Shown: positions 1 to 59,433 of the stretch, in pieces
Layout of the letters: every line of letters begins with the position of its first letter
Numbering within the stretch: position 1 is the stretch's first letter
Source of the DNA: Azolla caroliniana
Lineage: Eukaryota > Plantae > Polypodiophyta
Direction: 5' to 3'
DNA: 59,433 nt
Assembly (NCBI GenBank): GCA_043228905.1
Contig: JBHGNT010000179.1
Span: 1 to 59,433 of the forward strand
Position numbers and translations under genes: made by a program
The notes under the pieces: generated by a model
Database searches by the model: none
Told to the model about the DNA's origin: nothing
Seen by the model: only the letters and a program-made list of their open reading frames with translations

Positions 1-1110
1 ATCCCTTGCTCAACCATTTGGCCGACCGAGACCAAATTCTTAGTGATGGTGGGAACATGCAAGACATTTTTAATGTATGTTTGCTTACCTCTTTCGCCGA
101 ACGGAACATTGCCGATGTGCCGAATCGAGTGCGTAGTATCATCTCTGGTTTCAACATAACCGGGTCGCTTTGGCTCTCGAAGTTCGAGAAACCATTCTTT
201 ATGAGATGTCATATGGTTTGAGGCTCTAGAGTCAACAAACCATACGTCCTCCGGATTGAGGGCACTAGTTGAGGTAGAGGCCGACATAGAGTTTGCTCTA
301 TGTTTCATCATGAACATTCCGCCACGGTCGGAGTTGTGTGCGTACATTCCGCCACGATCTTCGTAGTCGGAGTTGTGCCTGTACATTCTGCTATACTCTT
401 CGTAGTTGGAATTGTGCGCGTAATTCGTGAGTTGTCGGCTTGTGGAAGCCGATTCGCGCATCTTCTTTCGACACTCTTCTTCGTGGTGGCCGAGCTTTCC
501 ACAATATCCGCATTCGGTTGCGTTTTGACGGCTCGGGCCGGAGTGAAAGCTCCCCCTTCTTGCGAAGGTTCCTCATTGGCTTCCGTTTTGTGGCCGAAAT
601 TGGGAGTTGTTGTCGTAGGTCGGACCTCATCCGCCTTGTCCTTGGCCGAATCGGCCTCTCGCTCGTCCGCATCCTCTTCCTTCGTTCGAGTGCGTGTAAA
701 GCATGTGGCCTTCCGACTCGTTGCTCCTTGTACACACGTGGTTTTCTTCGACCAATAGCATTGATTGGAGCTCGAAGAAGGAGGGAGATTTCTTCCTTGC
801 TAGAACGGCGGTTCGTATCGCGCCGAACCGTGGTGCGAGGCCACCGAGGCATATTTGCACCATCTCATCATCGCCAATACTTACGCTTATCGAGCCGAGC
901 GAGTCGCAAAGCTCCTTAATCTTCAAGGTGTATGTTGTGATGGACATGTCCCTTTGTTGAATGTTGTTCAACTCTTGGCGGAGTTGAAGCCTTCTTGCGG
1001 TTGTGTTCGCCGTGAAAATCTTTCGTAGATTTTCCCATGCCTCCTTCGGCGTCTTGGCTTCGCGAATGTAGCCGAGCATGTGATCTTGAACACATGTCGC
1101 CAAGCAATAT
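1..1110 (-). pseudogene. Degenerate Ty1/copia gag-protease fragment (copia family A/B)
   Basis: ORF 627..1103 (AKTPKEAWENLRKIF...LQLRQELNNI...MVQICLGGLAPRFG) is a copia gag core nearly identical to 49127-49942; frameshifted continuation into the zinc knuckle and protease region; no LTRs. Confidence 0.85.
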
Positions 1111-1294
1111 ACCTTGGGAATAGTAAAGGTATTTACTTCTCTTTGAATATATAAATTTGGTTCTTATTGATTCAGTCTTTTGAGCTTGGTTTTACCAAGT
1201 AGAGTGTAGTGCCACAATGGAGATGACTATTTGAATATGTAAATTGACTTGCAAACTTTGCACACGTAAACTCAATGTTCCGAATCTTTGAAAT

Positions 1295-4200
1295 TGTTAA
1301 GAGTCTATTATTAATCAATAGACCAATAAAGTAAAATAAATTGGATAGAAGAACTTGTTCCACCCAACCACCCCGAACTATGATCAAGACATAGCCAACC
1401 TACCACCTACGTCCCACATTGTTGTCGTGGAGGATTCCGGCAAAGTGGAGAAAAGCTTGTCGACTGTGTGTGAATAGGTGTGTGTACAGATGCACATAAA
1501 AAGAGTCCTTGTATAAACAAATGCAAATAAGTAGAGTATAATAAGTACAAGACATTGTGATTTAAATAGGTACTTTATTATCCCACAAAAAGAGGGCAAT
1601 TTAATAGAAGAACTTGATCCACACAACCACCCGAGCTATGATGAAGGAGGGGAAGAAGACCGTTATAAGAATCCATCATTTTGGAAGGGAGGGTGCTGCT
1701 AGTTTGCATGTGGAGTGTTTTGATTTTTTTATGTGTGCATTATGTGAGGGAAGGTGAGGCCTCTGCTCGCTTAGGAAGCTCGTGTGCTCCCGACTAGAGG
1801 CTCATCAATTTTGTGCGTGTGTCTGTAGAGCTCGAAGTTCCATCCCTACCCGAGGCCGCTAGTATTCCTGTCTGTCTTTGATACAGTAGTTGAATATTTT
1901 GGCATTGCTATATCTGGGTATTTTCCCTCTGTGTCCTTTGCCTTAGTCTCTCTGTGTAGCAATTGGATAGAAGAACCTGTTCCACACAACCACCCCAAGC
2001 TATGATCAAGACACAACCAACCTACCACCTATGTCCCATACCGTTGTCATGGAGGATTCTGGCAATGGGAAGAAAAACTCAGCGACCGTGTGTGAACGGG
2101 GGTGTGCACGTATGCACATCAAAAGAATCTTTGTATAAACAAATGTAAATAAGTAGAGTATATTAAGTATAAGACATTGTGATTTAAATAGGTTCGTTAT
2201 TATCCCACAAAAAGAGGGGAATAATAGGATGTGATGGAAGGAAATCGGGGGAGAGAATCGTTGACAGAAGCGGTTGTCATGAATGGTGACGTAACCGACC
2301 CTCCTTGGACTATGAAAGGAGGGGAGGAAGAACTTTATAAGAATCCATCGTTATGTAGGGGAAGGTGCTGCCGGTTGGATGTGGAGTGTCTTGGTTTTTT
2401 GCTGCGTGCATTCGGTGAGGGAAGGTGAGGCCTCTGCTCACATAGGAAGCTTGTGTGCTCCCGACCAGAGGTTCATCAGTTTTGTGCATGTGTTTATAGA
2501 GCTCGAAGCTCCATGCCGGCCCGAGAGCTCTTGTATTCTTCTCTATCTTTGATACATTAGTTAAATATTCTGGCATTGCTGTATCTGGGTATTTTCCCTC
2601 TGTGTCCTCTCTCTTAGTCTCTCTTTGTAGGAATTGGATAGAAGAACCTATTCCACACAACAACCCCGAGCTATGATCAAGACATGGCAAACCGACGAGC
2701 TACGTCCCATACCGTTGTTGTGGAGGATTCTGACAAAGTGGAGAAAAGCTTGTCGACTGCGTGTGAACGACTGTGTGTACAGAGTCACATAAAAAGATTC
2801 TTTGTATAAACAAATGCAAATACGTAGATTATAATAAGTACAAGACATTGTGATTTAAATAGGTACTTTATTATCCCACAAAAAGAGGGCAATTGGATAG
2901 AAGAACCTGATCCACACAACCAACCCGAGCTATGATCAAGGAGGGGAAGACGACCGTTATAAGAATCCATCATTTTGGAGGGGAAGGTGTTGCCGGTTTG
3001 CATGTGGAGTGTTTTGGTTTTTTGATGTGTGCATTTGGTGAGGGAAGGTGAGTCCTCTGGTCGCATAGGAAGCCCGTGTGCTCCCGACTAGAGGCTCATC
3101 AGTTTTGTGCGTGTGTCTGAAGAGCTTGAAGCTTCATCCTGGCCCGAGGCCGCTAGTATTCCTCTATGTCCTTGATACAGTAGTTGAATATTTTGGCATT
3201 GATATATCCAAGTATTTTCCTCTCTGCCCTCTTTCTTGGTCTCTCTTTGTAGCAATTGAATAGATCAAGGACCACCTCGAGCTATGATCAAGGAGGGGTG
3301 GAAGACCGTTATAAGAATCCATCGTTTTGGAAGGGAGGATACTGCCCGTTTGCATGTGGAGTGTTTTGATTTTTTTATGTGTGCATTTGGTGAGGGAAGG
3401 TGAGGCCTCTGCTCGCATAGGAAGACCGTGTGCTGCCGACCAGAGGCTCATCAGTTTTGTGCGTGTGTCTGTAGAGCTCGAAGCTTCATCCCGACCCGAG
3501 GCTACTAGTATTCCTCTCTGCCCTTGATACAATGGTTGAATATTTTGGCATTGATGTATCCAAGTATTTTCCCTCTGTGTCCTCTTTCTCGGTCTCTCTG
3601 TGTAGCAATTGGATAGAAGAACCTGTTCCACACAACCACCCCGAGCTATGATCAAGACATAGCCAACCTACCACCTACGTCCCATATTCTTGTCGTGGAG
3701 GATTCCGGCAAAGGGGAGAAAAGCTCGCTGACCGCGTGGGAACAGGGGTGTGCATGTATGCACATAAAAAGAGTGTTTGTATAAACAAATGTAAATAAGT
3801 AGAGTATAATAAGTACAAGACATTGTGATTTAAATAGGTTCGTTATTATCCCACAAAAAGAGGGGAATAAAAGGATGTGATGGAAGGAAATCGGGGGAGA
3901 GAATCATTGACAGAAGCGATTGTCATGGATGTTGATGTAACCGACCCTCCTTGGACTACAAAAGGAGGGGAGGAAGACCGTTATAAGAATCCATTGTTTT
4001 AAGGGGGAAGGTGCTGCCGGTTGCATGTGGAGTGTCTTGGTTTTTTTGCTGCGTGCATTCGGTGAGGGAAGGTGAGGCCTCTGCTCGTATAGGAAGCTCG
4101 CATAGGCCCGGGACTGCTTGTATTCTTCTCTATCTTTGATACATTAGTTGAATATTTTGGCATTGTTGTATCTGGGTATTTTCCCTCTGTGTCCTCTGTC

Positions 4201-4349
4201 TTAGTCTCTCTGTGTAGCAATTGGATAGAAGAACCTGTTCCACACAACCACCCTGAGCTATGATCAAGACATAACAAACCTACCACATATGTCTCATACC
4301 GTTGTCATGGAGGATTCCGGCAAAAGGGAGAAAAGCTCGCCGACCGCGT
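1295..4349. repeat. Modular tandem repeat (satellite) derived from a chromovirus LTR, left part; units ~610-670 bp
   Basis: Motif ttggatagaagaacctgttccacacaaccaccccgagctatgatcaag recurs at ~1341, 1601, 1963, 2634, 2892, 3609 and 4221; the start (tgttaagagtctatta, 1295) is the reverse complement of the LTR end at 21574. Confidence 0.85.
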
Positions 4350-5134
4350 TGTCGAGATATTACGCAAGTGCGTGTGGAAACGAGGCGGGACCGCGGGGGT
4401 CTCGAACCAAAGAGCAAGCGAGGGAAGAGACAGAGGGAGAACCGGCTACGCAGGACCGGGGATACACAGGGACACGGCCCTTCAGCACGGAGAACGCGAA
4501 CAGACACCGACACAGACAGATGCGAATGACTAAATATGTATATTAAGAAAAATGGCTAGCACGACTACAACCCCCGATGGGGCACAGGTTGGTTACAACC
4601 GAACAGGCCGGCGAACAGATGCCGATGCCTGTTCGCTTCGACGCACAAAGGGGGGTAGCAGGTCGGAGGTGCTGCCGGAAGCGCTCGGGCGTTCCTCGAA
4701 ACAGCGCGAGCCTCCTCGGAACCCTGCACAGAAAGCTATGGAGCTCAAGAAGGAAGGAAACAGAGAGAGAAGCGTCCAGAAACGGTCCGACAGCACTTCG
4801 TCCTCTCTGCGCGATCTGCCTGCAACAACTCTTTCCTGCTCTTATATAGCCCGACGAGCAGGCCGTCGTGTCAGCTTTATTCCCTGTCCCTTTCGAACAG
4901 GGATCCGCTCCGTTCTTCACGCATCCGCGTAGTTACGCCGCCGACTCGTACAGTTCGCGCGCGCGACCGAAAAGACTGTTCGCGCGGTCTTTGTCTCCAC
5001 TCGTGTTAGGGCCCGTTCCTGCCAATTATCCTCCTAATTCGCTTCTATGTACAACTTGGAGCGTGCGCGCGTGAAGAACCGGTTCCCGCGCCTTGGTGCG
5101 CCGATTCCGCTTATGGACGGTTTTCTTCACGACA
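4350..5134 (-). repeat. 3' LTR of G1
   Basis: Direct repeat of 10856-11640; tgtcg...cgaca termini; purine-rich tract adjacent on the minus strand (5135-5150). Confidence 0.95.
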
Positions 5135-5205
5135 TCCGCCCCCACCTAACCGCGCATCCTCCGGTATGCGCCAAGAGAGTTGGGACGGAGAAAACCGGCC
5201 CGTCT

Positions 5206-8200
5206 TCATTCCTCGCCCGTCGGTTCTTCCTCGTTTTCGGATCGTTCGTCACTGCTGACCGGGAGAGCCGGGTCTGGCTCGTCGTCGTGTCGCTTCTTGA
5301 ACGCTTTGATCCGCTTCCCTGCAACCGGTATCGCCATTCTCGTGCCGTCGAGTTCCGCCAGGTGATATGTCCCGTTGTCATTGGCGCCCCGTACCACGTA
5401 AGGCCCGAACCACCTTCGTGCGAACTTCCGTGTAGCTCGGTGCTGGTTGTCGAGGCTGCTGTCGTAGACGAGCACCCAGTCACCTTCTTTGATTTTCTTC
5501 GGTCGGAGCCGGTGCGTTCGGTCGAACCTGGCTTTGTTCTTTTTCCTCGCCACCCGGAGCTTCTCCGCAGCCAGTTCCACGTCCTCCGGTCTCCGCTCGA
5601 GCTGTCGTATGCGCGCGGCCAACAACTCCTCCCGGCTCATCTCGTCCCTCCAGTCGACCATTGCCCACGAGGAGATCGTCCGTTCCATCGGCATGATCGG
5701 CTTCTGGCCGAACATGAGCTCCGTCGGCATGTACCCGGTTACCGAACTGTGCGTGGTCCGGTCTGCCCACAAAGCATAAGGTAGCAGCCGCGGCCAGTTA
5801 CCGACTCGGCCTCCGCATGCCCGAACCAACGCCTTGACGATCGGTCCGTGTCCGCGCTCCACCTTTCCATTCGCCTCCGGATTGTACGCCGTGGTGAGCG
5901 AGAGCTTGACTCCCAGCCGGTCGAACAGCTCCGCGGCTTCTTCGGCGTCCAACTCCCCTCGGTCAGCCACGATCTTCCCGACGCACCCGTACCGGCATAT
6001 CACGTCCTCGATTAGGAACCGGCATACGGCCGCGGTCGTTTTGTTCGGAAGGGCCCGGCCTTCCACCTGGTTCGTCAGATCCTCCCGCGCTAGGACCAGG
6101 TACCGCATCTGTCCTACCCCCATTGGCATCGTCACCAGATCTACCATCCATTTGAAGTGGATGGTCGGAGGGTACGTGGGGTGAAGCTCGTCCCGATGTC
6201 GGACTATGGAGTGCATCTGACAGCTCTCGCAAGTTGTCACGAACCGATGCACGTCCTGGTACTGCCCCGGCCACCAATACTTCCCCTTCAGTTTCTCAAA
6301 CGTAGCCCATGTTCCACGGTGTCCAGCCCAAGGGCTGTCGTGGTAGGCCGTCAGCAGCTCCTCCTGCTCTTCCCTCATCGCCACCACCCGGAGCGGAGCG
6401 CCGTCCCTCTTCTTCGGGTGCTTCCATAGATAGCCATCCCGGAGAAAGAACCGGTACGCTTTCTTCCGGATCCGGTTGGCCTCGTCCTTCGTCCATGACG
6501 CATCGGGCGTCATTGTCTTCAAAAACCCACCGATCTGCAGCCACTCCCCGTCGTACTTGCTCGCGTCGAAGTCGTTAAGCGCCGGAGTGCTTGTTCCGTC
6601 GGTTGTTACATACGCAGTCTCGAAGAAGTCCACGCCGACCTCTTCGTCCTCCGAAACCATGCCGCCCTCGTCATCGAATCTCGCCCTCGAAAGCATGTCG
6701 GCCATGGCGTTGTCTTTCCCGGAAATGTGTCGTATTTCCGGGTCCAGGGACTTGATGTACGCTATCCACCTGAGCATTGCCAGGTCCGGCGTCGCGCATC
6801 CGGAAACCATGCCGAGAATCGGCATGCAATCCGTCTCTATGATTACCTCCGTCCCGATCAGATAGTCCTTGTCGGCCTTCACCGCCGAAACGATACCCCA
6901 GAGTTCGCGTTTAACCTGGGCGTATCCGCGCTGCCGTTCGCTGAGGACCTTCGCGCCGAATCGGATCGGAAACCGATTGCCGTCCTCGTCTTCTTGGTTG
7001 ACGACCCACCCGATTCCGGTCGGGCTCGTGTCAACCGTTATGTACACTGGGGTGCCCTTCCTGTAGACGGCCTTTCGGAGCGCCGGTGCTGCCGAAAGAG
7101 CCTCCTTCAGCTTCCGGACCGACTCCGTGTGCTTGTCTAGCCATTCGAATCTTCGCCCTTTCTTCAATAATCCGTACAGCGGTTCCGCGACGTGCGCGTA
7201 ATGCGGGATCCATATGTGGTAGAAGGCGCATGCCCCCAAGAATCTTCGTACTTCCGTGACCGAGCTGCAATCAGGCTTCATCGCGGAGATGGCTTCTACC
7301 TTTGCCGGAGACGGTCTCCGGCCATACGGTCCACATAAATGTCCGACCACCATGATTTCCGACTGCCCGAAGGCTGACTTCTCCCCCGAGAAGGTGAGCC
7401 TCGCATCCTCTAGCCTTTGCAGCACCTTCTCGCAGTCGTCGATGTGCGTTACCACGAATCGCCGGCATCCGTCCGGCCCGATCGTCTCGTCCTTCTCTTC
7501 TACCGGGCATCCCTTGATCGGGATGTCGTCTAGAAACGGCATGGTGATGTCCGGGATGCAGTCCCTCAGCACCTTGTTCATTGCATTCACCATGTGGGCC
7601 ACCGAGTTGGTCCCTCCTTGCGGCAGCGTACACATCCGCACTAGGCCGAGGGGAGTTCGCATCGTCGTAATGTCTCTGCTCTCCACGGCTAGCTGGAACT
7701 GGTCGTACCCTGAATATAGATCACCGACCGAGTAAATCGACCTCCCGGCGAAGGCCTCCGCGAACTCGTCTATGGTCGGTCCGATCCCTGCGTTCCGAAT
7801 GGTCACCCTATTGACCGGTTGCAGGTCCTGAATGAAGCGCAATGATCCGTTTTTCTTTGGTACCGTAAACCACCGGTTCGAGTACGGGGCGCTCGACGGC
7901 TCGAGAATGCCCATATCAACTTTCTGCTTCAACAGCTCCATCAACTTCGGGATGTGAGCTCTCGGAACCGGAATTGGCTTGAGATTCCACGGTACATGCG
8001 GTACCGTGAATATCACCATCGGCTCTACGATCGTCGGGTCTACGCACCCGATTTCCTCCGGTGAGAATGCGAAGGCTTTCCCGTGCCTTCCGAGCATCCT
8101 CCGAAACCGGTCTTCCTCCACCGGCAGTAGGAACCTGCCCCCACCGATCTTCAGCTCGCGGAGCGTCTCGTTGGTGAAGGCGTGTCCTATGCAGGCCGGA

Positions 8201-8562
8201 TCTCGTAAGCTGGGGTCCGATGCAACCCCTTTGATTCGGGATTCGCTGCCCTCCGGTAAGGGCGCCGCAACTGGCCTCACCTTCCGGTCCACAGTCTTGT
8301 ACTTGGTGTTAACTCGGGCCGTCCGTTCCGACTCGAGCCCTCGACCGAAGTCCGCGATGACTTCGTACATTTCTTCGGAACATACCGGTATCGTCCGGTC
8401 TTCGATAAGGTCTTCTTCGACTACCCTCCCCAGCATTCCCAAGGTGTCGTCGAAGGAGACTGCCTCCACGGCTCCGTTGATTTCTTCGTCAGGGCCGAGA
8501 ACTCCGCACGCCCGAAGTCTCCCCTCCGTCTTTGTTTTCTCTCGGCCGGCGATGCCGACCAT
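5206..8562 (-). CDS. pol: G1 Pol polyprotein (RT, RNase H, integrase); frame stays open upstream to 8724 and overlaps the gag end
   Basis: 1118-aa ORF with LPQG and FLDD (RT), VDTS (RNase H), HHCC (HDSPWAGH...CESC) and DDE integrase; gypsy domain order. Confidence 0.95.
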   Translation of the reverse strand: MVGIAGREKTKTEGRLRACGVLGPDEEINGAVEAVSFDDTLGMLGRVVEEDLIEDRTIPVCSEEMYEVIADFGRGLESERTARVNTKYKTVDRKVRPVAAPLPEGSESRIKGVASDPSLRDPACIGHAFTNETLRELKIGGGRFLLPVEEDRFRRMLGRHGKAFAFSPEEIGCVDPTIVEPMVIFTVPHVPWNLKPIPVPRAHIPKLMELLKQKVDMGILEPSSAPYSNRWFTVPKKNGSLRFIQDLQPVNRVTIRNAGIGPTIDEFAEAFAGRSIYSVGDLYSGYDQFQLAVESRDITTMRTPLGLVRMCTLPQGGTNSVAHMVNAMNKVLRDCIPDITMPFLDDIPIKGCPVEEKDETIGPDGCRRFVVTHIDDCEKVLQRLEDARLTFSGEKSAFGQSEIMVVGHLCGPYGRRPSPAKVEAISAMKPDCSSVTEVRRFLGACAFYHIWIPHYAHVAEPLYGLLKKGRRFEWLDKHTESVRKLKEALSAAPALRKAVYRKGTPVYITVDTSPTGIGWVVNQEDEDGNRFPIRFGAKVLSERQRGYAQVKRELWGIVSAVKADKDYLIGTEVIIETDCMPILGMVSGCATPDLAMLRWIAYIKSLDPEIRHISGKDNAMADMLSRARFDDEGGMVSEDEEVGVDFFETAYVTTDGTSTPALNDFDASKYDGEWLQIGGFLKTMTPDASWTKDEANRIRKKAYRFFLRDGYLWKHPKKRDGAPLRVVAMREEQEELLTAYHDSPWAGHRGTWATFEKLKGKYWWPGQYQDVHRFVTTCESCQMHSIVRHRDELHPTYPPTIHFKWMVDLVTMPMGVGQMRYLVLAREDLTNQVEGRALPNKTTAAVCRFLIEDVICRYGCVGKIVADRGELDAEEAAELFDRLGVKLSLTTAYNPEANGKVERGHGPIVKALVRACGGRVGNWPRLLPYALWADRTTHSSVTGYMPTELMFGQKPIMPMERTISSWAMVDWRDEMSREELLAARIRQLERRPEDVELAAEKLRVARKKNKARFDRTHRLRPKKIKEGDWVLVYDSSLDNQHRATRKFARRWFGPYVVRGANDNGTYHLAELDGTRMAIPVAGKRIKAFKKRHDDEPDPALPVSSDERSENEEEPTGEE

Positions 8563-8628
8563 CGTACATGCTCCGCTGTCGGAGAAGCAAAATTTCCTAC
8601 CTATTGTACACGGTTTTATCGTACAGAT

Positions 8629-8694
8629 GTGGGGTTTTCCCGGAGCATCCGGACTGTCGCGGCCCCACGCCTTGGCAGTCCTCTCTAAAAATCC
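8629..8694 (-). promoter_or_regulatory. Putative -1 ribosomal frameshift signal (slippery GGAUUUU plus pseudoknot), G1
   Basis: G GAT TTT TAG at the gag stop; pol is in the -1 frame; 6 nt downstream are GGACTG/CAGTCC and GTGGGG/CCCCAC pairings. Confidence 0.75.
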
Positions 8695-10838
8695 TCTCGG
8701 TTTTCGGAACCGAGGGAGTCGCGGTTACGTTCGTGGTTCGGCCGTACCGTCAGAAACTGGACCGAATGGCGCCCGTCTTGGCTTTTGACCCTCGCGTAGG
8801 CCGAACCATTGTCCAGCACCTTGGTCTCCATCCGCGCCGCTGTGATGTACGGCTCTCCCAGTATGACCGGATGCGAAGACGTCTCCTGCACGAAGAAGTG
8901 CTGGTCAATCTCGACGTCGCCGATCTTGACTCGCACATTCGGACAGGCCCCGTGCAGCTCCTCGGTGGCGCGCGTTGCCACCCTTATTTTCCACCCGTGC
9001 TTGGTGTTGATCGGCCATTTGCCCTTCTTATAGAAGTCCATGGACATCAAGTTGATCTCCGATCCGTGGTCCACCAAAGCTATCACCGGTTCCTGGACAC
9101 CGCCGATCTTCACCGGGGTTTCCGTGGTCGCTCGGGCCCAGTGTGGTCTCGAATAGTGGCTTTCCGCCCACTCGTCTCCCAGCGCCATGTCGTCTAGGTG
9201 CGTCGTCTGCACTTCCACTGGTCTTTCCGGTTCTGTCTCCGTTGACAGCCTCTTCCGTTTCACCAAGTCCACGATGGAGTCGTGGAACTCCTTCTTGGCG
9301 ATTCCCAGCACCTCTCGTAACGACAGCTCCACCTTGCTGTCGAGGATCCGTTCCTCCAGGACCTTTCGTAAGTCCGTGGTCCTTTCTATCTCCGTCCCCA
9401 GACGGTACCCGCCCTTCTGGGGTTTATCTTTCGTACCGGCCCCGCCGGCTTCGTCCCGTCGTGGCCCGGACCGGGTCTCGTATCGTTGTGAGGGCCCGGT
9501 CGTCCCGGGTTTCCCCACCCGCTTCTCTTCTACCAGAGCCTCGTAGTTCTGGCAAGCGGCTTCCACGAAGCCCGTCCTTTCCTCGACCGGGTCGCTCCAC
9601 CCGGTCATCTCCCGTACCCGTTTCTCCGCGCGGTCCGATTCCTCCCCTTTTAGCCTTGCACCGGCAAGGCCTCCTAGCATCGTCGGCCAGAATCCGGCTT
9701 TGCTTTCCCTTCGGGCCTCGCCGCCCCCGACTCGAATGCCGGCCGACGCCGAGTAGTGGACGGTTTCCGCGTGTCGGGCCGCCGCCTCTTCCATCAACCT
9801 TTTCATACCACCTCGCCCGTTGTTTCGGCTCAGGGCCCTTCGGGTGTCGCTGGCATGCACCCGCCCTTCCCACAGGTACACCACCCTGTCCCTTAGCGCC
9901 TCCGCGAAGTCGCCGCAGTCATTCCGAATGTGGCCGACTTCATCGCACCACATGCACCTGTTTCCTGCCGCCGGCCGTCGGTCACGAGCCGGTTCGCCAC
10001 CTTCCCTTCGGGCTTGCGCGATTTGGAGGTCCTTTACCGCCCTCGTCAATTCCTCCAGCGCCGCTCCTCCGGTTGAGCCTCTGACTACGCCGGTCGAAGC
10101 CGAACCGGTTTCCAACCACTCTCGGGTCTCATCCTTTCGCACCTGTGGCGCTGGTTCGAACTTCCTTGCTGCGACCGAGCCCGACCCGGTTACCCCGTTA
10201 TCCGCCCATTCTCGCCGTTTGTCGAAACGGCCACAGACTTTCTTGACAGCCGCCCAGTCGGTAGTGAGCCCGTCTTCGGTTTCCAGCAAGAGGCCCACTT
10301 GCTCCCGATCCCGCTCGTCGACCGACTTGACAAACAGCAAGACCCGGCTCGTGTCCAGGATGGTTCGGTCGAGCGCCGAAAGGCGCGCAAAGTTTTCCTC
10401 GAACTCCCGGAGGAGTGCCGACGCGTTTCTTCCCTTCCCCGGGGACTCCACCCATTCCATGAACCTTCGCTTCGAAAGCCGGAGCGCGTCGTCCAGCCCG
10501 TATTTCTCTAGGAGCCGACCTTCGAACTCCTCCCAGGTACGGCTCTCCGCCCGCACCTCGAGCACCTCCGCATGGATGCTCGGCATTGCGACTCGGGGAA
10601 ATCCGGCAAGACGCCTTTCTTCCGGAATGTCCCGCATCAGCATTTCTGCACCGTAGGACGCCAGATACTTCGTGGCATCCCTCCCATCGAACCGGCCGAT
10701 CGTGCCGACGACCGCCTCGATAGCTCTGTCGAGGGCACCGGTGCCCTCGCGCGCATTTACAATCCGATCCACGGCCGAAGCCATGGCCTCTGCAAGATCC
10801 GACCCCCTCATCTTCTGCTCTTCTGCCGCCTCTTTCAC
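8685..10838 (-). CDS. gag: G1 Gag-protease
   Basis: 717-aa ORF; zinc knuckle CMWCDEVGHIRNDC; aspartic protease LVDHGSEINLM...VILGEPY; likely true ATG at 10811. Confidence 0.92.
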   Translation of the reverse strand: MKEAAEEQKMRGSDLAEAMASAVDRIVNAREGTGALDRAIEAVVGTIGRFDGRDATKYLASYGAEMLMRDIPEERRLAGFPRVAMPSIHAEVLEVRAESRTWEEFEGRLLEKYGLDDALRLSKRRFMEWVESPGKGRNASALLREFEENFARLSALDRTILDTSRVLLFVKSVDERDREQVGLLLETEDGLTTDWAAVKKVCGRFDKRREWADNGVTGSGSVAARKFEPAPQVRKDETREWLETGSASTGVVRGSTGGAALEELTRAVKDLQIAQARREGGEPARDRRPAAGNRCMWCDEVGHIRNDCGDFAEALRDRVVYLWEGRVHASDTRRALSRNNGRGGMKRLMEEAAARHAETVHYSASAGIRVGGGEARRESKAGFWPTMLGGLAGARLKGEESDRAEKRVREMTGWSDPVEERTGFVEAACQNYEALVEEKRVGKPGTTGPSQRYETRSGPRRDEAGGAGTKDKPQKGGYRLGTEIERTTDLRKVLEERILDSKVELSLREVLGIAKKEFHDSIVDLVKRKRLSTETEPERPVEVQTTHLDDMALGDEWAESHYSRPHWARATTETPVKIGGVQEPVIALVDHGSEINLMSMDFYKKGKWPINTKHGWKIRVATRATEELHGACPNVRVKIGDVEIDQHFFVQETSSHPVILGEPYITAARMETKVLDNGSAYARVKSQDGRHSVQFLTVRPNHERNRDSLGSENREDF

Positions 10839-10851
10839 GTCGGGTTCACCA
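10834..10851 (-). promoter_or_regulatory. Primer-binding site complementary to tRNA-Trp 3' end
   Basis: Plus strand ttcacgtcgggttcacca matches the 3' 18 nt (including CCA) of plant cytosolic tRNA-Trp as recalled; 4 nt from the LTR. Confidence 0.85.
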
Positions 10852-10855
10852 AAGA

Positions 10856-11640
10856 TGTCGAGATATTACGCAAGTGCGTGTGGAAACGAGGCGGGACCGC
10901 GGGGGTCTCGAACCAAAGAGCAAGCGAGGGAAGAGACAGAGGGAGAACCGGCTACGCAGGACCGGGGATACACAGGGACACGGCCCTTCAGCACGGAGAA
11001 CGCGAACAGACACCGACACAGACAGATGCGAATGACTAAATATGTATATTAAGAAAAATGGCTAGCACGACTACAACCCCCGATGGGGCACAGGTTGGTT
11101 ACAACCGAACAGGCCGGCGAACAGATGCCGATGCCTGTTCGCTTCGACGCACAAAGGGGGGTAGCAGGTCGGAGGTGCTGCCGGAAGCGCTCGGGCGTTC
11201 CTCGAAACAGCGCGAGCCTCCTCGGAACCCTGCACAGAAAGCTATGGAGCTCAAGAAGGAAGGAAACAGAGAGAGAAGCGTCCAGAAACGGTCCGACAGC
11301 ACTTCGTCCTCTCTGCGCGATCTGCCTGCAACAGCTCTTTCCTGCTCTTATATAGCCCGACGAGCAGGCCGTCGTGTCAGCTTTATTCCCTGTCCCTTTC
11401 GAACAGGGATCCGCTCCGTTCTTCACGCATCCGCGTAGTTACGCCGCCGACTCGTACAGTTCGCGCGCGCGACCGAAAAGACTGTTCGCGCGGTCTTTGT
11501 CTCCACTCGTGTTAGGGCCCGTTCCTGCCAATTATCCTCCTAATTCGCTTCTATGTACAACTTGGAGCGTGCGCGCGTGAAGAACCGGTTCCCGCGCCTT
11601 GGTGCGCCGATTCCGCTTATGGACGGTTTTCTTCACGACA
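10856..11640 (-). repeat. 5' LTR of G1
   Basis: Direct repeat of 4350-5134, adjacent to the PBS. Confidence 0.95.
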
Positions 11641-12076
11641 GCGTGTGAATGGGGGTGTGCATAGATGCACATAAAAAGAGTCTTTGTATAAACAAATGTA
11701 AATAAGTTGAGTATAATAAGTACAAGATATTGTGATTTAAATAGGTACTTTATTATCCCAGAAGAAAAGGTGAATTGGATAGAAGAATCTGTTCCAGACA
11801 ACCACCCCGAGCTATGATCAAGATATAGCCAACCACCCTAGCTATGATCAAGGAGGGGAGGAAGACCGTTATAAGCATCCATCGATTTGGAGGGGAAGGT
11901 GGTGCCAATTTTCATGTGGAGTGTTTTGGTTTTTTGCTATGTGCATTCGGTGAGGGAAGGTGAGGCCTCTGCTCGCGTAGGAAGCCCGTGTGATCCCGAC
12001 TAGAGGCTCATTGGTTTTGTGCGTGTGTCTGTAGAGTTTAAAGCTCCGTCTCTGGCCCAAGGCCGGTTGTATTCTT
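11641..12076. repeat. Continuation of the LTR-derived satellite after the G1 insertion
   Basis: Resumes the interrupted unit exactly (cgaccGCGT|gtgaatggggg) and contains the same A and B modules. Confidence 0.85.
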
Positions 12077-13225
12077 TGTTAAGAAGGCGCTACAGCTCTT
12101 CTTAGTGCAGTGGCATATCGTGATGTGCAGGATTGTTTAGGTTTCAAAGGAAGAGAGAAAGGAAGGGGGAAGGAGACTCACGTCTGTAACAACCCAAAAA
12201 ATGTTCTTTTTCATTACATAGAAAAACCTCTCTCTTCTTCTGACGTTACTGTCCTACTCACTCTTAGTTCTTTTACCTAAGTATATAAGTGATTTACATA
12301 TTCAACTAATTGGTTGTGAGTAGCTAATTAGGAACGAGTAGCTAAATAGTTGTGAACAGGTAAATAACTATTTTACTTATAACTATAGTAGTTAATTTCC
12401 TAATAGCTACTATAGAAGATCTCAGTTACCAATAAGCATCACATGCTTTTGTTGAACATGTTTCTTAACACTCCCCCTCAAGCTCAACTTGTCCATTCTT
12501 AAAATAATCTTCAGTCTTCTTTCCTTCATACTTTCCAACTATCATACCAATGCTTTTAACTCCCATCATGTCCCTGAACCGTGTATTTGTTTCTATGCTT
12601 AGTCCCTTCATAAGAATGTTAGCAACTTGTTGATTTGTACTTACATACAACAGATCCACTTCTCTAACAAAGTGAAAATGCACTTTAATGTGCTTTGTTC
12701 TTGCATGGAACACTAGGTTTTTTGCGAGCTAAATACTGCTCATATTGTGACACCAAATTGTGCTTGCATCATCTATATACTCTCCCAAATAAGCAAACAA
12801 TTTTTTGATCCAAACTTCTTCATAAGTAGCTATTGCAACTCCTCTATATTCAGCTTCAGTACTTGATAATGCGACAATAGCTTGTTTCTTGCTACTCCAT
12901 GAAATAACTGCACTTCCCAATGTAAACATATATCCACTCGTGGATCTTCTATTAGTTTTGCTTCCAACCCAATCAACATTTGTATATCCTTCTAACTTTA
13001 TGTCCACATCAGCCCTGTAAAATTGTTCATAGTTTTTAGTAGCTTTTACATACCTCAAAATTCTTCTAATACCGTTGGCAATTGCATAAACTGGCTGGCT
13101 AATCCAACTGCATAACTTAAATCAAGTCTTGTTATAGTCAAGTATATGAGGCTACCCACCATAGACCTGTACATGTTCACATCTGCAATTTCTACTCCCA
13201 AATCAGCCCTAAATTTGCAGTTCTT
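12077..13225 (-). mobile_element. Truncated AT-rich Ty1/copia 3' end: LTR 12077-12470, PPT, degenerate RNase H and RT end
   Basis: LTR with 9-bp inverted termini tgttaagaa/ttcttaaca; PPT ctccccctca at 12471; ORFs 12729..13058 (SWSSKKQAIVALSSTEAEY) and 12465..12713 (FHARTKHIKVHFHFVRE). Confidence 0.88.
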
Positions 13226-13234
13226 ATCCAACGA

Positions 13235-13980
13235 ATACTGAAGCTACGTGGAAGGAGCGAATGTAGCAGCGCCGGATTCGGCACACAAGGGCTTCCCGGC
13301 ATGGGAGGAAGGATCGAGCAGAGTGCTGTATTGCATTGCGTCCTATGTGCACGACCGGATGGTCGGCTACATTAGGGATGCAAAAACGCCGAAAGAGGCA
13401 TGGGAAAATCTCCGGAAGATTTTCTTCACAAGTACGACGGCTCAGAAGTTGGAGCTCCGACAAGAGCTCAACAGTATCCGACAATGGGACATGTCGGTCA
13501 TCGATTACACCATCAAGATAAAGGATATATGTGACGTGCTCGGCTCCATCAATGTGATGGTGCACGAAGATGAGATGGTCCAGATCTGCCTCGGTGGTCT
13601 AGCACAACTGTACAGGCCAATCTAGACGGCAGTTTGCACCTATGAGAAACCACCGTCCTTCTTCGACCTGCAATTGATGCTGATGGTCGAAGAAAACCAC
13701 GCGAGTGGGTCGAGGACCACTCAATCAGAAAACCGGATGTTGTACACGATGGCAGATCGGCCCCGTGAATGTGGAGGATGAGGTGGGTTGGCACGCAATA
13801 GCGGTGGCTAGCAAGAGCAGAATCGGAGACACGGAGATAGTGCCGACAACAGTTCCAGACCCTCCACAAGCAGGGGGAGTCAAGGCGGAGCCGGAAACCG
13901 GCAATCGAAAGCCGGCATGGAATGCTGGTATTGTGGCAAGAAAGGCCACTGGGAGAGCGAGTGCTGGAAGAAGCGAGCTA
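13235..13980 (+). pseudogene. Copia family A/B gag fragment
   Basis: ORF 13248..13625 (DAKTPKEAWENLRKIF...MVQICLGGLA); zinc knuckle remnant (CWYCGKKGHWESEC) near 13920-13965. Confidence 0.85.
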
Positions 13981-14406
13981 TTGTGATGTGGCGTGTCCAA
14001 TGGGAGAAATTGTGAAATCGTGTGGTTCCACGCACATTACACAAACGATTATAAACATGAAAATTAGCCTAGGGTCTAGTGGCATTCAAGTGCATATTGA
14101 GGGGTACAAGCAAGATTTCAACCTTGCACCTCCAAGATAGAAGACATTTATCTTACCATTAGGGCTACTACCAAGTACTTTACATACATATATTTTTCAT
14201 ATTCCAAAGGCATAGCAAACAACCGTACAAAACCGTGTGCACAAAACCATGGTTTTGTGCATGCCACAAGAAAAACTGTGTGCCCAAAAACTATGGGTCC
14301 AAGCCCATGGTTTTGTGCGCGTTAGAAGCATGGATAGACCTATAAAAACCGTTGCAAGGCTGGTGTAACGGGGGGCTCAATATGTGATATCATTATCATC
14401 ACCATT

Positions 14407-16788
14407 TGTCACATGACGACAAGATTTGAACTCTTGACCTCTTGTATATGGTCAAGTGTTGTGTTCTAACCAACACATCCAAATATATGGTCATGTTATG
14501 TATATCTTAGTACATTATTAGTAGATTATCTATTTCAAGTTCTAGGAGTTTTTAGAAAGTTCTAGAATGAGAAGGTTCTAGAGGGTTCTAGAATATTCTC
14601 CGGAATATTCTAATGCATGTACTTCGAATCACAGTATAAATACTTGTAACCTCCTTGGTCCCTTTCAAGGGATTCAACATTAGTCATTGACACATCAATA
14701 TAGTGTTCTCGTTTCACCCCATCTTGTCTCCTTGACTTCTATCTCTTTCTTCCTCGTCACTTCTAGCTCAAGTTCACAACCTGTTGCTCATAGTCCCATC
14801 ATCCGTGCTCCGTCCTAGTCTGCACTTGGTGTGTTTGTGACAGTTTGAATCCCTTCAAACTAGAAGCATTACCCATCTTCATCATCGCCCTTGCTTCTAG
14901 AGTTACCATTGTCACTGTCATTGGTTCTAGCGTTACCATCATCAACATCCCTTCGTTTTCTCTCTTCCTCGCTATCTCTATCTCTTAGTTTCTTTTCGTC
15001 ATCGTCTTTGTCTTTTCTCTCCTAGTTTCTTCTCATCTCTATCTCCTAGTTTTTTCTCATCCTTCACTTCTCTATCTCCTAGTTTCTTCTCACCATCATC
15101 TCTATCTCTGCAATTCTTATCATCTTCCACATCCCTATCTTGCATTTTTTGTCATTGTTATCCTTGTCCTTGTGTTTCCTACCGCTTTCATCTCTATCTA
15201 TGTGTTTCTTATTATCTTTGTCACTTTCCTTGCATTTCCTATCACCTTCATCCCTATCTTTGTGTTTTCTATCATCCTTTGTATATGTGTCTTTGTGTTT
15301 CTTCAGAACCTCAACATCTCGATCTCTATGTTTCTTATCCTCTTCATCTCTTTCTCCGCTTCCATCATTGCCATAGTCAAAGTCATTGCTTCCAAAGTTG
15401 CTTCATCAACATCATTGCCTTCATTGCTTCATGTTCGACATCATCATCTTCAACCCTCTTGTTGTCATCATCAACACTACTTTGCCTAGCCGTCATTGTT
15501 GTCAAGTGTTCCAGTTCTCGGTGAGGACCGTGCAGGGTTGCTCACATCCATTGGTGTTTGTGTCTCCGGTGAGGACCACACATGGTCGGTCATGCCCTTT
15601 GGTGTTCGCATCTCCGGTGAGGACCGTACATGGTCTCTCACGCTCGTTGGTGTTTCAGTTCTCGGTGAGGACCGCACATGGTCGCTCACATCCATTGGTG
15701 TTCGTGTCTCCGGTGAGGATTGCACATGGTTGCTCACGCCCATTGGTGTTCTAGTTCCCGGTGAGGACCGCACATGGTTGCTCCTTTCCATTAGTGTTCG
15801 TGTCTTCGGTGAGGACCATACATGGTCTCTCATGCCCGTTGGTGTTCGTGTCTCCGGTGAGGACCGCACATCGTTGCTCACGTCCGTTGGTGTTCCAATT
15901 CCTGGTGAGGATTGCACATGGTCGCTCACGCCAATTGGTGTTGTTCTCTTTGGTGAGAACCGCACATGGTTGTTCACTCATGTTGGTGTTCCTATCTCCG
16001 GTGAGGCCCGTACATGGTCGCTCACACTCACGTTTGTGTTCTAGTCTCCGGTGAGGACTGCACATGGTCGCTCACACTCATGTTGGTGGCCCAGTTTCCA
16101 GTGAGGACCAGACATGGTCGCTCACACTCACGTTGGTGTTCCATTCTCCGGTGAGGACCGAACATGGTTTCTCACGCTCACATTGGTGTCCAGTCTCCGG
16201 TGACGACCACACATGGTTGCTTGTGTTCACCCGTGCTCCTATTTCTGGTGAGGACTGCTCATAGTCACTCACATCTCAACATACTTTGGTTTTCCCTTTC
16301 GGCTCACCCCTACACCACACATTCGAAAAGGTGGCCGTAAAGAGGGGGATAATGTCACAGACATGACAAAAAGATTTGAACTCTTGTATATAGTCAATTG
16401 TTGTGTTCTAACCAACACATCCAAATATATGGTCATGTTATGTATATCTTAGTACATTATTAGTAGATTATCTATTTCAAGTTCTAGGAGTTTTTAGAAA
16501 GTTCTAGAACTAGAAGGTTCTAGAGGGTTCTAGGATATTCTCCCGAATATTCTAATGCATGTACTTCGACTTGACACAATATAAATACTTGTAAACTCCT
16601 TGGTCCCTTTCAAGGGATTCAACGCCAGTCATTGACACATCAATATAGTGTTCTCGTTTCGCCCCATCTTGTCTCCTTGTGTTTTATCTCTTTCTTCCTC
16701 GTCACTTCTAGCTCCAAGTTCACAACCCGTTGCTCATAGTCCCATCATCCATGCTCTGTCCTAGTTTGCGCTTGGTGTGTCCGTGACA
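14407..16788 (+). mobile_element. Non-autonomous LTR retroelement (Tcn1/Tf1-like LTRs, no retroviral coding domains)
   Basis: LTRs 14407-14842 and 16353-16788 (tgtcac...gtgaca); TSD ccatt/ccatc; PPT aagagggggataa at 16340-16352; the ~1.5-kb interior is low-complexity sequence plus a tandem array. Confidence 0.9.
15505..16270. repeat. 48-bp tandem array (~16 copies; later units ~50 bp)
   Basis: ggtgaggac core at 15520, 15568, 15616, 15664 and onward to ~16247; 16-aa periodicity in ORFs 15496..16044 and 15486..15977. Confidence 0.92.
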
Positions 16789-16879
16789 CCATCAATATAA
16801 TATTCTTCTTATTCTTCTTCTTCTTGTTTATCTTCTTCTCGAGTGTACAAATTTCTGATCTTCTCAAATGTAACATTGT

Positions 16880-17469
16880 TTCCTCAAATCTTACATTCAC
16901 ATCGAGGAGCGTAGAACTGTATGGGTTGCGGAAGGAGGAATTAGACCGGACGAGGAGCGCGAGTGAGGCGGGAGGATGCCCGAAGGAGCCGGACGAAAGA
17001 ACCGGTTGCCCCAGACACTAACACCACGATTTGACCTCATGTTGAGCTTGAGGGGGAGTGTTGAGCGAGCAAGCAAAACCGGATCCGGATTGGCTGGATA
17101 AGCCAAAGACAGATCGGTGTCTGGATAGTATCTGGAACCAAGAGCCGGATCGGAGAGCCGGACCCACGTGTTTACCATTAGGCCGTTTAGAGGTCTTAGC
17201 TTCTAGACTACTAGGTAGTCATGATCCTCGTAATTAGTTTCAGCCGCTTGTATGAGCATTGAAGTACATAGTACTTTTGTCTGTCCCTTGTGGACTTGTA
17301 TAAAAAGTGCTCACTAAGCACATTCTATGTACATAGTGTTGTTCTTGTGAATTGAGTTTTATGCTTTTTGCTCTCTCTTTCTCTCCTATGTATTCTCTGC
17401 TCTTAAGCTTCCATTAAACCTTCCTTCTCTAGTTTATTGCTGTAATCCGGTAGAGACGGTTTGTCTACA
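16880..17469 (+). mobile_element. Copia family A/B 3' UTR, PPT and 3' LTR (17059 to ~17469)
   Basis: ttgagcttgagggggag then TGTTGAGCG...; homologous to the reverse complement of 30480-30620 and the LTR end at 48353. Confidence 0.75.
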
Positions 17470-19010
17470 AGCTTCCACACGCTATTCTTTTCACCAAGAA
17501 TGTGTCTTGCTGGACCGAGGTCCTTCATGGTAAACTTCAACCGCAGTTGCTGAACGAGTTCGGCAAGCTCTCCGGCTTGCTAACTAGAGATTAGCATGTT
17601 GTACACGTAGATAATGAGCAAGATTGGTGACCCATCTCGAGCTGTTTTCATGAAGAGACAATGGTCCTCATCAATCTTTGAGAAGTTGACCGACTAAATG
17701 AAGTCATCGAACTTCTTATACCATTGTCGCGGTGCCTGTTTCAAGCCGTATAGACTCTTCCTGAGTCAACAGACTAGATGTTCTTGGTTGGGTGCCACAA
17801 AGCCTTTCTGCTACTCCATATAAATTTCCTCCTCTAGATCACCATGGAGGTATGCCGTTTTGACATCTAGCTAAATCAGCTCCACGTCCTCGGTTACCAC
17901 AACGCTGAGCATGAATCTAAGGGTTGTCATTTTCACCACTACTGAAAAGATTTCGTCAAAATCTACACTATATTGTTGTTGAAAACCCTTAACTACTAGT
18001 CTAGCCTTGAATTTTGGGGTGGCCGAATCAGACGTTTCTTTGACTCGATAGACCAACTTGCACGAAAGAGAACGTCGATTCTTCGGGAGCGCGACCAAGT
18101 TCCAAGTTTGGTTTGCTCGGATGGAGTTCATCTCAGACTCCATTGCCAGATGCCAGGTGGCCAAATCGGTAGATGCCGATGCTTCTTCATATGATGTCGG
18201 TTCTCCGGCATCCGTAAAGAAGATTCTAGGAGAGTATCTCTTGGGGGGTTACGACAGTCTCTCGGATCTTCGAGGTATGGTTGGACTAGTCGCATCGGGT
18301 GTCGAAGTCGAATGATCTAGAGCCAAACCATTCAGTTGTTCCGAGTCAAGCGTTGTCGAGTGAGGGCTGGAGGATTCGGCTAACGGTGAAGCCGATCTCG
18401 TGTTATGGGTTGGGGCTTCATGAAGGGTCGCCACTTCGGAAAAAGTTACCCTTCGGACTTCAATAAGACTTTCGGCCGTCTTATGCATAGCCGACTCATT
18501 GAACACTAAGTCCAAACTTCGAAAAATTTGTATGTGCTTGGGGTCCCAGAGTCGGTATCCGATTTCGTCATCTAATCCATAACCTAGGAAAATACATTTC
18601 CTAGACCTTGGTGCAAGTTTGCGGCAATCATCTTTCGGTATGAGGGCGTATGCCTCGCACCCAAAGATCCTTAGCTTGTCGTAATTCGGTTTAATTCCTA
18701 AGGTATCTAAGTCCTAGAAGCCTACTCGGTGACATATTGATAATGTGTACTGTCGTAAGTAGGACCTCCACCCAGAAGCCATCTGACAGTCCGGACTGTT
18801 GGAGCATGGAAACTATCGTTTCTTGAATTGTCCGATTCATCCTCTCGACAATTCCGTTTTGCTCCGGACGATAGGGTGTCGTATATTCACGTCGAATGCT
18901 GCGTTGTCGGCAAAATTTGACGAATTCTTCAGATTTGAACTCTCCTCCATTATCGATCCAAAGACATTTGAGTTTTCGGCCAGACTGGTGTTGAAATTGA
19001 ACCTTCTCGT
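17470..19010 (-). pseudogene. Degenerate Ty1/copia integrase-RT fragment, related to element C type
   Basis: ORF 17871..18164 (AMESEMNSI...KFKARLVVKGFQQ...DFDEIFS.VVKMTT) and 18249..18515; several stops. Confidence 0.85.
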
Positions 19011-19055
19011 ATTGAAAAGGTTAAACTTTGGCCCATTCCTCGTAATATTTGTGAA

Positions 19056-21574
19056 TTGCGATCATTCTCAAGGAAAATCCAAAAATCAATTTGTAACTAT
19101 TCGAAATTGACTACGCCATTAATTGACCTTTTAAAAGGTCATCCACGTAAGTCTGTCAAACCAATTGCATGGAATGAACAACTTGACAAATCATTTGAGA
19201 CACTTAAAGAGCATGTGTGTCTGGCTCTCACTCTTCTATTACCGGACCCTTCTAAGCCTTTCTCAATCGAAACTGATGCTAATGATTATGCTATTGGTGC
19301 CGTTCTTTATCAAGGCGGTCACCCTATTTCTTTTGAAAGTAAGAAGCTTGATGTTGCTCAATCTCGGTATTCAGTTCAAGAGAAAGAATTGTTTGCGGTA
19401 ATACATGCACTTAAAACATGGAGGCACTATCTCTATGGAAATAAATTTGTGGTTACAATAGACCATCAATCATTGAAGTATTTTTGTGACCAGCCAGATC
19501 TTGTTGGTCGTTAAGGCCGTTGGGATGACCTTATGCAAGATTTTGATTTTTCCATACGGTATCACAAGGGTTCTATGAACATTGTTGCGGATGCTCTTAG
19601 TTGCATTAAAGAAGTTAACATGCTAAGCTTCATGGAAATAAAATCTGATCTTTTAGATCACCTTCGAGGGAAATACCTTCATGACAGTTATTTTTGGAAA
19701 TACTAGACGAAAGCCGAATCTGGTTTAGATGCCAATACTAGCACCCTACCCTCGAAGGCGACCTTTCACATTACAAACGGTTTGCTCTACCGTATTGGAA
19801 AGGTCTATGTTCCAGATTTACCAAACGTAAAACAGAAAATTCTTCATGAATGTCATGATGCACCATCTGCTGGTCATCCTGGAATACAACGCACACTCAT
19901 TCTCATCTCGAGTACTTTTTTTTGGCCTAAGATGCACTCTAACGTGCATAAATACGTAACTCAATGCTTCCAATGTCAGATTAATAAGTTAGAACGACTT
20001 AAAGTTGTTGGTCTTTTACATCCCTTAGATATTCCCAACAACAAATGGGAAAGTATCTTGATGGATTTTATTGTTAGTTTACCTCGTACACAGAGGGGTC
20101 ATGATGCCATTTGGGTTGTCATTGACAGAATAACAAAATTGGCCAGATTTATTCCTATGAAAACCGCTCAAAATTGGCTTATCAATTTGTTGATGAGTTA
20201 TTTCTCTTTTATGGATTACTGATGGATATTGTTAGGATCGAGATTCCAAGTTTACTAGTGACTTTTGGCCTCAGGTCTTTAAGAAACTAGAAACTACGTT
20301 GAGCATGAGTTCCGCAGATCATCCTCAGTTTGATGGACAAACTAAACTAGTTAATCAAATTATTGAGGACATGCTTTGAGCTTATGTAGCAAAAACCCCT
20401 TCTAAGTGGGAGCAATACCTTCCTATCTTAGAATTTGCCTATAATAGCTGTAAACATACATCCATTGGATATAGTCCTTTTATGTTGATGTATGGTTTTC
20501 AGCCACGTGCCCTAGTTGATGTCACGATTCATCGTGATACATTAGACAGTACACACAATTTTTTGCAAGACATGAACCAAATGTTGCATATTGCCAAAGA
20601 GAATGTCAACACGGCTCAAGATCGTGCTCAATTTTATGCTGATCAGGATAGACGTCCTCGTGCATCTACTATTGGTCAAAAAGTTTGTTTGCATGTCCCT
20701 ACTGACTCTACGGGCAAGTGCGCTAAGTTAGCCCCATGATATTGTGGCCCATTTGAAATCCTTAAGCGGGTTGGGTCATCTACTTATCACCTTGCCTTAC
20801 CCCGTAACATTGGTATTCATCTTGTTTTTCACGTCAATCGTCTAAAACCATTTTTAGGCTCTGGTAATAACACCATGACAATCCAAGATCTTGTAACATT
20901 AGAGGATTTTTCTTACAAACCTCATGTTCCTGAACGAATTCTTGACTCTCACGTTTACGTTCTAAAGAGATTCGGCTATTCAAGATCAAATGGATGGATA
21001 AACTTATTGATGATGCCACATGGAAACGCGAGCATACTCTTAAGCCGCAATTTCCTCACTTTATATTGCAAGAGTGCAATCTTCTGAAGTAGGGGGGAGT
21101 ATGTTATGTGCACATAATGTTGGTGAGGGTAGGTCACCAATATTTACATTAGTGAAGGGTATGTTCCCTAATGTTAAAAAGGGGACTAATGATTGGATAG
21201 AAGGAGTGATAGGTGCATGCACTATCATGATTTGGACAACCAATGAATGGAGAGCCTTTTAGAAAGGCACATCTATTCAAGGGGACTAGGAAAAGGTATA
21301 AATATGAGGCTTAGCTACCCTCATAATCACATTACGTCAGAAGGCTGTTGTCTTAGACACCGGTGGTGTGGGCTAGGCTTTCGTCTCGATCATCGTGTTT
21401 ATCTCTTCCAAGGTATTAGTCATCCTAATATCCGGCGGTATGGGACATCGGTGCTAGGTTGGCTATGTCTAGATCATAGCTCGGGGGTGGTCGGGTGGAA
21501 CAGGTTCTTCTATCCATTCTATTTTCCTTCTTTTACTTTAGTTTGGTCTATTGATTTGTAATAGACTCTTAACA
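19056..21574 (+). mobile_element. 5'-truncated degenerate chromovirus (RNase H, INT, chromodomain-like, PPT, 3' LTR 21102-21574), relative of element D
   Basis: ORFs 19056..19514, 19782..20222, 20482..20739 and 20875..21087 align by eye with Pol 34564..37554; PPT gtaggggggagta; LTR tgtta...taaca. Confidence 0.9.
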
Positions 21575-21946
21575 GTGTCGAGGATAAACATCCTCCCTTC
21601 ACGGCGCCCTTGCGCAATAACTTTGCCTTCCTCTTTGATGTAGCACCCGAGGTGTGTGAATCGAACTTGCAACCCCTGGTCGACGATCTGTCCGACCGAC
21701 ACCAGGTTCTTGGTTATTGCCGGGATGTGCAACACGCTCATAAGTTTCCCTTTCTGCCCGACGTGGCTGAGAGGACATTCTCTGTCTTATCGCAAGCTTT
21801 TCTGTCGGATGTAAAGGAGTCTCAACCCTCACACTCTGATACCATGTAAAAGAATACGTGTGCGGAACCGTATGCGTAAGAACACAGAGTACACGTTCGG
21901 TAATACGAAAGTTCAGTGAAATGCAAAAATCACATAGAAAGAGAGG

Positions 21947-21977
<31 letters not shown>

Positions 21978-22188
21978 CAAAAAATGTAACTATGTTCAAA
22001 ATAATTCTCAGTATGTTCTCTCTGTGTATACTTACTCCAAAAATTATTCCGTTCAAGGAATAACACTCTAACGGCCTCTCAGTTTAAACACCGCCACAAC
22101 CATATTTTGCGTACGGTTTTACGCACCTAGTCTACGCACTGGGTTACGTACCCGTTTACGCACCCAATTTTGAGCTTGTCTCTCAACA
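21575..22188 (-). mobile_element. Copia remnant: 5' LTR 21845-22188, iMet PBS (21834-21844) and an internally deleted pol piece
   Basis: ctctgatacca adjacent to tgtaaaag; LTR start tgttgagagacaagctc on the minus strand; ORF 21538..21741 (ITKNLVSVGQIVDQG...GRMFILD). Confidence 0.7.
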
Positions 22189-22816
22189 AATATGTAACTC
22201 TGTTGAGAATCAAGCTCAACATAGCACAACGTATGAACACACCTTTTGAGAATCTATGATTACTCAAAGGTCAAGAGTCACACCACTACTCTCTACACAT
22301 TAACTATGTGTCATAGAATCATATTCTATGACACAACTAATGAGTTGCATATTCCCCATGACTATGAGTGTTCACATTCCCCAAGAGAGAGAGAGTGGTT
22401 GTTGTAAGTTAATGAAGAGAGAGGGTGACTCTATATAAAGCACCCTCCTCATACTTCATTAAGTCGGTTGTGACTCCTTATTATGCTACATTTTGTAATT
22501 CTTATTCTACTTGTGAAATATACACCATCTTCTTGAGTATTCCTTTCTCTATCTATCTTGTGTTCTTTCATCTCTCCTCTAATTCCTCTCACACATACAC
22601 ATAACACACATCTCTTTTGCTACACAAGAATCACCATCGATTCTTTACATGGTATCAAAGCGATTTGGTAGCTCGATCTAGCCCACTCATCTCATCGTGA
22701 TCGTGTGTTGTGCTCTATGCCAACGTTAAAGAAAAACCGGCTCATCATTATCGTAGTACCACTACATAGCTCGTGTTCGAGAGAGAAGGAAAAGAAGAAA
22801 GGAAGCTTAATCGACA

Positions 22817-23015
22817 ATGAATACTCAAATAGGGAGCGTTCTCCCTAGCGAGAAGTTGGACCGAAACAACTTCGCATCTTGGGAATACAAGATGCACCAA
22901 TACCTTGTCGGCCAAGGCTATTGGGGTTACATCAAGGGAGCACAAGAAAAACGACCCAACCCGGAAGACGCCGACTATGCAACATGGGAGCAAGCAGCAA
23001 GCCGAGTGATGTATT
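22817..23015 (+). pseudogene. gag: N-terminus of copia A gag
   Basis: MNTQIGSVLPSEKLDRNNFASWEYKMHQYLVGQGYWGYI...ASRVMY; continues as YCLETCVHDHMLG at 48355. Confidence 0.85.
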
Positions 23016-23805
23016 TGTAAAAACAAATAGCATGCGGAAGCAATAGGAAACCGAACACAGAAACACAGGTTTAAAGGAGAGCTTGACAGTACGCGGGAGA
23101 GACAGAGAAGGAGCAGAATAAGTTTGATCCATTTCAAAACAATAATAGTTCTCTCTACATGAAACGTTGTCGAGCCCTTCGGCTCCGGATCGTTGCGTGA
23201 GTCGGGTGGGAACCGCCGAGGTTTTGGACTAGGAGGAAGAGGAATACAACTTAAGGCTAGTTATGAATAATAGGAAGAGAAGTAAGATAGTAATCTCGTG
23301 AATCCCACGAGTTTAGTGTATTTTAAAACAATATTTAGATTATAAGAGTAATTTAGATGGCAAAATTCGTGAATCCCACGAATATATATTAGATTGATCA
23401 ATTCTTCTATATTAATCAACAACCATATACATATTTTTCTCCTCCTTATATAAAGATGGAAGAGGCTAAGCATGGCTTCATGCTTTTTCGCCTAAAGTGC
23501 CCATGCACACTAAATGTGAATGTGATGCTTTGTCATTTCCTAAATATAGGGCTCATGCACGCTAGATGTGCATGAGTCACTTTTAATGTCACGTGTAAAT
23601 AAAATATTCACACTCTAAAGAATACATGATTTTTACCTTTTAATAAAGGTATGTGTAAATAAAGGTCTTATACGTATTAAATCTATAAATGGTAAAGTTG
23701 GGGTTTATCTACGTGGAGGTGCATGGTTCGAATCTTGCCCTATGCACGTGATAAATTCTTTTGATATATTATTTATTTATTTATATGTATCTAAAATCGG
23801 ATATA

Positions 23806-26800
23806 TTATTTTATGGTTTTCACGTAGTGTGTGGAATACACTACGACATTCGCCCCCTCCGAACCCGCACATCCTCCGGTATGTGCCGAAGTTCTCGATC
23901 CCCCATATCCGCCTTCACCCAAAGCTTCCTCCGATTCTCCCCTTATGTCGACTATGAGTTGTAATTCACTTTCTTCGCTTCCCGCATCACCGTGGTCTTC
24001 GTCCGATTGCTCCTCGTTGTCGGCCTTGGCTTGGATCACATAGGGTTTGTCGTCGGTCCGCTTCTTGAAAATCTTCACCCGCTTCCCGGCTGTAGGCACT
24101 CGTAGTATTGTTCCATCCAACTCGGACAGTCGGTACGTTCCGTTGTCGAAGACTTTCCGAACCTCGTATGGCCCGAACCACCTTTTCGCGAATTTCCGCA
24201 TCGTTGTATGTTGATGGTCCAAACTACTGTCATAGACGATCACCCAATCTCCTTTTTCAATCCTCCTCGGTCGTAGTCGGTGCTTTGTGTCAAACCGGCT
24301 TTTGTTCCTTAATCGTGCTTCTTGTTGTCGGCGTATTGCTTCCGCTATGTCTGCCGGTCTTCCCTCTAGTTGTCGTATCCGGACCGCTAGTAGTTCTTCC
24401 CGGCTCATCTCTTCCTTCCACGGTAGCACTGTCCATGTTGCGATCGCGGTTTCCGTCGGCATTACCGGTGCTTGTCCGGTCATGAGTTCTGCCGGCATGT
24501 AACCGGTTATGGAACTATGCGTCGTCCGATCCGCCCATAGTGCATACGGAAGCATCTGCGGCCAGTCCTTCACCTTTCCATCGCATGCCTTCGCAAGTGC
24601 TTTCACGATCAGACTATGTCCTCGTTCGATTTTCCCGTTGGCCTCCGGATTGTATGCCGTTGTCAGCGATAACCGAACTTCGTGTTTAGCGAAGAATCCC
24701 CTAGCTTTGTCCGAGTCGAGTTCTCCCCGGTCCGCAATCACTTGTCCTACGCACCCGTACCTGCAAAATACTTCCTCCAAAAGAAATTGGCATACCGCGG
24801 AACACGTTTTCCTCTGAAGCGCTCGACCTTCTACTTGATTCGTGAGATCTTCCCGAGCTAATACCAAGTATTTCTTTTGTCCGATCCCGATCGGCATGGC
24901 CACTATGTCAACCATCCACTTGAAGTTGATTGTCGGTGAGAATGTCGGATGTAACTCATCTCGATGTCGAACCCCGGAGTAGACTTGACATTTCTCGCAG
25001 CTTTCCGTGAACTCCGCGACATCTTTGTACATTTTCTTCCACCAATATTTTTGCTTGATCTTCACAAATGTTGCCCATGTTCCTCGGTGTCCAGCCCAAT
25101 CGGATTCGTGAAACTCGGACATTATCCGGTTTCGTTGCTCTTTTGTCCCGACTACTCGAAGTGGTATACCATCCGGTCTTTTCGGCGCCCTCCATATTAA
25201 TCCGTTTTCCAAGAAGAACTTTTGGACTTGTCTCTTCTTCCTTCGGATCTCGGCTCTTCTTCCTTTATCGTTTGTTGAATCCTCGGCCTCTTGTAACATC
25301 TTCCCGATCATCAAGATTTCTCCCTCGTATTCTTCTTCTCGGAATTCCCGGATTACGTTTACTCGGCATATGTGCTCTGACGTGAAGTAGTCTTCGGAAA
25401 CTTCTTCATTATCCGATTCGGTTATGTCGTCTCCGAACCGAGCCCTTGATAACATATCCGCTACCGCATTGTCCTTCCCCGAGATGTGTCGAACCTCCGG
25501 ATTAAGCGACTTGACATATGTAACCCACCTTAGCATAGCTACATCCGGTATCGTACAACGCCGCATCATCCCGAGTATCGGAAGACAATCCGTCTCGATC
25601 ACCACTTCGGCTCCGATCAAATAATCCCGATCCGATTTTATCGCCGACACGACTCCCCACAGTTCTCTTTTGACTTGCGCATATCCACGTTGCCTTTCGT
25701 TGAGAACCTTTGCTCCGAATCGGATCGGATACCGCGAACCATCCGAGTCGGCTTGATTGATGACCCACCCGATACCGGTTGGACTTGTATCAACCGTTAC
25801 TATGATCGGTCGGTCATAGCTCGGTTTCTTAAGTGCTTCCGCCCTCCGAAGTGTCTTCTTCAATTTCTTCATGGCTTTGGTGTGTTCTGGTTTCCATTCA
25901 AATTTCTTACCTTTCCGCAACAAGTGGTAGAGTGGATCCGCTATATGTGCATAGTGCGGAATCCATATGTGATAGAATGCACATGCACCGAGAAACCTTC
26001 GGACTTTGGATGTTGACTCGCATACTTCCTCCATAGCTCGAATCGCATCGATCTTTGTTGGTGACGGTCTTCGGCCGTAGGGCCCACATAGATGTCCGAC
26101 CACCAATATTTCTTCTTGCCCGAATGCCGATTTCTCCCCGGAAAGTGTTAGGTGCACATCTTCTAGCTTTCGCAACACTTTCTCGCAATCATGAATATGG
26201 TCGACCACGAACTTTCGGCATCCCCGATCATCCATAGTCTCATCTTTTTCTTCTACCGCGCATCCTTTCATCGGAATGTCATCGAGGAACGGCATCGTTA
26301 TCTCCGGAATGCAGTCTCGAAGCACCTTGTTCATCGCGTTCATCATATGAGCAACCGAGTTTGTCGCTCCTTGTGGTAGTGTGCACATTCGGACTAATCC
26401 TATCGGTGTTCGCATGGTTGTGATGTCTCGGCTCTCCACGGCTAGTTGGAATTGGTCATACCCCGAGTATAGGTCTCCGATGGAGTATATCGCATGACCG
26501 GCAAAAGCTTCCGCAAATTCGTCCACTATCGGACCGACTCCCGAGTTCCGGATCGTGACCTTATTCACCGGTTGCAAGTCTTGGATAAATCGGAGTGACC
26601 CATTCTTCTTCGGAACCGTAAACCATCGATTTGAGTACGGAGCAGTTGATGGCTCTAGAATCCCCATCGCCACCTTCTCCTTGAGCAAGTCAATGACTTT
26701 TGGAATATGCGCTCGTGGCACCGGAATCGGCTTCAGGTTCCACGGTACATGGTCAATCGTGAAGATCACCATCGGCTCCACTGTTCTCGGATCGACGCAC

Positions 26801-27540
26801 CCTATCTCCCTTGATGTAAATGCAAACGCTTTGCCGTGTTGCTCCAACATCTCGCGAAACCGTTCTTCTTCTTTTTGTAATAGGAACCCACCTCCACCGA
26901 TCCGAAGTTTCTTCCGGGTCTCATCCGTGAAGGCATGTCCGATATCCACGGTCTTCCGAAGTGTCGGATCTCCCGAGACTTCTTTCCTCTTTTGTTCGCT
27001 ATCGGCGGGTAGTGGTCCCGCGGCCGGTTTCACCTTCTTCTCCATGGTCTTGTATTTCGTACTTACCATTGCTTCTTCTTTGCGGAGCGTATCCGGCTCC
27101 ATTTTCGCAATGATCTCGTACATCTCGACCGATTCCACCGGGACTACCCGGTTCCCTTGGCTTTTATCTTCCGCAAGTTCTTCAAGTCGTTGTAGCGTGC
27201 TCCCATAGAACACTTCTTCGACTATCCCCACGATTTCTTCATCTTCTTTTATTATTGATGCCGACCGCAACTTATCCTCCACTTGTCGGTATCCTTTCTT
27301 CAATCCTCCGGTTACGGTTGTGTACGTAGATGCCCCATCCGGACCTATTCGTACATGTTTTGCTCCGAGAGTTTTCTTCCTGTGTGGGGTATCAGGGCTT
27401 CTCGGACTATCACTTCCCCACTCCGCAACAGTCCGCTTTAAAAATCCATTCTCACTTGGGACAAGAGTTCGCTCTTGTTCCTTTCGTGATTTGCTGGCAC
27501 CGTTAGGAATTTGACGGATTTCCCACCGTTTTGGCTCCAA
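23806..27540 (-). CDS. pol: G2 Pol polyprotein (RT, RNase H, integrase)
   Basis: 1244-aa open frame with the same LPQG/FLDD, HHCC and DDE motifs as G1 Pol; overlaps the gag end in the -1 frame. Confidence 0.95.
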   Translation of the reverse strand: MEPKRWEIRQIPNGASKSRKEQERTLVPSENGFLKRTVAEWGSDSPRSPDTPHRKKTLGAKHVRIGPDGASTYTTVTGGLKKGYRQVEDKLRSASIIKEDEEIVGIVEEVFYGSTLQRLEELAEDKSQGNRVVPVESVEMYEIIAKMEPDTLRKEEAMVSTKYKTMEKKVKPAAGPLPADSEQKRKEVSGDPTLRKTVDIGHAFTDETRKKLRIGGGGFLLQKEEERFREMLEQHGKAFAFTSREIGCVDPRTVEPMVIFTIDHVPWNLKPIPVPRAHIPKVIDLLKEKVAMGILEPSTAPYSNRWFTVPKKNGSLRFIQDLQPVNKVTIRNSGVGPIVDEFAEAFAGHAIYSIGDLYSGYDQFQLAVESRDITTMRTPIGLVRMCTLPQGATNSVAHMMNAMNKVLRDCIPEITMPFLDDIPMKGCAVEEKDETMDDRGCRKFVVDHIHDCEKVLRKLEDVHLTLSGEKSAFGQEEILVVGHLCGPYGRRPSPTKIDAIRAMEEVCESTSKVRRFLGACAFYHIWIPHYAHIADPLYHLLRKGKKFEWKPEHTKAMKKLKKTLRRAEALKKPSYDRPIIVTVDTSPTGIGWVINQADSDGSRYPIRFGAKVLNERQRGYAQVKRELWGVVSAIKSDRDYLIGAEVVIETDCLPILGMMRRCTIPDVAMLRWVTYVKSLNPEVRHISGKDNAVADMLSRARFGDDITESDNEEVSEDYFTSEHICRVNVIREFREEEYEGEILMIGKMLQEAEDSTNDKGRRAEIRRKKRQVQKFFLENGLIWRAPKRPDGIPLRVVGTKEQRNRIMSEFHESDWAGHRGTWATFVKIKQKYWWKKMYKDVAEFTESCEKCQVYSGVRHRDELHPTFSPTINFKWMVDIVAMPIGIGQKKYLVLAREDLTNQVEGRALQRKTCSAVCQFLLEEVFCRYGCVGQVIADRGELDSDKARGFFAKHEVRLSLTTAYNPEANGKIERGHSLIVKALAKACDGKVKDWPQMLPYALWADRTTHSSITGYMPAELMTGQAPVMPTETAIATWTVLPWKEEMSREELLAVRIRQLEGRPADIAEAIRRQQEARLRNKSRFDTKHRLRPRRIEKGDWVIVYDSSLDHQHTTMRKFAKRWFGPYEVRKVFDNGTYRLSELDGTILRVPTAGKRVKIFKKRTDDKPYVIQAKADNEEQSDEDHGDAGSEESELQLIVDIRGESEEALGEGGYGGSRTSAHTGGCAGSEGANVVVYSTHYVKTIK
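27384..27447 (-). promoter_or_regulatory. Putative -1 ribosomal frameshift signal (GGAUUUU plus pseudoknot), G2
   Basis: G GAT TTT TAA at the gag stop; 6-nt spacer; GGACTGTTGC/GTGATAGTCC stem; GTGGGG/CCCCAC second stem. Confidence 0.75.
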
Positions 27541-29501
27541 ATTCGCGCAAAAGCCGCACCGCTATCGAGCACCTTCGTCTCCATCCGTGATGCCGTGATA
27601 AAGGGTTGGCCGAGGATGACGGAATGTGAAACCTCATCTTGCACGAAGAAATTTTGGTCGATCTCGACATCCCCGATCTTCACCGTCACATCCGGACAAG
27701 CCGCAAATAGATCTTCCGTTGCTTTGGTGGCCACCCGAATCTTCCATCCATGGTTGGTGTTAATAGGCCACTTCCCCTTCCGGTAGAACTCCTTGGACAT
27801 CAAGTTGATCTCCGATCCGTGATCAATCAATGCTAGCACGGGTTCTTTGATGTTGCCGATTCGGACCGGAGTCTTCGTAGTCGCGCGTGCCCAATGTGGC
27901 CTTGTATAGTGGGAGTTCGGAATTTCGTCCTCCACTTCAGTGTCGTTCATTAAAACGGTGTTCGCATTCACCCTTGGAGCATTTTCCTCCGTACTTTGTC
28001 TTTTTCGCTTCACGAGATCCACGAGAAGATCGTGGAACTCCTTCTTTGCTATTCCGAGTAGCTCCCGAAGCGAGAAATCTACCCGGCTATCCAAGATTCT
28101 TTCCTCGAACACTCTTTTCAAGTCGGTTTGTTGTTCTATGTCCGAGGCGAGCTTGAATGCCGGAGTCGCCTTTTCTTTTCCCTTACCTCCGGAGTTCCAG
28201 CTTTCCGGTATCTTCGATGGACCGGCCGCATCCTCCGTTCGTCGTCGTTTCTCGTCCACATACACCTTATGCAATTGACACAGGGCGTATACGCTATTCT
28301 TGTCGACAGGGCACTCCCATCCCGTAGCTTCCCGGACGCCTTCCGCGGTGCTTCGGATCTCGTTGGAGTCGGTTTTCTCGGTGTTTTCTAGAACTTCCGG
28401 CCAAAAAGACGTCTTTGCTCTCGATGACTCCCCGACACATATTCCCGCGGTTGTCGCATAGTTGCTTCTTGCCGCCAATTCCTCCTCGAGCACCTTCTTC
28501 ATGCCGCCTTTACGGAAGTTCGGTCGGAGTGGCTTCCGAGAGTCCATCGAATGAATCCGGTTTCCCTCGTAGTAGATGAGATCCCACCGTAGCGCCTCCT
28601 TATGCTCGTCGCAATCCCTCCGATCGTGTTCGGCGCTATCGCACCATATGCACCGTCGGTCCGTATACTTGGAGCTTGTGGGGCGGTCATCCGACTTCTT
28701 CACCATCGCGATCTTCAGATTCTCCATCTCCTTCAATAGTTGCTCCACCGTAGATGCATCAATCCCCTTCTCGGTTGTAGTCTCTCGAGCCCTCGGTTGA
28801 TGGTCTTCCAATCCGGTTCTCGGTTTCGGAATCGGTTCCGAAACCCTCTTTTCCTCGTCGGCAAGCCATTGCCCCCTCTTCGTGTATCGCGCGACGATAT
28901 CCCGCACGCTTTCCCATGTTTCGGTGAGGCCGCTCTCCGTGGTCGTGTCCTCCAAGAGCACTCCGAGATCTTTCCGGTCCCGGACGTCCACGGCTCGCAA
29001 GAACATGATTACCTTGTCCGGTACGAGGATAGCTTGATCTCTCGCGGACAACCTCCCGAACCGGCTTTCGAATGCCGAAAACACATCAACGACCTTCAAT
29101 CCCTTGTCCGGCGTCTCCACCCAATCTTCGAATCCCCTTCGCGTCGCCTTGGAGGAATCCTCGATGGTGAACGTCCTCTTTAGCTCTACTTCAAACGCCT
29201 CCCATGTCGGATTTTGTTGTCGTAGCCCATGGATGCTTGCTTGAAGCCCGTCGGTCGCCACCCGGTTGAAGGACGTCACTTGCAGTCCTTCCGATATTCC
29301 GCACCGTAGCATCTCCGCCTTGTAATCCCGAAGATACCGCGACACGTCTTTCCCGTTGAATTGCCTGTTTCGTTGCACGAGCCGCTCCAATGATGCCGCT
29401 ATCTCCGACATCCTGCGTTGTTCTTGTAGCATGCGCTCGAACATCATCATCATGTTGCTAGCCTCCGGTTGATTTTCATCTCCTTGCCACTCGGTCTTCA
29501 C
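27438..29501 (-). CDS. gag: G2 Gag-protease
   Basis: 687-aa ORF; zinc knuckle CIWCDSAEHDRRDC; protease LIDHGSEINLM...VILGQPF. Confidence 0.92.
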   Translation of the reverse strand: MKTEWQGDENQPEASNMMMMFERMLQEQRRMSEIAASLERLVQRNRQFNGKDVSRYLRDYKAEMLRCGISEGLQVTSFNRVATDGLQASIHGLRQQNPTWEAFEVELKRTFTIEDSSKATRRGFEDWVETPDKGLKVVDVFSAFESRFGRLSARDQAILVPDKVIMFLRAVDVRDRKDLGVLLEDTTTESGLTETWESVRDIVARYTKRGQWLADEEKRVSEPIPKPRTGLEDHQPRARETTTEKGIDASTVEQLLKEMENLKIAMVKKSDDRPTSSKYTDRRCIWCDSAEHDRRDCDEHKEALRWDLIYYEGNRIHSMDSRKPLRPNFRKGGMKKVLEEELAARSNYATTAGICVGESSRAKTSFWPEVLENTEKTDSNEIRSTAEGVREATGWECPVDKNSVYALCQLHKVYVDEKRRRTEDAAGPSKIPESWNSGGKGKEKATPAFKLASDIEQQTDLKRVFEERILDSRVDFSLRELLGIAKKEFHDLLVDLVKRKRQSTEENAPRVNANTVLMNDTEVEDEIPNSHYTRPHWARATTKTPVRIGNIKEPVLALIDHGSEINLMSKEFYRKGKWPINTNHGWKIRVATKATEDLFAACPDVTVKIGDVEIDQNFFVQDEVSHSVILGQPFITASRMETKVLDSGAAFARIWSQNGGKSVKFLTVPANHERNKSELLSQVRMDF

Positions 29502-29514
29502 GTCGGGTTCACCA
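29497..29514 (-). promoter_or_regulatory. tRNA-Trp primer-binding site of G2
   Basis: Identical 18-mer to the G1 PBS, again 4 nt from the LTR. Confidence 0.85.
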
Positions 29515-30751
29515 ACTGTGTCGAGCCCTTCGGCTCCGGATCGTTGCGTGAGTCGGGTGGGAACCGCCGAGGTTTTGGACTAGGAGGAAGAGGAATACAA
29601 CTTAAGGCTAGTTATGAATAATAGGAAGAGAAGTAAGATAGTAATCTCGTGAATCCCACGAGTGTAGTGTATTTTAAAACAATATTTAGATTATAAGAGT
29701 AATTTAGATGGCAAAATTCGTGAATCCCACGAATATATATTAGATTGATCAATTCTTCTATATTAATCAACAACCATATACATATTTTTCTCCTCCTTAT
29801 ATAAAGATGGAAGAGGCTAAGCATGGCTTCATGCTTTTTCGCCTAAAGTGCCCATGCACACTAAATGTGCATGTGATGCTTTGTCATTTCCTAAATATAG
29901 GGCTCATGCACGCTAGATGTGCATGAGTCACTTTTAATGTCACGTGTAAATAAAATATTCACACTCTAAAGAATACATGATTTTTACCTTTTAATAAAGG
30001 TATGTGTAAATAAAGGTCTTATACGTATTAAATCTATATTTATAACACTAAAGATAAATTATTACAATGGTAAAGTTGGGTTTATCTACGTGGAGGTGCA
30101 TGGTTCGAATCTTGCCCTATGCACGTGATAAATTCTTTTGATATATTATTTATTTATTTATATGTATCTAAAATCGGATATATTATTTTATGGTTTTCAC
30201 GTAGTGTGTGGAATACACTATGACAACGTGCTCAACAACACTATTTATACAAGTTCTAAGAGGACTGACAGAAGTACCGCGTACTTCAATGCTCACTTGA
30301 GCGTCTGACACTAACTACGAGACTATTAACTACCTAGTAGTCTAGGCTACTAATAGACTTCCGATTATTGTTTGGTCTAGCTAACCGGCTCCCCAGCTCA
30401 CCGGTTCAATGGCTCGCCGGCTCACCGATCCGGCTTCATCCTTCCGGATGTCGATCCGGCTCAGGCTTATTCAGCCGATCCAGATCCGGTTGAGCTTGCC
30501 GCACAACACTCCCCCTCAAGCTCAACTTAAGGTCGGATCATAGTGTCAGTCTCCATGGCCGCCGGTCCTTCCACCCGGCTCCTTCGAGCATCACTCCACC
30601 TCGATCGCGCTCCTCGTCCGGTTCGGTTCCGTTTGATGCGACCCTTCTGATTTTGCGCACCTCGACCTCCTCGATCGGCTTGTTTGCTCAACGGGCCTAA
30701 TTCAACTCCCTCGCTGCTGTGACTTCGGCTCTTGTCAACCCGTTGGTTCCT

Positions 30752-33700
30752 TCATGTTGGCGTCAACTTCCGCCACCTTCTCGTCCGCTTGGCCTTCAGT
30801 TGATCCGGTTCTTCCAAATCCGTCTGTTGAACTGAATCGACTGTCTCTGATTTGTTCCAACTCTTGTCCGAATCGGTCGCTCCTGATTCGTCTTTCGATT
30901 CCAGGCCCTTCACCACTCTGCATCCACTGCCGCGAGTTCCGACTTTTTCAGATGTGTCCACTTCCTTTGTCGACTCGGCTCCTTTCTTCTTCTTGTCTCC
31001 CCCTTTATTGGTTCTTCCCTCACCGGCGCAATCAGCAGTTTCTTTGCCTTTGCCCGTTCCAGTGTCTTTGCTCGTTCTTCCCCTCAAGTGTGGCATGTCG
31101 AGATGCTGAAAACCAAGCATTTCAGTGAAGTGCTGCAACTTGTCCAATCCGAGCGGTTTGGTGAAGATGTCGGCAACCTTCCGATCCGTATGAACATACC
31201 GAAATTCGACTTCACCACTCAGGACACGCTCATGCACGAAGTGGTAGTGCACTTCTATGTGGTTTGTGCGAGCATGAAATACGAGGTTCTTGGTGAGCTG
31301 CATGCTGCTTATGTTGTCGCCGTAGATCAGGATCTGGGTCGGCACTTCGATCCGCAGGTCTTGCGGTAGTCGCCGTAGCCAAATGGCTTCACAGGTGGCA
31401 ACGATAGCGCCCCGGTACTCAGCCTCAGTGCTCGAAAGGGCCATTGTTGGCTGCTTTTTGTTGTTCCATGCAACAACCACGCTACCAAGGGAAAACATAT
31501 AGTTGGAGGTGGATCGGCGATACGATGCATCGCCGGCCTAGTGGGCATCGGTGTAGCCGACGAGCTCTTCGGTTTTACCATGCCAGTATAACAGTCCCCG
31601 TTCGTTCGTGCCGCTCTCATATCGCAAAATTTGATGCGTGCATAGAAGGTGCTCCACAGTCAGCTTCTGCATATATTGGCTAATCACGCCGACCAGATAA
31701 CTGATGTTGGGTCGGGTGATTGTCAAATATTTAAGGCTTCCGACGATTTTCGGAACCGCTTCTCATCGCAGGCCGGTCCGGAGTCGGGGTAGCGCTTCTT
31801 GTTCTGGTCCAGGGGTGTGGAGATCGGTCGGCATTACGTCATGCCGAACTTGTACAGCATATTCAACACATAGTGTCTTTGTGAGAGCAATATGCCGTCG
31901 GGGGTTCGGATCACCTCGATCCCAAGGAAATAGTGAAGGTCCCTCATGTCCTTCATCTCAAATGTGTCCGACAACGGGGACTTGACTCGGCTGATTTCAT
32001 CTAGTCTGGGTCCGGTGATGACTAGATCATCAACATACAACAAGATGCAAACCGGACCGTCCGGAACTTGCCGGATGAACAACGAAGAGTCAGACTTGGA
32101 GGCTGCAAACCCCATCTTACGCAACTGGTGCGTGATCTTTGCATTCCAAGCTTGGGGAGCTTGCTTCAGCCCATAGAGTGACTTCTTCAGTCGGCATACC
32201 GCCGACTTGTTCATCTCCGTCTAGAAACCGGGGGGTTGGGTCATAAAGACCTCTTCTTCAAGATCGCCTTGAAGAAACGCATTCTTTACGTCCATTTGGT
32301 GAAGATGCGACCCCCTTGCCGCACCAACTGCCAGTACCACACGAACTGTCGTCATCTTCGCTACCGGAGCAAAGGTCTCATCGTAGTCAATTCCGTGGGT
32401 CTGCGAGTATCCCTTTGCCACTAACTGGACCTTGTACCGGTTAACCGAACTGTCGGCATTGTACTTTACCTTGTACACCCACTTACATCCGATCGGTTTA
32501 TAGTGTCGGGGAGAGTCAACGAGGTCCCATGTGTCGCTGGCATCAAGTGCCCGCATTTCTTCCTCCATAGCGGCACGCCAATTTGCGACCTTTGCCGCTT
32601 TTGCGTAGCTCCCCGGCTCACGCAATTCCGCCAGCTTGGTCATGTACGCATAGTGATGCGCCATGTACTCATTGTACCCGTACCACTTCACGGTGTTCTT
32701 CTTGCGGGAAGACCGGTGTAACTTATCGTCGTTACCTAGTTTGAGGCCCTTCTTGGCCGGTTCGGACTTCATTCTCGACGATCCATCGTCATCCTTTCCG
32801 TAGTCGGATTTGCTTTGATTTGACTCAACGTTGCCGGTTTCGTATTCTGACATCTTCTTCTTCCCCATCTCTTTGCGCGTGAACCGTCTCCTCAGTTCCT
32901 TGCGCGGGGAGAGCACGGCAGAGTCTCCATTACTCGCCAGTTCCTCATCTGACTAGTCATCCCGACTCAGCCGCTCATTCGGTCCACTTAACCGAAATGA
33001 GATCGGACTCTCTTCTAGAGTGTCGAGGTCTTCATCTTCTATCTGGACCGGTTCAGGCTCACTAGCCTCATCGTGTAGTATTGGGTCGGGGTCCGAAGTC
33101 GGAGCCGGAGCCGGTAAGGCATACCATGGTGTCGTTTCATCAAACTAATCATCCCAGCTAACTCAGACCTGCTTTGTCCGGAGGTTATAACACTTATACC
33201 CCTTTTGCTCATGCGAGTAACTAACCAGGATGCATTTCTCCGACTTTGCATCCAACTTCCTCTGCTTCTCATCCGGCACATGCACATATGCGATGCTACC
33301 AAATATCCGAAGGTCACTCAAATTTGGCTTGCGTCCGAAATACAGCTCATGCACGGATACCTTGTCGCCGATCCGGTTTTTGATGCAGACGGCTATCCGG
33401 ACCGCCTCCGCCCAGTAGAAGTGGGGCATGCTCTTCTCCTCCAGCATTGCCCTTGCCGCGTTGACCATCGACCAATTCTTCCTCTCGGCCACACCGTTTT
33501 GCTCCGATGTGTATCTGTAGCTGAACTCTCTCCAAATTCCTTTTTGCTACATATAATTGATGAATTGGCCGGAAAAATATTATTTTCCGCCATCCGACCG
33601 CAGGCACTTGATCTTCCTCTCAGTTTCCCATTCAACCAAGCTTTGCAGGTTTCGGAAACACTCAAAGACTTCGCTCTTCTGCTCAATGAGGTAGATCCAT

Positions 33701-34112
33701 GTGTGCCGGCTGTAGTCGTCAATGAAGGAGACGAAATACTGACTCCCGCCAAGACTAACATTCTACGTCGGTCCCCATACATCTGAACGAATAACGTCGA
33801 GCTTGTTACGGCTACGGTTTCGATCGGTGGGGAATGGACGCTGATGTTGCTTCCCGAGTTGGCAAGCTTCACATATTTGAGCCTTTCGGCCACTGAACTT
33901 CGGCAAACCGAAAACAACTTGTTTCGTTTGCAGGACTTGAAGCCTCCGATAATTGACGTGGCCGATCCGCTTGTGCCACAAGTCTATGTCTGATTCAACT
34001 TTCTGTCCTTTGGTGAACAAAGCGGTGCCTATGTCATTGGTGTCAAGGATGAACATCCTCCTGTCTCTGCGCCCTAGCGCAATAATCTGGCGCTCTTCCT
34101 GGATGAAGCACC
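30752..34112 (-). pseudogene. pol: Copia B pol (integrase, RT, RNase H), broken by stops and frameshifts
   Basis: ORFs 33763..34056, 33163..33492, 32221..32916, 31834..32214 (YVDD) and 30752..31498 (ALSSTEAEY, FHARTNHIEVHYHF). Confidence 0.92.
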
Positions 34113-34563
34113 TATTAGAGATTAGGTACTAAAGTAAGCATAAAATAAGGATATATCAATGATAGATCTAGAAAGAATAGAGAGAAAAGAGAGAAAGAAG
34201 GGTGCCGATCCACCCGACCACCCCCGAGCGAAGGGATCGAGACGGACTCGAGCCTCGATCGGCGTCCCATACCACCGCCTTGGCGTCGAGTCGTACCTGG
34301 ACGATAGCGCGCTTGCTACAAGAGTCGTTCCACTCACGGACAGAGTCTCGACGTAGTCAATGCATGCCCCAATGAGGGTAGCTAGGCCTCTTATTTATAG
34401 TAATTCTCAAGGCCCCCAGCCATGTTCACACTTGGCCTCATGGGTTGTCTCAATCCCGAGGATTAAAAGTAATCCTCCCCTTCTTTAGACTCTTTGTTTA
34501 ACCCTCACACTTATCCACGTGTATAGAATACTACGACAATTCTCACCACGGGATATTATATGG

Positions 34564-37554
34564 TCATGCCCGTAACATACTCCCCCTCTTTAAAACATTG
34601 CACTCTTGCAATGGAAAGTTAGGGAAGTTAGTTCTTAGAGTCGTTTCGCGTTCCCATGTGGCATCTTTGATTGATTTATCCATCCATTTTATTTTAAATT
34701 CTCGGATTTCCTTAGCACGTAATTTTTTTGTTTTAACATCGAGAATTCTTTCTGGTACATGTGGTTTAGAAGATAAATCTTCAGAAGTAACCAGAGTTTC
34801 AGTTGTAACTGTATTGTCGCCAGAACCTAGAAGTTCTTTTAGACGACTTACATGAAAGACTGGATGGATTCCAACACCATCGGGAAGAGCGAGACGATAG
34901 GCTGATGATCCAATGCGTTTGAGGACTATAAAAGGTCCACAAAACCGTGGGGCTAACTTAGCGCACTTACCCGTAGACAATGTCTTAGAATTGTGAGGTA
35001 CACGTAAAAATACCTTCTGTCCAGGGCTGAATACACGAGGTTGCCTGTGATGATCGGCATAAAAACACGCTCTATCTTGAGCTGTTTTTATATTATCCCG
35101 TGCAATATGCAACATATCTTGCATATCCCGAAGAAAGTTTTGCGTACTTCGCAACTCATCATGATGTATATTAACATCAATCGGGGCTCGTGGCTGAAAT
35201 CCATACATCAACATAAAAGGACTATATCCCGTCGACGTATGCTTGGAGCTGTTATAAGCAAACTCCAAAATTGGGAGGTAACGTTCCCATTTTGTTGGTT
35301 TTGCACCAACGTATGCTCGAAGCATGTCCTCAATAATTTGATTTACTCGTTCTGTCTGTCCATCGGATTGAGGATGATCCGTGGAGCTCATGCTCAACGT
35401 AGTTTCTAACTTCTTAAAGACTTGCGTCCAGAAGTCACTAGTAAACTTCGGATCTCGGTCACTCACGATATCCATCGGTAACCCGTAAAAACGAAATAAC
35501 TCATCAACGAATTGGTAAGCCAATTCAGGAGCTGTTACCGTGGTTTTAGTAGCAATAAATCTGGCCATTTTAGTTAGTCTGTCAACCACAACCCATATGG
35601 CATCATGACCTTTTTGGGTGCGAGGAAGGCTAACAATAAAATCCATGGATATACTTTCCCACTTATTATTGGGAATGTCCAAGGGATGTAAAAGTCCTGC
35701 GGCTTTAAGTCGCTCGGCTTTGTTAACCTGACATTGGTGACATTTAGTCACATAGCTATGTATGTCAGGACGCATCTTAGGCCAATAAAATTGAGTGGAG
35801 ATGAGAACGAGTGTACGATGTATTCCAGGGTGCCCTGCTGAGGGTGCATCATGGCATTCAAAAAGAATTCTCTTTTTGACCTCAGGTAAATCTGGAACAC
35901 AAACCTTCCCATTACGGTAGAGCAGACCGTTAGCAATGTGGAAGTATTCCTTCGAGGGTGTGGTGGTGTCTGTTCCAGACTCGACTCTTGCCCAGTATTT
36001 TGCAAAATAATTGTCATCAGGATACTTTCCTCGAAGGTGATCATAAAGATCTGATGTTATTTCAGTGAAGCTAAGCATGTTAACTTCACGGATGCGACTT
36101 AGTGCATCAGCGACAGTATTCATGGAACCTTTACGATATCGTATGGAAAAATCAAAGTCCTGGATGAGATCAGCCCATCGTGCCTTACGACCTTTCAGGT
36201 CTTGTTGGTCACAAAAATATTTCAAGGACTCGTGGTCCGTAGTTACCACAAAGCGATTTCCATAAAGGTAATGGCGCCATGTTTTGAGCGCATGTATAAC
36301 CGCAAATAATTCCTTTTCTTGAACGGTATACCGACATTGAGCAGAATCAAGTTTCTTACTCTCGAATGCTATTGGTTTACCATCTTGATACAAGACAGCA
36401 CCTATAGCATAATCGCTTGCGTCGGTTTCAACCTCAAAAGGTTTTGAAGGATCGGGTAAAAGAAGTGAAGGAGCCTTGCATACCAAGTCCTTGAGTTCCT
36501 TAAAGGCGAGGTCTAGTGTAGCATTCCACACAATAGGTTTTGTAGACTTACGCGTTTGACCTTTTAGAAGATCAGTAAACGGCGTTGTCAATTGTGAGTA
36601 ATTACGAAGAGATTTTCGCAGAAATCCGACAAAACCAAGGAATGATCGAACTTCTCGAATATTCCGAAGAGTGGGCCAAAGCTTGATTTTCTCGATGCGA
36701 GAAGGATCAATTTCAACTCCTCGTTCGGTTATGAGATGTCCAAGATAAGTAATTGATTTCTTGAAGAACTCACATTTTGAGATCTTCGCGTAAAATTGTT
36801 TGTCACGCAATATTTGTAAAACAAAGCGGACATGTCTAGCATGTTCTTGTAATGTACGGCTATAAACTAAAATATCATCTAAGAAGATAACGACAAATTT
36901 TCCAAGTTGTTCTCGGAAAATGTCATTCATTTCTTGTTGAAATGTAGCCGGAGCATTGGTCAAACCAAAAGGCATAACCAAAAACTCATAATGGCCGTAG
37001 CGCGTACGAAATGCTGTTTTAGGAACATCGTCCTCACTTATTCGTATTTGATGGTAGCCAGTACGGAGATCAAGTTTCGTAAAATACCGAGCTCCCTGGA
37101 GACGGTCAATTAGATCGTCAGCCCGGGGCAATGGGTACGAATTCTTGATCGTCACTTTATTCAAGCGTCGGTAATTAATACACATACGCCATGTGCCCTC
37201 TTTCTTTTTAACCAAGAGAACTGGTGCACCCCATGGAGATTTACTATAACGTATATAACCCATTCGTAAATAGTCCTTAAGTTGCTTAGCTACCTCATCC
37301 TCTTCAGATCGACTTAGGCGATACGGAGGTATACTAATGGGTGCAATGCCAGGTACAATATCTATACGATGGTCTATATTACGTTTAGGAGGTAAACCAT
37401 CGGGTAGTTCACTCGGAAAAACATCACGAAAATCGTTTACGATTTCATCAAGTTGTTTTTGTTCAAAATATGTTAATTGACCCGAGACATTATCGATATT
37501 GTAAACGTGAATGTCCGGATCAAGTACACAATAAAATAACGTAGAACAAGACAA
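34564..37554 (-). CDS. pol: Element D Pol: RT, RNase H, integrase, chromodomain-like C-terminus
   Basis: 996-aa frame: [29 protein letters not shown] motif, PERILD...FKIKW...DATWE. Confidence 0.95.
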
Positions 37555-39088
37555 CTCGGATATTGATGGACACGAGGAAACAATCGAGAGGGATTGTTTT
37601 TTTTACACATTGAATAAAATGCGTACAATCGTTGAGTACAAAAGAAATGGAATGGCGAACCCAATCAATAAATAAAGAAGAGCTTTTATTATAAAACCAG
37701 GGATAACCCAGTATTACATCGGTGGTACTAAGATTCATTACATGGAAGTCTACTTCCTCTATATAGGTATCAATAGAAATTCCTAAAGAATGAATCGCCC
37801 CGTTGATGTGTTGTACTCTTCCATCAGCCAAGTGCACCGTGTAGGTGTGATCACTTACGGTGGGTTGGATTCCCCATATCTGTACCAAACGATCATTCAC
37901 AAAATTGTGTGAGCTTCCCGAATCAAATAAAAATTGTACGGGAGATCCATTGATATACCCGTTTGCACGTAGTAAATCATTGGGACCCAATACATAATGA
38001 GGGAAAGAACATTGACAATTACTCAAATGATGTGTATAGACCTGAAGGACATTAGGAATCTGACCTTTATGGTCTGTAGCTTTAGGTTTGGCGTCGTGCT
38101 CTTTTCGTTGGAGCTTACGACATTGCTCTTTTGTATGACCCTTCTTTTTGCAGAATACGCAAAAAGGATGTTGTCGCTTATTATCGCGATCCATGAATTC
38201 GTTGGGTGTCTTGCGTTTCCCAACGAATTGCGACTGCTTAGTCCCGGGCGCTTCGTTGGGTTTGTTATGGTCCTTCTTCGAAGTGCGTTGATAGCGAAGA
38301 ACTATCTCAACGGCCTCTTCGAAGGATTTTGGATCCTTATCGTGCATTATCCAGTGATAGTCCGAATTGGAGATGCCATTGACAAAACAAGCTATTAACC
38401 AATTGTCCCCTTCTAGACCCGATTTTTGGATTTGGGTTCTAGCATGGTGGACATAGTCTTCTAGCGAGGAAAACTTCCTGCTAGAGAGGTTCATTAAAGC
38501 TTGTGCTGCCTCGGTTCGAGAGGGAGGTTGTAGAAATTGACCCTTGAAAACTGTGACAAAGTCTGTCCAGGTCTCGGGCAATCTCCCCAAAGTTCGGAGC
38601 CCACGCCACCAAGCGGCGGCCTTACCCCCTAGTTCTCGGCCGACATATGCAATCTTCGTACTATCTGGCGTGGGATAGAGCTCAAAATGAGACTCCCATC
38701 GGCCCAGCCACGTGCAGATTGCTTCTTCGGTTCTTTCCTTTTTATCTCCCGTAAATGGCTTTACGACAAATGATGGTTCACCCTGACGCTCATCAGGTCT
38801 ATTAATCTCATTTTGGAGACTAATGACTCGTGCCTCGAGAGCACTTTGAGATTGCCGAAATTCGGTCAACTGCTGCGCGGTTGAACTAAGGAAATGTTGT
38901 ACTTGTAAAATATACGCCTCAATGGACATTGTCCCAGGAGGATTTCCTTGAGGTCTTTCCGCTTGAGCGGAGGGCATCGGGTCGTTATTCTGAGCCATTG
39001 AATGATTATTTCTGGCAAAGAAATAAGATAAGGTCAGACAAATAGTCATAACATCTTGTCGTGGTGTAAACATATCATGGGCAAACAT
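37520..39088 (-). CDS. gag: Element D Gag-protease
   Basis: 522-aa ORF with [14 protein letters not shown] and [10 protein letters not shown]...VILGYPW; out of frame with pol at an A8 run (37597-37604). Confidence 0.9.
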
Positions 39089-40189
39089 TACTCGATATCA
39101 TGATCTCACGTCAATACCCCTCTAGACGTATGAGATGAGGTTCAAGATCAGGTTACTATGGTAACACAGAGGTGTTTTAAAAACCATGGGGGTGACAAAT
39201 GAATGCCTTTCCCTGATCTCTATATCGATTTTTTTCATGGCGGCTCCCCGAGGCTCAACCATGTATGTTCGCGTCATGAATAGTTTATACACGAAAAAAA
39301 TGTTAACAATAACTATGTTTCTGTGCCCACATATGTGGTTTCGGCTCTTTAAGTCCTATTACGAGGACCCCGAAGTGCACTTAGACCTAAAGTCTAAACA
39401 TGTATTATAGTCATATGTATCAACGATGTTGTATGGTGTTGGTCATATTTGAACTCGAGACCTCGAGGACAAATACATTAAACACTTGAGCCAACCAAGT
39501 AGATTGCGCGTCTTGAATGTTTAATGTTTGAGGCGTATTCGAGATATGCGAGGCATTTGCCCCTATATGTTTTTTTTAAAAGAAACATATAGGTCAAGTG
39601 GCCTTATTTCTCCCTCATTTATTACCCACTATGGTTGTACGCTACCTACCCTCAAGCCTCGTAAGTACAATGGCCTATGCCAAAGTGTAACCTAATGGTC
39701 AAGCCGAATGAGCCCTTGTGTCTTCGTAGGCTCATGTGGCCCATCACATGGTCACGTCATTACGAATGGCGCTCGTAAGAACGAGCTCATGGTGGCATCG
39801 TATCCATGTAACGAGGGGAGATGTTGGATACGTGTGTCATTAGAGCGACCCTACTTGATGTGGATCAAGCCCGACGTATTCAACATCATTTTGGCTATAC
39901 GAGGTTCGTTACGTAACGAAAGATCAAAGTGACCAACGGGAATTTCAACAATAAAAATTGTTGATAAAAGGGATGGTGACAACGCCATTCTCACAAAAAT
40001 GTGAGGACGGCCACCAAAATCCTCTCCCCAATTAGGAAAACATTTGATATGAATCACGTAATCTAAAATATACACATATGTCAATATATCACATATATAC
40101 GATCAGAGACGTATATAAGTGACCACATATGCGTATACTAAATGAATCGTTTTTTTTATATAGCCAACAATGATGTATTCGGGATACGT

Positions 40190-40437
40190 AATCGAGGCAT
40201 ATACCTCTACGCACACGAAACATCCGAAAATAAGGTTAAGCGTAATTCGCAATTGAGGTATTGACCTCTTACGCATAGTAAATCCAACGCATATCATTTC
40301 GAACGAATCGAGGTATTGACCTCGTACGCGAACGTAACATATGTTCGTGAACGTAATACGCAATTGAGGTAGTAACCTCGTACGCATACGACACTCATCA
40401 CATATGATTTATATGTCAAACGAGGTATTGACCTCGT
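40190..40437. repeat. Five spaced copies of a hairpin motif GAGGT-ATTG-ACCTC in the 5' UTR of element D
   Basis: Motif starts at 40194, 40255, 40310, 40366 and 40422 (spacing 55-61 bp). Confidence 0.75.
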
Positions 40438-41161
40438 GGACATATGTAAACGTTTAAGATAACCAATTAAATACCACGTCAACATCATTGAATATATGAA
40501 AAAAAAACTACATATTAAGTATACACATGTATAGAAGGGAGAAGAAAAATTAGATAAAAAATTAAGGAAAATTTACCGAAGTTCTTTCGCTAATCCTTGT
40601 CTGCATGAAGGCGACCGCACAACGATCAATCGCCATCCCACGCGAAGACAAAAAGAAAACCAAAAGAAACGTTAGTACATATTCTCTGATACCAAATATT
40701 AGAGATTAGGTACTAAAGTAAGCATAAAATAAGGATATATCAATGATAGATCTAGAAAGAATAGAGAGAAAAGAGAGAAAGAAGGGTGCCGATCCACCCG
40801 ACCACCCCCGAGCGAAGGGATCGAGACGGACTCGAGCCTCGATCGGCGTCCCATACCACCGCCTTGGCGTCGAGTCGTACCTGGACGATAGCGCGCTTGC
40901 TACAAGAGTCGTTCCACTCACGGACAGAGTCTCGACGTAGTCAATGCATGCCCCAATGAGGGTAGCTAGGCCTCTTATTTATAGTAATTCTCAAGGCCCC
41001 CAGCCATGTTCACACTTGGCCTCATGGGTTGTCTCAATCCCGAGGATTAAAAGTAATCCTCCCCTTCTTTAGACTCTTTGTTTAACCCTCACACTTATCC
41101 ACGTGTATAGAATACTACGACAATTCTCACCACGGGATATTATATGGTCATGCCCGTAACA

Positions 41162-42412
41162 GCACCCAAGGTGTGTAAACCGCACTTGCATCCCCTGGTC
41201 AACGATCTGACCGACTGACACCAGGTTCTTCGTGATAGTCGAAACGTGTAATACGTTCATTAGCTTCCCCCTCTGTCCGACGTGGCTCAAAGGGACTTCT
41301 CTGACATGCACGATTGGGTGAGGAGTGTCGTCTCCGGTTTCGACGACTCCCGGTTGTTCCGGTTTCTCCAAGAAGGAGAACCACTCTTTGTGGCTAGTCA
41401 TGTGATTCGATGCACCAGAATCAACGTACCACACTTCCTCTGATTTGAAAGTGGTCTTCTTCTTCGAGTTAGGATCGTGTTTCATCACCAAGGCTGGCCC
41501 TTTACCAGCTTTCCCGGTTTTGGATCCTCCCGATCCATCTGTATAGTGCGAGTGTTGCTGGTTCTCTCTGTTGGCCTTGCCGGATCCGGATTTATCCGAA
41601 TCGGCGCGCTTCTTCCAGCACTCGCTTTCTCTGTGGCCCTTTCTACCATAGTACTAGCATTCCGTGTCGGCCTTTGCTTGCCAGCCTCCGGCGCCACCTT
41701 GACTCCCCTTGCTTGTGGAGGGTTCGGAACTACTGTCGGCACGTTCTCTATGCCTTCGGTCCTGCTCTTGTTGGCCGCTACCATTGCGGTCCGACCCGCC
41801 TTGTCCACCACGCCCACGGGGCCGATCTGCCTCCGTGTACAACATCCGGTTGTCGATGGGTGCACTTGTTAACGCACCGGCGTGCTTCTCCTCTACAAGG
41901 AGCATCGACTGTAAGTCGAAAAATGACGGTGTATTCTCCCTTGTACAAACCGCCATTTGGAAAGCTCCGAACTTAGACGCTAACCCGCCAAGACAAACCT
42001 GCACCATCTTGTCCTCCTTGACGTTCACGTTGACGGAGGCCAGTGAGTCGCAGATTTCTTTAATCTTGGTGGTGTAGGCAGCCACCAACATATCTCGTTG
42101 TCGTACACTGCTCAAATCTTGCCTGAGTTGAAGCTTCCTGGCTATAATGCTTGTGGCGAAGACCTTTTTCAGATTTGCCCAAGCTTCTTTGGGCATCTTG
42201 GCGTCTCGGATATGGCTCAGTAGCTGGTCTCTGACACTGGATGCAAAGCAATACATCACTCTGCTTGTTGCTTGTTCCCAAATTGGGAAGTCCTTGTGTG
42301 TCACATCAGGTGCTATGTCGTTAGATCTGTCGACATAGCTCCAGTAACCATGCCCAAGCAGGTACTTGTGCATCTTGTAGGACCAAGATGCGTAGTTGTT
42401 TCTGTCGAGCTT
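41162..42412 (-). pseudogene. gag: Copia B gag-protease (degenerate)
   Basis: ORFs 41654..42373 (MHKYLLGHGYWSYV...) and 41069..41491 (WYVDSGASNHMT). Confidence 0.9.
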
Positions 42413-42468
42413 TGTTGGGATTTCGGTCCCTCCGAATGGGATGTTCGGAGATGAATGACGGCAATCCC

Positions 42469-42510
42469 GGTTACGGTTACGGTTACGGTTACGGTTACGG
42501 TTACGGTTAC
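42469..42510 (+). repeat. (GGTTAC)7 in the 5' LTR of C; (GGTTAC)4 in the 3' LTR at 47230-47253
   Basis: Counted directly; accounts for the 18-bp LTR length difference. Confidence 0.95.
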
Positions 42511-43088
42511 GGTCCCGGCTACGGAGCCGGATGATGAAGACCCCGGCTACGGAGCCGGATGATGAATGTACCCGGAGCGAGATCCGGATGCGGGGACATA
42601 TTTGTGAATATGTTTGCCAAGGGCCCTTGAGGCTATATTTGTAAATAGCCCGAAAGTCATATGTGTATAAATATGACTTAGGGCAAACAGTTTTATGTGG
42701 TTGCTACTTATTTTTCTGTTTTTCCACTTAAGAGGAGTGAAGAGTGAGCAGCCGTGAGAGAGAGAGAGATAGAGCGCGAGAGAGGAAGAGGTAGACGCCT
42801 CTGTGTATTTCCGCCGCCTGTGGCGAGGACAGCGAGCTCAAGGTCGTCGCCTTGCAGCTCGCCATTGTATACTTCTCTGTATAGTGTTGGTTTGGAGTCT
42901 TGTACTCCCGTGGTTTTTCCCGTCTAGGGTTTTCCACGTTAATCCCTGTGTGCTCGCGTCTTGTTTCTCCGTGTGGTTCCTATTTTCTGCTCCATTGATT
43001 CGCGCTTACTCGGTTGTGGCCGGAAGGTGAAGGTGAATAGAAGCGTCTATTCCTTACAAACTGGTATCAGAGCGAACTGCTGCAGAAA

Positions 43089-46000
43089 ATGGAAGGCGGC
43101 GGCAGCGGGCAGCCGGGGATGATGGTGCTGAATGCGCAGAATTACGCCGACTGGAAGATCAAGATGGAGGATCTTCTGATTGTTCGGGACCTGTACGAAC
43201 CGATTGACAGGTCGGAAATACCGAAAGGGGTACTTGAGTCGGAATGGAGGCTTCTGAACCGGAAAGCCGTTGCAACCATTCGGCAATACGTAGACGTGAG
43301 CGTTCTACAACATGTGGCGAACGACGTCAACGCATATGAGATGTGGCGGAAGCTGTCGGGCCTCTACGAGAGGAAAAATGCGTTGAACCGGACCTCCCTG
43401 ATGAGGAAGATAGTGAACCTCAAGTACCGGGACGGCGAGAGTATGGTGGAACACGTGAGCACGTTCATGGGATTCGTGAACCAGCTTGCGGCGATCAAGT
43501 TCCCGTTGGAGGATGCAATGCAAGCCATCATCCTGATGTGTACATTGCCGGAAAGCTGGGAGAACTTGGTGGTGACTCTCAGCACCTCCTGCACCGAAGA
43601 TAACTTGTCCTTACAAACGGTAAAGACAAGTATTTTGAACGAAGAAGCGCGTCGGAGAGATAAAGAACCGGCCTCCGACTCGAAGGCGCTGCTTACCGAA
43701 TCGGATCGGGGAAGACAATGGAACCGGAGTCCGCAAAGACGGGAGAAGTCGGGGACCCGGTCGCAGTCAAGAGGAAGGCCCACATGCTTCCACTGTGGGA
43801 AGCCGGGGCACTTCCGGAAGAATTGTCGGCATTACCGAAAAGACAACGGAGCCGACGACACCGATTCGAAGAAGTCACCGGAGAGAAACGGTGCATACCG
43901 GGGAGCCACGGACCGGAGAGGTCCGGATCGGCGAGGGCAGGACCGGAAAGGAACGACGGCACTCGCGGCAAGTGAAGAAGAGATAATGCTCATTACCGAA
44001 GAGAGGGAGCTGAACCTTTCCGGTGTAGAGATGACCTGGGTGGTCGATTCCGGGGCGTCGTTCCACCTGACCCCGGAGAAGAAATACTTCTCATCCTACA
44101 CAACCGGTGAGCACGGCTGTGTCCGGATGGGAAATGAAGGCACATGCCGGATTGCCGGCATAGGAGACGTGTGGCTGATGACATCAACCGGATGCAAGAT
44201 GCTGCTGAAGGATGTTCGACACGTTCCGGAGGTTCGATTGAACCTGATTTCGGCCGGGAGGCTAGACGATGAAGGCTACACAGGTAGCATCCGGAACGGC
44301 GTAATGAAGTTCAGCAAGAGGAGCCTGATAGTGGCTCGGGCCCGGAAAGAGAACACACTGTACCTGATGAATGCCCGGTTGTGTCCGGAAGAGCTGAATG
44401 TGGCAGCCGACACTACCGGTGAGCTGTGGCACAAAAGACTGTGCCACATGAGTGAGAAGGGGATGAAGAGGCTTGCAGAAGACAACCTTATTCCAGTGAA
44501 GCATGTGCACCTGGAGAAGTGCACCGATTGCCTGGCCGGTAAGCAGAACCGAACCTCCTTCCATTCAAGGCCACCGACGAGACGTAGCGCACCATTGGAG
44601 TTGGTGCACACTGATGTGTGTCAGGTAGAAACGAAGTCACATGGTGGAGCCCAGTACTTCGTAACATTCATTGATGATCACAGCCGGAAGCTGTGGACAG
44701 CACCATTGAAGACAAAGGACCAAGTGTTGTGCGTTTTCAAAGAACTCCACGCGAGAGTGGAAAGGGAATCCGGCAAGAAGCTGAAAGCGATACGAGCGGA
44801 TAACGGAGGGGAATACCGGGGGCAGTTCCAGGAGTACTGTCGCTCGAAGGGAATCCGGCTCGAGTTTACTGTGCCGAAGACGCCGGAACTGAACGGGCTG
44901 GCCGAGAGGATGAACCGGACCATAATGGAGAGGGTCCGGAGTATGCTGGCGCATGCGAAATTACCCAAGGGGTTTTGGGCTGAGGCAATGTCGACGGCGA
45001 CATATGTGATAAATAGATCACCCTCAGTACCTTTGGACGGAGACACGCCGCAGAAAGTGTGGACCGGTAAGGAAGTGTCCTACCGGCATCTGAAGGTGTT
45101 CGGGTGTCTCGCATACGTGCATGTGGCAAAGGACCGGAGAGGAAAGCTAGATCCAAAGACCCGGCCATGCATATTCCTCGGTTACGGCGACGATGAGTTC
45201 GGCTACCGAGTATGGGACCCGGTCGACAAGAAGATATTCAGGAGTCGAGACATCATCTTCATGGAGGACAAGACACTCGCCGACTGGGAGTCGGAGAAGA
45301 AGATGAAGAGCTCCAAGTCGACCGGTGAGGATCAACTCTACGAGGAGCAGTCCCGACCGGCAAGGGACCGGTTAGCACTTGAGGATCCGGCCGAAGACGG
45401 TGAAGAAACAGAACCGGCCGAAGAAGATGAAAATGATACCGGAACCGGCCCCGATCCCGAAATGGATTCGGATGAAGAAGAATCGGAAGAACCGGTTACC
45501 GAAGCTCTCGAACGGAGATATCCTCTAAGAGAGAGGAGGGCCCCCTGGAGATTTCCGGATCCAGAGCACGTGCTGCTAACCGACGAGGGGGAGCCGGAGA
45601 GCTTTGAAGAAGCAAAGCATGACACCCAGAGCCGCAGGTGGTTGAGTGCCATGCAGGACGAGATGGATTCCCTGCATGAGAACCACACATATGAACTTGT
45701 GGAGTTGCCGAAAGGAAAGCGGGCACTTCGAAACAAGTGGGTGTTCAAGCTGAAACCGGGAGATGCCGGAAACCCCCCGAGATACAAAGCCAGGATCGTG
45801 GTGAAGGGGTTTCAGCAGAAGAAGGGCGTCGACTTCGACGAGATATTTGCCCCGGTAGTGAAGATGACCTCCATCCGGACGGTGCTGAGCATAGCGGCAA
45901 GCATGGACCTCGAGGTAGAACAGATGGACGTGAAGACGGCATTCCTTCACGGTGACCTCGAAGAAGAGATCTACATGCAGCAACCGGAAGGATTCGAGAA

Positions 46001-47163
46001 GAAAGGGAAGGAGCACCTGGTATGCCGGTTGAAGAAGAGCCTTTACGGACTGAAGCAGGCTCCCCGGCAATGGTACCGGAAGTTCGACTCCTTCATGACC
46101 GACGAAGGGTACCTCAAAACGCAGTCCGACCACTGCGTGTTTGTGAAGAAGTTCGAAGGAGGAGACTTTCTAATACTCCTCCTGTACGTGGACGACATGT
46201 TGATCGTCGGACGGGACCAGGTCAAGATACGGATGCTGAAGAAGGCTCTTCACCGAACCTTCTCAATGAAGGACTTGGGTCCGGCGAGGCAAAATACTAG
46301 GGATGCACATCATCCGGGACCGGAAGAAGAAGCAGTTGTGGCTGTCACAGGAGAAGTACGTGACGAAGGTGCTTCACCGGTTCAACATGTCGGAAGCAAG
46401 ACCGGTCGGATCGACCCTCCCGGCAAACTGCAAACTGTCCAACAAGCAAAGTCCCAAGACAAAGGCTGAAAAGGAGGATATGATGAAAGTGTCGTATGCC
46501 TCAGCCGTCGGGAGCTTGATGTACGCCATGGTGTGTACGAGACCGGACATAGGATATGCAGTCGGAGTGGTGAGCCGGTACATGAGCAATCCCGGCAAAG
46601 AGCATTGGAATGCGGCCAAGTGGATACTCCGATACCTGAAAGGCACGGCAAAAGTGTGCCTCCGATTCGGCTCCGGTAAGCCCGAACTCGACGGCTTCAC
46701 CGATTCGGACATGTCGGCTGATGCAGATACCAGCCGGTCCACATCAGGGTATGTGATGACGTATGCAGGGGGAGCCGTTTCGTGGCAGTCGAGGCTGCAG
46801 AAGACGGTTGCGTTGTCAACCACGGAGGCGGAGTACATGGCAGCTGTTGAAGCCGGCAAGGAAGTAATATGGATGAAGGACTTCATTAGAGAGTTCGGTA
46901 TCCGGCAGGAGGAGTACCGACTCTACTGCGACAGTCAGAGTGCAATCCACCTTGCGAAGAACGCGGCCTATCACTCCCGGACGAAGCACATCCAGCGTAG
47001 ATACCACTGGATCCGGGAAAGGATAGAAGACAAGGACTTCGTGCTGACGAAGATCCACACGGACGAGAACGGGTCGGATATGCTGACCAAGGTACTCACA
47101 CCCGACAAGCTGGAAGCATGCCGGAAGAGGATCGGATTGGAGAGACATCCCATGCCGAAGTGA
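43089..47163 (+). CDS. Copia C Gag-Pol polyprotein (gag, PR, INT, RT, RH) with a single frameshift at ~46291
   Basis: ORFs 43089..46469 and 46303..47163; CFHCGKPGHFRKNC, WVVDSGAS, YVDD, ALSTTEAEY; removing one A from caaaata restores ARQILGMHI. Confidence 0.93.
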
Positions 47164-48396
47164 AGGGGGAGTTTGTTGGGATTTCGGTCCCTCCGAATGG
47201 GATGTCCGGAGATGAATGACGGCAATCCCGGTTACGGTTACGGTTACGGTTACGGTCCCGGCTACGGAGCCGGATGATGAAGACCCCGGCTACGGAGCCG
47301 GATGATGAATGTACCCGGAGCGAGATCCGGATGCGGGGACATATTTGTGAATATGTTTGCCAAGGGCCCTTGAGGCTATATTTGTAAATAGCCCGAAAGT
47401 CATATGTGTATAAATATGACTTAGGGCAAACAGTTTTATGTGGTTGCTACTTATTTTTCTGTTTTTCCACTTAAGAGGAGTGAAGAGTGAGCAGCCGTGA
47501 GAGAGAGAGAGATAGAGCGCGAGAGAGGAAGAGGTAGACGCCTCTGTGTATTTCCGCCGCCTGTGGCGAGGACAGCGAGCTCAAGGTCGTCGCCTTGCAG
47601 CTCGCCATTGTATACTTCTCTGTATAGTGTTGGTTTGGAGTCTTGTACTCCCGTGGTTTTTCCCGTCTAGGGTTTTCCACGTTAATCCCTGTGTGCTCGC
47701 GTCTTGTTTCTCCGTGTGGTTCCTATTTTCTGCTCCATTGATTCACGCTTACTCGGTTGTGGCCGGAAGGTGAAGGTGAATAGAAGCGTCTATTCCTTAC
47801 AAGCTTCTCCGTCGGAAGCGAGCTACCCATCCCTCTATCCATCGGTTATACCTGTTCTTCTTGGTTGGTTTTTCTCTCAAGCTATGTCGGCTGCAGAGGT
47901 TCTCCACCCTCGCACTCTAATACCATGTAAAAAGGAATAGCATGCGGAAGCAATAGGAAACCGAACACAGGAACGCAAGTTTAATGGAGATCTTGACAGT
48001 ACGCGGGAGAGTCAAAGAAGGAGCAGAATAAGTTTGATCCATTTCAAAACAATAATAGTTCTCTCTACATGAAACGTGCTCAACAACACTATTTATACAA
48101 GTCCTAAGAGGACTGACAGAAGTACCACGTACTTCAATGCTCACTTGAGCGTCTGACACTAACTACGAGACTATTAACTACCTAGTAGTCTAGGCTACTA
48201 CTAGACTTCCGGTTACTGTTTGTTCTAGCTCACCGGCTCAATTGCTCGCTGGCTCGCCGATCCGTCTCACCGATCCGGCTTCATCCTTCCGGATGTCGAT
48301 CCGGCTCAGGCTTATTCAGCCGATCCAGATCCGGTTGAGCTTGCCGCTCAACAGTATTGCTTGGAGACATGTGTTCACGACCACATGCTCGGGTAC

Positions 48397-49121
48397 TGAC
48401 GGGAACTCAAGGCTCCTTATGTCCAATGCTCGGCCACAACCGAGATTCTTTTCATACACAGAAAACAGGAAACAAATGCACGACACAAAGGAGAGAAAAA
48501 GGTAGACAGGATGTTTACGTGGAAAACCCCAAACTAGGGGAAAAACCACGGCAGCCCACGGGCTGCAAATTGTCACTATGTAAGAATATACAACAGTGAG
48601 TTCACTGAGGCACTGACCTCGTGCTCACAGATCTTTGCCACAGGCGGCGGTTACAACAGAGGTAACAACCTCTTTCTCTCTCTCTCTCTCTGTACACAGT
48701 TACGCGCTCTCTCTATATTCTTGCACCAACAAGAATGACAACAACAACTAAAGTTTGCCCTAAGTCATATTTATACTAATATGACTTTTCGGCTATTTAC
48801 AAATATAGCCTCAGTGGACTATCAGAAAACATATTTACGAATATGTCTCTTCATCCGGTTCTCCGTAGCCGGGTACTCCTCGTCCGGTTCATACCGGGTC
48901 TGCACCATCCGGTTCTCCGTAGCCGGGTACTCCTCATCCGGTTCATACCGGGTCTGCACCATCCGGCTCTCTGTAGCCGAGTCCTCCTCATCCGGTTTTG
49001 TACCGGGTCTGCACCATCCGGCTCTCCGTAGCCGGGTCCTCCTCATACGGTTTCGAGAGGGACCTGTCTCCCTTGGCACTGTTCTTCTCCCTTCCCATTC
49101 GGAGGGACCTGTCTCCCAACT
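48397..49121 (-). mobile_element. Solo LTR related to the element C LTR, with an internal 54-bp tandem repeat (~48850-49040)
   Basis: TSD GGTAC at 48392-48396 and 49122-49126; shares gaggctatatttgtaaatagccg...tataaatatgacttagggcaaac with the C LTR; host gag rejoins across it. Confidence 0.88.
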
Positions 49122-49126
49122 GGTAC

Positions 49127-52105
49127 ATTCGAGAAGCCGAGACGCCGAAGGAAGCGTGGGAGAATCTACAAAAGATTTTCGCCGCCAACACTACCGCGAG
49201 AAACCTTCAACTCCGCCAAGAGTTGAACAACATCTAAAAAAGGGATATGTCCATCACAAGCTACACCTTGAAGATCAAGGAGCTTCGCGACTCGCTTGGC
49301 TCGATAAGCATCAATGTGGATGATGATGAGATGGTGCAAATATGTCTCGGCGGCCTTGCACCACGATTCGGTGCGATGCAGACCGCCGTACTAGCACGGG
49401 AGAATCCACCCTCCTTTTTCGATCTTCAATCTATGTTGTTGGTCGAAGAAAACCATGTTCGAACGAGGAGCAACGCCTCGGAAGGCCACATGCTCTACAC
49501 ACATTCGAACGGAGGAAGAGGACGCGGTCATGCAAGAAGAGGGCGATTTGGCCAAGGACGAGGCGGACGAGGCCCGACTTATGAAAACAACTCACAATTT
49601 TGGCATCAAGACAGAAGCCATCAAGGAACCTTCGGAAGAAGGGGGAGCTTCCATTCCAGTCCGAACCGACAAAGCTCGGTCAAATGTAGATATTGTAGAA
49701 AAATCGGTCACCACGAAGAAGAATGTCATAAGAAGATACACGAGTTGGCTTCCACTAGCCGACAACTCACCAACTACGCCATCAACTCCGACTATGATGA
49801 TCGCGGTGGAATGTTCGTGATGAGACATAGAGCGAATTCTATGTCAGCATCTACTTCTACTATTGCCTCCGGTCCAGAAGACATATGGTTCGTCAATTCT
49901 GCTGCCTCGAACCATATGACGTCGCATCAAGAATGGTTTTGAGAACTTCGAGAGTCGGACCGACCCGGCTATGTCGAAACCGGAGACGACACTACGCACC
50001 TGATTTGGCACATTGGCAATGTTCCGTTGGGAGAAGAGGGTAAGCAAACTTATATTAAAAATGTCTTGCATGTACCATCTATCACAAAGAATTTGGTCTC
50101 CCTCGGCCAAATTGTAGAGCAAGGAATGCAAGTTCGATTTAATAAAGGCGGTTGCTTCATCGAAAAAGAGGGCCGACTCATCGCGCGCGGACGGAGAGAG
50201 GGCCGAATGTTCATTCTCGACTCGCACGAGATGAAATCGGCCATGTTCGCAAAAGGCATGAAAGTCGATTCCGACATCGAGTTATGGCACAAGCGGATTG
50301 GCCATATCAACCTCCAAAAGCTCAAGGCAATGCAATTGAAAGGAGTCGTCATCGGGCTCCCGACATTCACGGAGAACGAGATTGAAGCCGTGTGTGCCGC
50401 TTTCCAATTCAGCAAGCAACATCGGCACCCATTTCCGAAGGAGCGGAACGTGAGCAAAGGCATACTCGACGTAATTCATTCCGATGTATGGGGTCCGGCC
50501 CAGACGGCTACATTCGGCGGATGCCGATACTACGTGGCCTTCATTGACGACTTCTCCAGGCACACTTGGATCTACCCCATGCGACAAAAGAGTGAAGTGT
50601 TCGGACACTTCCAAAAATTTAAGAATGAAGTCAAGAAAGCCACAGGCTCACATGTACGATGTCTTTGATCAGATGGAGGCAAGGAATATTTCTCGGATGA
50701 GTTTACTGCGTATCTCTGAAAGGAAGGAATCCGGCGAGAATTTTCATGTCGACATACGCCACAACAGAACGGAGTAGCCAAACGCAAGAATCGACACATC
50801 CTTAAAGTGGCACGAGCTATGCTTAACGAAAAGCACATGCTGAAATCGTATTGGGCGGAAGCGGCCAACATGGCCGTATACCTCATGAATCGGTGTACGA
50901 TATCCGGTGTGCACGAACTTACTCCGCACAAGAAGTTTTTCGGAAAGAAGCCAATCACATGTTCGGATATTCGGCTCCATTGCGTACGTGCACATCCCCA
51001 ACGAGAAGCGTCAAAAGCTTGACCCAAAGTCGGAGAAATGTATCCTCGTAGGATACTCATTGGAGCCAAAGGGGAACAAGTGCTACAACCCCTCAACTCG
51101 AAAATCTCGAGTAAGTCGAGACGTCGTTTTCGACAAGTCTGCATCCTGGTACACACCAAAGACAACTTCAACTTTGATTCCGCTCAACTCGGATTCCGCC
51201 GAAATAGAGATAGAAGATGAAGATCGACTCACGCGCATGTTCAAAGAAAGCCCAATTATGACAAGGCTTAGAGGGCCACAAGAGCCCCCGAGCAATCAAA
51301 GCACATCTCGGCCAAGTCCAAAGATGGACAAAGGGAAGGCGAAAATGCTGGAGTATGAAGACGATCACTTCGACGGCAACGAATCGACTCACTCCCTCGA
51401 TAGTGACTTCGAAGGCCTTGAGATCCGGACAAATGGAGCGGAGAAAGCCACAGTGTCCTCAAACGAGAAGCTCCGCCGATCCGCCCGTGAAAAGAACCCC
51501 GTAAGCCGATTTGGCTACAACAATTATATGGCGTACCATTACGCCTTTATGATGAAGGTAGCAACAGTACGGGAGCTGGAAACCTTTTCCGAAGCCGCGA
51601 AGGACCCACGATGGATCGAAGCGATGAATGAGGAGATGCAAGCACTCTCCAAGAACGAGACATGGGATCTCGTTCCCCACTCACCGCACAAGAAGGCAAT
51701 TGGCTGCAGATGGATCTACAAGGTGAAGTATAATGCCGGCAGCTCCGTAAACTGTTATAAAGCTCGACTCGTAGCGAAAGGATACGCACAAACACATGGA
51801 GTTGAATATGAAGAGACCCGGTGGAAAAGACGACGACGGTGCGGACCGTGATCGCACTTGCAGCAGCAAAAGTGTGGCACCTCCACCAAATGGACGTCAA
51901 GAATGCCTTTCTTCAAAGCAAATTAGACGAGGAGGTGTACATGGTACAACCACCCAGCTTCGAATCGCACATTCATCCAAAAGCCGTATGCCAACTCAAG
52001 AAGCCTCTCTACGGCCTCAAGCAAGCACCGCGTGCTTGGCATTCGAAGATTATGCAATATCTTCATCAAATCGGCTTTCAAATGTCGAAATCCGACAACT
52101 CCCTC
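49127..52105 (+). pseudogene. Copia A gag-PR-INT-RT (degenerate)
   Basis: ORFs 49247..49942, 50027..50668, 50807..51022, 50907..51851 and 51821..52123; several stops and frameshifts. Confidence 0.92.
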
Positions 52106-52880
52106 TGTCAGGAACAGTACTAAGACAGAGAAGGAATTAGTACTAAAAGAAGTATTAGTACTAAGAGAGGTGAACAACTCTCGAGAGAAGGAAAGAGTGA
52201 ATGAGAGGGAGGGGGAGAGAGAGAGATAGATAGATAGATAGATTATATTATCGTCTTCGGAGATCAAATATGACCTATGAGACCAAAAATATTACATTTC
52301 ACGTGATACGTGTGAAAGTTAGTAGTGACTCTCGATGTTCAAGAACTTTACCAATGAATGTTGCAATCGAGAGTGCACATTGTGGTTGTGAGAGGAATTC
52401 ATGCAAAGATTGGGCTCGATCGAAGAGATGTGGAAAGCATGGTCGAATATGATCAAAGGCAGAGCATTGTATCAAAGTGTGATACTCAGACTCGCGAACT
52501 TGTTTAGGGCAAAGTGTGCATAGCCGACCACTCTCATCACTTGTACCCCAACGCCCTGTTTCACATCGCAATGCATGTGCGCTAAGTCGCATGGAAGCAA
52601 TGGTTCGAATGGCAGATAACGGTATGGGCTCTAACATGTATGGATGTGTACGATTTCCCTGTTCCGCAAAGAATATGGTTTTGTAGTTAGGTGCAACATG
52701 TGTAGTATAATGTGTGAAGCGTGAGCCTCCACATTTGTCCCATGTCATGATACATTGGCGTTGCAAAAATGCCTCATTTACAGAGGAATCTAATGATGCA
52801 TCATGAAGCAAGTGTCTCGCATCCCATCTACCAAACCATTTTTCTATATCTTGCATCCAACCGGAACACAAAATTTTGCT

Positions 52881-52932
<52 letters not shown>

Positions 52933-55900
52933 AGAAAAGATATATATATATTATGTGAAGAGAATGTATAGTAGTAGCTAGGAGGCTTAAAACTGGCGTT
53001 GAACCGATTTGGTTCGAAATAATGCCTTGTGCCTCCTTTTATAGTGTTCTAAGGAATACTCTTGAAGTTTCTAGAATGTTCTAGAGAAATCTGGAATATA
53101 CATCAATTTTTCTATAATAAAAAATGAAAATAATATTTTATGTATTACGATGTATAGTCTAATGGTCAAGAGCTCGACCCATGTAGCATAAGGTCATGGG
53201 TTCGAGTTTTGCCATATCATGACACTATCCCCCCCTTTAAAACAACGGGTATTACGAGTCGTTTTGGATTGAGGACCCGGTTTGTCTGGATATTGACGAT
53301 GGAAGTCTTCAAGAAGAGCATGATCATTGGTCACATTCTCTATTAGTTCCCAAGTACGCTCGCTGGGACTATATCCTAGCCAATCGACTAGATAGTAGAG
53401 CTTGTTGCGAACAATCTTGGAATCAAGGATGGTGGCAACCTCGTACTCAGGTCCATCTTCAAGCTCGATCGGGGGTGGAGGCTGTGTAATACATCCTGGG
53501 ATGGTGCTCTCTTGATAGGGTTCGAAGAGAGAACTATGAAACACCGGATGGATCCGAAGTTGCGGAGGTAGATCGAGACGAAAAGTGACATCATTAATCT
53601 TTCCTATAATACGGAAAGGACCTAATCGCCGATAATCCAACTTCTCGCATGGGTGAGTAGTCTTGATGTGTCATCGTAGTAGCCATACCCGATCTCCAAT
53701 GTTAAAACTGGATGGGAGTTGATGGTGATCCGCATAAACCTTGTGTGTTTGTTGAGCTTGTTGGAGATGAGTAGATAAATCGGCTTGTATCTTGCGTAAC
53801 CGCTCTAAACGATCCTCTACTCAAGGATTTGTGGACAACTTTAGGGTTTCAAAGACACACCACCGGGGTGAGAACCCGTATAAGCATAAAATGGCGTAAC
53901 TTTAGTCGATGCGTGGACAGAGTTATTGTAGGCAAATTCGGAAAAGTGGAGAATATCTACCTAGTCATCCTGATGATAGCTTAGAAAGCACGAAGATACT
54001 GCTCCAGTGTTTGATTTGTTCGTTCTGCTTGGCCATCCGTTTATGGGTGGTAGCCAGAAGAGAGGTTACACGTGACCTTCAGCATTTTAAAAAGGTGCTT
54101 CCAGAATTTCGATACGAACTGGGCTCCACGATCGCTGATGATACTATCGGGAAGGCCATGATGCCGACATACTTCACACATGACAATTTCAGCGGTTTCT
54201 TCACTGGATATCTCCTTAGTACATGGCAAGAAATGAACCATCTTCGTATATCGATCTATGACTGTTAGAATCGCTTTGAACCCCTTAGAGACTGGAAGAT
54301 CTGTGATAAAGTCTAGAGCAATGGATTGCCACGGCTTGATTGGAATTGGTAATGGTTCTAATAAACCATATGGATGATGCCTTGGCATTTTCGCTCTGCA
54401 ACATGTATCACAAGTCCGAACAAAATCTTCGATAAATTGTTGCATACGGGGCCACTAAAATGACCGTTGTACTAAATCTAATGTTTTAGTACTACCAAAA
54501 TGCCCAACTGTATATATGTCATGACAGTTTTGGACTACTCGAAGGCAGCAAGAACCATTAGGAACATACAAGAGTTCAAAAGAATAGTAATCCATCATCG
54601 TATTTGAATTGCCGATAGTCCGTACCTGGTGGTTGCGACTGTGAACAAGATGCTCGAGAGGGATCAATTTGTGCTAGAATGGCTCGGGCGAAAGCATCGG
54701 TCTTCAAGTCCTCACATATAGTATTGATAACGTGGGAATCCATTGGCATGCCAAAGACCTGTATTGCTTGCAGTCGTGTCGGTCCCAAGATTACTTGCTT
54801 TTGGTTATCAAAAGCTGGCTCGCCGTGATGCGGTGCTAGGTACGAATGTCGTGATAATGCATCTGCCGATAGTCCGTGCTTCCTCGGACGATATGTAATT
54901 TTGAAGTCGAAACGCATGAGGAAGTGGGCCCACCGAGCTTGACGTCGATTTAACACACGAGCGTCCTGAAAGTAGGCAAGGTTTTTGTGGTCACTGAATA
55001 CAGTGACTTGATGAGAGGATCCCTCTAGAAAAGGCCTCCATTGTGTAAAAGAATCCACTATTGCCAATAGTTCCTTATCATGAATTTCGTAGTTGATTTC
55101 GGTGGCGTCAAACTTGCGTGACTGAAAAGCCACTGGATGTAGCTTCTCATCATTACCCCGTTGTGACAGAATGCTCCCCAATGTGAAATCCGATGCGTCT
55201 GCTTCGATAATGAATGGTTTTTCCGGATCGACATGAGCTAGAATTGGAGCCGATGTAAATACCTTTTCAAGACTCTCGAAAGCCATGTCCGCTTCTTTAG
55301 ACCAAACGAACGATTGTCCCTTCCTAGTAAGCTGTGTGAGAGGCAGAATGAGCTTTGAGTAATTCTGTATGAATTTCCGGTAAAAATTGGCAAAGCCTAA
55401 AAAGCATTGCACATCTCGCATCGAACGCGGAGTCTGCCACTCTACCACAGTTTTGACCTTAGATGGGTCCATGGAGATGCCTTCTGAGGAAATGACATAG
55501 CCCAAAAATTCCACCTGGTTGCACCCAAAACTACAGTTTTCCAGCTTTGCATAAAGACCATGTTCTCGAAGTCGTTTTAGTACTAATAGTACATGAGAAT
55601 CATGCTCTTCTTGGGTCTTCGAATAAACCAATAGATCATCCAAATAGATGATCAAACAAACATCCAAGAGATCTCGGAATATATCATTTGCCATGTGCTC
55701 GAAGACTGTTGGCGCATTAGTGAGGCCGAACAGCATGACTGTATACTCGAAGTGCCCATATCTAGTGCGAAACGCGGTCTTCCATTCATCTCCTGGTCGG
55801 ATCCGTACGAGGTTATAGGCTCCCCTCCCCGTAAGTCGATCTTCGTGAAGAACCTGGCACCATTGATCCGTTCTAAAAGGCTTGAGATAAGGGGAAGTGC

Positions 55901-58139
55901 ATACCTATTTCTGATTGTCACCTTATTCAAGCCACGATAATCTACAACGAGATGAAGTGATCCATCCTTTTTCTTGACGAAGAAAATGGGTGCGCCGGCT
56001 GGAGATTTCGAATGCCGAATGAAACCATTTTCCAAATTCTCCTCTATATAGGCTCGCGGGACTTCTAGCTCGGTTGGTGACAAACTGTAGATCGGTCCCC
56101 ATGGTGGCTCTTTCCCCGATTGTAAATCGATGGGGCAATCATACGGTCGATGGTGAGGAAGCATATTGGTTTGTACTTTATCGAACACATCGTCATAATG
56201 ATGATACTTCTTCGGAAGTTGAACAATGGACTCCTCTTTAATGGTGTCTAAGGGCTTTACGGATATTGCGAAGAGAAACATTTCTTCCTTGCGTCCTTCT
56301 TCCCGCAACTGATGTAGCGAAATGGTTGCAATCTCATGAGTAGATCCTCGGGCTTTTCGATACCGGATTTCTCTTGTTCTCCAATCTACGTCTGGGTTAT
56401 GTAATTCGAACCATGGTAATCCTAAAACAATGGGGTGTTCTGGGATGCTAATTATATTAAATGATACTACACATGCTAGATTATCTAGGACAATATTAAC
56501 GGGCTCTAACTCTTCTATGATATTTCCGGAAGCAATGGGACGACCATCAATGACTACTACAGAGGCTGGACACAGGAGTTTTCTGAGTGAAATTTGATGA
56601 GCTTGGGCAAAGTTCCTATCCATGAAGCAAGAATTAGCTCCAGAATCTAGAAGTGCTAAGACATGTACTAGAGGGGTACTTTTAGTACTAACTATTACTT
56701 GGGCTACGAACACATTGCTAACTTGCTTAGAGGGAATGGAACCACTAATGGGTTGCACAGATCTAGGGTTGTCCAACCAAACGACTCCTATTTTGGATGG
56801 ACTTAGTCGTTTAACTCTTCTTCTAACTGACTAAGGACATCAAATTTGTTCGCTAGATTTGGGCTATTAGTACTATTAGGACTATCAAATATCCCTACTG
56901 AAATAGACTCGGGTTTAGTACAATCAGAACTAGCAACTATTTGGTTTACCTGCCTTCTTGGCCTATGGGGACAGTTTACTGCGATATGCCCTGGTCCACC
57001 ACAATAAAGACAGTCGGTTTGCTCGGCGTCATTGCTTTTCTTCTTCTGATAGCGGTCCACGACGACGTGTGGTATTAATTTCCATCGGAGTTGGAGTACT
57101 TACTGGAGGCGCATTATATGACTCCCTCAGAAAAGGTTTCGCTACCACTGAGGCATAGGTAGGCTCTGATCTTGCCCTCAGAATCTGGAATTGTCGTTCC
57201 GAACGTCATTCGAAGAGGTGGTTGTCACATCTCACCGCACGACTGATTGCTTCTGTTAATGACTTTGGCTCTTCGGGGAAGGTCAAGAGTAAATTCGTGA
57301 CATCGTTGCGTAAACCATAACGAAATTGCTCCATCAATGCGTGATCATCCCAAGGGATATCGGCAGCGAGTAGGCGGAAATCTGCAGCGTATGTGGAGGC
57401 TGGACAGTCACCTTGGCGTAATCGCCGAATTTTGTTGATTGCAGTCCTTATGATGTCAGTATCTCCAAAACAGGCCTTAAACTCACTTATAAATTCTTCA
57501 AAACTGTTTAGTAATGGAGATTCCTTTTCCAACAATGGAGCAAACCATGCTAACGCTGAGCCACTAAGGAGAGTGCCTACTAGTCCCACTCGTGATGCAT
57601 CGGTGGGATATTGAGAAGGATGCATTTGTATCACTAAATGTACCTAATTCAAAAACCCTCTAAACTGTGATCGGGTCCCATCAAACTTCGCAGGAAGACC
57701 GATCTTGGGTTCTTTGTGAATCCCTTGAGTGCTTGATCCTTGTTGTTGTAATGATAGGATAGTCGCTTCGAGTTGTTGTACACGTAACGTCAGCTCCCCA
57801 TGTTGTTGTTGTTTTTCCAACGCTATTTGATGAAGATCCCCCAACAAACGATGATTTTCTTGTTCTAGTGCTACAAATTTCTCTTTTAAGCACTAGAGGC
57901 TCGAGAAAACAGATTGGTATTCCTGAGCGCTAACAGTTTCCATTTTACTATGGAGGATAAGAGGATTAGTAAGAAGATAAAAGGAAGAGGAGGAAAGGAA
58001 GATATGGAAGGAAGAACGACCAAAATCGGTTCAAACTATCAGGAACAGTACTAAGACAGAGAAGGAATTAGTACTAAAAGAAGTATTAGTACTAAGAGAG
58101 GTGAAGAACTCTCGAGAGAAGGAAAGAGTGAGTGGGAGG

Positions 58140-58178
<39 letters not shown>

Positions 58179-58467
58179 AGAAAAGATATATATATTATGT
58201 GAAGAGAATGTACAATAGTAGCTAGGAGGCTTAAGACTGGCGTTGAACCGATTTGGTTCGAAATAATGCCTTGTGCCTCCTTTTATAGTGTTCTAAGGAA
58301 TACTCCTGAAGTTTCTAGAATGTTCCAGAGAAATCTGGAATATACATCAATTTTCTATAATAAAAAATGAAAATAATATTCTATATATTACAATGTATAG
58401 TCTAATGGTCAAGAGCTCGACCCATGTAGCATAAGGTTATGGGTTTGAGTCTTGCCATATCATGACA
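52106..58467 (-). mobile_element. Degenerate full-length Tcn1/Tf1-sushi-like chromovirus
   Basis: LTRs 52106-53224 (interrupted) and 58037-58467; TSD CCCTC; gag 57206..57847, PR-RT 55652..56776, RT-RH 54576..55736, INT 54041..54445, chromodomain 53194..53640 (EYEVATILDSKIVRNKLYYLVDWLGY...TWE). Confidence 0.95.
52225..52885 (-). mobile_element. 5'-truncated non-LTR retrotransposon (LINE, RTEX/RTE-like 3' end) inserted in the (GA)n tract of the LTR
   Basis: ORF 52299..52871 ends in LRCETGRW...RLCTLC...ESEYHTLIQC (LINE C-terminal CCHC); short 3' UTR and (TATC)n tail; absent from the paired LTR. Confidence 0.8.
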
Positions 58468-58499
58468 CCCTCTACGTACACATTGCACTATTTTGAGCT

Positions 58500-59433
58500 T
58501 GATTCTAAACAATATCAAGTCGAGCTTGTTACAGCTCTGGTTTCTTTCGATGGGGAATGGAAGGCGGTGGTGCTTCCCGAGCTGGCAGGCTTCACATATT
58601 TGGGCCTTCTGGCCACTAAAGTTTGGCAATCCGAAAACAACATGTTTCGATTGCAGGTCTTCAAACCTCTGATAGTTGACATGGCCGATCCGCTTGTGCC
58701 ACAAGTCGATATCCAATTCGACCTTCTATCCTTTTGCGAACATAGCAGTGCCGACGTCATTGGTGTCGAAGATAAACATCCTCCCATCCCGGCGCCCTTG
58801 CGCAATGATCCAGCCCTCTTCCTCAATGAAGCACTCGAGATGCGGAAATCCCACTTGCGTCCCCTGGTCGATGATATGTCCGATCGACACTAGCTTCTTT
58901 GTGTTTCATCACAAAGGCAAAGCCGAATCCATTTACGGAACCGGATCCTTCCGGTCCTTCCGAGCTTTGTCCGAATCGGCACGCTTTTCCCAGCACTCGC
59001 TCTCTTTGTGCCCCTTCCAGCCACAGTACCAACATTCTCTTGCGGTCTTCTCTTGCCAGCTTCCGTCACCACCTTGACTGCCCCTGCTTGTGGAGGGTCC
59101 GGAACTGTTGTCAGCATCATCATTGTGCCTCCAGTTTTGGTCTTGTCGGCCACTTCCACCGCATGCCGATCCGCCTCCGTGTACAACATCATGTTGTCGG
59201 TGTGCATGCTCGTTGACGCACCCGCGTGGTTCTCCTCTATTAGGAGCATCGACTGTAGCTCGAAAAACAAGGGCTTATTCTCCCTTGTACAAACCGCCTT
59301 CCGGAATGCTCTGAACTTTGACGACAGGCCCTCGAGACAAACCTGCAGCATCTCATCCTCTGACAAGTGAGTCGTAGATGTCTTTGACTGGGGCCGTATA
59401 GTCGGCCACTGACATGTCCGTCTATCGGACATT
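58500..59433 (-). pseudogene. Copia family A/B gag-to-integrase fragment with an internal deletion
   Basis: ORFs 58890..59432 (EMLQVCLEGLSSKF...FFELQSMLL) and 58402..58716 (DIDLWHKRIGHVNY...ICEACQLGKHHR); protease region missing. Confidence 0.85.

Follow-up and report, generated by a model that had tools for sequence, protein, structure and literature searches.

A conserved and very probable -1 ribosomal frameshift signal between Gag-protease and Pol in a Phygy-type Ty3/gypsy retrotransposon of Azolla caroliniana

In a 59,433-nt stretch of Azolla caroliniana DNA (contig JBHGNT010000179.1, hereafter the window), a compact 66-nt cassette lies on the minus strand between the Gag-protease (Gag-PR) and Pol reading frames of the LTR retrotransposon G1, and is in all likelihood a programmed -1 ribosomal frameshift signal conserved across the family of this Phygy-type element. 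What can be read directly is the ORF layout, the relation between the two frames, the conservation at the nucleotide level and the covariation of the cassette. The cassette is real and conserved, and very likely functional. A sequence-only reading of the same DNA had proposed this cassette, and its heptamer, stop codon, spacer and both stems were all recovered at the coordinates first noted, on the minus strand, which had been left unstated (Table 1). Likewise, the pol frame, announced as open in the -1 register from 8724, is open from there to 5206 over 1172 aa and is also open back across the slip site. The programmed frameshift then suggested has gained support, as the comparisons below yielded no in-frame copy among 62 loci with both genes, no splice joint in RNA reads of low depth and a covarying predicted structure.

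G1 is a Ty3/gypsy element by its LTRs, its primer-binding site, its purine-rich tract and the order PR-RT-RH-INT of its domains. With near-identical LTRs (one difference), a target-site duplication and two intact ORFs, it represents a recent insertion. The coding region fills the interior of the element, pol ending 71 nt short of the 3' LTR, and no chromodomain was matched in pol. The primer-binding site may be of the tRNA-Trp type expected of the Phygy lineage (see below), and no tRNA-Trp matching it was found in the loci searched (60 of 80 scanned). Of a more descriptive nature, the gag frame of G1 is open through this site into the 5' LTR (10835-10865, minus strand), and some database members have their start AUG in the same region, nine codons ahead of the first AUG of G1. 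The element sits inside an array of 350-970-nt repeats which continues on either side (1339-4349 and 11641-12137).

Regarding the Gag-PR protein, DUF4100 was the sole Pfam match and a PDB sequence search found nothing. An AlphaFold model (mean pLDDT 66.5, residues 561-660 mostly at 75-89) matched Ddi1 and retroviral proteases in Foldseek, and the matched part is taken to be the C-terminal beta-strand domain of the model, which carries a D-H-G-S motif (region 9086-9101, minus strand). The usual protease motif is D-T/S-G; the histidine of D-H-G-S recurs widely among the relatives, some distant members having D-S-G, D-G-G or D-A-G.

A second element of the window, G2, spans 23168-30225, with LTRs at 23168-23848 and 29519-30225 and the target duplication ACGT, and its pol is 64% identical to that of G1. 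Within the window, the cassette pattern matches G1 and G2 only. Owing to the shorter loop 3 of G2, the 3' arm of its stem 2 lies in a different codon phase from that of G1.

Table 1. Coordinates in the window of the cassette, of the reading frames of G1 and of related features.
Feature	Position	Strand	Remarks
Gag-protease ORF	8685..10865	minus	726 codons stop to stop; first AUG 10811; ends ENREDF*; DUF4100
pol ORF	5206..8724	minus	-1 frame, 1172 aa: ~130-aa linker, RT, RNase H, integrase
5' LTR of G1, 785 nt	10856..11640	minus	target-site duplication GCGT
3' LTR of G1	4350..5134	minus	one difference from 5' LTR (1/785 nt)
Primer-binding site	10835..10851	minus	same 16-mer in 35/42 loci with enough upstream DNA
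Slippery heptamer G_GAU_UUU (GGATTTT), last two gag codons Asp-Phe	8688..8694	minus	from sequence; codon spelling kept in 67/68 DF-ending loci
UAG stop of Gag-PR ORF	8685..8687	minus	also first half of the 6-nt spacer (8687-8682)
Stem 1, 5' arm GGACTG	8676..8681	minus	family core reaches two nt further, to 8674
Stem 1, 3' arm CAGTCC	8651..8656	minus	family core reaches 8658
Stem 2, 5' arm GTGGGG	8663..8668	minus	within the stem-1 loop
Stem 2, 3' arm CCCCAC	8629..8634	minus	pairs with the 8663..8668 arm
G2 copy of cassette	27382..27447	minus	loop 3 shorter by 2 nt than in G1

The structure predicted for G1 is an H-type pseudoknot placed 6 nt past the heptamer, which is inside the 5-9 nt range for -1 stimulators, with loops of 7, 6 and 16 nt. 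Stem 1 is slightly weakened in this copy (6 bp, a C.A mismatch and one further pair, against 8-9 bp in most relatives). When the junction is folded alone without pseudoknots, its energy is ordinary (z -0.08), and stem 1 is present in the MFE and centroid structures alike. The pseudoknot score of G1 is 33, a value matched by 2 of 500 shuffles, and Rfam holds no relevant family for the cassette.

To place the cassette in its family, 82 loci were collected by protein similarity to Gag-PR, independently of the cassette and including the best 80 of 167 metagenome matches; most of them share one contig-name prefix and are collapsed assemblies. With G1 and G2 the survey holds 84 entries, the gag stop being reached in 80 and RT also in 62. 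In these 62, which span protease, gag stop and RT, pol sits in the -1 frame with respect to gag in 59 and in the +1 frame in three, and the single-frame arrangement that the sequence-only reading had named as contrary evidence occurs in none. Of the 80 loci with a stop, 71 carry an in-phase heptamer, at the gag stop or five codons earlier; 69 of these have enough downstream DNA and reduce to 50 distinct junctions (44 with G_GAU_UUU and two each with G_GAU_UUC, G_GGU_UUU and G_GUU_UUU), the canonical G_GGU_UUU being carried by L075 and L076. When loci are defined by the Asp-Phe peptide alone, the Asp codon is GAU in 68/68, vs 57% GAU elsewhere in gag, and the base ahead of it is G in 67/68, across 12 different preceding amino acids. 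Because GAU is fixed and G is fixed whatever amino acid precedes, the constraint on the slip site appears to act on the nucleotides and not on the peptide. The nine stop-containing loci with no in-frame heptamer (L012, L020, L023, L058, L067, L073, L077, L080 and L082) were excluded from the structure counts; those inspected look decayed, shifted or truncated.

The same ending is seen in proteins. Out of 120 homologues, 74 end in F preceded by D, G or N and 24 have F preceded by D or G five residues before the end, the remainder comprising two that end in QVFx, 14 that run on and six that are truncated or without anchor motif; more distant representatives often have the same C-terminal ending as the family. 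In a subgroup of loci (L063, L071, L072, L075 and L076), the gag stop lies five codons past the slip site, in or just after the 5' arm of stem 1, and Gag ends in Pro-Leu or similar, as do the 24 proteins above. Slippage on CCU_UUA was considered for these Pro-Leu-ending Gags and rejected: these Gags end on the codons CCA UUG or CUA UUA, with the slip site five codons upstream. No relatives were found among viral contigs. Phygy-type sequence is also present within two assemblies of bacterial genomes (L081, whose cassette is complete, and L082), probably as plant DNA contamination.

Conservation of the predicted structure is clearest for stem 1. Its core of eight pairs is paired in 386 of the 400 cells offered by the 50 junctions, and controls with slid partners pair at 23-44% vs 85% for stem 1. 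Compensatory changes on both sides were found at 8 of the 10 pairs tested, a level reached by none of 500 shuffles, these covariation counts being inflated by the relatedness of the junctions. On the tree, two separate clades show the change from A-U to G-C at pair 3, and the change from U-A to C-G at pair 5 falls in separate branches. Stem 2 resists gap-free alignment and was scored per element against its own arm; loop 3 varies from 11 to 20 nt across the family and changes codon phase. Divergent 5' arms do fit their own 3' partner (GCGAGA/UCUCGC, GCAGGGA/UCCUUGC, AUGAGGGU/ACCCUCAU). The mean own-arm score is 16.1, vs 11.1 in 531 downstream windows (69 of which reach the level of 16.1) and 11.9 in shuffles (13% reach), and in 38 of 50 junctions the own arm scores higher than swapped arms do on average. 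Taken alone, stem 2 therefore stands only moderately above chance and is less well supported than stem 1. When both stems are scored jointly, the G1 level of 33 is reached by 43 of the 50 distinct junctions vs 13 of 571 windows taken at random from these loci. Thus, the covariation check on family members that the sequence-only reading had advised supports stem 1 and, more weakly, stem 2.

In the mechanism that we propose, most ribosomes would end at the UAG and release Gag-PR. In a minority, held up by the pseudoknot while tRNA-Asp and tRNA-Phe occupy GAU UUU, these tRNAs would re-pair with GGA UUU, and translation would continue as ...REDF/LERTAKAWG to produce Gag-PR-linker-RT-RH-IN. Frameshifting would hence set the ratio of structural to enzymatic products, and Pol would be packaged via its Gag part.

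Both retroviral and plant viral systems offer points of comparison. The protease of Rous sarcoma virus is encoded in gag. Among retroviral signals, the one of this virus is the closest in layout, with a heptamer and a pseudoknot at the end of gag and Gag-Pol as the minority product (PMC5009743). G1 differs from it by another heptamer, by a compact two-stem knot without a third stem and by the ~130-aa linker before RT, as well as by being a plant retrotransposon with no env. The G1 heptamer deviates from the strict X_XXY_YYZ pattern, and G_GAU_UUU supports -1 shifting in wheat-germ extract for the umbravirus PEMV2, with a stop nearby (PMC4737148). GGAUUUU had been put forward as a used -1 heptamer, which holds for PEMV2 and four other umbraviruses, whereas the example then given, red clover necrotic mosaic virus, was not found in the available part of that paper (PMC4737148). 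PEMV2 and G1 have in common an identical heptamer, a stop at or just after it, a spacer of 5-6 nt and plant ribosomes (PMC4737148); the stimulator of PEMV2 is a bulged hairpin with long-distance 3' pairing, whereas a local H-type pseudoknot is predicted for G1. As far as sequence allows the comparison, the putative G1 signal resembles retroviral and umbraviral -1 signals in every criterion.

As to plant retrotransposons, the statement of the sequence-only reading that the protease usually lies on the pol side has to be amended, a gag-side protease being common (Ogre, Retand) (PMC6317226). Like G1, Ogre and Retand keep Gag and Pol in distinct ORFs with the protease on the Gag side, followed in their case by a stop or a spacer, while Tcn1, Selgy and SIRE, which also have separate Gag and Pol ORFs, possess overlapping frames with the overlap ahead of the protease; the 2019 lineage table, in the portion available, lists no overlap placed after the protease (PMC6317226). 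In one Arabidopsis copy of ATGP3, pol occupies the -1 frame, which a 2024 preprint terms the first evidence of possible frameshifting for gypsy elements of this plant (bioRxiv 2024.04.02.587720); it is unlike G1 in being a single copy whose protease belongs to the pol side. A 2016 review, drawing on a survey of 2003, names only two plant types with separate frames, both +1 (PMC5009743), and PMC5580714 deals with Copia splicing. In the literature searched, most subscription journals lying outside it, there was no report of the cassette in this lineage nor of a -2 gag-pol shift in a retrotransposon, in agreement with the earlier remark that such a signal was not known as characterised for these elements. 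The mechanism itself is a known one, the classical -1 shift; the lineage and the position are those for which we found no description.

Other explanations of the frame break can be envisioned. Pol could be made from a spliced or separate subgenomic mRNA, the structure serving splicing, packaging or dimerisation, as in Ogre, where a spliced intron separates GAG-PROT and RT (PMC6317226); gene models of Riccia do span the junction. We regard this possibility as very unlikely, since it leaves the fixed G_GAU_UUU spelling and the spacer unexplained and the pol frame runs open as far back as the heptamer, the other two frames containing 2-18 stops in the next 110 codons (in loci selected for a pol frame open over at least 500 codons). 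Moreover, 246 RNA reads from a related organism (73, 49 and 124, from ~12% of three runs) cross the junction unspliced; they are sparse (depth ~7-20, both orientations) and, at this low depth, contain neither a splice joint nor a slip-site indel, so that the splicing across the junction which the sequence-only reading had set against its own proposal is not seen. As to Riccia, the 14 longer single-chain fused proteins are all gene models from this organism, and the 12 of 14 that were listed have inconsistent join points and skip the DF junction, which fits introns predicted in gene models. The frameshift layout would explain such false introns, or DUF4100 hypothetical proteins, from gene callers. 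Somewhat less probable again is slippage of a polymerase on the U5 run that follows GA, generating a minority of in-frame templates, with the structure stimulating the polymerase and not the ribosome. Structure-stimulated slippage of reverse transcriptase does exist (PMC5737552), yet the U run is broken (UUC) in L052, L053, L055 and L063, the G_GAU codon phase is retained, and no slip-site indel occurs in the RNA reads (low depth) or, at a threshold of at least 3%, in contigs of DNA from four runs (between 4108 and 6505 pieces per run). In these contigs, the single indel at or above this threshold is a 9-nt insertion at 8610 and, among the substitutions listed, a common stem-1 variant changes an A-U pair to G-U.

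A free Pol protein produced by termination-reinitiation or internal initiation would agree with a pseudoknot placed after the stop, as in Candida Tca2 (PMC2194720), and two loci discussed below, L051 and L054, have a pol-frame AUG shortly ahead of the gag stop. This possibility appears slighter still: the -1 elements have no positionally conserved AUG, their first pol-frame Met falling at codon 2 to 110, and an AUG of the frame and position seen in L051 and L054 is present in 17 of the 48 other junctions, where it is not in the pol frame. Least credible is the view that a single-ORF element was broken by a chance mutation or that the break is an error of sequencing. Two other elements of the window show similar-looking single breaks, but the family refutes this view for G1, the same break and cassette recurring in the 64%-identical G2 and family-wide, with none of 62 loci in frame. 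Programmed -1 frameshifting is thus the reading retained here.

Regarding classification, elements of the Phygy lineage are described as having a target duplication of 4 bp (NCGN) and short non-coding regions, and as lacking any extra domain (Neumann et al., 2019, PMC6317226). G1 and G2 share these features, their duplications GCGT and ACGT fitting NCGN, and named Gag-PR homologues are found in Physcomitrium, Riccia and Adiantum, those of Physcomitrium being a further point in common with Phygy. At 7291 and 7058 bp, G1 and G2 are just below the published Phygy range of 7656-9968 bp, which is descriptive and drawn from one moss species; they are therefore filed as Phygy-type and not as proven members. 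The ORF organisation of Phygy is listed as ND ("not determined"), and the available portions of the main text and supplement table mention no recoding signal for it (PMC6317226); nor do the available portions of PMC6911290 and PMC11963269, in which Phygy is mentioned.

One clade departs from the -1 layout. The loci L051 (2836-2910) and L054 (2498-2572), corresponding to proteins P0023 and P0027, group with support 100/100 in a tree of 37 of the 43 long-pol-frame loci (duplicates removed), and have G_GUU_UUU as slip site, a kept pseudoknot and pol in the -2/+1 frame. They read CAG GUU UUU followed by stem 1 after 5 nt, one less than the spacer of their -1 relatives, and the predicted pseudoknot, with 10 bp in stem 1 and 8 bp in stem 2, is in its usual register to pol. 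The -1 frame shuts within 1 and 6 codons and is also shut just upstream, while the -2/+1 frame is open over 1153 and 1100 codons. Their pol sequences are 82% identical, with dS 1.03 and dN/dS 0.10, which indicates that the layout has persisted through a long, selected divergence. Among proteins, the ending is QVFD in 6 of the 15 members listed for one cluster and QVFY in 2 of the 4 in the other; the remaining members are fragments. The case comprises two DNA loci, both from collapsed assemblies, and the L051 contig has an earlier gag stop. A third candidate, the +1 locus L078, was rejected as a decayed copy: its cassette is the usual G_GAU_UUU one, its protease is interrupted by a stop and its pol ORF begins 202 nt late.

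The same pseudoknot might drive -2 slippage on G_GUU_UUU in this clade, a reading that the sequences favour by a modest degree. G_GUU_UUU is the -2 site of PRRSV and SHFV (PMC6675879), and -2 shifting works best when the spacer is 1-2 nt shorter than for -1 shifting, a rule which the 5-nt spacer of L051 and L054 fits (PMC3458567). However, stem 1 can be extended by one base 5' in 19 of the 50 junctions, blurring the contrast between spacers of 5 and 6 nt. Instead of a -2 shift, +1 shifting or reinitiation at the nearby AUG may operate; an AUG of this frame and position is common by chance (19 of 50 junctions). With the -2/-1 site of arterivirus nsp2TF, the two loci have in common an identical heptamer, the same codon phase and a downstream ORF in the -2 frame; the arterivirus signal depends on nsp1-beta and PCBP together with a C-rich motif placed 10 nt downstream (PMC6675879), whereas in L051 and L054 a predicted pseudoknot 5 nt downstream occupies the place of that motif. 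The L051/L054 signal is hence like the arterivirus one at the slip site, but it is not a member of arterivirus-type -2 frameshifting. Should the -2 reading be true, these loci would represent a -2 gag-pol shift in a retroelement, and the switch in this clade a natural, selected case of the spacer-tension rule known from engineered reporters. With their relatives, they would form a natural -1/-2 pair on one pseudoknot scaffold. The wider proposition that a lineage of mosses, liverworts and ferns makes Pol through a pseudoknot-driven frameshift after the protease, and that one of its clades has switched from -1 to -2, we hold at even chances.

How the ratio of Gag to Pol is set in plant Ty3/gypsy elements is poorly understood, and the cassette provides a lineage-wide, covarying case. 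G1 is young enough to be active, and its 66-nt cassette is directly testable in plant extracts.

Finally, the window contains further repeats. A third gypsy-type element (34113-41161, minus strand), with 465-nt LTRs that are 100% identical, has protease and RT in different frames (+1); the frame break, near 37595 at an 8-A run and with no pseudoknot noticed, is probably a homopolymer indel. In a Copia-type element (42407-47802, plus strand), the RT region is split into two overlapping ORFs near 46290, which looks like a single indel. At 15458-16224, a tandem array of 48-50-nt units contains long repetitive ORFs on both strands.

Follow-up and report, generated by a model that had tools for sequence, protein, structure and literature searches.

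Programmed −1 ribosomal frameshifting usually depends on an X_XXY_YYZ slippery heptamer, a spacer of 5-9 nt and a 3′ H-type pseudoknot, as outlined in PMC7618472 and PMC5009743, and the heptamer G_GAU_UUU is described in the latter review as a plant-virus shift site. In its account of a 2003 survey, the same 2016 review names two types of plant element with split frames, both of them +1 (PMC5009743). The REXdb classification records overlapping GAG/PROT frames for Tcn1 and Selgy, direction not given (PMC6317226), so that −1 shifting in plant elements generally may not be new. Its lineage summaries also describe the Tat elements Ogre and Retand, in which GAG-PROT is split from RT-RH-INT at the protease/RT boundary by a spacer or intron (Ogre) or by a single in-frame stop (Retand), and in which RNase H is of the archaeal type (PMC6317226). 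The Phygy lineage, which belongs to the non-chromovirus Ty3/gypsy elements, is defined there by its position in an RT/RH/INT tree, and the Phygy entries give a 4-bp NCGN target duplication, tRNA-Trp priming in 81%, a length of 7.7-10.0 kb (a descriptive range from one species) and an ORF organisation listed as not determined (PMC6317226).

The window analysed here is a stretch of 59,433 nucleotides from the fern Azolla caroliniana (contig JBHGNT010000179.1), which carries on its minus strand two Ty3/gypsy LTR retrotransposons, G1 and G2. G2 (23168-30225, 7058 bp) has its 5′ LTR at 29519-30225 and its 3′ LTR at 23168-23848 and is flanked by a 4-bp target duplication, ACGT; G1 (4350-11640, 7291 bp) has 785-bp LTRs with one mismatch and the 4-bp duplication GCGT. 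Both carry the identical primer binding site TGGTGAACCCGACGTGAA (29497-29514 in G2, minus strand), which we take to match the 3′ end of tRNA-Trp; no tRNA gene was found in the window. ORF1 of G2 (27438-29579, minus strand) encodes Gag (DUF4100) and an aspartic-protease-like motif, DHGSE, and ends in ...RMDF*; the motif was read by eye, and ORF1 gave no Pfam match to a protease domain. ORF2 (23806-27561, minus strand) lies in the −1 frame and encodes a linker, RT, RNase H and integrase. The corresponding ORFs of G1 are located at 8685-10865 (ORF1) and 5206-8724 (ORF2) on the minus strand. Both elements possess LTRs, a primer site and the Ty3/gypsy order GAG-PR-RT-RH-INT, and since DUF4100 and DHGSE fall in ORF1 and RT, RNase H and integrase in ORF2, the frame changes between protease and RT in both.

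Comparison with Phygy revealed that both target duplications fit the NCGN motif, that the internal part is filled by the coding region, and that Pfam finds no chromodomain or other extra domain in G1 or G2 (the same search finds Chromo in the neighbouring element G3). Close protein relatives of G1 and G2 are annotated in Physcomitrium patens: their ORF1 products are 31-67% identical to Physcomitrium proteins, and their ORF2 products are 66-67% identical to a Riccia RT, against 25-27% to the chromovirus G3. Judged by these sequence features, G1 and G2 appear to be young Phygy-like Ty3/gypsy retrotransposons; we write "Phygy-like" because the assignment is drawn from such features, the tRNA-Trp match is presumptive, and both elements (7.3 kb for G1, 7.1 kb for G2) are slightly shorter than the Phygy range. 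The window also holds G3 itself, a chromodomain-bearing gypsy element (34113-41161, minus strand) with identical 465-bp LTRs and a frame break in the +1 direction near 37600, in a stretch of eight A lying between protease and RT, likely a lesion or an assembly indel. A copia element, G4 (42486-47802, plus strand), has one LTR mismatch and a frame break inside RT near 46270-46469. Copies of a 194-bp direct repeat, at 14434 and 16376, lie on either side of a 48-50-bp tandem array (15458-16272), and G1 is adjoined by a 0.3-1 kb repeat array (1339-4349).

A previous sequence-only reading of this DNA had proposed that a frameshift and pseudoknot architecture is shared by G1 and G2; it was silent on the minus-strand location of the elements and on the shift falling after the protease. 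The layout it gave for G2, GGATTTT TAAAGC GGACTG-N7-GTGGGG-N6-TAGTCC-N14-CCCCAC, is present at 27447-27384 on the minus strand. There the slippery heptamer G_GAU_UUU (27441-27447) is followed by a 6-nt spacer, UAAAGC (27435-27440), which opens with the ORF1 stop codon. The 5′ strand of stem 1, GGACUGUUGC (27425-27434), comes next, followed by the 5′ strand of stem 2, GUGGGG (27416-27421), which lies inside the stem 1 loop, the 3′ strand of stem 1, GUGAUAGUCC (27404-27413), and the 3′ strand of stem 2, CCCCAC (27384-27389). G1 shows the same architecture at 8694-8629 on the minus strand, with the heptamer at 8694-8688, the spacer at 8687-8682, stem 1 formed by 8681-8676 with 8656-8651, stem 2 by 8668-8663 with 8634-8629, and a loop 3 of 16 nt. 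The compatible change in stem 1 from G-C (G1) to G-U (G2) was likewise found, and stem 1 of G2 reaches the 10 bp claimed for it, or 11 if the last spacer base is counted. A pseudoknot as good occurs in 0 of 317 downstream windows of the G2 Pol and in 1 of 303 of the G1 Pol; the two-helix pseudoknot at the junction exceeds chance.

The LTRs had been called unrelated-looking and Gag divergent, and accordingly the LTRs of G1 and G2 share only a 12-nt match (E 0.065) and their ORF1 products are 44% identical; for ORF2 the identity is 63%. The description of the post-junction protein linker as poorly conserved fits the following linker (33%) but not the peptide encoded by the pseudoknot, which is 50% identical over 22 residues. 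The codon phase of CCCCAC does differ (CCC|CAC in G1, CC|CCA|C in G2), as had been pointed out, but with Pro-His encoded in both elements this is on its own weak evidence for selection on the RNA.

In heptamer type, spacer range, pseudoknot and −1 enzyme frame, G1 and G2 resemble the −1 signals of retroviruses and RNA viruses, from which they differ in being plant-type retrotransposons and in shifting after the protease rather than after Gag. A shift after the protease is the arrangement of Rous sarcoma virus. The plant virus using G_GAU_UUU has the identical heptamer, a stop close behind it and plant ribosomes in common with our elements, but its stop lies one codon later, whereas most members described here have an immediate stop and a compact local pseudoknot as stimulator. 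The protease/RT boundary is shared with Ogre and Retand as summarised in REXdb (PMC6317226); unlike in those elements, the frames of G1 and G2 overlap at the slippery site.

On the family data set out below, G_GAU_UUU together with the predicted H-type pseudoknot very probably drives a programmed −1 ribosomal frameshift between protease and RT in G1 and G2. Most ribosomes would terminate directly behind UUU, releasing a Gag-protease that ends in ...DF. A minority would pause at the pseudoknot, where tRNA-Asp and tRNA-Phe would slip in tandem and re-pair from GAU UUU to GGA UUU, and reading would then continue as ...D-F-L-K-R-T into Pol to give a minority Gag-PR-Pol fusion. The shift would thereby set the ratio of Gag-PR to Gag-PR-Pol needed for particle assembly. 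Three polyA RNA runs from a relative, mostly 90-95% alike, give a depth of about 6-17x over 28185-29354 and of 0-0.7 at the G2 junction. Among the rows listed for these runs there was no RNA joint. At 27990-29520 the reads are confined to the LTR and the first 1.5 kb of G2 ORF1 (probably in sense orientation), a pattern for which either a Gag-only RNA or a derivative with Gag alone may be responsible.

A protein-based scan of metagenome contigs, which made no use of the RNA motif, confirmed 170 relatives, of which the best 80 were examined; viral contigs and prokaryote genomes were also searched and yielded no relatives. Within this best 80, an in-frame slippery heptamer lies at most 18 nt from the ORF1 stop in 70, reading GGATTTT in 61, GGATTTC in 4, GGGTTTT in 2, GGTTTTT in 2 and GGTTTTC in 1; the variants include G_GGU_UUU in L065 and L072 and G_GUU_UUC in L059. 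The stop behind the heptamer is TAA in 28 of the 70, TAG in 22, TGA in 12 and later in 8. Five loci (L054, L055, L065, L072 and L076) have their ORF1 stop 15 nt past the heptamer, within stem 1, indicating that an adjacent stop is dispensable. RT was found in the −1 frame in 60 of the 63 loci with both heptamer and RT, and the shifted frame is open from heptamer to RT in 61 of them (L052 and L060 being scored in −2), with breaks in L012 and L053. In 16 of 65 sequences (the 63 loci, G1 and G2), the Pol frame is closed by a stop that ends just 3-6 nt upstream of the heptamer, which confines the shift to the heptamer site. The ten loci without an in-frame heptamer showed no downstream RT match and look truncated or damaged by sequence; among them, L043 and L080 have a point change in the heptamer and L044 and L062 have it out of frame. 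Since a junction identical to that of G2 recurs in two loci and one identical to that of G1 in another, an assembly error in the window is excluded. Many loci are near-copies, and the 72 heptamer-bearing sequences reduce to 51 distinct junctions plus one cut short.

The four to five T at the slippery site would also suit transcriptional slippage, inserting a base in part of the RNA. However, the T run is just four in several members (GGATTTC, GGGTTTTG) and slippage has no need of a 3′ pseudoknot at fixed spacing, which leaves it a negligible probability beside ribosomal frameshifting.

The ends of annotated proteins extend the comparison to mosses, liverworts and ferns. Of 221 ORF1 homologues, 120 were listed: 75 of these terminate in D/G/N-F, 22 carry five residues beyond xF, 2 terminate in VFx, and the remaining 21, for the most part fragments or spliced gene models, end in other ways. 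The endings xF* and xF with five further residues together account for 97 of the 120 listed. Riccia P0060 ends in FRDF, Physcomitrium P0087 in FVDF and P0108 in KDFGEVPL, and Adiantum P0107 and P0125 in QDFLGVPL, and from these protein ends we infer the cassette in the named Physcomitrium, Riccia and Adiantum relatives. That the named relatives come from these genera points to a seed-free plant as host. Five further Physcomitrium models (P0020, P0056, P0059, P0065 and P0128) run past KDFG, span the junction and pick up again at varying points, and the introns predicted over the junction are likely invented. In addition, P0012, P0013 and P0015-P0017 combine a G2-like Gag N-terminus with an unrelated tail without protease and are possible non-autonomous derivatives.

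Pol might instead be translated from a spliced RNA lacking the ORF1 stop, as REXdb describes for Ogre with its intron between GAG-PROT and RT (PMC6317226), or from a start of its own in the linker, where Met codons are present, the junction being kept for example for packaging; the Physcomitrium models that span the junction by predicted introns would suit the former. Neither an intron nor a later start, however, would require the Pol frame to be open all the way to the heptamer (61 of 63) or the third-position bias of the linker reported below, and both leave a slippery heptamer at a fixed 6-nt spacing unexplained. Moreover, the variable points at which the Physcomitrium models resume after KDFG are what prediction artefacts would produce. 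We therefore consider splicing or a separate start very unlikely and retain the −1 frameshift as the probable route to Pol.

A MAFFT alignment was made of fifty distinct junctions, a fifty-first being too short to include. Of its 400 cells for the 8-bp core of stem 1, 96.5% are paired, and pairing falls to 22-45% with slid partners. Changes on both sides were observed in 6 of the 8 pairs and in 38 cells, against 6.6 in shuffled alignments (0 of 500 shuffles as high), the cells being counts of related sequences and not of independent events. Stem 2, held in the fixed register of G2, is 78% paired and has both-side changes in 5 of 6 pairs; with the register left free, which favours G-rich matches, 46 of the 50 junctions form 5 bp or more (shuffles gave 20.6 on average and 27 at most) and the other 4 form only 4 bp. 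It was found in five registers, with partners falling in all codon phases, and its pairs differ by branch (for example CAAGG/CCUUG, GCGAGA/UCUCGC and AUGAGGGU/ACCCUCAU); the quick tree used comprised 47 rows, 4 damaged junctions being left out. No pseudoknot was found in the damaged junctions L053 and L057. Across the family, a zero-frame heptamer with a downstream ORF in −1 is thus accompanied by a covariation-backed downstream structure at a spacing within the usual range of 5-9 nt.

The better conservation of stem 1 (96.5% against 78% paired in fixed register), the four junctions with a 4-bp stem 2 and the ease with which G-rich strands pair would all fit a real frameshift for which the hairpin of stem 1 suffices as stimulator and stem 2 is incidental. 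We regard this as improbable, given that stem 2 partners track loop-strand changes in several branches and that 46 of 50 junctions form the helix against a shuffled maximum of 27; the two-helix pseudoknot remains the preferred stimulator. Nested folding gave no significant z-score (−0.71 for G1; −1.78 for G2, 13 of 200 shuffles), and the nested folds of both elements put competing helices around the 3′ strand of stem 2. Rfam, at gathering score and with its frameshift element families included, gave 0 matches in the window.

RNA constraint and amino-acid constraint were separated by resampling synonymous codons with the Pol peptide fixed, in the 42 junctions that had an RT match and a Pol frame open for 150 codons or more (4 others were passed over), the pseudoknot being scored as the summed stacking of its two helices with loop penalties ignored. 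The median score was −28.4 for the observed junctions against −5.4 for the null, with p ≤ 0.05 in 40 of 42 and ≤ 0.01 in 33; L022 (p 0.17) and L049 (p 0.16) miss the test. For the two elements of the window, the observed score was reached in 1 of 300 resamplings (G2, 0.003) and 9 of 300 (G1, 0.03), and the objection attached to the sequence-only reading, that amino-acid constraint might fully explain the conservation, fails.

Codon comparison of 11 hand-picked pairs of relatives, in which G1 and G2 were each used twice, revealed 11 synonymous and 71 nonsynonymous differences over the first 21 Pol codons (231 codons in all), against 620 and 270 over 2144 codons of RT in the same pairs. Synonymous differences per codon are thus roughly sixfold lower in the cassette (0.048) than in RT (0.29), and nonsynonymous differences amount to 0.31 against 0.13. 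With synonymous change suppressed and the amino acids variable, the RNA is constrained while the peptide drifts, and protein constraint does not explain the conservation. In the linker, differences at codon positions 1, 2 and 3 number 186, 153 and 294, a third-position bias in the Pol frame suggesting that the linker is likely translated.

These data bear directly on two other accounts of the cassette: amino-acid constraint, for instance from protease cleavage at ...DF/LxR, and an ancestral lesion that the elements have in common. The G1 and G2 cassette peptides are 50% identical with Pro-His kept, and other young elements in the window (G3 and G4) carry frame breaks; but the synonymous and nonsynonymous rates above and the compensatory pairs of stem 1 speak against both explanations, and purifying selection on RT family-wide indicates that the break is no disabling lesion, so that we find neither credible. 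Selection on RNA structure, as originally proposed, is supported by the covariation and synonymous suppression of the family. The same family data make a random frameshift mutation very improbable; the comparison of two elements, from which it was first held to be ruled out, could equally fit a shared ancestral lesion or the conservation of Pro-His.

Two loci, L052 (junction 2835-2908) and L060 (junction 2497-2570), share 77.5% identity across 5.65 kb and group in a single branch that is nested among −1 elements (SH-aLRT 100, quick tree). Both read CAG GUU UUU, giving the octamer AG_GUU_UUU, and the spacer before stem 1 is 5 nt rather than 6; their pseudoknots rank among the strongest found. 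Pol lies in the −2/+1 frame, open for 1152 codons in L052 and 1099 in L060, and the −1 frame closes immediately in L052 and after five codons in L060; A-site re-pairing after a −2 slip is possible in both. ORF1 is intact in L060 and has one internal stop in L052. The RTs differ by 60 synonymous and 29 nonsynonymous changes, and Pol is under purifying selection. QVFD ends 6 of the 15 listed members of L052's 35-member protein cluster, five full length. Short contigs over 2494-2535 in 2 of 4 DNA runs, with no indel listed and none long-flanked, lend weak support to the L060 junction. One base lost from the sister-type CAG GAU UUU explains heptamer, spacer and frame jointly, and the three features are hence one event rather than three proofs; the −2 case rests on the branch having survived and diversified after that loss.

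AG_GUU_UUU is described as the −2 site of arterivirus nsp2TF (PMC7618472, PMC6675879), and L052 and L060 share with it the octamer, a −2 product frame and an early-closing −1 frame. The arterivirus signal, as presented there, lacks RNA structure and depends on nsp1-beta and poly(C)-binding proteins, whereas in L052 and L060 a pseudoknot is predicted 5 nt downstream. Spacers 1-2 nt shorter are reported to favour −2 (PMC3458567), and the −2 users named in the review are phage Mu, arteriviruses and Trichomonas virus 1 (PMC5009743). On balance, we lean towards a pseudoknot-driven −2 shift as the source of Pol in L052 and L060. A +1 shift would reach the same frame, but its re-pairing is perfect only in L060; a −2 product would be one residue longer than a +1 product, as the review notes (PMC5009743). 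The other competing reading is reinitiation at an AUG in the Pol frame, which both loci have, at different places, 17 or 26 nt upstream of the stop. The −2 candidates comprise two families only, from records with similar identifiers. A Pol N-terminal search for a third −2 family returned only those of L052 and L060 and five more distant proteins, and no VFx* ending was found among the new ones in 113 listed 50% representatives.

A literature search by title and abstract opening, in which subscription journals were mostly uncovered, found no description of a frameshift cassette in Phygy or bryophyte elements, nor of a −2 shift in a retrotransposon. At the junction of G1 and G2 lies a genuine and conserved recoding signal; its type is known, but for this lineage and this position we found none described. 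It is moderately likely, as far as the sequences go, that the cassette has been kept across mosses, liverworts and ferns and that one branch (L052 and L060) switched from −1 to −2. For Phygy, whose expression strategy was listed as not determined, the cassette fills the gap. It offers a 73-nt unit (27447-27375 in G2, minus strand) with about 50 natural variants and an RNA family absent from Rfam, and it is the likely reason for the invented introns in moss gene models. If true, the L052/L060 case would show a retrotransposon that naturally shifts by −2 in a protein-independent way, with a pseudoknot as stimulator. It would also let evolution test the rule, reported from the laboratory (PMC3458567), that −2 is favoured by shorter spacers; for that rule, the branch gives matched natural −1 and candidate −2 cassettes, one slippery-site base apart.
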